DNA from: an uncultured Acidobacteriota bacterium
GTDB lineage: Bacteria > Acidobacteriota > Thermoanaerobaculia > Multivoradales > SZUA-115
Direction of reading: 5' to 3'
DNA length: 64,000 bases
NCBI GenBank assembly: GCA_963805975.1
Contig: CAWDVR010000003.1
Location: 832,001 to 896,000, forward strand
Positions 1 to 64,000 of this stretch are shown piece by piece; position 1 is the stretch's first letter, and every line of letters starts with the position of its first letter. The notes beneath the pieces are model-generated. The model was not told where the DNA came from. It did no database searches and was given only the letters and a program-made list of their open reading frames with translations. Position numbers and translations under genes: made by a program.

Positions 1-955
1 CATCGAGGTGCCGGCCCGGCTCCGCGCCGTGGCGCTCGACAAGACCGGCACCTTGACCCAGGGGCGCCCGGCCGTGGTCGAGGTCGTGCCGCTCGCCGGG
101 CACGACGAGCGGGAGCTGCTCGAGAGGGCCGCCGCCCTCGAAGCCAGGAGCGAGCACCCTCTGGCCCGCGCCATCCTCGCCTACGCCAGGGAGCGGGGAG
201 TGGAGATGACGCCGGCGGAGGACTTCCGGATTCTCCAGGGCAAGGGTGCCACCGGCCGCTTCGACGGCCAGGAGTACTGGCTGGGCTCGCACCGCTACCT
301 GGAGGAGCGGGGGCAGGAGACCGCGGAGGTCCACCAGCGGCTCGAAGCGATGTCCGGGGCCGGCCGCACGGCGGTGGTGGTCGGCACGGCAGGCCACGTC
401 TGCGGCCTGATCGCGGTGGCCGATGCGGTGCGGCCGGAGGCGGCGAAAGCCGTGGCGGCGCTCAGGGCGGCTGGCATCCGCACCGTCGTCATGCTGACCG
501 GAGACAATCGGGGCACCGCCGAAGCCATCGGCCGCGAGACCGGCGTCGACGAGGTCGAGGCCGAGCTCCTGCCGGCCGACAAGGTGGCCGCCATCGACCG
601 CCTGCTGGCGCGCTACGGCCAGGTGGCGATGATCGGCGACGGCGTCAACGACGCGCCGGCGATGGCGCGGGCCACGCTCTCGGTGGCGATGGGCGCGGCC
701 GGAAGCGACGCCGCCATCGAGACCGCCGACGTCGCCCTGATGTCCGACGACCTCTCGAAGCTCGCCTGGCTCGTCGGTCATTCGCGCCGGGCGGTGGCGA
801 TCATCCGCCAGAACATCGGCTTTTCGCTGGCGGTCAAGGCGGTCTTCGTCCTGCTGACCTTCGCCGGCCACGCTTCCCTCTGGGCAGCCATCGCGGCCGA
901 CATGGGTGCCTCGCTCCTGGTGATCGGCAACGGCCTGCGGCTGCTGCGGCGCTGA
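1..955 (+). CDS. Heavy-metal translocating P1B-type ATPase (ZntA/CadA-like), C-terminal part; 5' end lies outside the window
   Basis: DKTGTLT phosphorylation motif, SEHPLA, MLTGDN, GDGVNDAPA hinge, and C-terminal TM helices with the K..F and ADMG signatures of P1B-2 pumps. Confidence 0.93.
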   Translation, partial: IEVPARLRAVALDKTGTLTQGRPAVVEVVPLAGHDERELLERAAALEARSEHPLARAILAYARERGVEMTPAEDFRILQGKGATGRFDGQEYWLGSHRYLEERGQETAEVHQRLEAMSGAGRTAVVVGTAGHVCGLIAVADAVRPEAAKAVAALRAAGIRTVVMLTGDNRGTAEAIGRETGVDEVEAELLPADKVAAIDRLLARYGQVAMIGDGVNDAPAMARATLSVAMGAAGSDAAIETADVALMSDDLSKLAWLVGHSRRAVAIIRQNIGFSLAVKAVFVLLTFAGHASLWAAIAADMGASLLVIGNGLRLLRR

Positions 956-1070
956 GCCTTTGTATCTCGGCCAGGCTTGCAGACCATCGCGTGCTCATGC
1001 CAGGATTCTCTCTCCATGAGGAATGCGCATGGGCTCATGCGCTCCTCGTCATTTCGAAAGGAGACTGGTG

Positions 1071-1343
1071 ATGAAGAACCGCGTGCTGATCAGCCTGGTG
1101 TTCGTGGCCGTCCTGATCGCCTCGATCTACGCCGTGCCGGAGCCGGTGCAGGCGCAGTCCGGCTGGGTGTTCTGGGGCTGCTGGTCGCCCTACCCGAGCT
1201 GCTCGTTCGCCTACGACATCTACCGCGATCCCCAGGGCCGCTACTGGCGCTGCGGCAACTGCGGCACCACCACCAACCCCAGCCCCTCGACCTGCAAGCA
1301 GGTGAGCTCCTCGATCGAGAACATTGGATATTGGTGCTCGTAG
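1071..1343 (+). CDS. Small secreted Cys/Trp/Tyr-rich peptide (6 Cys)
   Basis: AAGGAG RBS at about 1058-1063; signal peptide MKNRVLISLVFVAVLIASIYAVPEPVQA; mature part has 6 Cys and many aromatics; high GC3 codon usage; followed by a hairpin. Confidence 0.75.
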   Translation: MKNRVLISLVFVAVLIASIYAVPEPVQAQSGWVFWGCWSPYPSCSFAYDIYRDPQGRYWRCGNCGTTTNPSPSTCKQVSSSIENIGYWCS

Positions 1344-1348
1344 GGGAA

Positions 1349-1429
1349 AAGCGAGGGTGCCTCGCCTGCTGCGGTGCTCGAGCTCCCTCCGGGCGGCCTG
1401 CGCTCCTCGCAGGCGAGGCACCCTCGCTT
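1349..1429. repeat. 21-bp perfect inverted repeat (stem-loop) downstream of the Cys-rich peptide gene
   Basis: aagcgagggtgcctcgcctgc (1349-1369) and gcaggcgaggcaccctcgctt (1409-1429). Confidence 0.8.
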
Positions 1430-1513
1430 CGTAGTGTGAGGGCGCGTTCGCCAAGCTGAAAAGAAGCCCAAGTCCTCATCCGGTCCCCTCTCCCGCTGGC
1501 GGGCCTCTTTGCT

Positions 1514-1588
1514 CGTCATCCCCGCGAAAGCGGGGATCCATCTGGGTCTCGTCGCCCGCCCTGGATCCCCGCTTTCGCGGGGATGACG
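1514..1588. repeat. REP/RPE-like palindromic element pair (GTCATCCCCGCGAAAGCGGGGATCCA type)
   Basis: cgtcatccccgcgaaagcggggatcca (1514-1540) and its reverse complement (1562-1588), between convergent genes. Confidence 0.85.
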
Positions 1589-1642
1589 TCAGGAAGAGAA
1601 GAGCTCGATTGGAGGACAGTCGCTACGTGAACAGTATTAAGG

Positions 1643-3640
1643 CTAGGGTGAGGGCGCCTTCCCGCTCCCCACCGTCCGCCGCAGGAACTCGATGAACACC
1701 GCCTGCATGTAGTCCGTGTTGCTCTTCTTGCGGAAGCCGTGGCCCTCGTCGGCGGCCACCACGTACCACACCGGGGTCCCTCGCGCCTCGAGCGCCGCCA
1801 CGATCTGGTCCGACTCGGACTTCGGCACCCGCGGGTCGTTGGCGCCCTGCGCCACCAGCAGCGGCTTGTTGATGCGCTCCACCCGCGTGGCGGGGGAGAT
1901 CTCGGTCAGGAAGCGGCGCATCTCCGGGTCGCGCTCGTCGCCGTACTCCACCCGCCGCAGGTCGCGCCGGTAGTCCTCGGTGTTGGTGAGGAAGGTCACG
2001 AAGTTGCTGATCCCCACCGAGTCGTAGCCCCCGGCCAGCCGTTCGCCGTAGAGGGTGAGCGCGGCGAGCGTCATGTAGCCGCCGTAGGAGCCGCCCGCGA
2101 CCACCACCCGCGAGCTGTCGAGGTCCGGCTGGGTGGCGATCCAGTCGAGGAGAGCGCCCAGGTCGCGCACCGAGTCCTCGCGCTTCCTGCCGTCGTCGAG
2201 CGCCAGGTAGGCGCGGCCGTAGCCCGTCGAGCCGCGCACGTTGGGCTGCACCACCGCGATGCCCAGCTCGTTGACCATGAAGTTGAAGCTGGCGAGGAAG
2301 CTCGGGCGCGCCTGCCCCTCGGGCCCGCCGTGGATCGAGATCAGGACCGGCCGCCGGCCGGGGTGGAGCCCCGGGTCCGGGCGGTGGACGAAGGCCGGGA
2401 TGGTGCGCGGCGCGCCGGAGATCAGGCGGTCGAAGGTGGGAAAACGCACCAGCTCGGGCAGCACGAAGGTCGCGGCGTCGAGCCCGCCGATCTCGCTCGT
2501 GGTCCAGCGCTCGAGCTTGGCCGTGCCGGGATCGAAGCTGTAGACGTCGGTGGGAGAGCGCGCCCAGGAGAGGGTGAAGGCCACCTCGTGCGAGCCGGGC
2601 CGGAAGCTCGGTGGGCCGCCGACGCCGAGCGGCAGCTCGGGTGCCGACAGCTCGCGGCCGGTGGCAGTGTCCAGGAGGTGCGGGCGGCTGGCGCCGTCCT
2701 CGTTGGTGAAGAAGGCGAGGATCTTGCCGTCGTCCGACAGGTCGAGGTTCTCGACGTCCCAGTCGATGGCGGCGGAGAGCGTGGTCCAGCGGCCGGTCGC
2801 GAGGTCCAGGCGGGCGAGGCGCCGCAGGTCGCCGCCGCGGTTGGTGGCGGCGTAGACCGCGCGGCCGTCCGCCGACCAGCGAAGCGACGTGTAGGAGGCC
2901 GGCCCGTCGCTCTCCGGCACCAGGCGCGTCAGGCCGCCGGTCGCGAGATCGAGCGCGTGGGGCCAGGACTCATCGGCCGACACGAAGTGGAAGATCAGCA
3001 GGCGCCGGCCGTCCGTCGCCCAGTCGGCGATCTGCCAGGAGCCCTCGAGCTCGGCGGCGCGCCGCTCGCCGCCGGCGGTGTCGTCGGGCCGCTGCACGTA
3101 GACGTCGGTGTCGCGGCCGTTCCGGGCGTTGCTGGTGTAGGCGAGAGTGCTGCCGTCGGCCGACCAGAACAGGTTCTCGTAGCGATGTGTGCCGTCGGAC
3201 AAACGCCGCGTGCGGCCGTTCGTGCGGTCGAGAAGGTAGACCTGGAAATTCTCGTCACCACCGGTGTCGCGCCGGAGGGCGATCTCGTGCGGCCTGCCGG
3301 GACGGTATTTCGCTTCCGCCACCGGATCGCGGAAGAAGGTGAGCTGGCTGCGGTCGCCGCCCGGGAAGGCCACCTCGTGGAGCTGCCGGCTCTCCGCGAA
3401 GCGGGTGCCGATCAGCATCCGGCGCTCCGTCGGGTGCCAGGCCTCGAAGCGCGCCGCCCGCGAGCTCTGGTAGGGCTCGACGCCTTCGAGCGAGGCCGGG
3501 TCGATAGGCGGCACGTGGCGTGCGGTGATCGCCGCCGGCACCGGCAGCGCGGCGGCGGGGCCCGGCGCCTGGCCCTGGGCGGAATGTGGTTCTGCGGCGA
3601 GAAAGAGCAGGGCGGTCGAGACGGCGAGGGGCTTCCACAT
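1643..3640 (-). CDS. S9 family (prolyl oligopeptidase-like) secreted peptidase
   Basis: Signal peptide MWKPLAVSTALLFLAA; beta-propeller repeats; IHGGPE, NVRGSTGYG, GGSYGG nucleophile, QGANDPRVP (Asp), DEGHGF (His). Confidence 0.92.
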   Translation of the reverse strand: MWKPLAVSTALLFLAAEPHSAQGQAPGPAAALPVPAAITARHVPPIDPASLEGVEPYQSSRAARFEAWHPTERRMLIGTRFAESRQLHEVAFPGGDRSQLTFFRDPVAEAKYRPGRPHEIALRRDTGGDENFQVYLLDRTNGRTRRLSDGTHRYENLFWSADGSTLAYTSNARNGRDTDVYVQRPDDTAGGERRAAELEGSWQIADWATDGRRLLIFHFVSADESWPHALDLATGGLTRLVPESDGPASYTSLRWSADGRAVYAATNRGGDLRRLARLDLATGRWTTLSAAIDWDVENLDLSDDGKILAFFTNEDGASRPHLLDTATGRELSAPELPLGVGGPPSFRPGSHEVAFTLSWARSPTDVYSFDPGTAKLERWTTSEIGGLDAATFVLPELVRFPTFDRLISGAPRTIPAFVHRPDPGLHPGRRPVLISIHGGPEGQARPSFLASFNFMVNELGIAVVQPNVRGSTGYGRAYLALDDGRKREDSVRDLGALLDWIATQPDLDSSRVVVAGGSYGGYMTLAALTLYGERLAGGYDSVGISNFVTFLTNTEDYRRDLRRVEYGDERDPEMRRFLTEISPATRVERINKPLLVAQGANDPRVPKSESDQIVAALEARGTPVWYVVAADEGHGFRKKSNTDYMQAVFIEFLRRTVGSGKAPSP

Positions 3641-3694
3641 GCGACCGATCCTACCCGCTACGGTCGCGCGCTCGTACGGTAAGCTCCCGCCGCC

Positions 3695-5431
3695 GTGCTC
3701 CGCGAGCTCCACGTCAAGAACATCGCCGTCGTCGCCGAGGCCACGGTCGAGCTGGGCCCGGGCCTGAACGCCCTGACCGGCGAGACCGGCGCCGGCAAGT
3801 CGATCGTCGTCGATTCGCTCGCGCTCCTGGCCGGCGCCCGCGCCTCGGCCGAGCTGGTGCGCACCGGCGCCGAGAGCCTGACCGTCACCGGCGTCTTCGT
3901 GCCCGCGGGGGAAGCCTGGCGCGGCGTGCTCGAGGAGGCGGGCCTCGAGGCCGAGGGCGGCGAGCTCCTGGTGCGGCGCGAGATCGCGCGGAGCGGCAGG
4001 AACCGCGTCTTCGTCAACGACCAGCCGGCCACGGCGCGGCTGCTCGCGGACCTGGCGCCGCTCCTGCTGCGCATCCACGGCCAGCGCGACGAGCTGGGCC
4101 TCGCGACCCCGGACCTGCAGCGCGAGTGGCTGGATCTCTCGGGTGGCGGCGCTGCCGCGGAGCTCACCGCGCGCGTTGCCGCGGCCTTCGACAAGCACGC
4201 CCGCCTGGCGGCGCGGCTCGAGCGCCTGACCGGCGACGAGCGGGCGCGGCGCGACCGGCTCGAGCTGCTGCGGCGGGAGGCCCGCGAGATCGACGCCGCG
4301 CACCTCGAAGCGGGCGAGGAGGAGGGGCTCCGCGTCGAGCGCGACGGCCTGCGCCACCGCGAGGCGATCCTCGCCGCGGCCAGCGGCGCTTTTTCCCTGC
4401 TGATCGACGACGAGGACGCCGCGGCGCCGCGCGTGGCCCGGGCCCAGGGCCTCCTGGGCGAGCTCGGGGAGCTGGTTCCCGCGGCCCGTGAATGGGCGGC
4501 GGCGCTCGACGGGGCCCGCATCCAGCTCGAAGAGGTCGGCCGCGAGCTCTCGGCGCGCCTCGACGATGCCGAGGCCGAGCCCGGCCGGCTCGACGCGGTC
4601 GAGGAACGGCTGGCCCTGGTCGAGCGGCTGGGCCGCCGCTTCGCCGGCGCCGGGGCGCCGCTCACCACGGGCCAGCTCCTCGCTCTGCGCCAGGAGCTGG
4701 CCAGCGAGGTGGAGGAGCTCTCGGGCGACGCCCTCGGGCAGGACGAGCTCGCGGCGCTGGCCGCCGAGGCCCTGGAGGAGTACCGGCGGGCGGCGCTCGA
4801 GCTGTCGGCCGCGCGCGCCGCCTGGGGCGAGGCCCTGGCCCGGCGCATCGAGGCCGAGCTCGTGGATCTCGGGCTCGCCAAGGCCCGGCTCGCAGTGCGC
4901 CTCGCGCGGCGCAAGAAGAACGACAGCCCGCTCGTCCTCGCCGGCGAGCCGGTGGAGGTCGGGCGCTCGGGGGTCGATCACGTGGTCTTCGAGCTCGCCG
5001 CCAACCCCGGCGAGGAGCTGGGCCCGCTCTCGCGCCTGGCCTCCGGCGGCGAGCTGGCGCGCATCTATCTCGCCTTGCAGCTCGCGGTCGGCGCGGGCGA
5101 GGGTGGGCCGGCGCCGACCCTGGTCTTCGACGAGGTGGACGTCGGCGTGGGCGGCGCGCAGGCGGCGGCCCTCGGCCGGAAGCTCCAGCGGCTGGGCGCC
5201 GGCGGCCAGATCCTGGTGGTCACGCACCTGGCGCAGGTGGCGAGCCACGCCGACCGCCACTACCGGGTGTCGAAGAAGGAGCGCGGCGGGCGGACCTTCA
5301 CGCAGGTGGCGCCGCTGTCGGAGAAGGAGAGAGTGGAGGAGACCGCCCGCATGCTCGCCGGCAGCCGCGTCACCGACCTCTCGCGCTCGCACGCGAGCGA
5401 GCTCCTGGCGGGCTCGGCGCGGCGGCGATGA
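3695..5431 (+). CDS. recN: DNA repair protein RecN
   Basis: MLRELHVKNIAVV, TGETGAGKS Walker A, RIHGQ, ASGGELAR signature, LVFDEVDVG, VTHLAQVA. Confidence 0.96.
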   Translation: MLRELHVKNIAVVAEATVELGPGLNALTGETGAGKSIVVDSLALLAGARASAELVRTGAESLTVTGVFVPAGEAWRGVLEEAGLEAEGGELLVRREIARSGRNRVFVNDQPATARLLADLAPLLLRIHGQRDELGLATPDLQREWLDLSGGGAAAELTARVAAAFDKHARLAARLERLTGDERARRDRLELLRREAREIDAAHLEAGEEEGLRVERDGLRHREAILAAASGAFSLLIDDEDAAAPRVARAQGLLGELGELVPAAREWAAALDGARIQLEEVGRELSARLDDAEAEPGRLDAVEERLALVERLGRRFAGAGAPLTTGQLLALRQELASEVEELSGDALGQDELAALAAEALEEYRRAALELSAARAAWGEALARRIEAELVDLGLAKARLAVRLARRKKNDSPLVLAGEPVEVGRSGVDHVVFELAANPGEELGPLSRLASGGELARIYLALQLAVGAGEGGPAPTLVFDEVDVGVGGAQAAALGRKLQRLGAGGQILVVTHLAQVASHADRHYRVSKKERGGRTFTQVAPLSEKERVEETARMLAGSRVTDLSRSHASELLAGSARRR

Positions 5432-6033
5432 ACCCGTCTCCCGCCCCGTTCTGGCGGCCGGGCGAGCCCCTGGCGCCGCTCGCCGCGCTGGTGGCGCGGG
5501 GTGGTATCCTCGCCTTCCCGACCGAGTCCAGCTACGGGCTGGGCGTCGATCCGCGCAGCACCGTCGGGGTCGCGGCGATCTATCGGCTGAAGAGCCGCGA
5601 AGCGGGGAAGCCGTTGCCGGTGGTGATCGCCGACCTCTCTCATCTCCCCCTCCTGGGGATCGACCCTGACAACCCGGTGGTGACGCGGCTCGCCGCGCTC
5701 TGGCCGGCGCCCCTCTCCTGCCTGCTGCCGAGCCGCCTGGATCTGCCCGCTGCCGCGGGAGCCCCCACGCTCGCCGTACGCGTGCCGGCGCACCGGCCGC
5801 TCCGCGAGCTGCTCGCCGGCCTCGGCACGCCGCTCACCGCCACCAGCGCCAACCGGAGCGGCGAGGAGCCGATCCTCGCTCCGGACGGCGCCGCGTCCCT
5901 GCTGGCAGGCTGGGACGCACTGGTGATGGACGGCGGCAGGCTCGCCGGCGGGCCGCCGTCGACCCTGGTGGAGCCGGCGCCGGAGGGTGGCTTCACCGTT
6001 CTCCGCCCCGGCCGCTTCCAGCTCAGCTCGTGA
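5428..6033 (+). CDS. tsaC: L-threonylcarbamoyladenylate synthase (Sua5/YrdC)
   Basis: AFPTESSYGLG, K.R...KPL, LWPAPLS, AVRVP, TATSANRSG, PST motifs; ATGA overlap with recN. Confidence 0.9.
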   Translation: MNPSPAPFWRPGEPLAPLAALVARGGILAFPTESSYGLGVDPRSTVGVAAIYRLKSREAGKPLPVVIADLSHLPLLGIDPDNPVVTRLAALWPAPLSCLLPSRLDLPAAAGAPTLAVRVPAHRPLRELLAGLGTPLTATSANRSGEEPILAPDGAASLLAGWDALVMDGGRLAGGPPSTLVEPAPEGGFTVLRPGRFQLSS

Positions 6034-6088
6034 GCCCACTCCCATCTCGCCCTTGCTCCCCACCGCGCGCACAACTTTGGAGTCCCCC

Positions 6089-8032
6089 ATGAGAGCTCGC
6101 CGCGCCCTGATCCTTCTCGCCTGCCTCGGCTTCTTCCTGCCCGGCCCGCCCTCGGCCGCGGCGCCTCCTTCGCCCGCACCTGCCACCACCATCTCGCCGG
6201 ACGAGGTGGAGCGCGGCCAGCGCGGCTACGGCCTGTCGGTCTTCGCCGGCACCGAGCCCGAGCGCTTCGAGGTCGAGGTGCTGGGGGTGATCCGCGGCCT
6301 CAACGCCGGGGTGAGCTACATCCTGGCCCGCCTGACCGGGCACGGCCTCGAAAGCGCGGGGGTGGTCGCGGGCATGAGCGGCAGCCCGGTCTACCTCGAC
6401 GGCAAGCTGGCCGGCGCCGTGGCTTTCGGCTGGGGCTTCTCCCGCGAGGCCATCGCCGGCATCACGCCGATCGCCGAGATGCGGCGGCTCTCCGCCGGCG
6501 GGGGAGAGCCGGCCGGAGCGCACCGTGCCGTGACCGGAGCGCCGTTCGGGGTCGAGACGCAGGCCCCTGACTTCGCGGTCGACTTCACGGCCCTCGCCTC
6601 GGGCCGCGTGCCGGCCGATCTCCTGGAGCGCGAGCTGGCGAAGCTCCGGCCGGTGTTGACCTCGGGTGCCACCTCCGCCGTGCAGTGGGCGGCGAGCGGC
6701 TTCGGCAGCGAGTCCGGCGGCATCCTGTCCCGCGCGCTGGGGCCCGTCACCATGGCCGGCAGGACCCGGGAGGCCCCCGGCGACCCCAGGCTCTCTTCGA
6801 CGATCCTCCAGCCCGGCCAGATGGTCGCCGCGGTGCTGGTCGACGGCGACCTCTCCCTCGCCGCCTCCGGCACCATCACCGACCGCACCGGCGACGAGCT
6901 GCTGGTCTTCGGGCACGCCTTCCTGGGCAGCGGCCCGGTGTCCTTCCCGCTCGCCACCGCCGAGGTCATCACCGTGGTCGACAACATGAACAGCTCGTTC
7001 AAGCTGTCGAACGTCGGCCCGGTGGTGGGCGCTTTCACCGAGGACCGGCGGGCCGGGCTCGCCGGCCGCATCGGCGCCGTGGCCCCCATGATCCCGCTCG
7101 CCATCCGCATCGAGGGCGAGAACCGCCGCGACTGCAACCTGCGGGTGGCCGAGGTGGACCGCTTCACCTCGGCGCTCCTCGCGAGCGGCGTCGTGGGCTG
7201 CCTCGAGGCCGCCTCCTGGCGCTCGGGGGACCAGGCCCTCGACCTCGAGGCCACCTTCCGGGTGCGCGGCCAGGGGCCGGTGACGGTGCGGCAGAGCTTC
7301 GACGGGCCGGTGGCGGGAACCGAGAGCGCCTCGTATCTCATGGCCACCGCCAGCTACCTGCTCGACAGCCAGCTCGAGGCCGGACGGCTGGATGGCGTCG
7401 AGGTCCGGTTGACGCAGAGCGCCACGGCCAGGAACGCCACCCTGGTGGCGGTCACCCCGGACCGCGCCGTGGTGCGCCCCGGCGACCGGGTGAAGCTGCA
7501 CCTCGACTTCACGGTCTTTCGCGGCGAGCCCTTCGAGCGCGACCTCGACTTCCTCCTGCCGCCCGACCTGCCGGCGGGCAAGGTGACGCTCCTGGTGGGC
7601 GACGGCGGCTCGATCGACGGCGCGCGCCAGACCCTCGAGCCGGTCGAGCCACGCACCTACCTCCAGGCCGTCGAGCTGCTCAAGTCCCTGCACTCGCGCC
7701 GCGAGCTGGCGGTGCTCGCCGTGCTGCCGGAGCGCGGGGTGGCGGTCGGTGGCCAGCCCATGCCGCGCCTGCCGGGCTCGGTTCGCACCCTGCTCAGCGC
7801 GGCGGCGCCCGGCGGCGCCACCCAGTTGCGCGCCGCCATCGCCGCCGAGAGCTACGAGAGTGTCGAGCGGCCGTTCACCGGCCTGCTGCGGTTGGACCTC
7901 ACCGTCGAGCGCCGCGAAGCCGCCCCAGAGCCGGGTGCCCCAAAGCCGGATGCCCCAAAGCCGGATGCCCCAGAGCCGGGCGCTCCGCCGGCCGCACCCG
8001 CCGGCGAGGCGCCGGGAAAGGCGCGCCCATGA
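6089..8032 (+). CDS. SpoIVB-like peptidase S55 domain secreted protein
   Basis: Signal peptide; GYGLSVFAG, GVVAGMSGSPVYLDGKLAGAVAFG, AGITPI and FGHAF motifs; Pro-rich tail. Confidence 0.85.
   Translation: MRARRALILLACLGFFLPGPPSAAAPPSPAPATTISPDEVERGQRGYGLSVFAGTEPERFEVEVLGVIRGLNAGVSYILARLTGHGLESAGVVAGMSGSPVYLDGKLAGAVAFGWGFSREAIAGITPIAEMRRLSAGGGEPAGAHRAVTGAPFGVETQAPDFAVDFTALASGRVPADLLERELAKLRPVLTSGATSAVQWAASGFGSESGGILSRALGPVTMAGRTREAPGDPRLSSTILQPGQMVAAVLVDGDLSLAASGTITDRTGDELLVFGHAFLGSGPVSFPLATAEVITVVDNMNSSFKLSNVGPVVGAFTEDRRAGLAGRIGAVAPMIPLAIRIEGENRRDCNLRVAEVDRFTSALLASGVVGCLEAASWRSGDQALDLEATFRVRGQGPVTVRQSFDGPVAGTESASYLMATASYLLDSQLEAGRLDGVEVRLTQSATARNATLVAVTPDRAVVRPGDRVKLHLDFTVFRGEPFERDLDFLLPPDLPAGKVTLLVGDGGSIDGARQTLEPVEPRTYLQAVELLKSLHSRRELAVLAVLPERGVAVGGQPMPRLPGSVRTLLSAAAPGGATQLRAAIAAESYESVERPFTGLLRLDLTVERREAAPEPGAPKPDAPKPDAPEPGAPPAAPAGEAPGKARP
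7925..7984 (+). repeat. 15-bp in-frame tandem repeat, about 4 copies (PEPGA/PKPDA/PKPDA/PEPGA)
   Basis: ccagagccgggtgcc ccaaagccggatgcc ccaaagccggatgcc ccagagccgggcgct. Confidence 0.75.
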
Positions 8033-10251
8033 AGAGAGTCGAGAAGCGAAGGCACACGGCGTGGCTCTGCCTGCTGCTCTGCGGGCTGGCCCCGGCCGCC
8101 TCCCTATCCGCGGCCGAGGTGCGGCACTTCCGGGCCGACGGCCGCGAGGAGCTCGCCGCGGGCGAGCTCGACGGCATCAGCCTCGACCCGCTGGGGCGGC
8201 TGGCGCTCGCCGACCGCGTGGAGCGGGTGGCCGGCGTGGAGGAGCCCTTCCTGCTGGCGGCGGCGCGCCATCCCAAGGGCTGGGTGGTGGGGACCGGCAA
8301 CGCCGGCAAGGTGGTGCTGGTCGACGCCCGAGGCAACGTCTCGACGCTCTTCACCACGGCGGAGACGCAGGTCTTCGCCGTCCACGCCGAGGCGGACGGC
8401 ACGGTCTTCGCCGGCACCTCGCCGCACGGTAAGGTCTACCGCATCACGCCGGACGGCAAGGGAGAGGTCTTCTTCGACCCCGGCGAGACCTACATCTGGG
8501 CTCTCGAGCGCTCCGGCGGCGGCGGCCTGCTGGTGGCGACCGGCACCCAGGGCAAGCTCTTCGAGGTCGACGCCGCCGGCCGGGGCAAGGTGCTCTACGA
8601 CGGCGACGACACCCACCTGCGCTCGCTCGCCGTGCTCCCCGGCGGCGACCTCCTCGCCGGCACCGCCGACGAGGGGCTGATCCTCCGCATCCAGCCGAAC
8701 GGTGCGGTGCGCACGCTCTACGACGCCGCGACCCCCGAGGTGGTGGCGCTCGCCGTGGGCGAGGGCGGCGAGGCCTGGGCGGCGGTGGTCAACTCCGAGG
8801 CCAGCCTGGCCGAGCCCGAGGCCGCGGCCGGAACGGAAGCCGGCGCCCGCCGCGCACCGGTCCGCGTCCGCGAGAGCGACGGCGAGCCCACGCCCGTGGT
8901 CACGGTCAGCGAAGGCGCCGAGGTGCCGGCCGAGCCGGTCCGGCCGCGCGGCGGCCGCGGACCGCGCACCGAGATCCTGAAGATCTCCCCCTCCGGCCTC
9001 ACCGAGACGGTGTGGACCTTCTTCGAGGAAACGGCGTTCTCCCTTCTCTGGCAACGGGGCAGGCTCTGGGTGGGCACCGGCCTCGAGGGCAAGCTCTTCG
9101 CCTACGACGGCGCCTCGATGGTGCTCGAAAAGGACGCTCCCGAGCGGCAGATCGTGGCCCTGATGGCCGGCGATCCCGCACAGAAAGAGGTGGGGCCGAC
9201 CTTCGCCACCACCAACGCCGCCGCCCTCTTCCGCTTCGCCGGCGGCTCGGAACGCCGTGGCACCTACACCAGCCAGGCGCTGGACGCCGGCTCGGTCGCC
9301 GCCTTCGGCACCCTCCACTGGGAGGGCACGCTGCCCAAGGGAGCGGTGCTCTCCTTCTCGGCGCGGAGCGGCCTCTCCGCCGCTCCCGACCGCACCTGGT
9401 CGGAGTGGACGGCGCCCTCCTCCGGGCCGGAGATCCCGCTCACGGCGCTGCCGCGGGGCCGCTTCGTGCAGTGGCGGGCCGAGCTCTCGGCGGGCAACGG
9501 TGCGTCGCCACAGCTCTACGCCGTGGATCTCTCCTACCGGCAGGAGAACCTGAAGCCCATCATCCGCTCGCTCTCCGCTCTCGAGCCCGGCCAGGTGCTG
9601 GTGCCGGCCGGCTTCAACCCCGGCAACCAGGTCTTCGAGCCCGCGCACCCGGCCCGCGACGGCATCTTCACGCCCCTGGGCGAGGCCTCGTCCGGCGACG
9701 AAGGGCGGCAGAAGACGCTGTGGAAGAAGGGCTACCAGACGCTGCGCTGGGAGGCGAGCGACCCCAACGCCGACCCGCTCCGCTACCGGCTCGAGATCGC
9801 TCCGGCGGCGACAGACGCGGGTTGGCTGCCGGTGGCGGACGACCTCGAGGCCACTCAATACGGCTTCGACGCCACGGTGCTGCCGGACGGCATCTACCGC
9901 TTCCGCCTCTCGGCCTCGGACGGCGAAGGCAACGGCGGTGAGGGCCTCACCTCGACGCAGGTCTCCGAGCCGGTGACCGTGGATCACACGCCTCCGGCGC
10001 TGGTCTCGGCCGAGAGGAAAGGCGGCAAGCTGGTGGTGTCCGCGCGCGATCAGACGAGCCCGCTCACCGAGGCCGTGGTGAGCGTCGACGCCGGCTCGTG
10101 GGCGCCGGCCCCGGCGGCGGACGGCCTCACCGACGGGCGCCGCGAGAGCTTCGAGATCCCCGTGCCGGAGAAGGCCCGGATCGTCCTCCTGCGGCTGACC
10201 GACGCCGCGTACAATGTCGTCACCTTCGACCTGACCGACAAGCTCCGCTAG
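8029..10251 (+). CDS. Secreted beta-propeller (WD40-like) protein with Ig/FN3-like C-terminal domains, partner of the S55 peptidase
   Basis: ATGA overlap with the upstream gene; signal peptide; repeated GT.P.GKVY/GTQGKLF blades; W.ASDPNAD.L.Y and DHTPP Ig-like motifs. Confidence 0.75.
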   Translation: MKRVEKRRHTAWLCLLLCGLAPAASLSAAEVRHFRADGREELAAGELDGISLDPLGRLALADRVERVAGVEEPFLLAAARHPKGWVVGTGNAGKVVLVDARGNVSTLFTTAETQVFAVHAEADGTVFAGTSPHGKVYRITPDGKGEVFFDPGETYIWALERSGGGGLLVATGTQGKLFEVDAAGRGKVLYDGDDTHLRSLAVLPGGDLLAGTADEGLILRIQPNGAVRTLYDAATPEVVALAVGEGGEAWAAVVNSEASLAEPEAAAGTEAGARRAPVRVRESDGEPTPVVTVSEGAEVPAEPVRPRGGRGPRTEILKISPSGLTETVWTFFEETAFSLLWQRGRLWVGTGLEGKLFAYDGASMVLEKDAPERQIVALMAGDPAQKEVGPTFATTNAAALFRFAGGSERRGTYTSQALDAGSVAAFGTLHWEGTLPKGAVLSFSARSGLSAAPDRTWSEWTAPSSGPEIPLTALPRGRFVQWRAELSAGNGASPQLYAVDLSYRQENLKPIIRSLSALEPGQVLVPAGFNPGNQVFEPAHPARDGIFTPLGEASSGDEGRQKTLWKKGYQTLRWEASDPNADPLRYRLEIAPAATDAGWLPVADDLEATQYGFDATVLPDGIYRFRLSASDGEGNGGEGLTSTQVSEPVTVDHTPPALVSAERKGGKLVVSARDQTSPLTEAVVSVDAGSWAPAPAADGLTDGRRESFEIPVPEKARIVLLRLTDAAYNVVTFDLTDKLR

Positions 10252-10260
10252 CCGACCACC

Positions 10261-10764
10261 ATGAAAAAGCGGATCGCCGTCTACGCCGGCACTTTCGACC
10301 CGATGCACAACGGGCATCTCGACATCATCGACCGCTGCCTGCCGCTCTTTGAGGAGGTGCAGGTGGCGGTGCTCAACAACGAGGCCAAGAACCCGTGGTT
10401 CTCGAGCGAGGAGCGGATGGAGATGATCCAGGAGCTGGTGGCCGGCAAGAGCGCCGTCAAGGTGGTGAGCTTCTCCGGCCTGCTGGTCGACTTCATGGAA
10501 CGCATCGGCGCGCAGACCGTGGTGCGGGGCCTGCGCGCGGTGTCGGACTTCGAGTACGAGTTCCAGATGGCGCTGATGAACCGCCACCTGAACCCGCGCG
10601 TCGAGACCGTGTTCATGATGCCGAGCCAGGAGTACAGCTACCTGTCGAGCCGGCTAGTGAAAGAGGTCTTCACCTTCGGCGGCGATCTGACCGGCCTGGT
10701 GCCGGAGATGGTGGCCGCGCGGCTCGGCGAGCGTCTCGAGGAACGGACAGCGGGGAAGAAGTAG
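10261..10764 (+). CDS. coaD: Pantetheine-phosphate adenylyltransferase
   Basis: AVYAGTFDPMHNGHLDII, VVRGLRAVSDFEYEFQMALMN, YLSSRLVKEV. Confidence 0.97.
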   Translation: MKKRIAVYAGTFDPMHNGHLDIIDRCLPLFEEVQVAVLNNEAKNPWFSSEERMEMIQELVAGKSAVKVVSFSGLLVDFMERIGAQTVVRGLRAVSDFEYEFQMALMNRHLNPRVETVFMMPSQEYSYLSSRLVKEVFTFGGDLTGLVPEMVAARLGERLEERTAGKK

Positions 10765-10781
10765 GGGCAGGCCGCTGCCTG

Positions 10782-11834
10782 ATGGAAACCGAGAGCCCCC
10801 TCCGCTCCTTCCTCCTCGCCCTGCCCAAGGTCGAGCTCCACGTCCATCTCGAAGGCTCCATGCAGCCGGCCACGCTGCTGCGGCTGGCGCGGCGCCACGG
10901 CATCGAGCTGCCGGCGGCGGACGAGGCCGGGCTCGCGCGCTGGTTTACTTTTCGCGACTTCCCGCACTTCGTCGAGATCTATCTCACCCTCTCCCGCTGC
11001 CTGCGCGAGCCGGAGGACTTCTACGACCTGGCGCTCGGCTTCCTCGCCGAGCAGGCGCGGCAGAACGTGGTGTGGAGCGAGGTCCACTTCACCATCTCCA
11101 CCCACCAGGCGAACGGCGGCGAGGGCGAGGCCATCCGCCAGGCACTGCGCGCGGCGGCAGCCGAGGGCGAGCGGCGCCACGGCGTGCGCTGCGGGTGGAT
11201 CCCGGACATCGTGCGCAACGCGCCGCCCGAGCGGGCGGACTGGACGGTCGAGTGGGCGCTCGCAGACCGCGGGCTGCCGGCGGTTTCGAGCGGCGCGGTG
11301 GTGGCCCTGGGCCTCGCGGGCATGGAGGCGGGCCATCCGCCCGAGCCGTTCGCGCCGCACTTCGCGGCGGCGCGCCGCGGCGGTCTGCACGTGGTGGCGC
11401 ACGCCGGCGAGCACTCGGGGCCGGAGTCGGTGCGTGCGGCCGTCGAGGCCCTGGGAGCGGAGCGCATCGGCCACGGAGTGGCGGCGGCCCGCGACCCGGC
11501 GCTGACGGCCGAGCTCGCGCGGCAGCGCATCCCGCTCGAGGTCTGCCCGACCTCGAACGTCTGCCTGGGCGTGGCGCCGGACCTCGCGTCCCACCCCTTC
11601 GACCGCCTGCGCCGGGCAGGCATTGCCGTGTCCGTCAACTCCGACGACGCACCGCTCTTCGGCACCACTCTCCTCGACGAGTACCTGGCACTGGCCCGGA
11701 CCTTCGGCTACGGCCCCGCCGAGCTCAAGAGCTTGGTCCTCGCCGGCATCGAGCACTCGTTCCTGCCGGAGGGGGAGAGGGCTGCGCTCGCGGCAAGGGT
11801 GAGGGCGGTGGTGGAGGAGGAGGTGGGCGGGTAG
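10782..11834 (+). CDS. add: Adenosine/adenine deaminase
   Basis: LPKVELHVHLEGS, AHAGE, RIGHG, LEVCPTSN, NSDD motifs. Confidence 0.93.
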   Translation: METESPLRSFLLALPKVELHVHLEGSMQPATLLRLARRHGIELPAADEAGLARWFTFRDFPHFVEIYLTLSRCLREPEDFYDLALGFLAEQARQNVVWSEVHFTISTHQANGGEGEAIRQALRAAAAEGERRHGVRCGWIPDIVRNAPPERADWTVEWALADRGLPAVSSGAVVALGLAGMEAGHPPEPFAPHFAAARRGGLHVVAHAGEHSGPESVRAAVEALGAERIGHGVAAARDPALTAELARQRIPLEVCPTSNVCLGVAPDLASHPFDRLRRAGIAVSVNSDDAPLFGTTLLDEYLALARTFGYGPAELKSLVLAGIEHSFLPEGERAALAARVRAVVEEEVGG

Positions 11835-11895
11835 TGCGTAAGTTCGACCTCTGACTGGTGCGCCAAGGCGGTGAGCCGGGCCGCCTGCGGAGCCG

Positions 11896-12007
11896 GATGG
11901 ATTCCCGCGTTCGCGGGAATGACGGGTGCTGGCCGTCCGCAGAGTCGAGCTTGGGGGGCAGCGTTGCTGTTCCCCTTGTGTCATTCCCGCGAACGCGGGA
12001 ATCCATC
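11896..12007. repeat. REP/RPE-like palindromic element pair (GTCATTCCCGCGAACGCGGGAATCCA type)
   Basis: gatggattcccgcgttcgcgggaatgac (11896-11923) and reverse complement (11980-12007); same family as 1514-1588. Confidence 0.85.
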
Positions 12008-12087
12008 TGGCCCATCCCACACTAGCCCGGTGCCGGTGGGCGGTCTGCCTGGACTCGGTGGTGTGACTGCTGGCACCATACCTGACC

Positions 12088-12492
12088 ATGCAAGTCTGGG
12101 AGCAGTTCTCGTATCGGGTTTTCTGGTCCGAGGAGGACCATGAGTTCATTGGGGTTTGCGCCGAACTGTCTGGGCTGAGCTGGCTCGCGAAGACTCCCGA
12201 GGAAGCGCTGCAAGGGATCCGTCGGGCGGCGCGCGACGGAGTGCGGCTCCTCGAACAGGAGGGCGATCCGGTTCCGCAGCCGATCGGCGCGCGGAGCTTC
12301 AGCGGCGTCTTCAAGGTCCGTGTGCCGTCCGAGCTGCACCGCCGGCTGGTGCTCGAAGCGACTGAGCAGAGAGTTTCGCTCAACCGCTTGGTGTCGGCCA
12401 AGCTCGCCGCTCCTGCCCTTGCGCCAACCCCGCGGAAGTCGACGACGAGTCGTAGAGCCCCTGCCAGTGCCACCCTCAGAGGCTCCAGCTAA
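12088..12492 (+). CDS. hicB: HicB family antitoxin (orphan)
   Basis: YRVFWSEEDHEFIGVCAE...LSWLAKTPEEAL N-domain; SG.F.VRVPSELHRRL...VSLNRLV ribbon-helix-helix. Confidence 0.85.
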   Translation: MQVWEQFSYRVFWSEEDHEFIGVCAELSGLSWLAKTPEEALQGIRRAARDGVRLLEQEGDPVPQPIGARSFSGVFKVRVPSELHRRLVLEATEQRVSLNRLVSAKLAAPALAPTPRKSTTSRRAPASATLRGSS

Positions 12493-12538
12493 TTAACGCC
12501 GAACAACGCCGTCGGTCGTGCGGTAGCGAACGCCTCCG

Positions 12539-13891
12539 CTACCAGGTCCGCCGCAGCGGGTGCGCCTCGGTGTTGAAGACCACGACCTTCCGCAGGTCGA
12601 GGGTCTCGTCCGGAGCGAACAGTAGATAGAGGTACTTGAGGGTCTCGGCCAGGAAGTAGCTGGGCATCAAGTCACCCTTCTCCTTGCTCACCACGTCCTT
12701 CAAGGTGGTGTAGCCGGCGTCGGTGCGGCAGTGGGTGAGGAGCCCCTCGAAGAAGGTCCGTCCCATCTCCAGGTAGCGCGGGTCCTTGGTCAGCCGGTGG
12801 AGGTAGTAGGCCGACTCGATGATCTCCGGCCGCAACGGGTAGCCGGTGTGGATCGCCCGCATCTCTCGATAGTCGAGCACCTCGGGCTCGATGCCGTGCA
12901 GGTTCCACATCGAGAAGCACGAGTCCTGGAGGCGGCGTGCCCGGCGGAGGTCACCGCCGAGCGCGAGGACCGAAGGCAGGAAGGCGTGCAGGGCCCCGAA
13001 CTCCGTGCCCGTCCGTTTGCCGGTGCTCATGTCCACGGACCCGTACCAGAGGCCCGTGGGGGCCTTGTCGGCCAAGTGGCGGTCGAGCGCGCGCCGGCTG
13101 CGGCGCCACATGCGCTCACAGTCCCGGTCGCCGAAGAGGCGCGAGCACTTGAGGAGGTACTCGTAGTAGGAGTCGATGCCGCCGCCGACGTGGCTCACGG
13201 GGCTCACCCACTGGCCGGTCTCGACGTCGATCTCCTCGCCCACCAGGCCGAGCTTCGAGCGCCGCTCGTAGAGGGCCACCAGCGCCCGCTTTGCCTTGTC
13301 GAAGAAGACCGGCTTGCCGGTGAGCTTCGCGAGGGTGCCGAATTCCAGGATGAGCGTGCCGATCTCGGCGGGGTTGGTGCGCGCGCCGGATGTCTCGCCG
13401 GTCTTCAGGTTGACGAACATGTAGGGCATGCCGGTGGGGGAGTCGAAGACGGGGAGGAGCCGGGTGCCCAGATCCTCGGCGAGCTTCAGCAGGCGCGCGT
13501 CGCCGGTCATCTGGTAGCCCGAGAGCAGCCCGCCGAGGGTGCGGATGGTGATCTCGAAGTTCTTGACCGAGATGTCCTTGTCGAAGGAGAGCCGCTCGAC
13601 GATCAACGCCTTCGCCTTCTCGGCTTCCTCCGTCAGACCCATGAGGAGGAGCGTGTCGAGCGTGTCCACCGGCGTCATGAGCAGTGACTCGCCATGCCAG
13701 TCGTGGGCCGTCTTGCTCACCGGCCGGAGCTCGTCGTGCCCCCAGGCGTGCTGCTCGTAGGCTCGCCAGGCGAAGAGCAGCTCGGCGCGGACCCGCGCCG
13801 CCAGCTCGGGCCGGTTCACCGTGGCAGATTCGGCCTCTGCGCCAGATGCGGAGAGAGAGGCCAGAAGGAGGACGGTCCACCACACTTTCAT
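12539..13891 (-). CDS. Glycoside hydrolase family 47 (alpha-1,2-mannosidase), secreted
   Basis: Signal peptide; AWGHDELRPVS, FEITIRTLGGLLS, GGIDSYYEYLLK, YPLRPEIIES, SYFLAETLKYLYLLF, FNTEAHPL. Confidence 0.93.
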   Translation of the reverse strand: MKVWWTVLLLASLSASGAEAESATVNRPELAARVRAELLFAWRAYEQHAWGHDELRPVSKTAHDWHGESLLMTPVDTLDTLLLMGLTEEAEKAKALIVERLSFDKDISVKNFEITIRTLGGLLSGYQMTGDARLLKLAEDLGTRLLPVFDSPTGMPYMFVNLKTGETSGARTNPAEIGTLILEFGTLAKLTGKPVFFDKAKRALVALYERRSKLGLVGEEIDVETGQWVSPVSHVGGGIDSYYEYLLKCSRLFGDRDCERMWRRSRRALDRHLADKAPTGLWYGSVDMSTGKRTGTEFGALHAFLPSVLALGGDLRRARRLQDSCFSMWNLHGIEPEVLDYREMRAIHTGYPLRPEIIESAYYLHRLTKDPRYLEMGRTFFEGLLTHCRTDAGYTTLKDVVSKEKGDLMPSYFLAETLKYLYLLFAPDETLDLRKVVVFNTEAHPLRRTW

Positions 13892-14811
13892 TTCTTGCCT
13901 CCGTGGGTCAGGAGCACGGCGCCGACGACCATCACCGCCGCGAGCAGGGTGCGGCCGGTGATCACCTCGTCGCCTGCGGCCCAGGCGAGCAGGAGGGCGA
14001 TCACCGGGTTGACGAAGGCGTAGGTGCCCACCGCGGCCGGGGTCGTGACCCGAAGCAGCCAGGTGAAGGCAGCCATACCGAGCGCGGTACCGCAGAGGAT
14101 GAGAAAGGCCATCGCTGCGACGCCGCGGAAGGTCAGGCTTGCGAACGGCGAGCCGCCGAGCTCGCCGAAGGCGATGCTCGCGACCGCGACCACGATCGAA
14201 CCGGCCGCGAGCTGCATGGCCGTGGACTGCACGGCCGATTCCGTCCGGGCCCCGTGCCGGGCGATGAGCGAGCCCACGGCCCAGGAGGCGCCGCAGGCCA
14301 CCAGCGCCAGGCGGTCGGCGAGCGTGCCCCCCGTCTCGGCATGCTGCATCTCGGAATGTGGTGCGCTGCCGGTGGTGAGCACGGCGATGCCCAGAACGCC
14401 GAGGCCGAGCCCGGCCAGCACCCGCCATGACGGCGAGCGCCGTTCGCGGAGCGCGGTCAGCAGCACCAGCGACAGCGGGATCGAAGTGAGGTAGAGCGCC
14501 GCCTGGCCGGACGAGACGCGCTGCTCGGCCCAGGCCAGCACCCCGTGGCAGCCCAGGAAGAGGAAGACTCCCGCCAGCGCCGCCACCCGCCACTGCGCCG
14601 CCGTCGAGCGCTCCGGCCGCTCGCCCGCGAAGCGGGCGCTCGACAAGTACCAGGCGTAGAGCACGAGCGCGCCGCCCGCGCAGCGGATCGCGATCATCCA
14701 GAGCGGCGGCAGCTCGGCCACGGCGTAGCGGATCGCCAGGAAAGTACCACCCCAGAACAGATAGATCGCGGCAAAGGCCGCCACGATCCGGATGCGGGAC
14801 GGGTCGCTCAC
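13888..14811 (-). CDS. EamA/DMT family transporter (YedA-like)
   Basis: AIYLFWGGTFLAIR, about 10 TM segments, TYAFVNPVIA; GTG start with GGAG RBS. Confidence 0.9.
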   Translation of the reverse strand: MSDPSRIRIVAAFAAIYLFWGGTFLAIRYAVAELPPLWMIAIRCAGGALVLYAWYLSSARFAGERPERSTAAQWRVAALAGVFLFLGCHGVLAWAEQRVSSGQAALYLTSIPLSLVLLTALRERRSPSWRVLAGLGLGVLGIAVLTTGSAPHSEMQHAETGGTLADRLALVACGASWAVGSLIARHGARTESAVQSTAMQLAAGSIVVAVASIAFGELGGSPFASLTFRGVAAMAFLILCGTALGMAAFTWLLRVTTPAAVGTYAFVNPVIALLLAWAAGDEVITGRTLLAAVMVVGAVLLTHGGKK

Positions 14812-14909
14812 TTCTCCGGCAGATAGTTGCTGAAGTGCCACAGGTGGCCCTCGGGGCAGGGAAAGAGGTTGGGAGTGGAGGCCGCGAGCCGAGGCTACGC
14901 TGGCACCGA

Positions 14910-15407
14910 CTACACGCTCCGCGCGCGGACCTCTTCGGAGGTGAGGCCGTAGAGCGGTGGGCTTCCGACGCCGAGCATCGACAGGTAGGTGTAGATCTGC
15001 CCGCGGTGGTGCGCCTCGTGCTCGGCCATGGAGCGCAGCCACTTCCAGACCGGGAGCGAGGCGCCACCGGGGGTAACGCAGCGCCGTTGCAGGTCGCCGG
15101 GAGAGAGGCGAGCGAGGATCTCGACGGACTCCTCGTGCATGCGCGCCAGGAACGCGAAGACCTCGTCGTAGCCGTCCGCGAGCTCAGGCCCATGGCCGGG
15201 ATACCGGCTCGGCCTCAGCGCCGCGTTCTCGGCGAACATGTAGCGCTCGGTGGCGCCCAGATGGCGGAGCAGGTCCCCGAAGCTGAACTTGCCCTCGCGA
15301 TAGGACCACTCGAGGTGCTCGCGCGGGATCTGCCGGGCGACGTGGAGGGTCCGTTCGCGGACCTTTCCGAAGTAGGCGAGGAACGGCTGGATGGCAAGGA
15401 TCTCCAT
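14910..15407 (-). CDS. DinB family protein
   Basis: FSFGDLLRHL and EHEAHHRGQI His motifs. Confidence 0.88.
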   Translation of the reverse strand: MEILAIQPFLAYFGKVRERTLHVARQIPREHLEWSYREGKFSFGDLLRHLGATERYMFAENAALRPSRYPGHGPELADGYDEVFAFLARMHEESVEILARLSPGDLQRRCVTPGGASLPVWKWLRSMAEHEAHHRGQIYTYLSMLGVGSPPLYGLTSEEVRARSV

Positions 15408-15410
15408 GTT

Positions 15411-17093
15411 TCACTTCGCCTCTGCCAGCGCTCGCTTCCGTGCCGCCTCGAACTCGTCGCCAGGGTTCCAGGCCGGCAGGACCGGCGTCTCGGTGACCGC
15501 CAGGCCGCAGAAGAGGCCGATGCGGGCGTCCTCCACCATGCCGTCGAGGTTCCAGTCCGGGCTCCACTCGTCGCTCGGCTGGTGGTACTGCACCTGGGTC
15601 CAGCGCTCGATCTGCTCTTTGCCCCAGCCGGCCGGCCGGCCGATGAAGTCCGTGCCCTCGTCGAAGTAGAGGGCCGGCACGCCGATCTTCGCCAGGTTGA
15701 ACTGGTCGGAGCGGTAGAAGAAGCCCTTGTCCGGGAACTGGTCGGGCTTCACCGTCCGTCCCGCGGCGGCGGCGAAGCCGGAGGCGACCTGGTCGAGGGA
15801 GGACTTGCCGGCGCCGATCAGGGTGATGTCCCGCGTCTTGCCCCAGATGTTGCCGCCGTCGAAGTTGACGATCGCGGCGATGCGGCCGGGCAGGAAGGTG
15901 GGGTGGGTGGCGTAGTAGTTGGAGCCCAGCAGGCCCTGCTCCTCGGCGGCAAAGAAGAGAAACAGAACCGAGCGCCGGGGCGGCTGGGGGAGGCTGGTGA
16001 TGGCCCTGGCGATGGCCAGCACTTGCGAGACGCCGGCGGCGTTGTCCACCGCCCCGTTGTAGATCACGTCCTTGTCGCCGTCCGGCTCGCCCTGCCCCAG
16101 GTGGTCGTGGTGGGCGGAGAAGATCACCACCTGATCCTTGAACCTTGGGTCCGACCCGGGCAGCAGGCCGAGCACGTTGGCGGTCTGCGTGCGGCTCACC
16201 TCGTTGGCCAGGGTGAGCGAGCTCCGGATGCCCAGCGGCACGGGCTGGAAGTCCTTCTGCCGGGCCGCGGCGAGGAGCTCGTCGAGGTTCTTGCCGGCCG
16301 CGGCGAGCAGGCGCCGCGTGGCCGCCTCCGTGGCCCACGCCTTCACCTGGATGCGCGGCTCTCCGGCCGGCGGGAGCTCGAACTGCGGGCCGGTCCAGGA
16401 GGTCTGCACCACCTGCCACGGATAGCCGGCCGAAGGCGTGGTGTGGATGATGATCGCGCCGGCCGCACCCTGGCGCGCCGCGCTCTCGTACTTGTAGACC
16501 CAGCGGCCGTAGTAGAGCCGCGTGGTGCCGGCGAAGAGCGCCGGGTCCCAGTCGGGGTCGTTGTTGAGCATCAGCAGGATCTTGCCCTTCAAGTCCACGC
16601 CCTTGAAGTCGTCCCAGCCGTATTCCGGCGCCTGGATGCCGTAGCCCACGAACACCACCTCGGCGCCGTCGATCTTCGCCTGCGCCTCCGGCACGCCGCT
16701 GCCGGCGATGTAGTCCTCGTGCCAGGCGAGGTCCACTTTCTTGCCGTCCGCCGCGAAGCTCCACACCTTGGGCGCCGAGGCACGGACGGAGAGCACCTCG
16801 ATCGGCTGCTCCCAGGAACCGTTCTGTCCGCCGGGGCGCAACCCGAGGAAGCCGAGCTGAGACGCGATGTATTTCCTGGCGAGAGCATCACCCCGGCTCG
16901 CGGGGCCGCGGCCCTCGAGCAGATCGTCGGCAAGGAAGCGGATTGGCCCCTCGAGCGCCGCGGGCGTGATCAGCGCCGCGGCCTCCTCGGCGCCGGCGGG
17001 GAGCGGGGGAGGGGCGGCCGTGAGGGGAAGGGCAAGGACCAAGGCCGTGAAGGCCGTGGCGAGGAGAGTGGGGATGGTCGGGGTCGGGCGCAT
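15411..17093 (-). CDS. M28 family metallopeptidase with PA domain, secreted
   Basis: LADDLLEGRGP, VFVGYGIQAPEYGWDDF, SAHHDHLG, NGAVDNAAG, AEEQGLLGS, RSDQF, YHQPSD. Confidence 0.92.
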   Translation of the reverse strand: MRPTPTIPTLLATAFTALVLALPLTAAPPPLPAGAEEAAALITPAALEGPIRFLADDLLEGRGPASRGDALARKYIASQLGFLGLRPGGQNGSWEQPIEVLSVRASAPKVWSFAADGKKVDLAWHEDYIAGSGVPEAQAKIDGAEVVFVGYGIQAPEYGWDDFKGVDLKGKILLMLNNDPDWDPALFAGTTRLYYGRWVYKYESAARQGAAGAIIIHTTPSAGYPWQVVQTSWTGPQFELPPAGEPRIQVKAWATEAATRRLLAAAGKNLDELLAAARQKDFQPVPLGIRSSLTLANEVSRTQTANVLGLLPGSDPRFKDQVVIFSAHHDHLGQGEPDGDKDVIYNGAVDNAAGVSQVLAIARAITSLPQPPRRSVLFLFFAAEEQGLLGSNYYATHPTFLPGRIAAIVNFDGGNIWGKTRDITLIGAGKSSLDQVASGFAAAAGRTVKPDQFPDKGFFYRSDQFNLAKIGVPALYFDEGTDFIGRPAGWGKEQIERWTQVQYHQPSDEWSPDWNLDGMVEDARIGLFCGLAVTETPVLPAWNPGDEFEAARKRALAEAK

Positions 17094-17264
17094 TGATCCT
17101 CCGAAGCGTGTAGGTGGCCGGAGGGATCCTAGCGCGGTCTCGCGAGGGCCGCGAAGAGCGCGTGGCATCTGGCGAACCCGGGTTCCAAAAGACACGGCAC
17201 TGCCGGGCATGTCGAGGGCTCACGGCTGATAGCATCCGAGATCGCTCTTCCGACGGAGACCCCC

Positions 17265-18032
17265 ATGCTCACCACCCACGACCACGGCCCCATCCGCGAG
17301 CTCCGCCTCGACCGCCCGCCTGCCAATGCGCTCTCGCCGGAGCTGATCGCGGCGCTCCGGGCGGCGCTGGCCGAGGCGCCGGGGCAGGGGGCGGAGGCGA
17401 TCGTGATCTCCGGTGCGCCAGGGATGTTCTCGGCCGGGCTGGACGTGCCTTTGCTCCTCGGCCTCGACCGCGGCGGCATCCACGCCATGTGGCGGGACTT
17501 CTACGGCCTGCTGCACGAGCTCGCCGGCTCGCCGCTGCCGGTGGCGGCGGCGATCACCGGCCACGCACCCGCCGGCGGCGCGGTGATCGGCCTGTTCTGC
17601 GACCGCCGTTTCATGGCGGCGGCGCCGGAGGGCGGCAAGCCGTTCCGCATCGGCCTCAACGAGGTGAGGGTCGGCATCCCCATCCCGCCGGTCATCTACC
17701 GGGCGCTGGTGCTCCTGGTGGGCCCCTACCAGGCCGGCCGGCTGGTGACCGAGGGGCTGATGGTGCCGGCCGACGAGGCGCGGGCCCTGGGACTAGTCGA
17801 CGCCACGTTCCCGCAGGAGGGCGTGGTGGCGGGGACGGTGGCCTGGTGCGAGGGCCTGCTCAGGCTGCCGCGCCGCGCCATGGCCGAGACCCGCAAGCTC
17901 GCCCGGGCGGGTACCGTGGCCCTCTTCGAGCGCGGCTTCGCCGAGGTCGAGCACCTGGTGGGCATGTGGTTCGAGCCCGAGACCCAGGCGGGCCTCACGG
18001 CTTTGGTGGAGAGCCTGAGAAAGAAGGGGTAG
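17265..18032 (+). CDS. Enoyl-CoA hydratase/isomerase (delta-3,delta-2 isomerase-like)
   Basis: LDRPPANAL, FSAGLD, AAITGHAPAGG, IGLNEV. Confidence 0.9.
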   Translation: MLTTHDHGPIRELRLDRPPANALSPELIAALRAALAEAPGQGAEAIVISGAPGMFSAGLDVPLLLGLDRGGIHAMWRDFYGLLHELAGSPLPVAAAITGHAPAGGAVIGLFCDRRFMAAAPEGGKPFRIGLNEVRVGIPIPPVIYRALVLLVGPYQAGRLVTEGLMVPADEARALGLVDATFPQEGVVAGTVAWCEGLLRLPRRAMAETRKLARAGTVALFERGFAEVEHLVGMWFEPETQAGLTALVESLRKKG

Positions 18033-18041
18033 GGCGCGCTG

Positions 18042-21000
18042 TTGCGTCGCGAAGCGGAGCGCAGCCCGACCTTCCTGTCGCGCGTGGCCGCCGCCATCCC
18101 GGCCCGCGCCCGGGATCGGGGAGAAGGGTATTTCCTCCACGACCTGGTCGAGCTCGAGCGGGTCGGCGAGGGCGTGGCCGAGGCCACGGTGCAGGGCACC
18201 CGGCCCTACGACGTGCGGCTCCGCAGGGTGGGCAAGCGCCTGGTCTGCTCCTGCACCTGCCCTTACTTCGAGCGTGAAGCCTCGGCGTGCAAGCACGTCT
18301 GGGCGCTCGTCCTGGCGCTCGACGAGGGTGGGCAGCTCGAAGGCTTCGACGACGGCCGGCCGGTGAGCCTGGAGGCGGTCGAGCCCGACGCAGGGTACGG
18401 GGAGGCCGCAGCGGAGATCGACCGGGACGGCGCCGGTGCCGATTCCCGGGCGCGTGCCAGGCCTGGCGCCGTGCGCAGCGGGGCCGCAGGCACCTGGCGC
18501 GAGGTGTTCGGGAACTTCCCGTCGCCCCGGCTCGATCCCTTCGCCGAGGACCGCCTCGCGCTGTGGATGCGCCGCGAGCTGCTCTACACGGTCAGCGCCC
18601 CGGAGACCCTCGACGGCAGGGGTCTCGCGCTGGCCGTGTCGATGCGCGAACCGCGACAGAACGGCACCTGGGGCAGGGCCCGGCAGCAGCGCATCCCCTT
18701 CGACGACCTGCCCCTCCTGCCCAGCCCTCAGGACCGGCAGATCCTGGCGGTGCTGGCGGGCGCCCACGACGGCTCCTACGGCGGGTACTCCTTCTCCTAC
18801 TCGCGCGAGATTCAACCGCGCAACCGGCTCCGCGGGCCCCTGGTCGACGTGGTGCTGCCGCTCGCGGCCGGCACCGGCCGGCTGCTCCTGCTGCCCCGAG
18901 ACGGCTCGCGGGAGCCGCTGCCGATCCGTCTGGACGAAGGAGGGCCCTGGGAGATCGCGTTGTCGCTACGGCCGGCGGACGATGCCGCGAGCTATCGCGT
19001 GGCCGGTGAGCTGGCGCGGGGCGCCGACCGGCTGCCGTTGGCCGCGGTGGAGCTGGCGCTCGCGGACGGCTGGTTCTTCACCCGCGGCGAGCTCTGCCGC
19101 TGGAGCTCCCCGGGAGCGTTCCCGTGGTTCTCGGCGCTGCGCAACCAGCCACCGATCTCGCTGCCGCGCGGCGAAGCCGCCGACTGGCTGGCCATGGTGC
19201 TGGCGCAACCGCACCTGCCGCGGCTCGAGCTGCCGCCCGATCTCGGGTTCGAGGTCGTGGCGGCCGCGCCCGCCCCGCGGCTCTCCATCCGCCCGGCGGC
19301 AGGCGCCAAGGGCCTCGCCGCCGAGCTTGCCTTCGACTACGGCGAGCGGACCGTGGCCTGGAGCGCGCCGAGCCAAGAGCTCTTCGACCGCGAGGCGCTC
19401 AAGCTCTGGCGGCGCGACTTGGCCGCGGAGCAGGCGGCCCGCGACCGGCTCACGGCCCTCGGCCTGCGCCCGGCGCCGGAGGATCCCGCGGCCCTGGCTC
19501 TTCCCGAGGGCGACCTGCCGCGGGTGGTGCGGGAGCTGGTGGCGGCCGGTTGGCGGGTGGAGGCGGAGGGCCGTCCGGTACGGCGCTCCGGCACCCTCAA
19601 CCTCGCGGTCTCCTCGGGGCTGGACTGGTTCGATCTCTCGGCCGAAGCGGTGTTCGAGGGCGAGACCGCGGCCCTGCCCGAGATCCTGGCGGCCCTCGAG
19701 CGCGGGCAGGGCTTCGTGCGGCTGGGGGACGGCAGCCTGGGGCTTCTGCCGGAGGACTGGCTCCGCCAGCGCGGCCTGCTGGGGGCGCTCGGCAAGCCGG
19801 CCGGCCGGGCCCTGCGGTTCGGCCGGGTGCAGATCGGCATGCTCGACGCGCTGCTCGCCGGCGAGCCGCAGCTCGAGGCCGACGCGGCCTTCGAGGAGGC
19901 GCGGCGCGAGCTCGCCCGGTTCGAAGGCGTCCGTCCGTCCGACCCGCCGGCCGGCTTTGCCGGCACGCTCCGCGAGTACCAGCGCCTGGGGCTCGGCTGG
20001 CTCCATTTCCTCCGCCGCTTCGGCTTCGGCGGCTGCCTGGCGGACGACATGGGCCTGGGCAAGACGGTGCAGGTGCTGGCGCTCCTGGCCGGGGAGGCGG
20101 GCGGGCCGCAGCCGTCGCTGGTGGTGGCCCCGCGCTCGGTGGTCTTCAACTGGCTGGCCGAGGCCCGGCGCTTCGCCCCGCATCTGCGGGTGGCGGCGCA
20201 TTCCGGCGCCGACCGCGCCCGCACCCCCACGTCCTTCGCCGCCTTGGACCTGGTGATCACCACCTACGGCCTGCTGCGCGAGGACACGGAGCTCCTCTCC
20301 CAGGTGCAGTGGAACTACGTCATCCTGGACGAGGCGCAGGCGATCAAGAACGCCGACAGCCAGACGGCCAGGGCGGCGAGGCTCCTCCCCGGCCGCCATC
20401 GCCTGGCTCTCTCGGGCACGCCGATCGAGAACCACCTGGGCGAGCTGTGGAGCCTGTTCGAGTTCCTGAACCCCGGCCTCCTGGGTCGCGCCTCGGCTTT
20501 CCAGAAGCGGAGCGCCCGGCCCGAGGCCGCCGAGCGGGCGCTGCTGGCCGGCGCGCTGCGCCCCTTCATCCTGCGCCGCACCAAGGAGCAGGTGCTGCCC
20601 GAGCTGCCGCCGAAAACGGAGCAGACGCTGTTCTGCGACCTCGAGCCCAAGGAGCGGCGGCGCTACGACGAGCTCAAGGGCTTCTATCAGGCCGCGCTCC
20701 GCACCAGCGTCGAGAAGCTGGGCTGGGCGCGGTCCAAGATCCACGTGCTCGAGGCTTTGCTGCGGCTGCGGCAGGCCGCGTGCCACCCGGGCCTGATCGA
20801 TGCCAAGAGCCTGCAGGAGCCGAGCGCCAAGCTCGAGGCCCTGCTGCCGCTCCTCGCCGAGGTGCTCGAAGGCGGGCACAAGGCGCTGGTGTTCTCCCAG
20901 TTCACCAGCCTCCTGGCCATCGTGCGCGACCGCCTCGACGCGGCGGGCACCGAGTACCTGTACCTGGACGGCCAGACCCGCGACCGCGAAGCCCTGGTGA

Positions 21001-21329
21001 CCCGCTTCCAGACCGACCCCGAGCGCCGGCTCTTCCTGATCAGCCTCAAGGCCGGCGGCCTGGGCCTCAACCTGACGGCGGCGGACTACGTCTTCCTGCT
21101 CGACCCGTGGTGGAACCCGGCGGTGGAAGCGCAGGCCATCGACCGCGCCCACCGCATCGGCCAGGAGCGCCACGTCTTCGCCTACCGCCTGGTGGCTCGC
21201 GACACGGTGGAGGAGAAGATCCTCGCGCTACAAGAGACCAAGCGCGACTTGGCGGACTCGATCATCAACCAGGACAACAGCCTCATCCGCCGCCTGACGC
21301 GGGAGGACCTGGAGCTGTTGTTGGGGTAG
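18042..21329 (+). CDS. SWIM zinc finger plus SNF2-family helicase
   Basis: CSCTCP...CKH SWIM motif; LADDMGLGKT, LDEAQAIKN, SGTPIENHL, SLKAGGLGLNL, QAIDRAHRIGQ. Confidence 0.93.
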   Translation: MRREAERSPTFLSRVAAAIPARARDRGEGYFLHDLVELERVGEGVAEATVQGTRPYDVRLRRVGKRLVCSCTCPYFEREASACKHVWALVLALDEGGQLEGFDDGRPVSLEAVEPDAGYGEAAAEIDRDGAGADSRARARPGAVRSGAAGTWREVFGNFPSPRLDPFAEDRLALWMRRELLYTVSAPETLDGRGLALAVSMREPRQNGTWGRARQQRIPFDDLPLLPSPQDRQILAVLAGAHDGSYGGYSFSYSREIQPRNRLRGPLVDVVLPLAAGTGRLLLLPRDGSREPLPIRLDEGGPWEIALSLRPADDAASYRVAGELARGADRLPLAAVELALADGWFFTRGELCRWSSPGAFPWFSALRNQPPISLPRGEAADWLAMVLAQPHLPRLELPPDLGFEVVAAAPAPRLSIRPAAGAKGLAAELAFDYGERTVAWSAPSQELFDREALKLWRRDLAAEQAARDRLTALGLRPAPEDPAALALPEGDLPRVVRELVAAGWRVEAEGRPVRRSGTLNLAVSSGLDWFDLSAEAVFEGETAALPEILAALERGQGFVRLGDGSLGLLPEDWLRQRGLLGALGKPAGRALRFGRVQIGMLDALLAGEPQLEADAAFEEARRELARFEGVRPSDPPAGFAGTLREYQRLGLGWLHFLRRFGFGGCLADDMGLGKTVQVLALLAGEAGGPQPSLVVAPRSVVFNWLAEARRFAPHLRVAAHSGADRARTPTSFAALDLVITTYGLLREDTELLSQVQWNYVILDEAQAIKNADSQTARAARLLPGRHRLALSGTPIENHLGELWSLFEFLNPGLLGRASAFQKRSARPEAAERALLAGALRPFILRRTKEQVLPELPPKTEQTLFCDLEPKERRRYDELKGFYQAALRTSVEKLGWARSKIHVLEALLRLRQAACHPGLIDAKSLQEPSAKLEALLPLLAEVLEGGHKALVFSQFTSLLAIVRDRLDAAGTEYLYLDGQTRDREALVTRFQTDPERRLFLISLKAGGLGLNLTAADYVFLLDPWWNPAVEAQAIDRAHRIGQERHVFAYRLVARDTVEEKILALQETKRDLADSIINQDNSLIRRLTREDLELLLG

Positions 21330-21373
21330 TAGCGATGTTCCTCCGACCCCTGTCGTAGATTCGCCGACGACAA

Positions 21374-21379
21374 TATAAT
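21374..21379 (+). promoter_or_regulatory. Putative -10 box (TATAAT) upstream of the Vps10/BNR hydrolase gene
   Basis: Consensus TATAAT in a GC-rich background, about 50 bp before the ATG; AGGAGG RBS follows. Confidence 0.45.
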
Positions 21380-21426
21380 TCCCGGTGGCCCGCTGGTTTT
21401 TTCACCTTCCGCAGGAGGATCGTCGC

Positions 21427-24400
21427 ATGCGCCCGCGCCGTGCCCGGCTTGTCTTCGCCCTCGCCGTCTCGTTCGTCTCCCTGCTCTTCGTTCCCGGCCT
21501 CGAAGCCGCCCGCGCCAAGCCCAAGGAGGCGCCGGCCGAGGCCAAGCCCGTCGTGGACCCGGCCCTCTTCTCGAGCCTCGACTGGCGCGAGGTCGGGCCC
21601 TACCGGGGTGGCAGGTCGGCAGCGGTGACCGGGGTGCCGGGCCAGCCCAACCTCTACTACTTCGGCTCGACCGGCGGCGGGGTGTGGAAGACGACGGACG
21701 GCGGCAACACCTGGAAGTGCGTCTCGGACGGCTTCTTCGGCGGCTCGATCGGCGCCGTGGCGGTCTCCGAGTGGGACCCCAACGTGATCTACGCCGGCAC
21801 CGGCGAGAAGACGGTGCGCGGCAACGTCTCCTCGGGCGACGGGATGTGGAAGTCGACCGACGCCGGCAAGACCTGGAAGCACGCCGGCCTCGCCGACTCG
21901 CGGCACATCCCCCGCGTGCGCATCCACCCCCGGAACCCGGAGCTGGTCTACGCGGCGGTCCTCGGCCATCTCTTCGGCCCCAACGAGGAGCGCGGCGTCT
22001 ACCGCTCAGAGGACGGCGGCAAGAGCTGGCAGCGGGTGCTGTTCGTCAACCCCGAGGTCGGCGCGGTGGATCTCGCGATGGACCCCACCAACCCGCGCGA
22101 TCCTCTATGCCACCACCTGGCGCGTGAAGCGCACGCCGTGGAGCCTCGAGAGCGGCGGCCCGGGCTCCGGCATCTGGAAGACCACGGACGGCGGCGACAC
22201 CTGGAACGAGCTGACCGCCAGCCCCAACCCCTCCAGCCCCAACCCGTCCAGTACCGGCCTGCCCAAGGGCCCGCTCGGCATCATCGGCATCACGGTCTCG
22301 CCCACCAACCCGGAGAACCTCTACGCCATCATCGAGGCCGAGGAGGGCGGCGTCTTCCGCTCGCAGGACGCCGGCAAGACCTGGGAACGGACCAACCAGA
22401 GCCGCGACCTGCGCCAGCGCGCCTGGTACTACACCCGCATCTACGCCGATCCCGCGGACCAGGAGAGCGTCTACGTGGTGAACGTGCGCTTCCACCGCTC
22501 GAAGGACGGCGGCAAGACGTTCAGCGCCAGCCGCACCCCGCACGGCGACAACCACGACCTGTGGATCGCGCCCGAGAACCCGTTGCGCATGATCGAGTCG
22601 AACGACGGCGGCGCCAACGTCTCGACCGACGGCGGCCGGACCTGGACCACCCAGAGCAACCAGCCCACCTCGCAGATCTACCGCGTGTCGACCGACAACG
22701 CCTTCCCCTACCGCCTGCTGGGCGGCCAGCAGGACAACACCGCGCTGCGCATCCGCTCGCGCTCGGTCAACGGCGGCGGCATCGGCGAGCAGGACTGGGA
22801 GGTCACGGCCGGCGGCGAGAGCGGCTTCGTGGTCGCCAAGCCGGACGAGCCGGACGTGGTCTACGGCGGCTCCTACGGCGGCCTGCTGGAGCGCCGGGAC
22901 CACCGCACGGGCCAGTCGCGGATGGTCAACGTCTGGCCGGACGACCCGATGGGCGCCGGCGCCGCGGACTTGAAGTACCGCTTCCAGTGGAACTTCCCGA
23001 TCTTCTTCTCGCCCCACGACGCCGACACGCTCTACGCCGCGGCCAACGTGCTGTTCCGGAGCCGCGACGGCGGCGAGCACTGGGAAGCGGTCTCCGGCGA
23101 CCTGACCAGGAACGACAAGTCGAAGCAGGGACCCTCGGGCGGCCCGATCACCAAGGACAACACCAGCGTCGAGTACTACAGCACGATCTTCGCGGCGCTC
23201 GAGTCGCCCCACGAGCCGGACGTGCTGTGGGCGGGCTCGGACGACGGCCTGGTGCACGTGACGCGCGACGGCGGCAAGACCTGGAAGAACGTCACCCCGC
23301 CGGGCCTCCCCGAGTGGTCGATGGTCAACGCGCTCGACGCCGATCCGTTCGAGAAGGGCGGGCTCTATCTCGCGGCCACCCGCTACAAGCTCGACGACGA
23401 CACGCCCTATCTCTTCAAGACCACGGACTACGGCGCCACCTGGAAGCGGATCGACGGCGGCATCGACCGCGGGCACTTCACCCGCGTGGTGCGCGCCGAC
23501 CCGGGCCGCCGCGGCCTGCTCTACGCCGGCACCGAGCGCGGGATGTACGCCTCGTTCGACGACGGTGCGCACTGGCAGTCGTTGCAGCTCAACCTGCCGC
23601 GCGTGCCGGTGACCGACCTGGCGGTGAAGAACGGCGACCTCGTCGCCGCCACCCAGGGGCGCGGCTTCTGGATCCTCGACGACCTGGGCGTGCTGCACCA
23701 GGCGAAGCCCGAGCTCGCCGCGCAGCCGGCCCATCTCTACCCGCCGCGTCCGGCGGACCGCGCCTCGGGCTTCCGTATCGAGGAGCCGCGCGGCATGGGC
23801 AAGAACCCTCACTCCGGCGTGGTGTTTCACTACCTCCTGCCGCAAGAGCTGCCCAAGGACCAGAAGCTCCAGCTCGAGATCCTCGACGACCGCGGCGAGC
23901 TCATCCAGACCTTCACCCGGAAAGCCGAGCCCGGGAAAGAGGAAGAGAAGGAAGAGGGAGGAGCCTGGAGCTACTTCGAAGCGCCGGAGACCCGGATCCT
24001 CACCGTCAAGAAGGGCGGCAACCGCGTGGCCTGGGACCTTCTCCTGCCGCCTGCCGAGCGCTTCCCGGGCCTCATCCTGTGGAACGACGCGCTCGACGGC
24101 CCGACGGTCGGGGCCGGCCGGTACCAGGCTCGCCTGACGGTGGGGGAGTGGAGCTCGACGGTGCCGTTCGAGGTGGTGCCCGACCCGCGCTCCATGGCCA
24201 CCGCCGCCGAGCGCCAGGCGCAGTTCGAGTTCGTGCGCGGGATACGCGACAAGCTCTCCGAGGCCCACCGCGAGATCGCCCGCCTGCGCGAGGTGCGCGA
24301 CCAGATCGACGGCCTGAAGAAGCGCCTGGGCAAGGACGAGAAGGCCAAGGCGGTGATCGAGGCCGGAGACGCGCTCAAGGCCAAGCTGGCGGCGATCGAG

Positions 24401-24691
24401 GAGGTGCTCTACCAGACCAAGAACAAGAGCGCCCAGGACCCGCTCAACTACCCCGTGCGCCTGAACGACAAGCTGGCCGGTGTGCTGGCCCTGGCGGCGG
24501 CGAGCGACGGCGCGCCGACCGCCTCGATGGTCGCCGTGCGCCAAGAGCTGACGGCGGCGATCGACGCCGAGCTCGCCAAGCTGGCGGCGATCTGGAAGGA
24601 CGACCTGGCCGCGTTCAACCGTCTGGCCCGGGAGTCCGAGGTGCCGGCCCTGGCGTTGCCGCCGGAGAAGAAGCCGGCGAGCAGCCCGTAG
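21427..24691 (+). pseudogene. Vps10/sortilin-like BNR-repeat glycosyl hydrolase, frameshifted at about 22099 (true pseudogene or sequencing error)
   Basis: WREVGPYRGGRS and repeated KTTDGG.TW Asp-boxes; removing one G at 22099 restores DPTNPRILYATTWRVKRTPW and joins the two ORFs. Confidence 0.85.
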
Positions 24692-24712
24692 CGAGCGCCC
24701 CTCGACCCCTGC

Positions 24713-24790
24713 CCTCTCCCGCGGGAAGCGGGAGTGAGCGTCCAGACGTAGGGGCGACCGGCGGTCGCCCCTGGTCTTCGCGGGAGAGGG
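24713..24790. repeat. Nested palindromic repeats: GTAG-type REP inside a CCCTCTCCCGCG...CGCGGGAGAGGG inverted repeat
   Basis: gtaggggcgaccggcggtcgcccct at 24748-24772, flanked by ccctctcccgcg and cgcgggagaggg. Confidence 0.65.
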
Positions 24791-24869
24791 ACGAGGTGCC
24801 GGCCGTCGTCCTCGACACCTCCAACCTCCTCTGCTACCTTGGTCTCCCACTCACCACAGGGAGACCGGC

Positions 24870-25373
24870 ATGCTTTCCGGCCCGACCTCGAAAGCCGAGA
24901 CCAACCAACTGGCGGATCAGCTCGAGCGCACCTTCCGCGGCGGCGCCTGGCACGGGCCGGCCGTGGCCGAGGCGTTGGACGGAGTGACCGCCGCCGCCGC
25001 CTCGCTTCGCCCGGTGGCCGGCGGGCACACCATCTGGCAGATCGTCCACCACGTCGGGGTCTGGATCGACGTGGCGCGGCGCCGGATCGAGGGCGAGGCG
25101 TTGGAAGATGTGCCCGAGTCCGAGGACTGGCCGAGCCGCCTCGGCCCCTCGGCACCGGAATGGGAGGCGGAGGTGGAGGCTCTCGAGGAGGCGCACCGGC
25201 GGCTCTTCGCCACGGTGAAGGGCCTGGACGACTCCCGCCTGGGGGACCCGGTGGGGGGCTCCGACCCCACGGTGCGCGGCATGCTCTTCGGCGTGCTGCA
25301 GCACAATGCCTACCACGCCGGCCAGATCATGGTCCTGCGCAAGGCCGGCGAGGTCGCCGGGGGCGCCGGATGA
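24870..25373 (+). CDS. DinB family protein
   Basis: GGAWHGP, HTIWQIVHH, QHNAYHAGQI. Confidence 0.88.
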   Translation: MLSGPTSKAETNQLADQLERTFRGGAWHGPAVAEALDGVTAAAASLRPVAGGHTIWQIVHHVGVWIDVARRRIEGEALEDVPESEDWPSRLGPSAPEWEAEVEALEEAHRRLFATVKGLDDSRLGDPVGGSDPTVRGMLFGVLQHNAYHAGQIMVLRKAGEVAGGAG

Positions 25374-26371
25374 GTCCCGGCGAGGAGCGCCTGCGCGAGG
25401 TGCTGCGGTCGCGCCGCGACCGGCTCGCGGAGGCCGTGGCCGCGAGCCCGGAGGAGCGCATGGTCGAGCTCCTGCGCCGCGTGGACACGGCCCTCGGCCG
25501 CGAGGTCGCGGAGTGGAGCCTCTGCCGGGTGTGCGGGGAGGCGATGTCCCCCGCGCACTTGGCGGCCCACCCGCCGGTCGCCGATCCTTTGCTCGCCGAT
25601 CCTCTGGTGAGGGTCTGCCTCGAGTGCCTCTCGCCGGCCGAGCTGCGGGCTCTCGAGCTCGACCTGCAGAAGGCCGCCGGCGTGCAGCGGTCCCTCCTGC
25701 CGCCGCGCGAGCTGGCGCACTCCGGCTGGGAGGCCGCCTGGCTGTGGGAGCCGCGCGGTGCGGTCTCCGGCGACCACATCGACTTCCTCCTGCCGCAGAG
25801 GCCCGGGGAGCCGGTGCACCTGCTGCTGGGCGACGTCGCCGGCAAGGGAGTGGCGGCTTCGTTCCTCCAGTCCCATCTGCACGCGCTCTTTCGGGTGCTC
25901 GCCGGGCCCGACGTGGCCACACCGGAGCTGGTGAGGCGGGCCAACCTGCACTTCTACGAGGCCACCTCGGCCGCGAGCTACGCCACGCTGATCGCCGTCC
26001 GGCTCCATGCCGACGGCCGGGCCGAGATGACCAACGCCGGCCATCCCCGCCCGCTGCTGGCCGACCGGCGCGGCGTGCGGCCGGTCGAAGGCTCGGGGCT
26101 GCCGCTCGGCCTCTTCCGCGAGGCGGAGTTCGTGGGCCGCGAGGTGCGCATGGCGCGCGGAGACACGCTGCTCCTCTACTCGGACGGCCTCACCGAGGCG
26201 GAGGCCCAGGAGGAGGAATACGGCATCGGCCGGGCCGCGGCCGCCCTGCGCCGGGCCTTCCGCCTGCCGCTACCCGAGCTGCTGGCCGCCTGCCGGCAGG
26301 ACGTCGAGTCCTTCCTCGCCGGCGCGCCCCGCTCGGACGATCTCTCGCTCCTCGCCGTGCGCCGGGCCTGA
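25370..26371 (+). CDS. PP2C/SpoIIE (RsbU-like) phosphatase with N-terminal DksA/TraR-like C4 zinc finger
   Basis: CRVC...CLEC; VQRSLLP, VSGDH, GDVAGKG, NAGHP, YSDGLTE, DDLS. Confidence 0.88.
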   Translation: MSPGEERLREVLRSRRDRLAEAVAASPEERMVELLRRVDTALGREVAEWSLCRVCGEAMSPAHLAAHPPVADPLLADPLVRVCLECLSPAELRALELDLQKAAGVQRSLLPPRELAHSGWEAAWLWEPRGAVSGDHIDFLLPQRPGEPVHLLLGDVAGKGVAASFLQSHLHALFRVLAGPDVATPELVRRANLHFYEATSAASYATLIAVRLHADGRAEMTNAGHPRPLLADRRGVRPVEGSGLPLGLFREAEFVGREVRMARGDTLLLYSDGLTEAEAQEEEYGIGRAAAALRRAFRLPLPELLAACRQDVESFLAGAPRSDDLSLLAVRRA

Positions 26372-26478
26372 GAGCCTGCCCTGCGAGACTTGCCCTGGGC
26401 CGGGAACCGTCCGGGCCGTCGTTCGTATACCAGGTATCCGACACCAGGCCGCGCTGCGCCGGCGCGGGAAGGAGAATC

Positions 26479-28920
26479 ATGGGCAGCTTCCTGCAAGACC
26501 TCCGTCACGGGCTCCGCAACCTGCTCACCCGGCCGGGCTTCGCCATCGCCGCGGTGCTGGCGCTCGGTCTCGGCCTGGGGGCGAGCACCGCCATCTTCAG
26601 CGTGGTGGACGCGGTGGTCTTGCGACCGCTTCCCTATGCCCAACCCAACGAGCTGGTCATGCTCTGGGAGACCAGCGCTCCGAAGGGCCTCGACCACGAG
26701 CGCCTGTCGCCGGTGAACTTCGGCGACTACCGGGCCGCCAAACAGGTGTTCGAGGATGCCGCCGCCTGGTGGCACCCCGAGATCAATCTGCTGGACGAGA
26801 TCGGCGAGCCCATCCGGGTGACCACGGTCGAGACCTCGCGCAATCTGTTCCAGGTGCTCGGCGTCGAGCCGGAGGTGGGCCGCAGCTTCACCACCCGCGG
26901 CGCCGACCTCTACTCCGAGGAGCCCGAGGTGGTGATCAGCCACGCGCTCTGGATACGCCGCTATGGTGCGCACCCCGGCCTGGTGGGCCGCACCGTGCAG
27001 TTGAACGGCCGCCCGCACGAGGTGGTGGGCGTGATGCCGCCGGGCTTCCACTTCCCCGGCGACACCGACGTCTGGCAGGGCCTCGCCTGGAACCTCGCCA
27101 ACCACTCGCGCTTCGCCCACTTCATGGAGTCCGTGGCACGCCTGGCGCCCGGCGTCACGCGCGAGCGGGCGGCGGCCGAGCTGGAGGCGATCTCCGCGCG
27201 CCTCGAGGCCGACCACCAGGACTCGAACAAAGACTGGCGGGCGCGCGCCGTGGGTCTGCAAACCGAGGTGGTGGGCGACTTCCGGCCGCGCCTCCTGACC
27301 CTGCTGGTGGCGGTCGGGCTGCTGCTTCTCCTGGCCTGCGCCAACGTGGCCAACCTGCTCCTGGCGCGGGCCAGCACGCGGGACCGCGAGGTGGCGCTGC
27401 GCTCGGCCCTGGGCGCCGGCCGCGGGCGCCTGCTCCGCCAGTTCCTGACCGAGAGCCTGCTCCTCGCCGCGGCCGGCGCCGTGGTCGGCCTGAGCCTGGC
27501 CTACGCCGCCGTGCGCGTGCTCTCGACCGCCTCACCGATCGACATCCCGCGTCTCGCCGAGGTGACGCTCGACGGCCGGGTGCTGCTGTTCTCGCTCGCC
27601 GCAACTCTCGTGACCGCGGTCCTCTTCGGCATGGCCCCGGCGCTCCAGATGTCGAGCCCGGCGCTCCACGCCGGATTGAAGGAGGGTGGGAGGGGCGCGG
27701 GCGCCAGCCGTGGCCGCCGCCTGCTGCGCGCCGGCCTGGTGGTGCTGGAGGTGGCGGTGGCGGTGGTGCTGCTGGTTGGCGCCGGCCTTCTCGGCCGGAG
27801 CTTCCTCGCCCTGCTGCAGGAGAAACCGGGCTTCGAGCCCGCGGGCCTGGTCACCGCCAACGTGGAGCTGCCGGGCACCACCTACGGCGAGTGGACCAAG
27901 GTGGCGCAGTTCTCGACCGAGATCGTCGACCGGCTGGCGGCGCACCCGGAAGTGGCGTCGGCAGGCGCCGCCGGCTTCCTGCCGCTCGAGGCCGGCTGGC
28001 GCCCCAACTACTCGCTGCCGGACCAGCCCACGCCGGAGCCGGGCGAGGAGCCCTGGGCGCAGCTCGTGACCGTGACCCCCGGCTTCTTCGAGACGCTCGG
28101 CATCCAACTGCTCGCTGGGCGCTCCTTCAATCGCTTCGACACCCAGGACGCGCCGGGGGTGATGGTGGTCAACCAGGCGATGGCGCGCCGCGCCTGGCCG
28201 AACGAGAACGCGGTGGGCAAGCGCCTGGTTTCCGCGGCGCGTGCCATCGGCCCCCTCGGCCGCTCGCTGCGCCAGAGCCAGGAGTACGAGGTGGTGGGTG
28301 TGGTCAATGACGTCAAGAACAACTCGCTCGCCAGCGCCGCCGAGCCCACCACCTACGTGGTCTCGACCCAGTTCCCGTACCGCGCCGTGAACCTGGTGCT
28401 GCGCGGCAAGCAGGGCGCCGGCCGCCTGGGCGAGGTGCTGCGCAGCGAGGTCGCGCGACTGGACCCGGGGCTCGCGCTCTCCGACGTGCGGAGCGGCGAG
28501 CAGATCCTCGCCGGCTCGACGGCGTCGTCCCGTTTCTCGATGGTGCTGATGGGCGGCTTCGCGGGCCTCGCCCTGCTGCTCGCCGCGGTCGGCATCTACG
28601 GCGTGCTCTCCTACACCGTGGCGCAGCGCCGCGGCGAGATCGGCGTGCGCCTGGCGCTCGGCGCGCCGCCGGAGAAGGTACGGCGGTTGGTGGTGGCCGA
28701 AGGCATGGCCCTCGCCGGCCTCGGCGCCGCGATCGGCAGCCTGGCGGCCCTCGGTCTCGCGCGGCTCATGGCCTCCCTGCTCTTCGGCATCCAGGTCACC
28801 GACCTGCCGACCTTCTCCTCGGTAGCGCTCCTCATCCTCGCCGTCTCCCTGACCGCCTGCTACCTGCCGGCGAGACGAGCGTCGGCGGTCGATCCTCTGG
28901 AGGCACTGCGGGCGGAGTAG
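26479..28920 (+). CDS. ADOP-type duplicated ABC permease (MacB/FtsX domains)
   Basis: QDLRHGLRNL..RPGF, LLLACANVANLLLAR...RE..LR.ALGAGRGRL, GIYGVLSY.V.QR..EIGVRLALGA, PARRAS.VDP.EALRAE. Confidence 0.92.
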   Translation: MGSFLQDLRHGLRNLLTRPGFAIAAVLALGLGLGASTAIFSVVDAVVLRPLPYAQPNELVMLWETSAPKGLDHERLSPVNFGDYRAAKQVFEDAAAWWHPEINLLDEIGEPIRVTTVETSRNLFQVLGVEPEVGRSFTTRGADLYSEEPEVVISHALWIRRYGAHPGLVGRTVQLNGRPHEVVGVMPPGFHFPGDTDVWQGLAWNLANHSRFAHFMESVARLAPGVTRERAAAELEAISARLEADHQDSNKDWRARAVGLQTEVVGDFRPRLLTLLVAVGLLLLLACANVANLLLARASTRDREVALRSALGAGRGRLLRQFLTESLLLAAAGAVVGLSLAYAAVRVLSTASPIDIPRLAEVTLDGRVLLFSLAATLVTAVLFGMAPALQMSSPALHAGLKEGGRGAGASRGRRLLRAGLVVLEVAVAVVLLVGAGLLGRSFLALLQEKPGFEPAGLVTANVELPGTTYGEWTKVAQFSTEIVDRLAAHPEVASAGAAGFLPLEAGWRPNYSLPDQPTPEPGEEPWAQLVTVTPGFFETLGIQLLAGRSFNRFDTQDAPGVMVVNQAMARRAWPNENAVGKRLVSAARAIGPLGRSLRQSQEYEVVGVVNDVKNNSLASAAEPTTYVVSTQFPYRAVNLVLRGKQGAGRLGEVLRSEVARLDPGLALSDVRSGEQILAGSTASSRFSMVLMGGFAGLALLLAAVGIYGVLSYTVAQRRGEIGVRLALGAPPEKVRRLVVAEGMALAGLGAAIGSLAALGLARLMASLLFGIQVTDLPTFSSVALLILAVSLTACYLPARRASAVDPLEALRAE

Positions 28921-29016
28921 GGGGGCGCTTGGTGGCGGTGCTAGGGTACTGTCCGACCAAAGGACTGGGGCGATGCCGAGGCTCTGCGCCGCCGCTTTCG
29001 GCTTGGAGGACGAGTG

Positions 29017-29298
29017 ATGCCGGTGCGGAAGATCCGCGACCTTCACCAGATGGAAGACGCGCTCTGGCGCGAGCCGGGCGATCCGCAGCTCCCGAAGGCG
29101 ATCGCCTCTGTCTGGAGCTTCGCTGCCCGCACTTGTCCGCGGAGCTTCCCTCCGGGCGTATACCGGCACCGGACGATCGAAGATGCAAAGCGCCTGCGGG
29201 AGCAGTGGGACGAGGCCAACTTCCGGGCGCTCTGGGCTCGCCGCGGGGTGCGGCCTGAAGATGTGGTGGGCTCACCGCCCTGGTCCCCACCTCGCTGA
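29017..29298 (+). CDS. Small hypothetical protein (MPVRK...FPPGVYRHRTIEDA)
   Basis: GGAGG RBS; internal echo of the RK/RH-x-x-x-E motif; function unknown. Confidence 0.55.
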   Translation: MPVRKIRDLHQMEDALWREPGDPQLPKAIASVWSFAARTCPRSFPPGVYRHRTIEDAKRLREQWDEANFRALWARRGVRPEDVVGSPPWSPPR

Positions 29299-29360
29299 CC
29301 ACGAAGCGCCAGAGTGCTAATACGCCGCTGGCGCGGCTCCGGATGGTTCTTCCCGGAGTT

Positions 29361-29386
29361 CCATCCGCCCTCCGAAGGGCTCCGTA
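29361..29386 (+). promoter_or_regulatory. Putative ECF (SigK-like) promoter CCATCC-N15-CCGTA upstream of the fasciclin gene
   Basis: Resembles the mycobacterial SigK motif (CCATCC...CCGAA) that controls the fasciclins MPT70/MPT83. Confidence 0.5.
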
Positions 29387-29445
29387 GACCCAGCGAACGG
29401 TCTCCCACCGAGACCATCACCTGGTAAGAGAAAGGACTCTCGGAT

Positions 29446-29997
29446 ATGACGACTCGCAAGAGCCTCTTGGCGTTCCTCTGCACGCTCGCGCTGGCCACGG
29501 CGGCCTTTGCCGCTTCCAATCCCATGGTCGGCGGCAAGGAGATGTTCCCGAGCAAGGACATCATCGACAACGCGGTCAACTCCGCGGATCACACCACCCT
29601 GGTCGCCGCCGTCAAGGCCGCCGGGCTGGTCGACACCCTGAAGGGCCCCGGCCCGTTCACCGTCTTCGCGCCCACCAACGCGGCGTTCGCGAAGCTGCCG
29701 GCCGGCACCGTCGACTCGCTGCTCAAGCCGGAGAACAAGGGCACCCTCACCAAGGTTCTGACCTACCACGTGGTGCCCGGCAAGATGAGCGCCGCCGACC
29801 TCTCGAAGGCCATCAAGGCCGGCAAGGGCACCGCGACGCTCAAGACGGTCGCCGGCGGCTCGCTGTGGGCGATGGAGAAGGACGGCAAGATCTGGCTGAA
29901 GGACGAGAAGGGCGGCATGGCGTCCGTGACCATTGCGGACGTGAACCAGTCGAACGGCGTGATCCACGTCGTCGACACGGTGGTGATGCCCAACTGA
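29446..29997 (+). CDS. Fasciclin (FAS1) domain secreted protein
   Basis: Signal peptide; [47 protein letters not shown]. Confidence 0.95.
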
Positions 29998-30129
29998 AGC
30001 AGCGACGGGCGCGCCCTGGTGAGAAGGTCGGGGGCTCGGTCCGCTGGGACCGGGCCCTCTTTGCGTCCGGCGGGCCGCGAGCCGCTATGCTTGAGGAAAG
30101 GCGGCACACAGAGAGAAAGGCGCGGCTCG

Positions 30130-31689
30130 ATGCGGGCTTTCGTGCGGGGGGACGTCGACGGCTTCTTCGGGCTGGCGCTCGACAACCTGGTGCAGCTCCT
30201 GCTGATCGATGCCCTGTGCCGCACGGTGCTGGGCTTCTCCGACGAGCTGCTCTACGCGCGGGTGCTGCCGGCGGCGGCGGTGTCGCTGGTGGTGGGCAAC
30301 GTCTTCTACGCGCGGCAGGCGCTCCGCCTGGCGAGAGAGACGGGGCGGAGCGACGTCTGCGCCCTGCCCTACGGCATCAACACCGTGTCGCTCTTCGCCT
30401 ACGTGTTCCTGGTGATGCTGCCGGCCAAGCTCGCCGCCGAGGCGGCCGGTGCCGCGGACCCGGCACGGGTGGCCTGGCAGGCCGGCCTCGCCGCCTGCCT
30501 GGGCTCCGGGCTGATCGAGCTCGGCGGGGCCTTCGTGGCGGAGCGCCTGCGCCGCGCCACACCGCGCGCGGCCCTGCTCTCGACGCTCGCCGGCATCGCC
30601 CTGACCTTCATCGCCATCGGCTTCCTGTTCCGCACCTACGCCCGGCCGTTGATCGGCTTCACCACCCTGGCGGTGATCCTCCTGACCTATTTCGGCAAGG
30701 TGCGTTTCAAGGGCGGCCTGCCGGGCGGCCTGGTGGCGGTGGCGCTGGGCACGTTGCTCGCCTGGCTGACCGGCGTGGCGCCCGCCGGAGCGGCCCCGGC
30801 CGGCCAGATCGGGTTCTTCCCGCCGGTCCTGGTGCTGGGCGACCTGTGGGCGTCGGTGGCGCGCGGCGACCTCGCCACGTACCTCTCGGTGATCCTGCCC
30901 ATGGGCCTCTTCAACCTGGTGGGCTCGCTCCAGAACCTCGAGTCCGCGGCGGCAGCCGGCGACACCTACCCGACCGCGCCCTCACTCGCCGCCAACGGCA
31001 TCGGCACGCTCGCCGCGGCGCTCTTCGGCTCCTGCTTTCCGACCACGATCTACATCGGCCACCCGGGCTGGAAGGCGCTCGGCGCGCGTGCCGGCTACTC
31101 GACGGCGAACGCGGTGTTCTTCGCCCTCGTGGGCCTGACCGGCACGCTGGGCCTCATCGCCTGGGCCATCCCCGTGGACGCCGGCATGGCGATCGTGCTG
31201 TGGATCGGCCTGGTGATCACCGCGCAGGCCTTCCAGGCCACGCCCCGCGAGCACGCGCCGGCGGTGGTGGTGGGGCTCTTGCCCGGCGTCGCCGCCTGGG
31301 GCGCGCTGATGGCCAAGAACGGCCTGCGCGCCGCCGGCTATGGCGCGCCCGGCGGACCGGCGTTGTCCGAAGATCTGATTCCCAAGTTCCTGGCCTCGGA
31401 CACCTGGATCCACGGCGTCTTCGCCCTGGAGCAGGGCTTCATCTTCACCGCCATGATCCTCTCCGCCGTCACCGTCGCCATCCTGCGCCGCCGCTTCAAC
31501 GTGGCCGCCGGCTGGTGCCTCGCCGCCGCGGCGCTCTCCGCTGCCGGCCTGCTGCACTCCTACCAGTTCACCCCGGCCGACACCGTGGTCTCGCTCACCC
31601 CGGCTTGGCCCTGGGCCGCGGGCTACGCGGTGATGGCGGTGCTGTTTCTTGCCGCGAAGTGGATCACGGTGGAGACGGAGGGGCACTGA
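30130..31689 (+). CDS. NCS2/AzgA-like nucleobase permease
   Basis: [54 protein letters not shown]; many TM helices. Confidence 0.85.
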
Positions 31690-31704
31690 GGCCTGGCACG
31701 GCCG

Positions 31705-32457
31705 CTAGCGGCCGGCGCGGAAGGCGTAGCCGCTGAGCGCGGCGCTGGCCCCGCCCGCCTCGACGCCCGCCACCTCGAGCCGGTAGTCGCCGGGCGCGAA
31801 GAAGCGCGCCGGGAAGGTGAGCATCAGCACCTCGAGGGCGTTCGGTTGCAGGCCGGCGCGCCGCAGCAGCACCTTGCCCGCAGCGTCGCGCACGGTGCCC
31901 TCCGCGTAACGCACCGTCAGCGTGTAGCTCGAATAGGCGGGGCCGGCGCCCACGTCCACGGCGAGAGCCACCGGCTTCCCGGCATCGATCGAAGGCGGCT
32001 CGTTCTCGCCCCGCACCGTGGCGAGGAGCAGCACCGGGATCTCGAGCGGCGAGAGGGAGGGCGCCGCGGTCGCCGCCTGGGCCTCGGCCCGGGCCAGGCG
32101 CTCCTCGAGCTCGGCCCGCGCGGCGAGGTGGCGCTCCTCGGCCGCCGCGATCTCGCGCTGCAGGGCCTCGGCGCTCTGCACGCCGCCGGTGATCTCCTGG
32201 CGCAGCGCCGCCGCCGCTCGTTCGAGCCGCCGGTTCTGGGACGAGAACCAGAGCGCCGGGAGCGCGGCGAGCGCCAGGAGGCCGAGCGCCGCTCCCCACC
32301 GCGCCGCCCGGCCGTGCCGCGCCAGCCAGCCGAGCAGACCGGAGACCACCACCGCCCGGCCGGCGGCGGGGCGGTCGGGGAGGATGCCGATGCCGCGGCC
32401 GTAAGCCCGGACCAGGCGGTCCTCGGCTCCGGGCGCGTCGGTGAGGATCGCCGCCAC
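31705..32457 (-). CDS. Hypothetical single-TM protein with coiled coil and Ig-like C-terminus (anti-sigma-like); possibly a deletion chimera
   Basis: TM segment WGAALGLLALAALPALWF, coiled coil, APGDYRLEV C-terminal strand; start uncertain. Confidence 0.5.
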   Translation of the reverse strand: MAAILTDAPGAEDRLVRAYGRGIGILPDRPAAGRAVVVSGLLGWLARHGRAARWGAALGLLALAALPALWFSSQNRRLERAAAALRQEITGGVQSAEALQREIAAAEERHLAARAELEERLARAEAQAATAAPSLSPLEIPVLLLATVRGENEPPSIDAGKPVALAVDVGAGPAYSSYTLTVRYAEGTVRDAAGKVLLRRAGLQPNALEVLMLTFPARFFAPGDYRLEVAGVEAGGASAALSGYAFRAGR

Positions 32458-32621
32458 CAGCTCTTGCGGCGGCTCTCGATCCGGGTCGACGCCCGGGTTC
32501 CGCGAGCCCTCGTCCCTGGCCAGATGATCCCTCTTTCTCGAATGGTGACGGAGACGATCCTAGCAGCCCGTGCGAAGCCGTTCGCTGGCAACCCTCCGGC
32601 CTTCGCTGTAGTGTTCGGCTC

Positions 32622-34661
32622 GTGCCGCCTCGTTCCGCCGCCTCGCTCCGCGTGCTCGACAACTGCTCCCCGCCTGGCGCCAAGAAGGGGCCCCCGAAGA
32701 TGGGGGAGTCGCGCATGGGGAAATGGCGTGCGGCGGCACTCCTTGCCGTCCACGCCGTCATCGCGCTCCACATCGCCCACTGGCTGACCGCCGGCTCGAC
32801 CGTCACCCCGGTCGAGCCTTCCGAGGCCATGGCCTTCGGCAAGGCCGGCGTGGTCAACGCCGGCCTGATCTTCTTCGCCGCCGTCATCCTGCTGACCGCC
32901 GTCTTCGGCCGCTTTTTCTGCGGCTGGGCCTGTCACCTGGTGGCGCTGCAGGACTTCTGCGGCTGGCTGATGAGCAAGATGGGCATCCGGCCGCGTCCGC
33001 TGCGCTCGCGGCTGCTGCGCGTGGTGCCGGCGCTCGCTTTCTTCTACATGTTCCTGTGGCCGGCCGCCTACCGGCTGTGGATCGGCGACTCCTTTCGCAT
33101 CACCGCGTTCGAGTACACCACCAGTCACTTCTGGTCCACTTTTCCCGGCTGGGTGATCGGCGGCCTGACCTTCCTCACCTGCGGTTTCGCCTGCGTCTAC
33201 TTCCTGGGCGCCAAGGGCTTCTGCACCTATGCCTGCCCCTACGGCGCGATCTTCGCCGCCGCCGACAAGGTGGCGCCGCTGCGCATCCGGGTCACCGACG
33301 CCTGTGTGGGCTGCGGCCATTGCTCCTCGGTCTGCACCTCGAACGTGCGGGTGGCGGAGGAGGTGCGGGACTTCAAGATGGTGGTCGACAGCGGCTGCAT
33401 GAAGTGCCAGGACTGCATCAACGTCTGCCCCACGAACGCCCTCTACCTGGGCTTCGGCGCACCGTCGCTCTTCGCCCGCCCGCGGGTCGAGGCCCGCACG
33501 CCGCGCCGCCCGGTCCTCTCCTGGGGCGAGGAAGCGATCCTCGGCGTGGGCTTCCTCACCGCTTTCGCCACCTTCCGGGGCCTCTATGGCATGGTGCCTT
33601 TCCTGATGGCCCTGGGGCTCGCGGGCGTGCTCGCCTACGTGGTGCTCACCACGGTCCGGCTCGTTCGACAGCGCGACGTCCAGCGCCAGGGCCTGGCGCT
33701 CAAGAGCGAGGGCAAGCTGCTGCCGGCGGGCCGGGGCTTCGTCGCGGTGGCGCTCCTCATCGCCGTCTTCTGGGCCCACAGCGCGGCGGTACGGGCGCAG
33801 AGCTTTCTCGGCGAGCGCTCCTACGCCGGCACCGCCGCTCTGCGCCAGCGGGCACTGGACCCCGCCGCGGCGCCGGGCGGCCTGACCGCGGCCGACAGTG
33901 CGCTGGTGGGCGAAGCCCTCGGCCGCTTCGAGCGCGTCCGCTCTTGGGGTCTGTTCGATACCTACGGCGCCGCGTCGAAGCTCTCCTGGCTGTATTTCCT
34001 CGCCGGCTCCTCCGAGCGCGCCGCGGACTACGCGCGGCAGGCGCTGGAGCAGGAGGAGGCGCCCGCCGAGATGCACCAGCTCCTGGCCCGGGCCGCGCTC
34101 GCGCGCGGTGATCTCCCGGTGGCTATTTCCTCGTATGAACAAGCGATTGCCGCCCAGCCGGGCGCGCCGCAGCCCTATATGGCGCTCGGCATGGCGCTCG
34201 CCGGCCGCGGCGAGCTCGCCGCCGCCGGCGCGGTGTTCGACCGCGGGCGCAGAGCGGTGCCGGGTGCGGTGGACTTGGTCTACAATGCAGGACTCGTACG
34301 AGCTCTGCAAGGCCAGACCGACGCGGCGATCACGCTCTTTCAACAAGCCCTGATGGTCAATCCCCGCTATCTCCCGGCGAGAGAGAACCTCGCCGGCGTG
34401 CTGGCCTCCGCCGGCCGCTACGAGGAGAGCGTGGCCCAGTACCGTGCCGCCCTCGAGCAGGCCGGCAACGACTCCGAGACCCGGTTCCTCCTCGCCCGCG
34501 CCCTCGTCGAGCTGGGCCGGCGGCAGGAAGCCGAGGCCGAGCTCCGGCGCGCGCTGGCGATCGACCCCGGCAACGAGAACGCGCAAACCTTGCTCGCAGA
34601 GCTCCACGCCACCGGCGGCGAGCCGCGAGACAACGCCCTATCGCAGGACGGAGCCCAATGA
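32622..34661 (+). CDS. Membrane 4Fe-4S polyferredoxin (NapH/MauN/CcoG-like) fused to C-terminal TPR repeats
   Basis: FGRFFCGWACH and FCTYACPYG CX3C motifs; CVGCGHCSSVC and CMKCQDCINVCP clusters; multiple TMs; TPR helices; start could be 32700 or 32715. Confidence 0.85.
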   Translation: MPPRSAASLRVLDNCSPPGAKKGPPKMGESRMGKWRAAALLAVHAVIALHIAHWLTAGSTVTPVEPSEAMAFGKAGVVNAGLIFFAAVILLTAVFGRFFCGWACHLVALQDFCGWLMSKMGIRPRPLRSRLLRVVPALAFFYMFLWPAAYRLWIGDSFRITAFEYTTSHFWSTFPGWVIGGLTFLTCGFACVYFLGAKGFCTYACPYGAIFAAADKVAPLRIRVTDACVGCGHCSSVCTSNVRVAEEVRDFKMVVDSGCMKCQDCINVCPTNALYLGFGAPSLFARPRVEARTPRRPVLSWGEEAILGVGFLTAFATFRGLYGMVPFLMALGLAGVLAYVVLTTVRLVRQRDVQRQGLALKSEGKLLPAGRGFVAVALLIAVFWAHSAAVRAQSFLGERSYAGTAALRQRALDPAAAPGGLTAADSALVGEALGRFERVRSWGLFDTYGAASKLSWLYFLAGSSERAADYARQALEQEEAPAEMHQLLARAALARGDLPVAISSYEQAIAAQPGAPQPYMALGMALAGRGELAAAGAVFDRGRRAVPGAVDLVYNAGLVRALQGQTDAAITLFQQALMVNPRYLPARENLAGVLASAGRYEESVAQYRAALEQAGNDSETRFLLARALVELGRRQEAEAELRRALAIDPGNENAQTLLAELHATGGEPRDNALSQDGAQ

Positions 34662-35962
34662 TGAACGAGAACCAGAGTATCGATGCCCGGCGCCGCAAGC
34701 GGATCCTCGTCGCCTGTGCGGCGGTCGCGGTGATGGTAGCCGCCACGGCGAGCCTCACGGTCGGGGCCGGCTCCACCGGGCCTGATGTCACCGTGTTCAG
34801 CCTCCCCGCCGCCTTCAACTGGGGATCGAGCGGCGGAGTTCGCGGCTACTCGATCGGCACCACCTCGTGCAACATCGGCGATGCGCCCCTCAACTGGTGC
34901 GACAACGGCGGCGGCTGCGGCGCGGGCACCACGGACGAGGACCATCCCGCCATCGCGCAGAACCTCTACCGGCTGAAGGATGGCCGTTTCGAGCAGCTCG
35001 GCATGAGCTGGCTGAAGCACGGCTTCGTCTCCCTCAACACCAGCTCCGCTGGCTGCGGCGACGGGAGCTGCGACCCTCCGCCGCTCGGCGGCAACCAGCT
35101 CGGCGTGGGCTGCACCGATCCCTATGGCTCGAGCAAGAATGGCGGCCGTCCGCTCGGCCGGCGCTCGGAGGTCAACGCCACGACCGGCGAGTTCCCCTTC
35201 CCCTACGGCACGGGAGGTACTGAGAGCGCGCCTGGCGATCAGCGGGTAAAGGTCCTCGAATCGGAGCTCGACCCGGCGCTCAACGCCGGCGCGCGGTACT
35301 TCCTCGAGGGCCAGTACGTGGCCCCGGACGACGCGGCGGCCGGCAACGGCCTCAACAATGCCTCCTACCGCGAGGTGAGCGTGCAGGCCGGCAGCTTCAA
35401 TCTCAGCAACGTGGGCAGCACCGTGCGCGAGGTGCCGGCGATCGCGGTATGGCCGGTGATCGACCCCACGGTCGAGCTGGTCAACGCGGACACCGCCACC
35501 ACGCCTGTCGAGCGCTTCCACGTGGCGCGGAAGGTGACCACCCCCTCGCCCGGCACCTGGCACTACGAGTATGCGATCCACAACATGAACTCGGACCAGG
35601 GGGCGCGCTCCTTCACCATCACCTTCCCCGGCGCGACCACGATCACCAACGTCGGCTTCCGCGACGTGGACCATCACTCCGGCGAGCCCTACGCGACCAC
35701 GAACTGGGTATCGACCGTGGGAGCCAACGGTGTCTCCTGGGCGACCGACGACTTCGCCACCAACGCCAATGCCAACGCGCTGCGCTGGGCGACGCTGTTC
35801 AGCTTCTGGTTCGACGCCAACGCGGGGCCGGGCAGCGTCTCGCACGCGCTCGGACTGTTCAAGAGCGGCGGCACGCTGGCGGTCTCCTTCCCGTTGCAGT
35901 CGGTCTTCGACGACGGCTTCGAGACCGGTGACACCAGCGCCTGGACCCTGATCGTTCCGTAA
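34658..35962 (+). CDS. Secreted hypothetical protein, paralog 1 (WLKHGF motif; C-terminal VFDDGFETG tail)
   Basis: ATGA overlap with the upstream gene; N-terminal signal; 6 Cys in the mature N-half; strong GC3 coding bias. Confidence 0.85.
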   Translation: MMNENQSIDARRRKRILVACAAVAVMVAATASLTVGAGSTGPDVTVFSLPAAFNWGSSGGVRGYSIGTTSCNIGDAPLNWCDNGGGCGAGTTDEDHPAIAQNLYRLKDGRFEQLGMSWLKHGFVSLNTSSAGCGDGSCDPPPLGGNQLGVGCTDPYGSSKNGGRPLGRRSEVNATTGEFPFPYGTGGTESAPGDQRVKVLESELDPALNAGARYFLEGQYVAPDDAAAGNGLNNASYREVSVQAGSFNLSNVGSTVREVPAIAVWPVIDPTVELVNADTATTPVERFHVARKVTTPSPGTWHYEYAIHNMNSDQGARSFTITFPGATTITNVGFRDVDHHSGEPYATTNWVSTVGANGVSWATDDFATNANANALRWATLFSFWFDANAGPGSVSHALGLFKSGGTLAVSFPLQSVFDDGFETGDTSAWTLIVP

Positions 35963-35976
35963 AGGGGGACGAGGAA

Positions 35977-37281
35977 ATGAGACCGCTCTCGCACCTGCTG
36001 CGCCGGCCCGCGTTCGTCTCCGTGCTCGGGCTCCTGGTGGCCGGTGCGGCCGCGGTCTCGATCCTCCCGGCCACGGCCGGTACGACAGGCCCGGACGTCA
36101 CGGTCTTCACCCTTTCCGGGACCACCAACTACGGGTCGAGCGCCGGGGTGCGCGGCTACTCGATCGGCACCGTCTCCTGCAACCAGGGCGATGCCCCCCT
36201 CAACTGGTGTGACAACACGGGCGGCTGCGGGCAGGGCACCAAGGCCGAGGACCACCCGGTCATCGCCCAGAACCTCTACCGGTTGAAAGGTGGGCGCTTC
36301 GAGCAGATCGGCATGAGCTGGCTGAAGCACGGCTTCACCTCGCTCAACCAGAGCGCGAGCGGCTGCGGCAGCGGCGGCTGCACCGGGCCGCCGCTCGGTG
36401 GCAACCAGCTCGGCGTGGGCTGCACCGATCCCTATGGCTCCAGCCTGAACGGCAGCCGGCCCCTGGGCAAGCGCTCCGAGGTCAACGCCACCACCGGCGT
36501 CTTTCCCTTCCCGTACGGGGGCGGCGGCAGCAGCCAGTCCCAGCCCGCCGACCAGCGGGTACGGGTGCTGGAGTCGGAGCTCGACCCGGCGCTCAACACG
36601 GGCGCGCGCTACTTCCTCGAAGGCCAGTACGTGGCCCCGGACGATGCCGCGGCCGGCAACGGCCTGAACAACGCCTCCTACCGCGAGGTGAGCGTCGAGG
36701 CCGGCACCTTCAACCTCGGCTTCGTGGGCAACACGGTCCGCGAGCAGTCGGCGATCGAGGCCTGGGCGGCGATCGATCCGGGCGTCGAGCGGCTGAACGT
36801 CGACCGCGCGGGGAGCATCCTCCAGCGCTTCGAAGTGGCGCGCAAGGTGACGCACCCCTCGCCCGGCACCTGGCACTACGAGTACGCGATCCACAACTTG
36901 AACTCGGACCACTCGGCGCGCGCTTTCGCCCTGAGCTTCCCGGCGCCCACCGCCGTCACCAACGTGGGCTTCCGGGACGTGGACCACCACTCGGGCGAGC
37001 CCTACGCGGGGACGGATTGGGCCTCGACGGCGGGAGCGCAGGGCGTCACCTGGGCGAGCGAAGACTTCGCCACCAATGCCAACGCCAACGCCTTGCGCTG
37101 GGGCACGATGTTCAGCTTCTGGTTCGACGCCGGCACGGGCCCGAGCGGCATCCAGCACACCCTCGAGCTCTTCAAGCCGGCGGGCGGAGCGCCGCTGCCC
37201 TTCGCCTTCGCGACCGACATCTTCGCCGACGGTTTCGAGACCGGCAACACCAGCGCCTGGACCGAGACGATCCACAAGTAA
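35977..37281 (+). CDS. Secreted hypothetical protein, paralog 2 (WLKHGF motif; C-terminal IFADGFETG tail)
   Basis: GAGG RBS; long blocks identical to paralog 1; both 434 aa. Confidence 0.85.
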   Translation: MRPLSHLLRRPAFVSVLGLLVAGAAAVSILPATAGTTGPDVTVFTLSGTTNYGSSAGVRGYSIGTVSCNQGDAPLNWCDNTGGCGQGTKAEDHPVIAQNLYRLKGGRFEQIGMSWLKHGFTSLNQSASGCGSGGCTGPPLGGNQLGVGCTDPYGSSLNGSRPLGKRSEVNATTGVFPFPYGGGGSSQSQPADQRVRVLESELDPALNTGARYFLEGQYVAPDDAAAGNGLNNASYREVSVEAGTFNLGFVGNTVREQSAIEAWAAIDPGVERLNVDRAGSILQRFEVARKVTHPSPGTWHYEYAIHNLNSDHSARAFALSFPAPTAVTNVGFRDVDHHSGEPYAGTDWASTAGAQGVTWASEDFATNANANALRWGTMFSFWFDAGTGPSGIQHTLELFKPAGGAPLPFAFATDIFADGFETGNTSAWTETIHK

Positions 37282-37288
37282 CGTGCCC

Positions 37289-37309
37289 CCCGCCGCTTTG
37301 GGCGGCGGG
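37289..37309 (+). terminator. GC-rich hairpin after the paralog pair
   Basis: cccgccgc-tttgg-gcggcggg; no U-tract. Confidence 0.35.
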
Positions 37310-37317
37310 ATCGCCAA

Positions 37318-38256
37318 ATGGGCGAGCCCAACCCCGAGCTCCTCGTCCTCGCCGCCGGCCTGGGCTCGCGCTATGGCGGCCTGAAGCAGCTCGAGCCCCT
37401 GGGGCCGGGGGGCGAGGTGCTGATGGACTACGGCGTCTTCGACGCGGCACGGGCCGGCGTCGAGCGCGTGGTCTTCGTGCTGCGCCGCGAGATGGAGCGC
37501 GAGTTCCACCAGCGCCTCGGCCGGCGCTATGCGCGCCGGCTCGAGGTGGCCTACGCGTTCCAGGAGATCGACGACCTGCCGCCGGGGTCCGCCGTGCCCG
37601 CGGCGCGCACCAAGCCCTGGGGCACGGCACACGCGGTGCTGTCCGCGGAGCAGGCCCTGCGGGCGCCCTTCCTGGTCGCCAACGCCGACGACTTCTACGG
37701 TGCCGAGGGTTTCCGCCTGTTGGTGCAGTTCCTGCGCCGGGGGAGTGGAGGAGGGGCGGGCGAGGGGGCACTGCGCTTCGCCATGGTGGGCTTCGAGCTG
37801 CGGCGCACCCTTTCCGAGCACGGGCCGGTGTCGCGCGGGGTCTGCGAGGTGACCGCCGAGGGGTTGCTCGCCTCCGTGGTCGAGCACACGGCGCTCGAGC
37901 CCTGGGGCGATGGTGCCCGCGAGGCGACCGCCGGCGGCGGCTGGCGCACCTTCACCGGCCGCGAGCCGGTGTCGCTCAACCTCTGGGGCCTCACTCCCGG
38001 CATCTTCCCGGAGCTCAGCGAGCGCTTCGAGCGCTTTCTGGCGGCGCGCTCCGCCGACCCCAAGGCCGAGCTCTACCTGCCGGCGGTGGTCGACGAGCTG
38101 ATCCGTGAGCGGCGGTCCACCGTGACCGTGCTGCCGTCGTCGGCACAGTGGTTCGGGGTCACCTACCGCGAGGACCGCGAGCGCGTGGCGCGGCACCTCG
38201 CCGCTCTGGTCGAAGCGGGGGAGTACCCGGCTCCGCTCTGGGACGGAGCGGCGTGA
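37318..38256 (+). CDS. Sugar-phosphate nucleotidyltransferase
   Basis: LAAGLGSRYGGLKQ, KPWGTAHA, NADDFYG, WFGVTY. Confidence 0.9.
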   Translation: MGEPNPELLVLAAGLGSRYGGLKQLEPLGPGGEVLMDYGVFDAARAGVERVVFVLRREMEREFHQRLGRRYARRLEVAYAFQEIDDLPPGSAVPAARTKPWGTAHAVLSAEQALRAPFLVANADDFYGAEGFRLLVQFLRRGSGGGAGEGALRFAMVGFELRRTLSEHGPVSRGVCEVTAEGLLASVVEHTALEPWGDGAREATAGGGWRTFTGREPVSLNLWGLTPGIFPELSERFERFLAARSADPKAELYLPAVVDELIRERRSTVTVLPSSAQWFGVTYREDRERVARHLAALVEAGEYPAPLWDGAA

Positions 38257-39356
38257 TCGCGCGTCCTCTCGCGACCGTGGGGGCAGGCTTCGAGCTCGAA
38301 GGCCGCTTCGTCCATGCCACGCCCCACGGCAGCGGCCATATGAACGAGACCTACGCGGTGACCCTGGAGCAAGGCGGGGCGCGCTGCCGCTACGTTCTGC
38401 AGCGCCTCAACAGCCACGTCTTCACCGACCCGCAAGCCATGATGGCCAACGTCGAGCGGGTGACGCGGCACCTCTCGGCGCAGCTCGAAGCCGAGGGCGT
38501 GCCGGACGTCGACCGGCGAGTGCTCAGCTGGGTCCCGGCGCGTGGCGGCGGCCTCCTCTTCCGTGATCCGGAGGGCGCCGCGTGGCGTGCCTGCCGCTTC
38601 GTCGAGGGGGCCCGCTCGGTCGACGTGCCGGAATCTCCACGCCAGGCCTACGAGGCGGCGCGTGCCTTCGGCCTCTTCCAGCTCCGTCTGCTGGAGCTGC
38701 CGGCGGCGAGCCTCGGGGTGACGCTCCCCGGCTTCCACCACACCGTCGAGCGCCTGGGCCACTTCCGCGCCGTGCTGGCCGCGGACCCCGCCGGGCGCGC
38801 CGCCTCCTGCGGCCCCGAGATCGAGCTCGCCCTGTCGCGCGAGGAGCTGGCCGCGAGCCTCCTCGACCTGGCCGCCGCCGGCGCCATGCCCTGGCGCGTC
38901 ACCCACAACGACTGCAAGGTGAACAACGTGCTGCTCGACGACGCCACCGGTGAGGGCCTGTGCGTCGTCGACCTCGACACCGTGATGCCGGGGCTCGCGC
39001 TCTGGGACTTCGGCGATCTGGTGCGCACCGCCACCTGCCGGGCCGCCGAGGACGAGCGCGCTCTCGGCCGGGTGGAGGTGGAGCCGGAGCTGTTCGCGGC
39101 CGTGGCCCGCGGCTACCTCTCGGCCATGGGGCCGTACCTCACCGCCGCCGAGCGGGATCACTTGGTGACGGCGGGCCAGCTCATCACTTTCGAGACCGGC
39201 CTGCGGTTCCTGACCGATCATCTGGATGGCGACCGCTACTTCCGCATCCACCGGCCGGGCCACAATCTGGACCGTTGCCGCAGCCAGTTCGCGCTGCTCG
39301 CCTCGCTCGAACGGCGCGAGGCGGAGCTCTCGCGGCTGGCCGCGGGCCCGTTCTGA
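38253..39356 (+). CDS. APH-family sugar kinase (N-acetylhexosamine 1-kinase-like)
   Basis: GSGHMNETY, YVLQRLN, RVTHNDCKVNNVL, VDLDTVMPG, DFGD, RFLTDHLDGD.YF; GTGA overlap. Confidence 0.88.
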   Translation: MIARPLATVGAGFELEGRFVHATPHGSGHMNETYAVTLEQGGARCRYVLQRLNSHVFTDPQAMMANVERVTRHLSAQLEAEGVPDVDRRVLSWVPARGGGLLFRDPEGAAWRACRFVEGARSVDVPESPRQAYEAARAFGLFQLRLLELPAASLGVTLPGFHHTVERLGHFRAVLAADPAGRAASCGPEIELALSREELAASLLDLAAAGAMPWRVTHNDCKVNNVLLDDATGEGLCVVDLDTVMPGLALWDFGDLVRTATCRAAEDERALGRVEVEPELFAAVARGYLSAMGPYLTAAERDHLVTAGQLITFETGLRFLTDHLDGDRYFRIHRPGHNLDRCRSQFALLASLERREAELSRLAAGPF

Positions 39357-39367
39357 TCTCCTGACCG

Positions 39368-40315
39368 CTACAGGTCCACGACTCTCGAGCCCTGCTCCTG
39401 GTCGGTGTCGAGCTCGCCGCTGACCGTGAAGCCCAGCCTGGGAGGGCTCACCAGGCGCAGGCCATAGGTGTCGCCGATCGAGCCTTCCACCAGCCACTGC
39501 ACCAGGTGCTGGCCGGGCTCGATCGTCACCGGCAGTGACTCGTCCTCCCGCCAGGAGAGCATGCGGCCGTCGATGTCGACGTCCAGCCGCCGCGCCGTGC
39601 CGAAGCGGCGGACGACCACCTCGACTCCGGCTGGACCAGGCGATGGGGCGGCGGTGGCTGCCGCCGGCGCCGCGGGAGCCTCGGCAGGAGCTGGCGTGGG
39701 GGCCGGAGCGGGAGTCTTGGGCCGAGCCGGAGCCTTGGTGGGCGCAGGAGCCTTGGGCTTCGGACTGGCCGGGGTTGCCGCCTTGGCTACGGGAATCGGC
39801 TTGCGCTTCATAACCGGCTTCGGGGCCGGCCTGGGCACGGGCTTGGGAGACCGCTTGGGGGCGGCTTTGGGTTTGACCGCAGCTCGGGCTCGGCTCGGCG
39901 CCTTCGACTTCGGGGCCGGCTTGGTGGCGGCCTTCGGCCGGGCCGCCGGCTTCGCTGCCTTGGCCGAGGTCTTGGCCTTGCCGGCGGCGACCTTGGTGAC
40001 GGGCTTCTTCGCCTTGGCGGCCGGCCGCTTGGCCGCGGCCTTCGCGGCTCCGCGCCCGGTCTTGACGGCGGTCGCGCGGGCTGCCGGCTTCGCCTTGATC
40101 GGGGATTTCTTTGCGGGGGCCTTCTTGCCGGCGGCAGGCTTGCGAGCCGCGGGCCGCTTGGCGGCAGCGCCCTTCTTCGGCGCCGGGGTCTTCGGTGTCG
40201 GCTTCTTCGTCGTCGCCTTCTTCTTGGCCGCGGTCTTCTGAGCCTTGGCGGCGGGCTTGCCCGCTCCGCTGGTCCGGCCGGCCTGCTTCTTAGCGCTCTT
40301 CTTCACAGTTGCCAT
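39368..40315 (-). CDS. Histone H1-like Lys/Ala/Pro-rich protein with small C-terminal beta domain
   Basis: GGAGG RBS; about 220 aa of AAKK/PAAK/PKP low-complexity sequence, then a globular about 70-aa tail. Confidence 0.75.
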   Translation of the reverse strand: MATVKKSAKKQAGRTSGAGKPAAKAQKTAAKKKATTKKPTPKTPAPKKGAAAKRPAARKPAAGKKAPAKKSPIKAKPAARATAVKTGRGAAKAAAKRPAAKAKKPVTKVAAGKAKTSAKAAKPAARPKAATKPAPKSKAPSRARAAVKPKAAPKRSPKPVPRPAPKPVMKRKPIPVAKAATPASPKPKAPAPTKAPARPKTPAPAPTPAPAEAPAAPAAATAAPSPGPAGVEVVVRRFGTARRLDVDIDGRMLSWREDESLPVTIEPGQHLVQWLVEGSIGDTYGLRLVSPPRLGFTVSGELDTDQEQGSRVVDL

Positions 40316-40469
40316 GGCTTCCCTCCGTGGACGGTTTCGACTCCGCGACCGAGCGCCGGAGGCGGCCGGCGGAACCTTTCGGCCGCACCACCCGAGCCCA
40401 GGTTTTCGTTCGCGCAAGCATAGCCGCAGTTCCACACCCAAGGCGCTGGTGTAATATCCCGGCCCCTGG

Positions 40470-40546
40470 GCCGGCTTAGCTCAGTTGGCAAGAGCGCCTG
40501 ACTGTGGATCAGGAGGTCTCCGGTTCAAGTCCGGAAGCCGGTACCA
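40470..40546 (+). tRNA. tRNA-His (GUG)
   Basis: Acceptor GCCGGCT/AGCCGGT, D-arm AGCTCAGTTGGCAAGAGC, anticodon stem CCTGA/TCAGG with GTG at 40504-40506, T-loop GGTTCAAGTCC, encoded CCA; TAATAT -10 box upstream. Confidence 0.95.
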
Positions 40547-40800
40547 TTTTGCTTTGGCGTGCTTCGAGAGCTGTAAGTCCTTGAAAAGTAAGCAGGTAGC
40601 GGCGGTTTTAAAACCCTCCTGCTGATAGGCGAGCCCTTGAGGGAAGATGGTTGCCTGGAGGCGCTGCTTCTGCTCGGGAGCCGCCTCCCGCCAGAGACCG
40701 CCGGGTCGCTCCGCACTAGGGTGGCGAAGTTGAGCAGGCCCTCCAGATCCACGGGTTCCTCGATTTCCTCCGCCAGCCCAGCCTTGCCCTCCATCTCCAG
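40547..40800 (-). mobile_element. C-terminal remnant of a large serine recombinase/integrase reading into the tRNA 3' end (frameshifted)
   Basis: DLEGLLNFA...LWREAAPEQKQRLQATIFPQGLAY...FKTAATCLLF split across two frames; directly abuts the tRNA CCA. Confidence 0.6.
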
Positions 40801-40866
40801 TAGGGAAGGTCGCGAGCGAGGCACGCCGCAGTACGCGAGGCCTGCTCCGAGCCAACTTGGGTCAGT

Positions 40867-41381
40867 CTAGGCACTCTCGGCGCGTGCCAGCGCAGCTTTC
40901 AGGTCTCTGCGCAGCACAGGCTCTGCCTCGTACTGGCGAAGAACGGTGAGGTGGCCGTCTGTCTCGAGGGTGGCGAGCTTGATATCGGGGAGGTCTTTCT
41001 CTTCGAGGCCAACGCGCCGCAACTCCGCCGACAGCTCCGCCTCGTTGATGCGTTCGCGAGCCAGGCCAGGGTATTGTACGGTGCCGTCTTTGATGACCAC
41101 CACGGGATTTCCCGACAGTATCCTCTCGATAGTCGGCTCCTGTAGGTGATGAGGGAGTTCAGATAGTGAAGGCCGGCTGCCGTGCCGCTGGCCACTGCTC
41201 CCTTGGCCAAGGTGATGTTACCGAAGATCACCTCGTCGGCGAGCTCTCCCAAGATCAGAGCTACGACGAAGTCGAAGGCCGAGAAGGCGCCGATCTCACG
41301 CTTGCCGAGGAGACGGACAAGCACCAAGAGATAGGCATAGACGACCAGGGCACGCAGGGCGATGGATAGGAGCTCGTTCAT
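40867..41381 (-). pseudogene. YetF/DUF421 membrane protein, frameshifted near 41135
   Basis: RLLGKREIGAFSAFDFVVALILG in one frame; G.PVVVIKDG...EL..ELR..G...ATLETDGHLTV in another. Confidence 0.82.
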
Positions 41382-41433
41382 GTGGGCCTCCCTGTGGGCA
41401 GAGCGGGCTGATGGGCAGGAGCAGTCCGCACAC

Positions 41434-41449
41434 AGCAACAAAGGTGCCA
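41434..41449 (-). promoter_or_regulatory. Sigma-54 promoter (-24/-12) for the DUF421 gene
   Basis: Minus strand reads TGGCAC-CTTTG-TTGCT, an exact TGGCAC-N5-TTGCW match about 50 bp upstream of the ATG. Confidence 0.7.
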
Positions 41450-41527
41450 TGAAAACCTTGCCCTGATGCGCTGAGGGGGATCACCGTCCACTGGCAATGG
41501 CTAGCTGATGAGCTGCCGGGCGCCACC

Positions 41528-42472
41528 TCACTTGTGCCGCGCCGCGGTCTTCGCCTCTCGAAGCCGATGCTCACGAAAGAATGCCCACATCTGGCCCGTG
41601 GCGTCAACGCCGTGGCTGGTGGGTCCGACCCACCATTCCGGCAGCAGCGGCTTGCCGCCGGGCCAGGTGTGGCCTCCCCCTTCGATGGTGTAGAGCACCA
41701 CGTCCGCGTCGTCAGCGCAGTCCGTGTACACGCTACGGCTGACATCCGTCGCCACCGCAGAATCAATGGGGCCGAGCGAGCACCGGTTTCTTCGTGCCCA
41801 ATTCGCCGCCCATGTCGGCACGTCCGGAAACCGACTGTTGGCCGCCCAGGACGTCCCGCCCTTGTAGGGAACCTGGCGATCGGCCGTACCATGAAACGAA
41901 ATCATCGGCACCGCTCGACGGTCGGTGCACCAGCTCCATGGCACCATGTGCGCAGCCGCCACCATCCCGACCGCGGCAATTCGATCGGATAGCATGCAGG
42001 AAAGAACGAACGCCATACAGCCACCGTTGGACAGCCCATCCGCGTAGATGCGAGTCGGGTCGATGTTGTAGGCTGCCCCCACCGTGTCGATCAGCTCCGA
42101 AATGAATTGGACCTCCTTCCTCTGACCTGTCTCGCTATTCACCCGCCATCCACGGGGTCCAGACCCTCGCATTCCTGACGGGTAGACGACAATGAAACCG
42201 TACGTATCGGCCACCGTGTTCCACTCACTCGTTTCCTTCTGAGCGGCCCCCCACATCGCCCCGCCATGCATGCTGATGACGAGCGGTGTGGGTTTGGTTG
42301 GGTCATAGCTCTTCGGGACGTACAGCAAGTAGTCCCGTGTCTCCCCCGAGGACACGAACGAACCGTTGGATCGATTCGAGACGAAAAAAGAAACGGCCTC
42401 GAACAGTACCAACAAAACCGGCAGGCTGATGAGCACCAGCACGGCGGCGATGACTCCCCTGCGGCTCTTCAT
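41528..42472 (-). CDS. PHB depolymerase/LpqC-family esterase
   Basis: PLVISMHG, FIVVYPSG, IDPTRIYADGLSNGG, FHGTAD, GGGHTWPG. Confidence 0.88.
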   Translation of the reverse strand: MKSRRGVIAAVLVLISLPVLLVLFEAVSFFVSNRSNGSFVSSGETRDYLLYVPKSYDPTKPTPLVISMHGGAMWGAAQKETSEWNTVADTYGFIVVYPSGMRGSGPRGWRVNSETGQRKEVQFISELIDTVGAAYNIDPTRIYADGLSNGGCMAFVLSCMLSDRIAAVGMVAAAHMVPWSWCTDRRAVPMISFHGTADRQVPYKGGTSWAANSRFPDVPTWAANWARRNRCSLGPIDSAVATDVSRSVYTDCADDADVVLYTIEGGGHTWPGGKPLLPEWWVGPTSHGVDATGQMWAFFREHRLREAKTAARHK

Positions 42473-44109
42473 CGATGCCGATTCCACGCGAGCGCCAGCG
42501 GTGCCGCCGAGAGCCGCGCCAGCGGGATCGCCAGGATCGCGACGAGCGCGAGCACGTAGCGCGGAAAGAACGGCGTGGAGAAAAACCAAACGAGCACGCC
42601 GTAAAGAGCGAGCACGACGACGCACCAGCAGGCCGCTCCGGTCACCAGCGCGCGGTCGCTCAGCAGACGGCTGCGATAGAGGCGCGTGGCGACCCAGCAA
42701 GCCGCGGACGTCTTGAGGCAGACCAGAATCGCCAGGAGCAAAGGCAGCGCGTCCCACAACGCACCCTGCACTCTCCTGCTATCGATGATCCATTGGGCGA
42801 TCGGCCCGATGAGGAAAAGCAAGGCCAACGTGACAAATACGCTTCCTTTGATGAGCCGCTCGCGGCCGGTGAGGCCGATGTAGAGACTCTGTACGAGCTG
42901 CTTCCAGGTCGAAGCGATGAATCCCGCGAGGACGAGCAGCACGAGCACGGCCGTGCGGAGCGTGCCGATTTCCTCAGCGAGCCGACGCGCTCGGTCCATA
43001 ACCACGGGCCAGGTGCCCGACCACTCGAGCGCCAACGGGACGGCGACGAGCACGAGCAGCCACGTGGCCAGGGTGCTCCACATCGTCGCCTTGAGTTTGG
43101 CGGCGATGAGCTCTGCGTCGGTCAGCGGCCGTGTCGCGATGAAGGGCGTCACCCCGCCGTGTCCATCGCTGATGGGAGGACTCGACTTGCGGACCGTCGC
43201 AGCGACCAGGGCGCCCATGAGGACGGGCGTGAACACGACGCCGAGCAGGATGACGAAGACGAGCCCGAATACGTTATCGGCGGTCCAGAGCAGCGCCAGC
43301 TCGAAAGGCAGCAGGATCGCGATCAGCGCGGGGAGGGACCACCCATGACGCCGCCACTCGAACCACGTGTGCGCACGAGCGGGCGAGGCAAAACGCCGTA
43401 GTTGCGGCGGCCGGTCGTTCGCGATGGCCGCTACGCGAGCGAACGCTCGCCGCCCATCGGGCACGTCGCCGCGACGAGCGCGCGCCAGAGCGAGGCGCGC
43501 GGCGACATACGCGAGCGGCACGTGCGGCGCCAGGATCGCCACCATGACAGCCTCGGGCGCCTTGTAGTGGAGGGCCAGCATGACGACCGAGTCGATTGTG
43601 ACCAGCCACAGCACGGTGACGATGACTCGCAGTCCCCTGAGACCATACGGCATCCAGGTCAGGGCCTGGGTCCATGCGAGCAGCGACGCGGCGAGGAGCG
43701 CCGGCCAAATGGATGGGATGTCGAACCCCGATGGCCAGACGACGAAGAGCCGCGTTGCCACCCACAGGACCGCCATGGCCACGGAGCCATAGAGCATCGG
43801 CCAGCCGGCCAATGCGGCGGTCGTCACCGGCAGTGTGAACATGCGTGCCGGGTACATCGATTGGCGCGCGGCGAGGTCACCGGACAGGCCGAAGCTGAAC
43901 ACCGCCAAGAAGTACGTGAACGTCGCCGTCAGCGGCACGACCACGACGAATGCGAAGCTTTGCGGCGTGTCCATGCGGATCGCCTGTCCCGACGCAACGA
44001 CGAGGACCTTGATCGTTCCGAGGACGACCAGGTAGACGGTCAGAGCGATCAGACCCCAGCGATGCCGCCGGCGAAATTCCCAGCCGATCGCGAAAGCAGT
44101 GGAGCGCAC
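42469..44109 (-). CDS. Polytopic membrane protein, probable ABC exporter permease
   Basis: Two homologous halves beginning WE.RRH.W; many TMs; directly follows an ABC ATPase. Confidence 0.7.
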   Translation of the reverse strand: MRSTAFAIGWEFRRRHRWGLIALTVYLVVLGTIKVLVVASGQAIRMDTPQSFAFVVVVPLTATFTYFLAVFSFGLSGDLAARQSMYPARMFTLPVTTAALAGWPMLYGSVAMAVLWVATRLFVVWPSGFDIPSIWPALLAASLLAWTQALTWMPYGLRGLRVIVTVLWLVTIDSVVMLALHYKAPEAVMVAILAPHVPLAYVAARLALARARRGDVPDGRRAFARVAAIANDRPPQLRRFASPARAHTWFEWRRHGWSLPALIAILLPFELALLWTADNVFGLVFVILLGVVFTPVLMGALVAATVRKSSPPISDGHGGVTPFIATRPLTDAELIAAKLKATMWSTLATWLLVLVAVPLALEWSGTWPVVMDRARRLAEEIGTLRTAVLVLLVLAGFIASTWKQLVQSLYIGLTGRERLIKGSVFVTLALLFLIGPIAQWIIDSRRVQGALWDALPLLLAILVCLKTSAACWVATRLYRSRLLSDRALVTGAACWCVVVLALYGVLVWFFSTPFFPRYVLALVAILAIPLARLSAAPLALAWNRHR

Positions 44110-44112
44110 GAC

Positions 44113-44862
44113 CTAGGCGCCCGAGACTGAGGCTGGCATCCCGACCCGTGTGACGAAGATCTCATCAAGGGAGGGCACGCGTCCGGCGATGCTGTGCGAT
44201 TCCTTGATCGCGCCGAGCGGCGCGCTCAGTAGGATCCTGCCGTGGCTGATCATCGTCACATGATCGGCAACCTGCTCTACTTCATCCAATAGGTGCGACG
44301 AGAAGAGCACGGTGCGGCCTTCATCGGCGATGGTGCGAATGACGGCACCGAGAATGTCGCGTCGCACGATCGGGTCGAGGCCGGACGACGGCTCATCCAG
44401 CACCAGTAATTCCGGCCGATAGGCCAGCGCGAGGAGCAGCCCTAATCGCGCCTTCTGCCCCTTGGAGAGATGCCTGATTCTCGCTGAGGGGTCGAGCGCG
44501 AACGTCTGCCGCAGCTCCTCGGCGTACGCATCGTCCCAGGCCGGATAGAAGGAGCGCGAGTACCGGATGAGCTCGTCGACGCGCATCCAGCCGGGGAGGT
44601 CGTTTTCCTCGGAGAGATAGCCGATCCGCGACAGAACGCCGACCGGATCGGCGACGGGATCGAGGCCGAAGACACGCACGGATCCGCTTTCCGCACGCAG
44701 CAGACCCAGGATGTGCTTGATGAGCGTTGTCTTGCCCGCTCCGTTTGCGCCGACGAGGCCGTAGACCACGCCACAGGGCAGGGCCAGTGTCACCGAGGCC
44801 AGGGCCGTGGTGGCGCCGAAGCGGCGCGTCAGGTCCGAGACGCTGATGACCGATTCACTCAC
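44113..44862 (-). CDS. ABC transporter ATP-binding protein
   Basis: GANGAGKT, LSKGQ, LVLDEPSSGLD, SSHLL. Confidence 0.92.
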   Translation of the reverse strand: MSESVISVSDLTRRFGATTALASVTLALPCGVVYGLVGANGAGKTTLIKHILGLLRAESGSVRVFGLDPVADPVGVLSRIGYLSEENDLPGWMRVDELIRYSRSFYPAWDDAYAEELRQTFALDPSARIRHLSKGQKARLGLLLALAYRPELLVLDEPSSGLDPIVRRDILGAVIRTIADEGRTVLFSSHLLDEVEQVADHVTMISHGRILLSAPLGAIKESHSIAGRVPSLDEIFVTRVGMPASVSGA

Positions 44863-44910
44863 TCTCGAAGCACCTGCTCCAGGGCCAGTCCTCAATTCGC
44901 TTGCCCGTCT

Positions 44911-45150
44911 TCACGATCGCCCACCCGTGGGGTTGCCTGGCGAGGAGGCTTTCTCGGCTGCCGCATGGAGGATCATGGTCTGTCCGACCGCCAGTCGACC
45001 GATGTGAGTGACCGCGCCATAGATTCCCGCGGTGTTCTGGTTCGCACGAACGACCGCCTTTAGCACTTCTGGAGCAGGGCTCGCGGAATCGGGATCAAGG
45101 TTCACCATCGAGCAGCGAACGTCGCGCATCGTCACGGTGACGGCGGGGGC
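44911..45150 (-). pseudogene. MOSC domain protein, C-terminal fragment
   Basis: RDVRCSMVNLDPD...NTAGIYGAV...GRLAVGQ; N-terminus missing. Confidence 0.65.
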
Positions 45151-45254
45151 GTCGCCATCGCCTCTACATGTCCGATTTCTAAAGGCATTCTCGATCCGAT
45201 TCCGTCCAACGTTCGAGCTAACCAACCTGCCGTGGCGGGTCCGTTGAGCTAGGG

Positions 45255-45830
45255 CTAGGCGCTGCCTCTAACATTTGCACTGCCTGCGTGCGCGGCGCCA
45301 ATCCTGCGGATGATCCGGTCCATGCGCCCGCGGGCATGGCGCAAGTGGAGTATTGGGTAGGCATTGACGAGCACCTGCGCCGCCGAAAACCAAGCTACGA
45401 CGTTCCACATGCCACTTAGTCCAGCGAGCATGACATACGGTGTGAACAGAACGGCTGCCCAGAAGTGAGTGGCTTCTGCTGACTCAGCCTGAAGGCGAAC
45501 CTGGAGAGGTTGTCTGCACTCTCGATCGAGGTACACGGTGGAGTTCAGGTAGCGAAGTGGAGTCTGGCGAAGTAGTTTGCCAAAGCTAAAAACTCCAAGC
45601 CGACGATACACATTGCCCTCTAGCTCCCAGTGGCGAAGTGGGCGAAGCGCGCTCGGCATTTTCAGTATGAACAGGGGCTCGGCAACTTTGGCGATGCCGA
45701 GAAAGTAGAACATGAGAAGCAGTACCAGCCATGGCGAAGTGACGCCAATGACCCTCCTAAGTAATACGAACGAAACACCAAACGCAAGCATGACGGCCAG
45801 CAGGGCCAGTGCATGCAGCCACAGACGCAT
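45255..45830 (-). CDS. Membrane protein resembling the CrtO-like (glycosyl-4,4'-diaponeurosporenoate acyltransferase) family
   Basis: AAGGAG RBS; YRRLGV..F, AEATHFW, NAYPILHLR..R.R; lower GC than the backbone. Confidence 0.55.
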   Translation of the reverse strand: MRLWLHALALLAVMLAFGVSFVLLRRVIGVTSPWLVLLLMFYFLGIAKVAEPLFILKMPSALRPLRHWELEGNVYRRLGVFSFGKLLRQTPLRYLNSTVYLDRECRQPLQVRLQAESAEATHFWAAVLFTPYVMLAGLSGMWNVVAWFSAAQVLVNAYPILHLRHARGRMDRIIRRIGAAHAGSANVRGSA

Positions 45831-46056
45831 AGGACACTCCTTGCGACTCCCGACTAGCGCTTCTTATTTCGACGGCTCCACCCCTTCGGCATCCTTGAGA
45901 CGCTTCCCCCGTCCGCTGAAGTTTTCGAAGCCACCGCGTGCCGGCCCGCCTAATGCTTTCGGATGCCAGTAGTTTGAGCGATTCTAGTCGAATTGCAATG
46001 GGAGTCAAAGCGGCCAGGCAGGCCGGTGAGCAGTCGCCTAGAATCGCCGCAGACCG

Positions 46057-46208
46057 ATGCTCTACGAGAGGCTCAATAAGACATGCAGCGAACGGTGGAC
46101 GAGCTCGCCGAGCGAATCTGTCCCCTCCCGTGGGCGCGGAGGAGCGATCTGTTGATAGAGGCCTCTCAGCCCTTGGCGGACCAGCTCGAGGGTGACGCGG
46201 CACCGTAG
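46057..46208 (+). pseudogene. Truncated, frameshifted paralog of the 56719-57051 hypothetical gene
   Basis: MLYERLN/-DMQRTVDELAERICPLPWARRSDLLIEASQPLADQLEGDAA aligns with VLYEKLNSDMQRTVDEFTERIRLLPWARKSDLLVEASRPFADQFEGDAA. Confidence 0.8.
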
Positions 46209-46244
46209 TAGAGTGAGAAGAGAAGCCCCAAAAGGAGAGACAAC

Positions 46245-46517
46245 ATGAAGGCTCCGCACGCTCTCGTCTTCGCCTTGCTGGCGCTCGTTGTGATGGCTGC
46301 CGCGCCCGGCCCGACCGAGAATGCACCTGAGCTCGCCCTGCCGGGCCTCGCGCCAGCCGATCCTAGCGAGATCGACGCGCCGGCTCCGCAGCCCTTGATC
46401 AATCCCTGCTTCGCACAGTGTCTCGCGATCCGCGAGGAGTGCGATGCCGGCTGCTCGACTAGCCAATGCCACCGCGAGTGCCGGGACTCCGCGATCGAGT
46501 GCATTAGCCACTGCTGA
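46245..46517 (+). CDS. Secreted prepropeptide with an 8-Cys core (four CX3C motifs)
   Basis: AAGGAG RBS; signal peptide, acidic Pro-rich pro-region, core CFAQCLAIREECDAGCSTSQCHRECRDSAIECISHC. Confidence 0.78.
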   Translation: MKAPHALVFALLALVVMAAAPGPTENAPELALPGLAPADPSEIDAPAPQPLINPCFAQCLAIREECDAGCSTSQCHRECRDSAIECISHC

Positions 46518-46639
46518 GCCCAGCCCAGAGGCGCCTTGCGGTCGGTCCCGCCGCGCGCACAGCTGGCGGGACGGCGATACGAAGGCCACCGCCGGCGCCA
46601 CCCGCGCTCCGCCCCGGGGGGACCGTCCCTGCGACGTCG

Positions 46640-46745
46640 TTGCCGCCGTGTCGTCCGACACCGAAGATCGCCAGAATGTTGGGGTGAGATAGCGCCGCGA
46701 GAACCTTCGTCTCGCGCTCGAAGCGCACCTGGCCGCTGCGTCGGA
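46640..46745 (-). pseudogene. Fragment of a Hanks-type Ser/Thr protein kinase (subdomains III-IV)
   Basis: RFERETKVLAALSHPNILAIFGVGRHGG. Confidence 0.6.
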
Positions 46746-47126
46746 CGGTAGGAGGTCGCTCCCGGCGAGCTGCTCCAGGCTAGGCTGGTCGACGTGGGCG
46801 CCACGGTCCGGCGCCAGCGGATGCCGGCTCGCTTGGCTGACCGCCCGCAGCTCGCCCCCTGGAGATGACCTCGAAGGCGCCCTGGCAATGGTCGGGAAGC
46901 GTGAGAACCTGCCCGGCACCAGGCAGCTTCTCCGGCCTGAGGAAGAGGACGTAGGACCGGGCAGGGGTCAGCTCGACGACCGCGTGCTCCATCATGTCGA
47001 GATCCGCAACCGGCGGGCCGCCGGCCCGGTTCCATCGGAGTGAGCCGCTGCTACCATTGCAGGATGGTGGCCTCGAGGTCTGCCCCCAGATGTACAGATT
47101 GGCGGAGCGAGGACTGTAGCTCACGG

Positions 47127-48356
47127 TTGCGGACCATCGCCCTCTTCTTTCTGACCCTGGTCGCGATCTCGTGCGCAAGACCGCACGAGTCGGCGCCGAC
47201 CCTCGCTCTGGTTGGTGGTGTGATCGTCGACCCGGGCGCGGACGGGCGGCCGCAGCCCGCGGATGTCGTGATCCGGGGCGACCGCATCATTTCGGTGGGA
47301 CCGCGCGGCGTGGTGCCCCGCGGCGCACGCATCTTCGACGCCCACGGCAAGTTCCTGGTGCCCGGCCTCTGGGACATGCACGCCCATCTTGCCGCGCTCA
47401 CCGAAATCGGCGTCGCACCGGAGCGCTACATAGGCCACGGCGTGCTGGCATTGCGTGATTGCGGCGGCCATCTCGACCAACTCCTCTCTTTGCGCCGAAG
47501 TATCGCCGCCGGCCTGCGGATAGGGCCGGAGCTCCTCATCGCCGGCCCGACGCTCAACGGCGAGCAGTTCGCTCCGTTCCAGCGCGTCGTGCGCGATGAG
47601 GCCGAGGCGCGCGCCGCCGTGCGTGAGCTTGCGACCGCCGGCGTCGACTTCATCAAGACTCACCGCGCCACCTCGCGCGAGGCATTTTTCGCGCTGCTCG
47701 ACGAGGCGCCGCGTCACGGCCTCCACGTCGCAGGCCATGTGCCCCTGGTGGTGAGCTGGATCGAGGCCGCGGACGCGGGCATGCGCTCGATGGAGCACGC
47801 GCAGACGCTGCCCGAGAATGAGATGAGCGATGCACGAGCACCGGCGCCAGACGTCGAGGCGGCGATCGCCCGCATCGACGGCGAGCGCGGCGATGCGATC
47901 TTTGCCGCGCTCGCGCGTACCGGCGCGATGTTCGATCCCACGCTCATCGCCTACGAGGAATCGATCGACGTCCGGCCCGAGCTCGCCGCGCGCAGGCGCG
48001 AAGCCTATGGGCACCTCAAGTCCTACGTCCGGCGGGCTCATCGCACCGGAGTAGCGATGCTCGCCGGCACCGACGTGCTCGAGCGCCACGGGGACATGCT
48101 ACTCGTGGAGCTGGAGCGCTTGGTCGAATGCGGACTCTCACCGCGCCAGGCCTTGGCCGCTGCCACGACCAATCCGTCACTGCTGATGGACCGGCCCGAT
48201 CTGGGACGCATCGCGCCGGGCGCCACCGCCTCGCTGCTCGTTGTGGACGCCGATCCGACGGTCGACATCCGCAACCTACGGGGCCTCGCGGCCGTGATGC
48301 TGCGTGGACGGTTGATCGAGGAGGAAGTGCTGGCGAGGTTGCGGGCGGCGAATTGA
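47127..48356 (+). CDS. Amidohydrolase family protein, possible lipoprotein (start uncertain)
   Basis: GKFLVPGLWDMHAH, GVDFIK, VAGHVP, SMEH, LAGTD, GRIAPG; VAISC lipobox-like. Confidence 0.85.
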   Translation: MRTIALFFLTLVAISCARPHESAPTLALVGGVIVDPGADGRPQPADVVIRGDRIISVGPRGVVPRGARIFDAHGKFLVPGLWDMHAHLAALTEIGVAPERYIGHGVLALRDCGGHLDQLLSLRRSIAAGLRIGPELLIAGPTLNGEQFAPFQRVVRDEAEARAAVRELATAGVDFIKTHRATSREAFFALLDEAPRHGLHVAGHVPLVVSWIEAADAGMRSMEHAQTLPENEMSDARAPAPDVEAAIARIDGERGDAIFAALARTGAMFDPTLIAYEESIDVRPELAARRREAYGHLKSYVRRAHRTGVAMLAGTDVLERHGDMLLVELERLVECGLSPRQALAAATTNPSLLMDRPDLGRIAPGATASLLVVDADPTVDIRNLRGLAAVMLRGRLIEEEVLARLRAAN

Positions 48357-48706
48357 GCGGTTGCAGGGCGACGGCCCTCAGAGTCCCCTATCCTGCAGCG
48401 GTGGGACGGTCGTCGGTGAAGTCGAAGACTACGGCGGGCGAGCGGCGCGCCGCGAGCACCGCCAGGAACTCGCTCTTGCTACGCCTGCGTTTTTGACGCG
48501 CGACCGCCAGCGAGATGCAGGGCACGGGTGGCCGACTGGTGGAGTGCCTTTCATTTCAGGTCCCTTTCCTGGGCGATAAACGGCACGATACGGAACTGCA
48601 ATCCAGGAGCCTGGCTCTCTGAACCGTAAAGAAGTGAACTCGGAAGGAAGTGCATGAGACAGCAGCAACTTCTGCTGGTTGCGCTTCCCCAATGCGGGTT
48701 CTGAAT

Positions 48707-48722
48707 TGGCGCAAGTCTTGCT
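48707..48722 (+). promoter_or_regulatory. Sigma-54 promoter (-24/-12) for the yciF-like gene
   Basis: TGGCGC-AAGTC-TTGCT, 120 bp upstream of the ATG. Confidence 0.65.
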
Positions 48723-48841
48723 GTCGAGGCCGGGAGGTCTTGTCGGAAGCCTAGGGTGTGCGCTCTTGAGCGCCCGCCGTCAACGTCAGTCACCACAACC
48801 CGCGAGCAGCTCCGCTGTCACCGCATCCAGGAGAGAACTTC

Positions 48842-49498
48842 ATGGAGCTCAAAAGCTTACAAGATCTTTATGTCCATGGCCTAAAAGACGTCTACAGCGC
48901 CGAGAAGCAGATCACCAAGGCCCTCCCGAAGATGATCCGGGTCGCTTCGAGCCCGGACCTGCAGAAGGCTCTCGAGAAGCATCTCGCCGTCACCCACCGG
49001 CAGGCCGCGACGGTCGAAGCCATCTTGATGGAGCTCGGTGAGTCGACCCGCGGCCCCAAGTGCAAGGGGATGGAGGGCTTGCTCGAGGAAGGTTCCGAGA
49101 TGCTCAAGGAAGAAGCCGACTTTGATGTGCTTGATGCCGCGATCATTGCGGCGGCGCAGCGTGTGGAGCACTACGAGATCGCGGCCTATGGCACCCTGCG
49201 CACCTATGCCGAGACGCTGGGCTACTCGGGCGCCGCGCAAGTGCTCGACGCCATCGCCAGCGAGGAAGGCGTGGCCGACCAGACGCTTTCCGGGCTCGCC
49301 GAAAGCGCGGTGAACCTGGTTGCCGCAGAAGGCGAGGGCAGCGAGGGAGCTAAGGAAGCCGGTATCTGGGGACGCACCTCGTCGTCGGCGAAGCCACGCC
49401 GCACCGCGAGCCGCGCCTCTTCCTCGGGGCGAGGCTCCAAGCAACGGTCGACCTCGGGGAGCGGGTCTCGTAAGGCGACGGCCTCCGGGAGCAGGTAG
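48842..49498 (+). CDS. yciF: YciF/DUF892 ferritin-like stress protein with a basic Ser/Arg tail
   Basis: LKDVYSAEKQITKALPKM, CKGMEGLLEEG, AAQRVEHYEIAAYGTL. Confidence 0.9.
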   Translation: MELKSLQDLYVHGLKDVYSAEKQITKALPKMIRVASSPDLQKALEKHLAVTHRQAATVEAILMELGESTRGPKCKGMEGLLEEGSEMLKEEADFDVLDAAIIAAAQRVEHYEIAAYGTLRTYAETLGYSGAAQVLDAIASEEGVADQTLSGLAESAVNLVAAEGEGSEGAKEAGIWGRTSSSAKPRRTASRASSSGRGSKQRSTSGSGSRKATASGSR

Positions 49499-50028
49499 CC
49501 ATGAGAAAGACCTAGTCGCAAGATCGCCTCGGGGCGAGGAGTGCCCATGGGCTCCGCCTGGGCTCCCGTTGAACCCACGGAACCAGGCACTGGTGCCACT
49601 GCCGTCCCCGAGCGGTGCTCTCTACCCCGCCATTTTCCAGGCGAGGCCCACGAGGCCTGCTACCGCCCCGAAGACCATGAGCAGTCTGGTCAGCAACCGC
49701 GGTCCCGGTTTCCGTATCCAGTTGTGGCTACGCACACGCTGGTAGGCGATCGCGCGCGGCAGCACTGCAAGGTTGGGCTCCTCGGCGCCTTCGGGATGGC
49801 TTGGGGTCCACATGGCGATTCCTCCGTCCACAATGACGTTGGCTCTCGACCTCTGGGTCGCAGGCTACGAGGTGTCAACGACGGCGGGGTGTCGGGCGCG
49901 TGACCAATGCTCGACGGCACGCCGTCCGTCCACCATCGGGAAGAGGTTTCCTCGACTTCGCTTGAGCGCCCTGATACCATCTCGCGAAATTCTTGATCTG
50001 CCCGCTTGGCGGGATCTGGGGGACACCT

Positions 50029-52356
50029 ATGCAGTCGTCACGGACTGTAGGCTTTGTCGTTCGTCTGACCGTTACCGGCGCCCTGGTCCTCGTTGCACCG
50101 AGCTTCGCCGAGGATGCCGTGAAGCCTCCTTTCGAGATCACCGAGGACCGACCCCGGTGCAGCAACTACAACCCCCAGCGCCAGGCCCTCTTCGGCACCA
50201 CCCACCTGCACACCGGCCTCTCTTTCGACGCCAGCATCCGCTTCGTCGACTACGCGAGCGGCAACGATCCCCGAGGCGCCTACCGCTTCGCCCAGCGCAA
50301 GGCGCCGATCCGTATCCCCGAGCCCTCGGGCTTACAGCCCAGGCGGCGTGACACCTGCAACGACCCGGCGGCCGAGCCGGTCGGCGGTGGCCCGAGCCGC
50401 ACGCCCTGCATCGATGTGCCGCTCGACTGGGGCGCCGTGACCGACCACTCCGAGCACTTCGGGGTGATGGGTTTCTGCAAGGACTTCCTCGGCAAGAACC
50501 TGCCCGAGAGCCTGTCGATGGAGTGCCGGATGATCAACGGCTTCTTCTACGAGCCGCTCAGGGCCCTGAACCCCGTCCTGGGGAGCACTCTCGCTTCGAA
50601 CGCCTTCACCCAGCTCACCATCATGAACGACGGCGCGATCAGCAAGAACACCAACCTGCCGGTGTGCAACAACAACCCGGAGCTCTGCGCCAAGGCTGAG
50701 CTGGAGGTGTGGGGCGAGGTACAGAAGGCCGCCGAGGAGGCCTACGACCGCAGCAGCGCCTGCACCTTTACCAGCTTCATCGCCTACGAGAACACCTCGA
50801 CGCCGCTGCTCAACAACTGGCACAGGAACGTGATCTTCCGCAACGACCGAGTGGTCAAGAAGCCGGTCAACGCCATCGACATGGCGGTGGTGCTCAACAC
50901 CGACCCCACCAAGGAGCCGATCAACACTCTCCTCGCCGTGGTGCCCGATGAGCCGCGGGTGTGGCCGGTGCCGCCGGGCATCAAGGTCAACCATCCGCTG
51001 CCGCAGCCCTTCTGGAACAAGCTCGAGGAGGACTGCACGAACGGCAAGAACGTCACCGGCGGCAAGGCCCGGCGCTGCGACTTCATCACTATCCCGCACA
51101 ACTCGAACCTGGGCGGCGGCGGCGAGTTCTTCCCGCCCATGTTCCTCGAGCCCTACAACGTCGCCGACGCCAAACGGCACCAGCAGATGGAGCCCCTGGT
51201 GGAGATCTACCAGGACAAGGGCGCCAGCGAGTGCCGCTACGACCCGCGCTTCCTGGCCGGCACGGACACCATCGACGAGTTCTGCGCCTTCGAGATCCTC
51301 GACGGCAAGACCTTGGGCTCGGCCTCGGGCGTCGGCTCCTCGAGCTCCGGTGCCCCCCAAGCGCCCGACACCTGGGGCGAACGCGCCTACGTGCGCAACG
51401 TGTGGAAAGACGGGCTCGCGTACGCCGCGGCCAAGGACCACGAGGGCATCAACCCCTTCAAGATGGGGGTAGTGGCCGCCTCCGACTCGCACACCGGCGT
51501 GATGGGCTGGCATCCGGAAACCGACCAGTGGCCGGGGCACCTCGGCATCGACGATGCCTACCCCATGTCGAGCGCCTCGCACATCCAGAACGGCACTGGC
51601 GGCCCGTCGGTGGTGTGGGCCGAGGAGAACACCCGCGACTCGATCTTCGAAGCCCTGAAGCGCAAGGAGACCTACGGCACCAGCGGCCCGCGCATGAAGG
51701 TGCGCTTCTTCGGCGGCTGGGACTACCCGGCCGACGCCTGCGGCAAGGACTTCGTCGATCTCGGCTACCGGGGCGGCGTGCCCATGGGCGGCGACCTGCC
51801 CGCCCGCGCCGGGAAGGCCGGCTCTCCCACCTTCATCACCGCCGCCATCTGGGACGACAACCTCAAGACCAAGCTGCAGCAGATCCAGATCGTCAAGGGC
51901 TGGGTCGACAAGGCCGGCGACACCCACGAGCGGGTCTACAGCGTGGCCGGCGACCCCGGCAGCCCGTTCAACGCCGAGGCGGCGATCGACCCCACGACCT
52001 GCAAGGCCCGGCCGGACCTCGGCCGCGAGCGCCTGTGCGCGGTCTGGAAGGACCCGTTCTTCGACCCGAAGCAGCACGCCTTCTACTACGTGCGCGTGCT
52101 CGAGCAGCCGGTCTGCCGCTACAGCACCCTGTGGTGCCGCAAGTGGATCGGAGTCGATCCGCTCGATACCGGCACCTGCAACACCCAGCTCGCCGCTCTC
52201 CAGAGCGGCAACCCCGAGCAGAAGATCAAGGCGGCACAGGGCGCCATGTGCTGCTCCAACCAGACCACCGACACCTTCGTGCAGCCGGTGATCCAGGAAC
52301 GCGCCTGGACCTCGCCGATCTGGTACGAACCGGCGAGCAGCGTCGCCCAGAAATGA
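50029..52356 (+). CDS. DUF3604 domain secreted protein (PHP-like metal-binding)
   Basis: GTTHLHTGLSFDA, VTDHSE, WHRNVIFR, IPHNSN, ASDSH, ETYGTSGPR, YYVRVLE, QERAWTSPIWY. Confidence 0.88.
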   Translation: MQSSRTVGFVVRLTVTGALVLVAPSFAEDAVKPPFEITEDRPRCSNYNPQRQALFGTTHLHTGLSFDASIRFVDYASGNDPRGAYRFAQRKAPIRIPEPSGLQPRRRDTCNDPAAEPVGGGPSRTPCIDVPLDWGAVTDHSEHFGVMGFCKDFLGKNLPESLSMECRMINGFFYEPLRALNPVLGSTLASNAFTQLTIMNDGAISKNTNLPVCNNNPELCAKAELEVWGEVQKAAEEAYDRSSACTFTSFIAYENTSTPLLNNWHRNVIFRNDRVVKKPVNAIDMAVVLNTDPTKEPINTLLAVVPDEPRVWPVPPGIKVNHPLPQPFWNKLEEDCTNGKNVTGGKARRCDFITIPHNSNLGGGGEFFPPMFLEPYNVADAKRHQQMEPLVEIYQDKGASECRYDPRFLAGTDTIDEFCAFEILDGKTLGSASGVGSSSSGAPQAPDTWGERAYVRNVWKDGLAYAAAKDHEGINPFKMGVVAASDSHTGVMGWHPETDQWPGHLGIDDAYPMSSASHIQNGTGGPSVVWAEENTRDSIFEALKRKETYGTSGPRMKVRFFGGWDYPADACGKDFVDLGYRGGVPMGGDLPARAGKAGSPTFITAAIWDDNLKTKLQQIQIVKGWVDKAGDTHERVYSVAGDPGSPFNAEAAIDPTTCKARPDLGRERLCAVWKDPFFDPKQHAFYYVRVLEQPVCRYSTLWCRKWIGVDPLDTGTCNTQLAALQSGNPEQKIKAAQGAMCCSNQTTDTFVQPVIQERAWTSPIWYEPASSVAQK

Positions 52357-53303
52357 AGTGGCTTGCAGCGCCGGCGCTGCACATGCTGGCGCTCGGGACC
52401 CTGCTCTTCGGCTTCACCGAGCTTCGGGGCGGAGCCTTCCTGGCGCAGAAGAAGCGCATCGAGATCCCCGCCCATCGCCTCGAGCGGATGCTCGAGGAGT
52501 TTCTCTCCGACACCGGCCGCACGCCCACGCGGCCCGAGTGGGAGCAGATGATCGACATGCAGGTCGACGACGAGGTGCTCTTCCAGTATGCGATCGCCCT
52601 GGGGATGCACGAGAACACCGCCGCCCAGGCGCGCCTGGCGCAGATCGCCGAGTTCGTCGAGGCCAACCCTCACGAAGCGACCGAGGCCGGGAAGGCCGAG
52701 GCAGCCATGGACCTCGGCCTTCACGAGGGCGACCTGGTGGTTCGGCGCATCCTCGCCGACAGCGCGAAAAGGCTGATTCGCGGCGTCGTGCTCCTCCAGG
52801 AACCCGCCCCCGAGATCGTCCAGCAGTTCTATGCCGCCCACGCCGCGGAGTTCACGCGGCCGGCGCGCATCCGCATCTCGCAGATCGCGGTCAATGGCTT
52901 CGTGCGGCCGGACTCCGAGGAGAGAGCCCGCCGGCTGCTCGCGCGGATCCGCGCCGAGGAGCTCGACCTCGAGGCCGCGCTGGCGCTCGCCGACGAAACG
53001 CCGGCATCGGTGCACCTGGCGCTGCAAACCGCGCAGGGCCTCCAGTCGCAGCTCGGTGGCGACTTCGCCACCGCGGTCATGGCGCTCGAGCCCGGGCGCT
53101 GGTCGGGCCCGATCCCGTCGGACTACGGGCACCATCTGGTCTGGGTCCACGAGCTCCAGAAAGCCGACGTCCTGCCGCTCGAGTCCGTGCGGGATCAGGT
53201 CGAACAGGCGCTGCTCCAGAAGCTGGCCGACGACTGGCTCAGGCTGCGGCTGCGCGAGCTGCGCACCGAGTTCGAGATCGTCGTGCCGGGGAGGGCTTCG
53301 TGA
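52353..53303 (+). CDS. Parvulin/PpiC-type peptidyl-prolyl isomerase family protein
   Basis: ATGA overlap; P.LH.LALG.LLF, D.VVRR.L, WSGPI.S.YG.HLV. Confidence 0.82.
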   Translation: MKWLAAPALHMLALGTLLFGFTELRGGAFLAQKKRIEIPAHRLERMLEEFLSDTGRTPTRPEWEQMIDMQVDDEVLFQYAIALGMHENTAAQARLAQIAEFVEANPHEATEAGKAEAAMDLGLHEGDLVVRRILADSAKRLIRGVVLLQEPAPEIVQQFYAAHAAEFTRPARIRISQIAVNGFVRPDSEERARRLLARIRAEELDLEAALALADETPASVHLALQTAQGLQSQLGGDFATAVMALEPGRWSGPIPSDYGHHLVWVHELQKADVLPLESVRDQVEQALLQKLADDWLRLRLRELRTEFEIVVPGRAS

Positions 53304-54301
53304 TGGGCCGGCTTCGACGCGGCCTGCTCGTGTTGCCTCTCTTGGCCCTGGCTGCCGCCGCTCCGGCCGCGGCGCACCAGTTCGCGCCCGCCCTGCTCGA
53401 GATCGAGGAGCTTTCGGCCGCCGAGGCCCAGGTGAGCTGGAAGCAGCCGGCGGTCCGGGTGCAGGGAAGCCAATTGCGCCCGGTGTTGCCGGTCGAGTGT
53501 GAAGGCATCGGCGATCCGGAGGTGCAGAAGGAAGGCACCGGCATCCGTGCCCGCTGGCGGATCCGGTGTCCGGGCGGGCTCTCCGGCAAGTCGGTAGGAG
53601 TCGAAGGCATTGCCGGCAGCCAGGCCGACGTGCTGCTGCGCGTCACTCTCCGCGACGGCCGTCGGATCCGCCATGTGCTCAAGGCCGAAGCACCCAGCTT
53701 CCGGATCGACGCCGACAGCAGCCGCGCCGGGGTCTTCAAAGACTACGCCCTGCTGGGAGTGGAGCACATCCTGCTCGGCTGGGATCACCTGCTCTTCGTG
53801 CTGGCCCTGGTGCTGCTCGTCGGCTGGGGAAGATCCCTGGTGTGGACGATCACATCCTTCACCGCCGGCCACAGCATCACCCTGGCCCTGGCTGCGCTGG
53901 GAGTGGTGCACGTGCCGCAGGCCCCGATCGAAGCCGCCATCGCGGGGAGCATCTACTTCCTCGCGGTCGAGCTCACCCGCGTGCGCTTAGGGTCCAAGAC
54001 GCTGACGCAAAGGGCCCCCTGGGCGGTCGCCGCCGGCTTCGGCCTGCTGCACGGCCTCGGCTTTGCCGGCGCCCTAGCCGAGGTCGGCCTGCCCACAGAG
54101 GAGATCCCGCTGGCGCTCTTCTCCTTCAACGTCGGGCTCGAGCTGGGCCAGCTCGCCTTCGTCGGTGCCGTGCTCCTCGTCGCCGCGGCGCTCCGCAGGG
54201 TACCGGTCGCCTGGCCGCAATGGTCGAAGGCCGTGCCGGCCTACGGCATCGGCGCGATGGCCACTTTCTGGTTCCTGCAGAGGGCCGTCTCGCTGCTGTG
54301 A
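53303..54301 (+). CDS. HupE/UreJ family protein
   Basis: Signal ending AH; LGVEHILLGWDHLLF, FTAGHSITL, FGLLHGLGFA, FNVGLELGQL. Confidence 0.9.
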   Translation: MGRLRRGLLVLPLLALAAAAPAAAHQFAPALLEIEELSAAEAQVSWKQPAVRVQGSQLRPVLPVECEGIGDPEVQKEGTGIRARWRIRCPGGLSGKSVGVEGIAGSQADVLLRVTLRDGRRIRHVLKAEAPSFRIDADSSRAGVFKDYALLGVEHILLGWDHLLFVLALVLLVGWGRSLVWTITSFTAGHSITLALAALGVVHVPQAPIEAAIAGSIYFLAVELTRVRLGSKTLTQRAPWAVAAGFGLLHGLGFAGALAEVGLPTEEIPLALFSFNVGLELGQLAFVGAVLLVAAALRRVPVAWPQWSKAVPAYGIGAMATFWFLQRAVSLL

Positions 54302-54336
54302 TCAGCGCTTCGGACTGCTGTCATCGAACGACGCCG

Positions 54337-56013
54337 TCAGTCCAACCCCTCGACGCAAAGGAAGGGCCGATCTGATCCCGAGCCGCCCGACCCCGAAACA
54401 GAGCACGGTTCGAGGTAAGGCGCCCAGGGGGTAGCGCCGGGAGTGAGGACCGTGCCGTGCCACTCCCGGCCGGCGCCTCGGTTCAGCTCCAGGAAGCCGA
54501 ACTCCTCGACCGAGAAGCCGCTCGCCTGGGCGCCGTCGACGGTCTGCTGGAAGCTCCCCTGGGGCGGCTCGGTGTCCTGCTGCACGCCACTGTTGCCGAC
54601 CACCAGCGCCTGCGGCCTGCCGGCACCCTCAGCGAACGTCAGCGACTCGAAGCGGTGCATGTGGCCGGCGAGGAGCAGGTCCAGCTCGGCCAACAGGGCG
54701 GTGCCGGACTCCCGCGCGAAGGCGCATTGCAGGGTGCGGTTGAGAACCGCATAGGGAGCCGGTGCGCCGCTGCCCGGCTGGCCGTCGCAGCCGTAGGGAG
54801 GGCCGTCGGCCTCGCCTTCCACCGCCCACACCGGGCGGTGGCTCATCAGCCAGGCCGGGGAGCCATCGATGCGCGCGGCGACCGCCGCCAGTTGGCCGGC
54901 ATAGAGGTCGGTGAAGTTGGGCAGCTCGTCGCAGGCGTTGGCCGAGTCGAGCACCGCCAGCGTCAGGCCCTCGAGGGCGAGCACACGGGGAGGCACGAAG
55001 GCGAGATGCGGCAGGGCCGGCCCGGGTCCGCCCTGGGGACTGTCCTGGGGTGGGCAGGCGAGCTGAGTGCCGCCGCCCTCGGCGAGCTCGGAGCTCGAGT
55101 CGAGGAAATAGAACCAGCCCGGGCCGGCGTGGCTGCACAGCTCGTGGTTGCCGCGCGCGAGAACCCACGGCGCCGCCGCCAACAGCTCCGCCGCCGGCTG
55201 GAAGAAGTCCAGCCACCACGCCGGCCAGGCGTCGGCGTCCGGGTTGCCGGTGGAGTTCTGGCTGTAATAGGGGCCCGGCATCTCGCAGCGCTCCGCAGGA
55301 TCGGCGCCGTCGCCGGCGTCGTAGTACCACTGTTGGACTTTCTGACCACCGACCGTCTGCTCGAAGCCTGAAGGCGTGCCGCGGTAGTTGTAGTCACCCA
55401 CGTGGAGGACGAGGTCCGGCCGCCGGCCGGCGGCGGCCTGAGCGAGCGCCGGGAAGGGCCACGCCGGATCGTCGAGGCCGCATCCTTCCTGGTTCTTGGG
55501 CTTGCATCCTGTGTCCCCCAGCACCGCCACCCGCCGCACTTCTCGCCGCGCCACCGGCAAAGCCGGCCCGCCGTCGTCCACTGTGAAGCGCCGATCGAAC
55601 GGCACGACCGCCTCGCAGACGTCGACCTCGAAGCCATGGGGGTTGAGGCGCTTGCGCATCGCGACGGCGCCGCCACCGCCGACCAGCTCGGGACAGCTCT
55701 GCCCGGAGGCCACGACCACCCGCGCGAAGGCCACCGGCTCGCCGCCGGGCGACTCGCCCAGCAGCACGTAGAAAGCCAGCGACGACGGCGCGCCCTCCCT
55801 ACCGAGAGCTGGTGCCAGCCCGGACGTGGCGCAGCCGGTGGCGGCGCAGCCGACGAGGGCCAGCAGCATCAGCTCTGGCAGCCCGAAGCGATGGCGAAGC
55901 GCAGTCACGATTCTGCGCTCCAGTCTACCAGGCCGGCGCGTCGGCGCACCCGCGGCGGCGGTAAAGGCGCCCAGTGCCTGGAGCCTCTCAGGAGAGACAA
56001 GTTGGCTTGACAT
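54337..56013 (-). CDS. Calcineurin-like metallophosphoesterase, probably exported (start uncertain)
   Basis: GDTG, HVGDY.Y, RGNHE, SHRP, GHMH motifs. Confidence 0.85.
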   Translation of the reverse strand: MSSQLVSPERLQALGAFTAAAGAPTRRPGRLERRIVTALRHRFGLPELMLLALVGCAATGCATSGLAPALGREGAPSSLAFYVLLGESPGGEPVAFARVVVASGQSCPELVGGGGAVAMRKRLNPHGFEVDVCEAVVPFDRRFTVDDGGPALPVARREVRRVAVLGDTGCKPKNQEGCGLDDPAWPFPALAQAAAGRRPDLVLHVGDYNYRGTPSGFEQTVGGQKVQQWYYDAGDGADPAERCEMPGPYYSQNSTGNPDADAWPAWWLDFFQPAAELLAAAPWVLARGNHELCSHAGPGWFYFLDSSSELAEGGGTQLACPPQDSPQGGPGPALPHLAFVPPRVLALEGLTLAVLDSANACDELPNFTDLYAGQLAAVAARIDGSPAWLMSHRPVWAVEGEADGPPYGCDGQPGSGAPAPYAVLNRTLQCAFARESGTALLAELDLLLAGHMHRFESLTFAEGAGRPQALVVGNSGVQQDTEPPQGSFQQTVDGAQASGFSVEEFGFLELNRGAGREWHGTVLTPGATPWAPYLEPCSVSGSGGSGSDRPFLCVEGLD

Positions 56014-56056
56014 AAGGGAAAGTGCACTGTACTCTCCGTGTGTCAAGCAAGCTTGG
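55996..56056. promoter_or_regulatory. Putative XRE operator palindromes and TTGACA -35 box in the divergent intergenic region
   Basis: gacaagttggcttgac and gtcaagcaagcttggc (GTCAAG-N4-CTTGAC-like); TTGACA at 56007-56012. Confidence 0.5.
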
Positions 56057-56080
56057 CCTAATGACAAGGAGATAAGACCT

Positions 56081-56506
56081 ATGAAATCGACTGAAGACTC
56101 TCTTCCCGGCCTCTGCGCCAGCCCCCAGCGCGATCGACGCAACCAGCAGCGTGTCGCGCTGTGGGCCTCCGTCTGGGCCTTCTCCTTCCTCGCCGTCACG
56201 CTGGCGATCAGGAAACAGTGGCTGCCCTTCGAGGTGACCCTCGCGGGGGTGATCGGCCACTCGCTCCTCGGCATCGCGACCGTTCTGGCGTATCAGCGAT
56301 TCCTGCACGAAACCGACGAGCTGCGGCGCAAGATCGAGGTGGAGGCGCTCGCCCTGGCGTTCGGGGTCGGTATGGTCGGAGGCCTGACCTACTGGCTCCT
56401 TGCGGTGAGCGGCGCCGTGCCCGTATGGGGATTCGCCTTCGTCTTCGCCGTGATGCTCCTCAGTTACTCCTTCGGAGTCATGGCCGGCCGCCGGAGGTAC
56501 GCGTGA
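56081..56506 (+). CDS. Four-TM membrane protein coupled to an XRE regulator
   Basis: AAGGAG RBS; DEL.RKI..EALA motif; GTGA overlap with the regulator. Confidence 0.75.
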   Translation: MKSTEDSLPGLCASPQRDRRNQQRVALWASVWAFSFLAVTLAIRKQWLPFEVTLAGVIGHSLLGIATVLAYQRFLHETDELRRKIEVEALALAFGVGMVGGLTYWLLAVSGAVPVWGFAFVFAVMLLSYSFGVMAGRRRYA

Positions 56507-56703
56507 AGAACCGGTTGAAGGTGCTGCGAGCCGAGCGCGACTGGACGCAGGCCGACCTAGCCCATCGACTGGAGGTCTCGCGTCAGACGGTCAACGCCAT
56601 CGAGAAGGGCAAATACGACCCCAGCCTGCCCCTGGCCTTTCGCATCTCACGAGTCTTCGCGACGCCGATCGAGGAGATCTTCGATCCCGAGGAGGCAAGA
56701 TGA
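56503..56703 (+). CDS. XRE-family helix-turn-helix transcriptional regulator
   Basis: KNRLKVLRAERDWTQADLA..LEVSRQTVNAIEKGKYDPSLPLAF. Confidence 0.93.
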   Translation: MKNRLKVLRAERDWTQADLAHRLEVSRQTVNAIEKGKYDPSLPLAFRISRVFATPIEEIFDPEEAR

Positions 56704-56718
56704 ACCGACATGGGCGGT

Positions 56719-57051
56719 TCAGGCGAACCCGTCCCTCTCCAGCAGCTCGCGCACCTCGGGGTGGGCTGCCAGGTAGCTGTCGGCCATGGCTCGGTGCTCC
56801 GCGTTGAGAGAGAGGGCAAACAGGCAGGCCTGGCGCGGGTCCTCGACCTGCTCGGGTCCGAGGCGCTCGATCACGGCGGTCAAGAAGCCCATGCTGGCGA
56901 GGCGCGCCGCGTCGCCCTCGAACTGGTCGGCGAAGGGCCGAGAGGCTTCCACCAGCAGATCGCTCTTCCGCGCCCAGGGGAGCAGGCGGATGCGCTCGGT
57001 GAACTCGTCCACCGTCCGCTGCATGTCGGAATTGAGCTTCTCGTAGAGCAC
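56719..57051 (-). CDS. Hypothetical helical protein (about 110 aa)
   Basis: Open GC3-biased frame; degenerate paralog at 46057-46208; TACAAT -10 box about 10 bp upstream of the GTG. Confidence 0.65.
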   Translation of the reverse strand: MLYEKLNSDMQRTVDEFTERIRLLPWARKSDLLVEASRPFADQFEGDAARLASMGFLTAVIERLGPEQVEDPRQACLFALSLNAEHRAMADSYLAAHPEVRELLERDGFA

Positions 57052-57132
57052 TGTGCGCTGGATTGTAGGCGATGCCGGAAGCCACGTAGGGAGTGACGTT
57101 TCCCACACCTGAGCTTCGCCAAAAGATGGGTA

Positions 57133-57161
57133 TTGACTTCTTGGTAGGCGCTAACTAGCAT
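57133..57161 (+). promoter_or_regulatory. Sigma-70-type promoter for the Cys-rich peptide gene
   Basis: TTGACT-N17-TAGCAT in an AT-rich patch; AAGGAG RBS at 57193-57198. Confidence 0.6.
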
Positions 57162-57203
57162 TCTTCTATTCGTCGTTACTTTACGAATCGTAAAGGAGAT
57201 GCT

Positions 57204-57590
57204 ATGGAGCTGAAGCGCGTCGCGTGTCTTCTGTCGATGCTGGCCCTGGTCCTGCTGGCGGCCCCGGTGTTCGCCGAGCCCGCCCTGGAGGTCCCGGCCG
57301 CTCCCGCCCTGCAGGGCTCCCCGCCCCAGGAAGCTGCCCAGGTTTCGCTCGAAGCGCTCCTTGGCCTCGATCCGAAGCCGCTCTACGCCGCCGCCGGCGC
57401 GGGTGGCCGCGGCCGGACGCAGGGCGGCCTCAGCTTCTCGCCGGGCCGCAGCAGCGAAACCTGTGAGTGGTACTGGATCCAGTGCAGCAACGGCGCCTCC
57501 GACTCCTGCTGTGCGGACCTCTGGAACTGCTGGGACTACTGCGAGAGCTTCTGCGGAGGCCCTTGCGTGTACGTCCCGAACGAGACCTGA
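57204..57590 (+). CDS. Secreted prepropeptide with an 8-Cys, Trp/Tyr-rich C-terminal core
   Basis: Signal peptide ending VFA; Pro/Ala pro-region; core CEWYWIQCSNGASDSCCADLWNCWDYCESFCGGPCVYV. Confidence 0.8.
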   Translation: MELKRVACLLSMLALVLLAAPVFAEPALEVPAAPALQGSPPQEAAQVSLEALLGLDPKPLYAAAGAGGRGRTQGGLSFSPGRSSETCEWYWIQCSNGASDSCCADLWNCWDYCESFCGGPCVYVPNET

Positions 57591-57610
57591 GTTTCCCGCA
57601 CAAAGCTCCC

Positions 57611-57646
57611 TTCGTCCTCGGCCTTCTCCCAGAGGCCGAGGACGAA
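57611..57646 (+). terminator. 14-bp stem hairpin between the peptide gene and the eCIS operon
   Basis: ttcgtcctcggcct-N8-aggccgaggacgaa; no U-tract. Confidence 0.5.
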
Positions 57647-57796
57647 CCCGCACCGCCACTGTAACGATTCCTCCCCGGCTCCCGACCAACCTTTCCAGCC
57701 AACGACGAGTGGGCGGCGTGCCGCCGGCGGCGGCCCCGCGCGTCGAGCGCTCGTTCCCCAGCTCCTTGGGCGAACGTCACTAAAAGGGAGCCGACC

Positions 57797-59770
57797 ATGC
57801 CGACTGCCCCCACGTATCCCGGTGTCTACATCGAGGAGGTCCCCAGCGGGGTGCGGACCCTGGTCGGTGTCGCCACCTCGATCGGCGCATTCGTCGACTC
57901 GTTCCGGCGCGGGCCGGTCGACGAGGCGCTGCGCATCACGAGCTACGCCGACTTCGAGCGCGACTTCGGCGGCCTCGAAGCCACCAGCGAGGCGAGCTAC
58001 GCCATCCAGCAGTTCTACTTGAACGGCGGCACCGAGGCGCACGTGGTGCGGGTGGGGACGGCACCGCTCGCCGTCGCGGAAGAGCTGCTGCTGCCGGGCG
58101 ACGCTGCCGAGATGCGCGTTTTCGCCGGGCGTCGCATGCGGGGCGCGGCCGTCGAGGACCCCGGCACCTGGGGCAACTTCCTGCGCCTGGAGGTGGACTA
58201 CGACACCGCCACCCTCCCCAACGCCGGCCTGGACCCGAACGGCACCCTCACCCAGGACGAGCTCTTCAACCTCACGATCTCGGAGGTCGAGCTCCGCGAC
58301 GGCCGCACCTTCGTGCGCCAGAGCGAGACCTTCCGCAATCTGACGCTGCGCCCCGGCGCGCGCACCAACCTGCTGGCGGTGGTCAACGAGGGCTCGAAGC
58401 TGGTGCAGATCGCGCAGACGGGAGCGGGGCCGATCCCCGATCCGCCGCCGCGGCCCGAGGCCACCGGCACGCTCTCCGACGCGCTGGTCCAGCCAGCGTT
58501 CCTCCCCGCGGACGGGACCACGCTGACCTTCGACCTCGATCCGGGCGGTGGCGGCGCCGTGCTGGCGAACCAGGTGGCCACCGTGGACTTTGGCGGTGTC
58601 GCGCCGACCACCTACGTGGGCCTGCGGCCGTTCCTCGAAGCGGCGATCCGCGCCGTCGACCCGAACGACCCGCTGCTCTCGGGCGCCGTGGTGCAGCTCG
58701 CCGGCAACCGCTTCCGGGTGCTGCTGGGCCGGAGCGGGCGCGACTTCCACGCCGACGCCACGATCACCTTCCAGGCCGGCGCCAACGAGGACGGGCTCCT
58801 GCTCTCGGCCGCCGCCACCGTCGGCCCGCAGCAGATCCCGCTCGGCGGCGGCGATGACAGCGGCGCGCTCACCGACGCGGCGCTGCGGGGCGTGCGGGCG
58901 GCGAAGACCGGGCTCTTCGCGCTGGAAGATGCGGACCTCTTCAACATCCTCTGCGTGCCGGCGGCGGCCGAGCTCGCCGCCAACGACATGCGTGCCTTCT
59001 ACACCGCCGCCACCGCCTACTGCGAGGAGCGGCGCTCGTTCCTCATCGTCGACATCCCGCCGACCACCGACGACCTCGACGGCATGGAGACCTGGCTCAC
59101 CGAGAACGCCACTCTCCGCCACCGGAACGCCGCCGTCTACTTCCCGCGCCCGCGGATCGCCGATCCCCTGCAGCAGAACCGGCTGCGCAGCGTGGGCGCG
59201 AGCGGCACCCTGGCCGGCCTCTACGCCGCCACCGACGCCTCGCGCGGCGTGTGGAAGGCACCGGCCGGCACCGAGGCGCGGCTGCGCGGCGTGCAGGACC
59301 TGGACGACGTGCTCACCGACCGCGAGAACGGCGTGCTCAACCCGCTGGGCGTCAACTGCCTGCGCAACTTCCCGGTATTCGGCAACATCGCCTGGGGTGC
59401 GCGCACCCTCGACGGCGCCGACCAGCAGGCCTCGGAGTGGAAGTACATCCCGGTGCGCCGGCTGGCGCTCTACCTCGAAGAGAGCCTCTACCGCGGCACC
59501 AAGTGGGTGGTGTTCGAGCCCAACGACGAGCCGCTGTGGTCGCAGATCCGCCTCAACCTCGGGGCTTTCATGCAGGGCCTCTTCCGCCAGGGCGCCTTCC
59601 AGGGACGGAGCGCCCGCGAGGCCTACTTCGTCAAGTGCGACACCGAGACCACCACCCAGGCCGACATCAACCTCGGCATCGTCAACGTCGTGGTGGGCTT
59701 CGCGCCGCTCAAGCCGGCGGAGTTCGTGATCCTGAAGATCCAGCAGATGGCGGGACAGATCCCCACTTAA
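57797..59770 (+). CDS. Contractile tail sheath protein (eCIS)
   Basis: TYPGVYIEEVPSG, F..NGG, AVYFP, RGVWKAPAG, LNPLGVNCLR, WGARTL, WKYIPVRR, WVVFEPNDE.LW, FAPLKPAEFV. Confidence 0.96.
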   Translation: MPTAPTYPGVYIEEVPSGVRTLVGVATSIGAFVDSFRRGPVDEALRITSYADFERDFGGLEATSEASYAIQQFYLNGGTEAHVVRVGTAPLAVAEELLLPGDAAEMRVFAGRRMRGAAVEDPGTWGNFLRLEVDYDTATLPNAGLDPNGTLTQDELFNLTISEVELRDGRTFVRQSETFRNLTLRPGARTNLLAVVNEGSKLVQIAQTGAGPIPDPPPRPEATGTLSDALVQPAFLPADGTTLTFDLDPGGGGAVLANQVATVDFGGVAPTTYVGLRPFLEAAIRAVDPNDPLLSGAVVQLAGNRFRVLLGRSGRDFHADATITFQAGANEDGLLLSAAATVGPQQIPLGGGDDSGALTDAALRGVRAAKTGLFALEDADLFNILCVPAAAELAANDMRAFYTAATAYCEERRSFLIVDIPPTTDDLDGMETWLTENATLRHRNAAVYFPRPRIADPLQQNRLRSVGASGTLAGLYAATDASRGVWKAPAGTEARLRGVQDLDDVLTDRENGVLNPLGVNCLRNFPVFGNIAWGARTLDGADQQASEWKYIPVRRLALYLEESLYRGTKWVVFEPNDEPLWSQIRLNLGAFMQGLFRQGAFQGRSAREAYFVKCDTETTTQADINLGIVNVVVGFAPLKPAEFVILKIQQMAGQIPT

Positions 59771-59783
59771 GGAGGCGAGCGCC

Positions 59784-60299
59784 ATGGCGCAGTTCACGGT
59801 CAACGCGACCCGATTCGATCCGTACAAGAACTTCAAGTTCCGCGTCAAGTGGGATGGCCGCTACGTCGCCGGGATCAGCAAGGTCGGTGCGCTCAAGCGC
59901 TCGACCGAGGTGGTGGAGCACCGTGAGGGTGGCGACCCCTCGACCAGCCGCAAGTCGCCCGGCCGCACCAAGTACGAGGCGATCACCCTCGAGCGCGGCG
60001 TGACCCACGACCTCGAGTTCGAGAACTGGGCGAACAAGGTGTGGAACTTCGAGGGCGGGGCGGGCCTCGAGTCCTCGCTCGCCGACTTCCGCAAGGACGT
60101 CATCATCGACGTCTTCAACGAGGCGGGGCAGAAGGCGATCTCCTACAAGGTCTACCGCTGCTGGGTGTCGGAGTTCCAGGCCCTGCCGGACCTCGACGCC
60201 AACGCCAACGCTGTCGCCATCCAGACGCTCAAGCTCGAGAACGAGGGTTGGGAGCGCGACGCGGACACTCCGGAGCCGGCGGAGCCGACCTTCCCCTAG
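59784..60299 (+). CDS. Tail tube protein (T4 gp19-like, eCIS)
   Basis: DPYKNFKFRV, EHREGGD, KSPGRTKYEAITLERG, LDANANAVAIQTLKL.NEG. Confidence 0.95.
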   Translation: MAQFTVNATRFDPYKNFKFRVKWDGRYVAGISKVGALKRSTEVVEHREGGDPSTSRKSPGRTKYEAITLERGVTHDLEFENWANKVWNFEGGAGLESSLADFRKDVIIDVFNEAGQKAISYKVYRCWVSEFQALPDLDANANAVAIQTLKLENEGWERDADTPEPAEPTFP

Positions 60300-60302
60300 G
60301 GC

Positions 60303-61157
60303 ATGAGCGTCGAGGTCGCCCTACCCGGTGGGTTCGAGCACGGCGGAAGCTGGCGCCGGCGGGTGGCGCTGCGGCCTCTCTCGGGCCGGGACCAGGCGTT
60401 CCTGGCCGACGAGCTCGCCGGTGCCCGGCCGGCGGCCCGCACCACCGCGCTCCTCGGGCGCTGCGTGACGCTCGATCCGGGCCTGCCGCCGGCGGGCGCA
60501 GAGCTGGTGCGCGCGCTCACCATCGGGGACCGCGAGGCGCTGCTCTTGCACCTGCGCCGGGCGATGCTCGGCGAGCGCCTGTCGGCGGTCGCCACCTGCG
60601 CGGCCTGCGGCGAGAAGCTGGACCTGGACCTCGAGGTCGGGAGCCTGCTGCTGCCGCCCTATCCGCACGAGGGCGCCCTCCACCTGGCCGAGATCGAAGC
60701 GCAGGGCCGACGCTACCGCACGACCTTCCGGCTGCCCACGGGCGCCGACCAGGAATGGGCGGCGCCGTTCGCCGCCGACCGAGGCGAAGGCTGCGGCCCA
60801 GGGCTGCTCGAGCGCTGTGTGCGCTCCGTGGAAGACGAGGCCGGCATTCTTCTCCCGGGCCTGCCGCCCGCCGTGGCAGAGGCGTTGCCGGAGCTCATGG
60901 CCGAGCTCGACCCGCAGGCGGAGATCGAGATCGGCGCCGCCTGCCCGGCCTGCGGTGTGGGCTCGAGCACGCTCTTCGACGCCGGCCAGTACGTGTGCCA
61001 GGAGCTTCTGGAGCAGGGCGACCGCCTGTGGCGCGAGGTCCACCTGCTCGCCTGGCACTATCACTGGAGCGAGCGCGAGATCCTGCGGCTCTCGGCCACC
61101 CAGCGCCGGCGCTACCTTCGCCTGTTGTCCGAGGCACTGGCGGGAGAAGCCGCGTGA
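60303..61157 (+). CDS. eCIS baseplate/tail assembly chaperone-like protein
   Basis: L.IGDREALLL.LRR, CAAC and CPAC, FRLPTGAD, C-terminal EVHLLAWHYHWSEREIL.L. Confidence 0.8.
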   Translation: MSVEVALPGGFEHGGSWRRRVALRPLSGRDQAFLADELAGARPAARTTALLGRCVTLDPGLPPAGAELVRALTIGDREALLLHLRRAMLGERLSAVATCAACGEKLDLDLEVGSLLLPPYPHEGALHLAEIEAQGRRYRTTFRLPTGADQEWAAPFAADRGEGCGPGLLERCVRSVEDEAGILLPGLPPAVAEALPELMAELDPQAEIEIGAACPACGVGSSTLFDAGQYVCQELLEQGDRLWREVHLLAWHYHWSEREILRLSATQRRRYLRLLSEALAGEAA

Positions 61158-61310
61158 GCCGCTTCCTGGAGAACCTCGTGCTCCGCGCCGCGGGCCTGCC
61201 GGCAGAGATCCGGCCGCGGGCGCTGCCGGAGGCGGCCGAGGCGGGGGAGGGGTGGAAGGGTTTGCACGAAACGGCTCGGCCCGAAACGGCTGGCACCTCG
61301 GAGCCGGGCG

Positions 61311-61708
61311 CCCCTCACCCTAGCCCTCTCCCCGCAAGCGGGGCGAGGGGACCGGAAAAGGCAAGCTCTCCGCCTTCTGTGGCTGGGCGGGGACGGGGTG
61401 AGGGCGGCCTGGAAGCCGCGTGCTTCCTCCTCCGCCCCTCACCCTAGCCCTCTCCCCGCAAGCGGGGCGAGGGGACCGGAGAAAAGGCAAGCTCTCCGCC
61501 TTCTGTGGCCGGGCGGAGACGCCCTCTCCCGCTCGCGGGGGAGGGCCGAGGTGAGGGTGGCCTGGAACCGCGTGCTTCCTCCGTCGCCCCTCACCCTAGC
61601 CCTCTCCCCGCAAGCGGGGCGAGGGGACCGGGAAAAGGCAAGCTCTCCGCCTTCTGTGGCTGGTCGGGGGCGCACTCTCCCGCTCGCGGGAGAGGGACGG
61701 GGTGAGGG
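61311..61708. repeat. Three tandem copies of a palindromic CCCCTCACCCTAGCCCTCTCCCCGCAAGCGGGGCGAGGGG element with inverted partners
   Basis: Copies start at about 61311, 61435 and 61587, each followed by aaaaggcaagctctccgccttctgtggc; inverse ctctcccgctcgcggggagaggga.cggggtgaggg ends at about 61708. Confidence 0.9.
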
Positions 61709-61749
61709 GATAGCTCACGAAACCGCGAGCCCACCGACTCGTCCCCCAG

Positions 61750-61848
61750 GTCCTTCGCTTCGCTCAGCACGACAGGTTCGAGCGCTGGAGCCTCCGGGGG
61801 CGGATGCGAAGACCGCCCGCCCTCGTCATCCTGAGCGCAGCGAAGGAC
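61750..61848. repeat. REP-like pair (GTCATCCTGAGCGCAGCGAAGGAC type)
   Basis: gtccttcgcttcgctcagcacgac and cgtcatcctgagcgcagcgaaggac in inverted orientation. Confidence 0.75.
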
Positions 61849-62112
61849 CTGGGCGGGGGAGCGCCAACGAGCACACGCCGGCCCGCCTGCTGCCCGCACC
61901 CGCCCCACTTGTGGAGCTTTCTTCGCCGAAGGCCGCGGCGCCCGCACCACCGCGCATCGAGGTCCACATCGGCCGGGTGGAGCTCCGCGCACCACAGCCC
62001 GTGATCGAACCCGAGCCCGAGCCTGCTTTCTATCGTCCACCGCGCGGCTTCGAAGGCCTGGCCCTGGCGCGGCGTCACCTGGACCGGCGCTGGTACTAGC
62101 GAGGCTTGCGCT

Positions 62113-63348
62113 ATGGCCAACTTCATCGCCCTCGCCGGAGTGAGCCTCACGCTGCGGAACCTGCTCGAGGACCGCATGGAGCAGCCGGTGGACGTCACCA
62201 TCGCGCCGCCGGACGTGCAGGTCTCGGGCTTCACCGAGCGCCGCGTGAACCTCTACCTCTACCAGTTGGCCGAGAACCCGCACTTGAAGAACCAGGAGCT
62301 TCCGGGCCAGGGCCATGCCGGCACCCTCGGCCGGCCGCCGCTGTCGCTCGACCTCAACTATCTGGTGACCGCCTACGGAGCGAGCGAGACCGGTCCGCAT
62401 GCGGACCTCGATGCGCAGCAGATCCTGGGCGACGTGATGCGCGCTTTCCACGAGTTCCCGCTGATCACCCCCGGTCTCCACCGCGGGGACCTGCCGGCCA
62501 ACCCGCAGATCCTCGACGTGTCCCTCTTGGGCGAGCTCGAGCGCATCAAGATCACCCTCCATCCCACCAGCGTCGACGAGCTGTCGAAGATCTGGACGGC
62601 GCTGCCGCAGGCGAGCTTCCGCCGCTCCGTGGCCTACAACGTGTCCGTGGTGCAGATCGACAGCCGCCGGCGCCGCGCCAGCGTGCTGCCGGTGCAGGAG
62701 CGCCGGGTCTACGCCTTCCCGATCGCCATGCCGCGCATCACCGAGGTGCGGCGCGATCCGGCGTTCCACGACGTCGAGGGAGGGATCACGGAGGTTGGGG
62801 ACACGATCCTCGTCCTGGGTGAGAATTTGGGCGCAACGGGCACGCGGGTGCGCATCGGCGAGGTGCTGGTGGCGGTGGCCGCGCCGCAGGCGACCCGCCT
62901 GGAGCTGATCGTGCCGGCCGGCCTGCCCGCCGGTGTGGCGCCGTTGCAGGTGGTGCAGGATCTGCTGCTCGCCGGCGCGCCCGGTGACCCGCCGGTACCG
63001 CACCGGGGAAGCGAGTCGAACACCGTGCCGCTCCTGGTGCTGCCGCGGCTCACCCTGCTCAACCCGGCGGCAGGCAGTGCGGGAGACTTGATCACCGCGA
63101 CGGTCTCGCCGCCGGCCCTCGCCCGCCAGAGGAAGAGCCTGCTGCTCGGCCCGTTCGAGATCCCGGCGCTGCCGGTCGAGCAGGACGAGCCGCCCTCCGC
63201 CACGGTCCAGTTCCGGTTGCCCGCGGCAGCAGCGGCTCTGCCGGCCGGCAACTATCTCGCCCGCGTGCGCATCGATGGTGCCGAGAGCCGCCTCGACTTC
63301 GACACCAACACCATGCAGTTCACCGGCCCGAGCTTCACGGTGATTTGA
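62113..63348 (+). CDS. DUF4255 / Pvc16-Afp16-like tail terminator (cap) protein with Ig-like C-terminal domains
   Basis: ALAGVS.TLRNLL, VNLYLYQ..EN, PPLSLDLNYLVTAY, ELSKIW.A, SVAYNVSVVQI; YL.RVRIDGAES tail. Confidence 0.88.
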   Translation: MANFIALAGVSLTLRNLLEDRMEQPVDVTIAPPDVQVSGFTERRVNLYLYQLAENPHLKNQELPGQGHAGTLGRPPLSLDLNYLVTAYGASETGPHADLDAQQILGDVMRAFHEFPLITPGLHRGDLPANPQILDVSLLGELERIKITLHPTSVDELSKIWTALPQASFRRSVAYNVSVVQIDSRRRRASVLPVQERRVYAFPIAMPRITEVRRDPAFHDVEGGITEVGDTILVLGENLGATGTRVRIGEVLVAVAAPQATRLELIVPAGLPAGVAPLQVVQDLLLAGAPGDPPVPHRGSESNTVPLLVLPRLTLLNPAAGSAGDLITATVSPPALARQRKSLLLGPFEIPALPVEQDEPPSATVQFRLPAAAAALPAGNYLARVRIDGAESRLDFDTNTMQFTGPSFTVI

Positions 63349-63350
63349 CG

Positions 63351-64000
63351 ATGGCCGCAGCCGTCCAGGACGCGATACCCGAGCCCGCGAGCGCGCCGCC
63401 CGCCGCCCAATCCGGGCGCCAATCCTGGCGCGAGGCGAACCTCCGCCTGCTGCTGGGGGAGTGCGAGCGGCTGCGGCTGCTTCTTCGGCGTCGCGTGCTC
63501 TGGCTGCGGCAGCGCTGGTCCGCGGAAGGCGCCGCCGGCTACCAGGGCCTGGCGGTCTCGGACGGCCGGGCGGACGCGCTTCTCCGGGCTGGCGGCGGGG
63601 ACCCGCGCCGCTTCTACCGCGAGGACCGCGAAGCCGCGGCGGTGACCGCCGCGCTCGCCCGGCTCGAAGCCGATCTCGGCCGCGAGCGGCAGGCGCTCGA
63701 GGCTGCCGGCTGGTGGACGGCGCTCGACGCGCTGGCGGCGCGGCTCCGGCTCGGTGCCTTCGAGCGCGACCTGGTGCTGCTCTGCCTGGCTCCGGAGCTC
63801 GAGCCCTCTTTCGGCGAGCTCTACGCCTACGCCGAGGACGACGTGACGCGGAAGTTCCCCACCTTCAACCTGGCGGCGGCGCTCCTGGCGCCGGGCGCCG
63901 AGGAGCGCCTCGCGGCCCGCGAGACGCTGACCCCGGGCTCAGCGCTCCTTCGTTGGCAAGTCCTCATCCTCGAGCCCGGCACGAACCCGGCGCTGCCCCA
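63351..64000 (+). CDS. eCIS AAA+ ATPase (Afp15/Pvc15-like), N-terminal part; truncated by the window end
   Basis: Manual translation gives LGAFERDLVLLCLAPELEPSFGELYAY..DD...FPTF.LA...L.P...LLRW; follows the DUF4255 gene. Confidence 0.8.
   Translation, partial: MAAAVQDAIPEPASAPPAAQSGRQSWREANLRLLLGECERLRLLLRRRVLWLRQRWSAEGAAGYQGLAVSDGRADALLRAGGGDPRRFYREDREAAAVTAALARLEADLGRERQALEAAGWWTALDALAARLRLGAFERDLVLLCLAPELEPSFGELYAYAEDDVTRKFPTFNLAAALLAPGAEERLAARETLTPGSALLRWQVLILEPGTNPALP

Follow-up and report, generated by a model that had tools for sequence, protein, structure and literature searches.

The CTQ enzymes LodA and GoxA have the partners LodB and GoxB, and lysyl oxidase (LOX), the copper enzyme responsible for cross-links in collagen, is not known to need a membrane polyferredoxin. 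Formation of the Lys-Tyr quinone (LTQ) of LOX is described as self-catalysed with copper and O2 in PMC11951088 and PMC6452851. The former also lists LTQ as autocatalytic, treats it as known only from lysyl oxidase, records no mature LTQ structure and attributes the making of TTQ to MauG; because LTQ is listed as autocatalytic, a partner protein for it would be new. PMC8238504 presents NapH-like proteins as modular, relaying electrons to reductases or from oxidases, and gives the reactions of most such transmembrane relays as unknown. Here we describe a locus that encodes a NapH-like protein together with two secreted proteins predicted to adopt the LOX fold.

The locus lies in a window of 64,000 nucleotides, which is the whole stretch of DNA analysed. 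The original prediction placed here a polyferredoxin-TPR gene overlapping a secreted-protein gene by ATGA, with a paralog after a 14-bp spacer, and the three reading frames, the overlap and the spacer are all present:

32622..34661, + strand: polyferredoxin-TPR gene, membrane protein; ORF of 679 aa from GTG
34658..35962, + strand: secreted paralog 1 (P0002, 434 aa), with signal peptide, predicted LOX-fold domain, Ig-like domain and DGFE tail
34772..35467, + strand: predicted LOX-fold domain of paralog 1, residues 39-270; codons of H96 at 34943, K120 at 35015, H121 at 35018, D154 at 35117 and Y156 at 35123; other marked residues D43 and N230/N233/N234
35468..35899, + strand: Ig-like beta-sandwich domain of paralog 1, residues 271-414; H340 codon at 35675
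35900..35959, + strand: FxDGFETG C-terminal tail of paralog 1, of low pLDDT in the predicted model
35977..37281, + strand: secreted paralog 2 (P0003, 434 aa), architecture as paralog 1

Candidate start codons for the first gene are GTG 32622, ATG 32700 and ATG 32715, and its residues are numbered here for the 653 aa form that begins at ATG 32700. Identity between the paralogs is about 70% at the protein level and 79% at the DNA level, each has the expected six Cys after the signal peptide, the named sequence blocks and the tail, and paralog 2 retains H93, K117, H118, Y153 and H338. The predicted absence of nap, mau, nos and cco genes nearby also holds, as no corresponding model scored above its cut-off in 46 window ORF scans. 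These scans gave no ccoNOQP/ccoI context, and no napG/napA or mau genes occur among the window ORFs scanned or the recurrent neighbours of the locus. A P1B-ATPase fragment is located at window positions 8-952, 32 kb from the locus.

The partner protein has the predicted CGWACH and CTYACP motifs, two 4Fe-4S motifs and C-terminal TPRs. It carries about seven predicted transmembrane helices, six from a hydropathy scan and a seventh (residues 278-294) read by eye; the 4Fe-4S motifs are placed in the cytoplasm and the TPRs probably in the periplasm. With NapH/MauN, NosR, PceC/RdhC and CcoG (PF12801) it shares linkage to an extracytosolic client and a four-helix membrane module that bears two Cys motifs and precedes two 4Fe-4S motifs. 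It scores below the cut-offs of the NapH/MauN models (TIGR02163, 67.7 versus 213 bits; PRK09477, 62.3 versus 234 bits), and the CcoG model is not among the best 25 of the 74 families that match it. Unlike these relatives, it has three extra helices, TPRs, a conserved His-rich first helix and a client that falls outside the known reductases and oxidases, and no FMN-binding domain was found in it. Its first Cys motif always ends in His (CxxxCH in 103/103 and 105/105 in two orthologue sets), while the second is CX3CP in 103/103 and C205 of the 4Fe-4S motifs is replaced by Ser in 15/103. Docking of the client by the TPRs, as originally proposed, was not established: TPR length is highly variable from one orthologue to the next, and conservation is stronger in the membrane/ferredoxin part. 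No fusion of ferredoxin and client genes was present in the 19 loci checked.

The search of 552 genomes detected a partner orthologue in 55, all of which (two sets, 18/18 and 37/37) also carry the paralog family. None was found in the 481 searched genomes without a full family match. This restriction to genomes that carry the family suggests that the partner likely feeds electrons to it. Conversely, 16 of 71 family genomes lack a detectable partner orthologue, and 14 of these hold distant members; part of the family can thus do without the partner. The two genes are linked in 49 of 66 GTDB loci, in sets that are dominated by close relatives and hence not independent; the partner adjoins a family gene in all but one of 18 Acidobacteriota genomes, where three gene orders occur, and is encoded elsewhere in 9 of 10 genomes whose family locus had none. 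The association spans three phyla. Neither a copper chaperone nor any other third gene is conserved near family loci, and no other redox partner recurred in scans of 50 of the 74 ORFs flanking partner-less members. The idea of a dedicated module is strongly supported, as is that of an exported metalloprotein client, its metal being predicted, and we hold with high confidence that the client depends functionally on the partner.

Searches of Pfam (E<=0.1), NCBIfam and PDB sequences with the paralogs returned nothing useful beyond antibody light-chain noise. The family is large (3180 clusters) and has no name; ESM Atlas matches are to unnamed clusters only, and our literature search found no paper on it. 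The original reading of the client overlooked a predicted LOX fold with a Lys/Tyr pair. Since Foldseek with the whole protein gave only weak matches to tandem sandwiches (adhesin, integrin and arrestin), domain 1 of paralog 1 was folded alone, yielding a model of pLDDT 93. Among 350,542 chains, human LOXL2 (5ZE3) was the sole Foldseek entry at E<=0.001 (E 2.7e-5, prob 1.00, TM 0.41). It was also the sole chain at Z>=8 in a structure comparison by VIA against 48,161 chains (Z 9.8, rmsd 4.4 Å, 173 aligned), with model residues 2-232 aligned to LOXL2 546-763, whereas the next-best chain reached Z 7.6 over 113 residues. The rmsd and TM values mark this similarity between predicted model and LOXL2 as modest. 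The runners-up are beta-galactosidase domains, which have been named as relatives of the LOX core (PMC5899467).

By sequence the resemblance is faint. The PF01186 profile matches neither the paralogs nor anything else in their genome, hhalign probabilities against LOX profiles are only 0.9-10% with one comparison aligned in a different register, and comparing shallow profiles with bacterial LOX gave no significant match. Nevertheless, for the first domain the prediction is a lysyl oxidase catalytic fold, and homology of the family to LOX is very likely.

The paralogs also resemble LOX (LOXL2; haloarchaeal HTU-LOX) in being secreted and in several residues. K120 and Y156 are separated by 36 residues, as are K653 and Y689 of LOX, C152 lies four residues ahead of the Tyr like C685, and in unforced profile alignments K falls on LOX K and Y on LOX Y. 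Both residues thus appear to occupy the LTQ precursor positions of LOX, an equivalence that for K, Y and His rests on spacing because residue pairs are not part of the fold tools' output. Each is kept in 267 of 272 non-redundant homologs, and the same five homologs lose both; on a quick tree built from 87 of the 272, these losses fall at two distinct positions. No homolog loses Lys or Tyr singly, as expected for a cross-linked pair, and both His stay where the pair is lost. All four of H96, K120, H121 and Y156 are retained in 263 of 272, and these four with D154 are kept in 25/25 distant family members; the invariant His, Lys, Asp and Tyr persist down to 25-30% identity.

The putative metal site departs from that of LOX. 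The HxHxH copper row, invariant in 8/8 bacterial LOX controls, is reduced to H96 (positions 92, 94 and 98 are not His), so two of the three copper His are absent, and the paralogs instead have a new invariant His directly after the Lys. They further differ in an insertion of about 40 residues after the Tyr, in the second, Ig-like domain and in their tie to a membrane polyferredoxin. H96 (269/272) and H121 (270/272) are the remaining conserved His. Of the His-bearing blocks noted originally, the residues H96, H121 and H340 (263/268) are indeed widely kept among the 272 homologs, but two of the four blocks lie outside the functional core, with weaker conservation of H302 (193/271), H308 (113/270) and H339 (88/269); C81/C87 are confined to the close clade.

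No universal third metal ligand was found in the family. H340 was considered for this role and rejected, being restricted to close members and absent in 25/25 distant ones; an unvalidated coevolution analysis of 459 sequences puts the H340 loop beside strand 112-120, which gives no reading on metal contact. A His near position 195 occurs in 16 of 25 distant members, and in 11 of 13 partner-less loci versus 4 of 9 loci whose genome encodes a partner, groups that consist of kin. This pattern is a suggestive, if not clean, sign that partner-less members may use this His as an alternative. A calcium site like that of LOX may be present, as judged from residue spacing: D43/V44, N230, N233 and N234 are spaced like the LOX ligands D549/L550, D724, N727 and N728 (D43 267/270, N230 255/271, N233 268/272, N234 264/272), with Ala at the family position that matches ligand E722.

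We tentatively propose, at somewhat below even confidence, that the family comprises exported copper/Lys-Tyr quinone enzymes dependent on a dedicated transmembrane electron relay, most likely for maturation. Signal peptides and conserved Cys suggest Sec export followed by disulfide formation, Sec being assumed because a strict Tat motif is absent from all sequences scanned (0/117 close, 0/140 representative). A metal, likely copper, may then be held by H96 and H121 across a predicted beta-hairpin beside Y156, and Y156, once oxidised, would form a cross-link with K120 and so yield an LTQ-type cofactor, as fold, spacing and joint loss suggest. Because the three-His row of LOX is gone, this step is likely not self-sufficient, and the NapH-like partner would relay electrons to the periplasmic side of the membrane, drawing them from quinol or from its 4Fe-4S clusters in the cytoplasm. 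Such a need for outside electrons would depart from the self-catalysis of LOX. The mature enzyme might oxidise primary amines or protein lysines extracellularly, aimed by variable appended domains.

Electrons could also flow the other way, in turnover. The proteins would then be LOX-fold Lys-Tyr quinone amine dehydrogenases whose reduced cofactor passes electrons to the partner and the membrane quinone pool, not to O2. The fold and residue evidence for LOX likeness serves this reading equally, loss of the three-His row could abolish O2 reactivity, and NapH-like proteins are found beside extracytosolic alcohol oxidases (PMC8238504). Of 40 scanned family members, 4 are fused to cytochrome c domains, an observation as compatible with a turnover relay as with maturation, and 2 to GSDH-type domains. 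However, genomes with 1 to 3 partner genes hold up to six or more scattered clients, as fits a shared maturation factor, and many clients bear PKD, FG-GAP, fn3 or galactose-binding-like domains or the general tail, suggesting export past the reach of an inner-membrane partner. We regard the dehydrogenase reading as unlikely, and lean slightly towards maturation rather than turnover as the partner's role.

The joint loss of Lys and Tyr, never singly and with both His remaining, argues against LOX-fold metal enzymes that lack a quinone, such as two-His copper monooxygenases or metal-handling proteins primed by partner electrons, in which Lys and Tyr would be kept as catalytic or second-shell residues. 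What speaks for such enzymes is the combination of two invariant His with invariant D154 and N161, and possibly domain 2. This domain has no Pfam match; its best structural matches are 3ESM (Z 10.0) and YcnI (7ME6, Z 9.5), and YcnI binds copper, but unrelated Ig folds (8.9) come within about 1 Z of these scores, and the Ig-like domain is internal in the paralogs whereas that of YcnI/DUF1775 is N-terminal. In addition CcoG, which is related to the partner in architecture, acts as a cupric reductase (PMC8267372). Enzymes without a quinone seem rather improbable to us, and the presence of a Lys-Tyr quinone in the family fairly probable.

A passive surface role fares worse. The weak whole-protein Foldseek matches, the tandem copies, the many appended surface domains and the weak profile similarity to LOX would all suit non-enzymatic adhesion modules, with LOX likeness a shared beta-sandwich or relic and the partner maintaining disulfides or a structural cross-link. 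This is quite improbable, since LOXL2 stands well above other sandwiches across the whole domain, His, Lys, Asp and Tyr are invariant among highly diverged members, and a strictly co-occurring iron-sulfur protein is unexpected for an adhesin. Inherited gene linkage without a functional tie, which the kinship within the locus sets might suggest, is largely refuted and very improbable given the several gene orders and phyla, the partner in trans when non-adjacent and its absence from genomes without a full family match.

If the copper/Lys-Tyr quinone reading is correct, the family would be a second branch of the LOX superfamily in which the quinone is built or recycled on a two-His copper site by means of polyferredoxin electrons. 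These would be the first partner-dependent LTQ enzymes, oxidising or cross-linking amines outside the cell in Acidobacteriota, Planctomycetota and some Gammaproteobacteria, a proposal to which we give not quite even chances. They would resemble the MauG/TTQ and LodA, GoxA/CTQ systems in pairing a protein-derived quinone enzyme (predicted here) with a dedicated accessory redox protein, but would differ in fold and in using Lys-Tyr rather than a Trp-based quinone. PMC4448552 has supplements that list LOX sequences of prokaryotes, which might affect how new the family is. Bacterial proteins with a predicted LOX fold, the Lys/Tyr pair and a rebuilt metal site, numbering in the thousands, could offer small expressible models for cofactor formation and the origin of LOX, and the strictly linked NapH-like partner, if confirmed, adds a new client class to transmembrane relays.

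The FxDGFETG tail noted originally lies outside the functional core. A private docking code was likewise rejected as its role, since many partner-linked clients lack it. Tails of this kind precede a stop codon 39 times in this genome and form a general tag shared by many of its proteins.

On re-reading, the module has the three open reading frames, ATGA overlap, 14-bp spacer, cysteine motifs, TPRs and paralog sequence blocks that the original prediction described. Residue numbers in the membrane polyferredoxin-TPR protein (the partner) are counted from the ATG at 32700, one candidate start; those of the two secreted proteins (the clients) follow paralog 1. Sequence searches of Pfam, NCBIfam and PDB returned no match for the paralogs, and no description of their family was found in the literature searched, which covered main texts outside subscription journals. 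This unnamed family is large, with 2635 matches among 7993 candidates scored and 3180 clusters at 50% identity. A third member, 47% identical, is encoded on another contig of the same genome, unlinked to the module.

32622..34661, forward strand: polyferredoxin-TPR partner
34658..35962, forward strand: client, paralog 1
35977..37281, forward strand: client, paralog 2
G000:C1:956223-957305 (locus L001 7867-9618), minus strand: third family member, from sequence comparison

The third member retains all key residues, differs in its C-terminal domain and has no ferredoxin gene within about 8 kb; it is likely a client in trans.

The likeness of the client to lysyl oxidase (LOX) was first drawn from motifs and afterwards put to the test. 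AlphaFold predicts two domains with confidence (pLDDT 88.5), and a blind structure search with the whole model matched residues 34-270 to human LOXL2 and residues 271-414 to Ig-like folds. When domain 1 was modelled alone (pLDDT 93), LOXL2 was the sole entry with E≤0.001 in a structure search and the sole chain with Z≥8 in a structural comparison (Z 9.8, rmsd 4.4; 173 residues aligned, spanning LOXL2 546-763). The evidence from sequence alone is weak: compared as profiles, the client family and bacterial PF01186 proteins reached probabilities of 2%, 0.9%, 10% and 4%. In the last three, without forcing, K120 aligned with the lysine and Y156 with the tyrosine of the Lys-Tyr quinone (LTQ), and reversed and domain-2 controls were poorer (E 0.088, 0.33 and 0.3 versus 0.0031 and 0.0096). 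The client falls outside PF01186 both by profile and by lacking the full row of histidines; a prokaryotic LOX survey reports a conserved His core (PMC4448552). Its function is probably LOX-like.

LOXL2 residue numbers come from PMC5899467 and were mapped onto the LOXL2 chain. The K120-Y156 spacing equals that of K653-Y689, and C152 falls at C685, judged by spacing. Client Y214-N234 corresponds to LOXL2 Y708-N728 without gaps, so that by spacing N230, N233 and N234 fall on calcium ligands; D43 is placed on the ligand D549, and E722 is lost. H96 corresponds to H628 or H630, and the two remaining LOX histidines are absent. H96 and H121 may sit side by side on adjacent strands, provided that the predicted hairpin 98-107/110-121 is in register. 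Because just two His hold the copper in a model of inhibitor-bound LOXL2, where the lysine is proposed to lie in a mobile segment (PMC9659206), a two-His metal site in the client is, by analogy, not implausible. H340 is retained in the close family (263/268), and covariation links its loop to strand 112-120 and to loop 168-170; as a universal metal ligand it is ruled out, being missing from distant members.

The partner is NapH-like in architecture and scores far under the NapH cut-off. Partners from Acidobacteriota and Gammaproteobacteria share about 70% identity over the membrane and ferredoxin part and 35-57% over the TPR part, which varies in length. Residues H79 (first Cys motif), H24, E39, E42 and M117 are invariant and H18, H27 and M44 nearly so; several of these conserved His, Glu and Met residues, on the predicted periplasmic face, could bind metal or pass electrons to it. 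According to earlier work, the first Cys motif is required for function in NapH and NosR, NapH-like proteins connect varied extracytosolic enzymes with the membrane pool (PMC5928378, PMC8238504), and CcoG is a cupric reductase (PMC8267372).

We favor, tentatively and with less than even confidence, the reading that the client is an exported copper/LTQ enzyme whose partner would supply electrons needed for forming or activating the putative cofactor. Fold, conservation and co-occurrence were computed; the client's metal, cofactor, activity and substrate are inferred, as is its physical contact with the partner. Published work lists LTQ as autocatalytic and present in LOX only (PMC11951088), and reports that an archaeal LOX refolds with Cu alone (PMC6452851). 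Cytochrome c domains occur on 4 of 40 family members scanned, from 150 representatives, and CxxCH outside the core in 14 of the 150. Members P0277, P0296, P0264, P0283 and P0293 carry between one and four fused cytochrome c domains with CxxCH, and P0267 and P0269 a fused GSDH-type propeller. The cytochrome fusions support a redox role for the family and are neutral as to its direction; a relay in which the partner moves electrons while the client works fits them also, and we rate it as somewhat unlikely.

H96, K120, H121 and Y156 are all retained in 263 of 272 homologs (<80% identity). K120 is lost in five, the same five lose Y156, and both His are retained there; H96 is lost in three and H121 in two, one homolog having neither. 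The Lys/Tyr-less members (P0244, P0255, P0338, P0344 and P0355) would, from their sequences, be natural cofactor-less controls; a quick tree built from 87 of the 272 rows puts them in two places, conceivably still of a single origin. H96, K120, H121, D154, Y156 and three Cys persist in 25/25 distant members examined. That the client is a metal enzyme without a quinone we consider unlikely, and that it is a passive surface protein, improbable.

The ferredoxin-TPR gene is present at 49 of 66 GTDB loci of the family (Thermoanaerobaculia, Lysobacterales and a few Planctomycetota), which are skewed toward close relatives because they were chosen as best matches. It is absent at six despite at least 3 kb on each side, and 11 are too short to judge; among 66 metagenome loci the corresponding numbers are 38 present, 3 absent and 25 too short. 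Acidobacteriota, to which the window belongs, were sampled evenly (301 genomes): 22 genomes have a family match, which is strong in 18, distant in 3 and through the tail alone in 1, and the 18 with a ferredoxin orthologue are the same 18 with a strong match. The genes are adjacent in 17 of these 18. Thirteen adjacencies were checked on DNA, where the ferredoxin gene precedes the client in 2, follows it in 4 and is divergent from it in 7; the other four are the window itself and three taken from coordinates.

The Planctomycetota sample (251 genomes, the phylum of locus L061, its centre genome picked as a carrier) has 50 genomes matching the family. All 37 genomes with a partner orthologue (≥45% identity) have the family, 13 family genomes lack the orthologue (2 close, 11 distant), and none of eight with only a 29-35% identical ferredoxin has the family. 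Across both samples the orthologue is always found with the family (55/55 genomes); no P value is attached because related genomes are not independent. Many Planctomycetota-sample genomes carry 4 to at least 6 family matches versus 1 to 3 partner genes, and a second, more divergent partner copy (45-54% identity) is present in G302, G304, G312, G333, G354, G381, G384, G409, G504 and G550. That the linkage is mere synteny is very improbable, given the three gene orders.

No third gene was found recurring beside the module across lineages. In one Thermoanaerobaculia lineage, glycogen synthesis-like genes, as read from sequence, flank it (loci L020, L031, L034, L038, L043, L046, L049, L054, L057, L065, L105 and L112), probably as inherited synteny. 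At locus L158 a distant, partner-less member is flanked on one side by a type II copper monooxygenase-like gene and on the other by a TPR gene (7323-9389, 2833-4671). In the window, a G+C-rich hairpin with an 8-bp stem and without a T run (37289-37309) directly 3′ of the paralog 2 stop may mark the module's end. Downstream on the same strand are nucleotidyltransferase and APH-family kinase genes (37318-39356), resembling a MurU/AmgK-type pair, which were not found as a recurrent neighbour of the module. Unannotated genes adjoin a phage tail tube or contractile injection system-like gene (59784-60296; TIGR02241 above cut-off). A glycosyl-hydrolase-like beta-propeller gene (21385-24691) is split by an apparent frameshift near 22100, with its first part in ORF 21385 and the remainder in ORF 22124.
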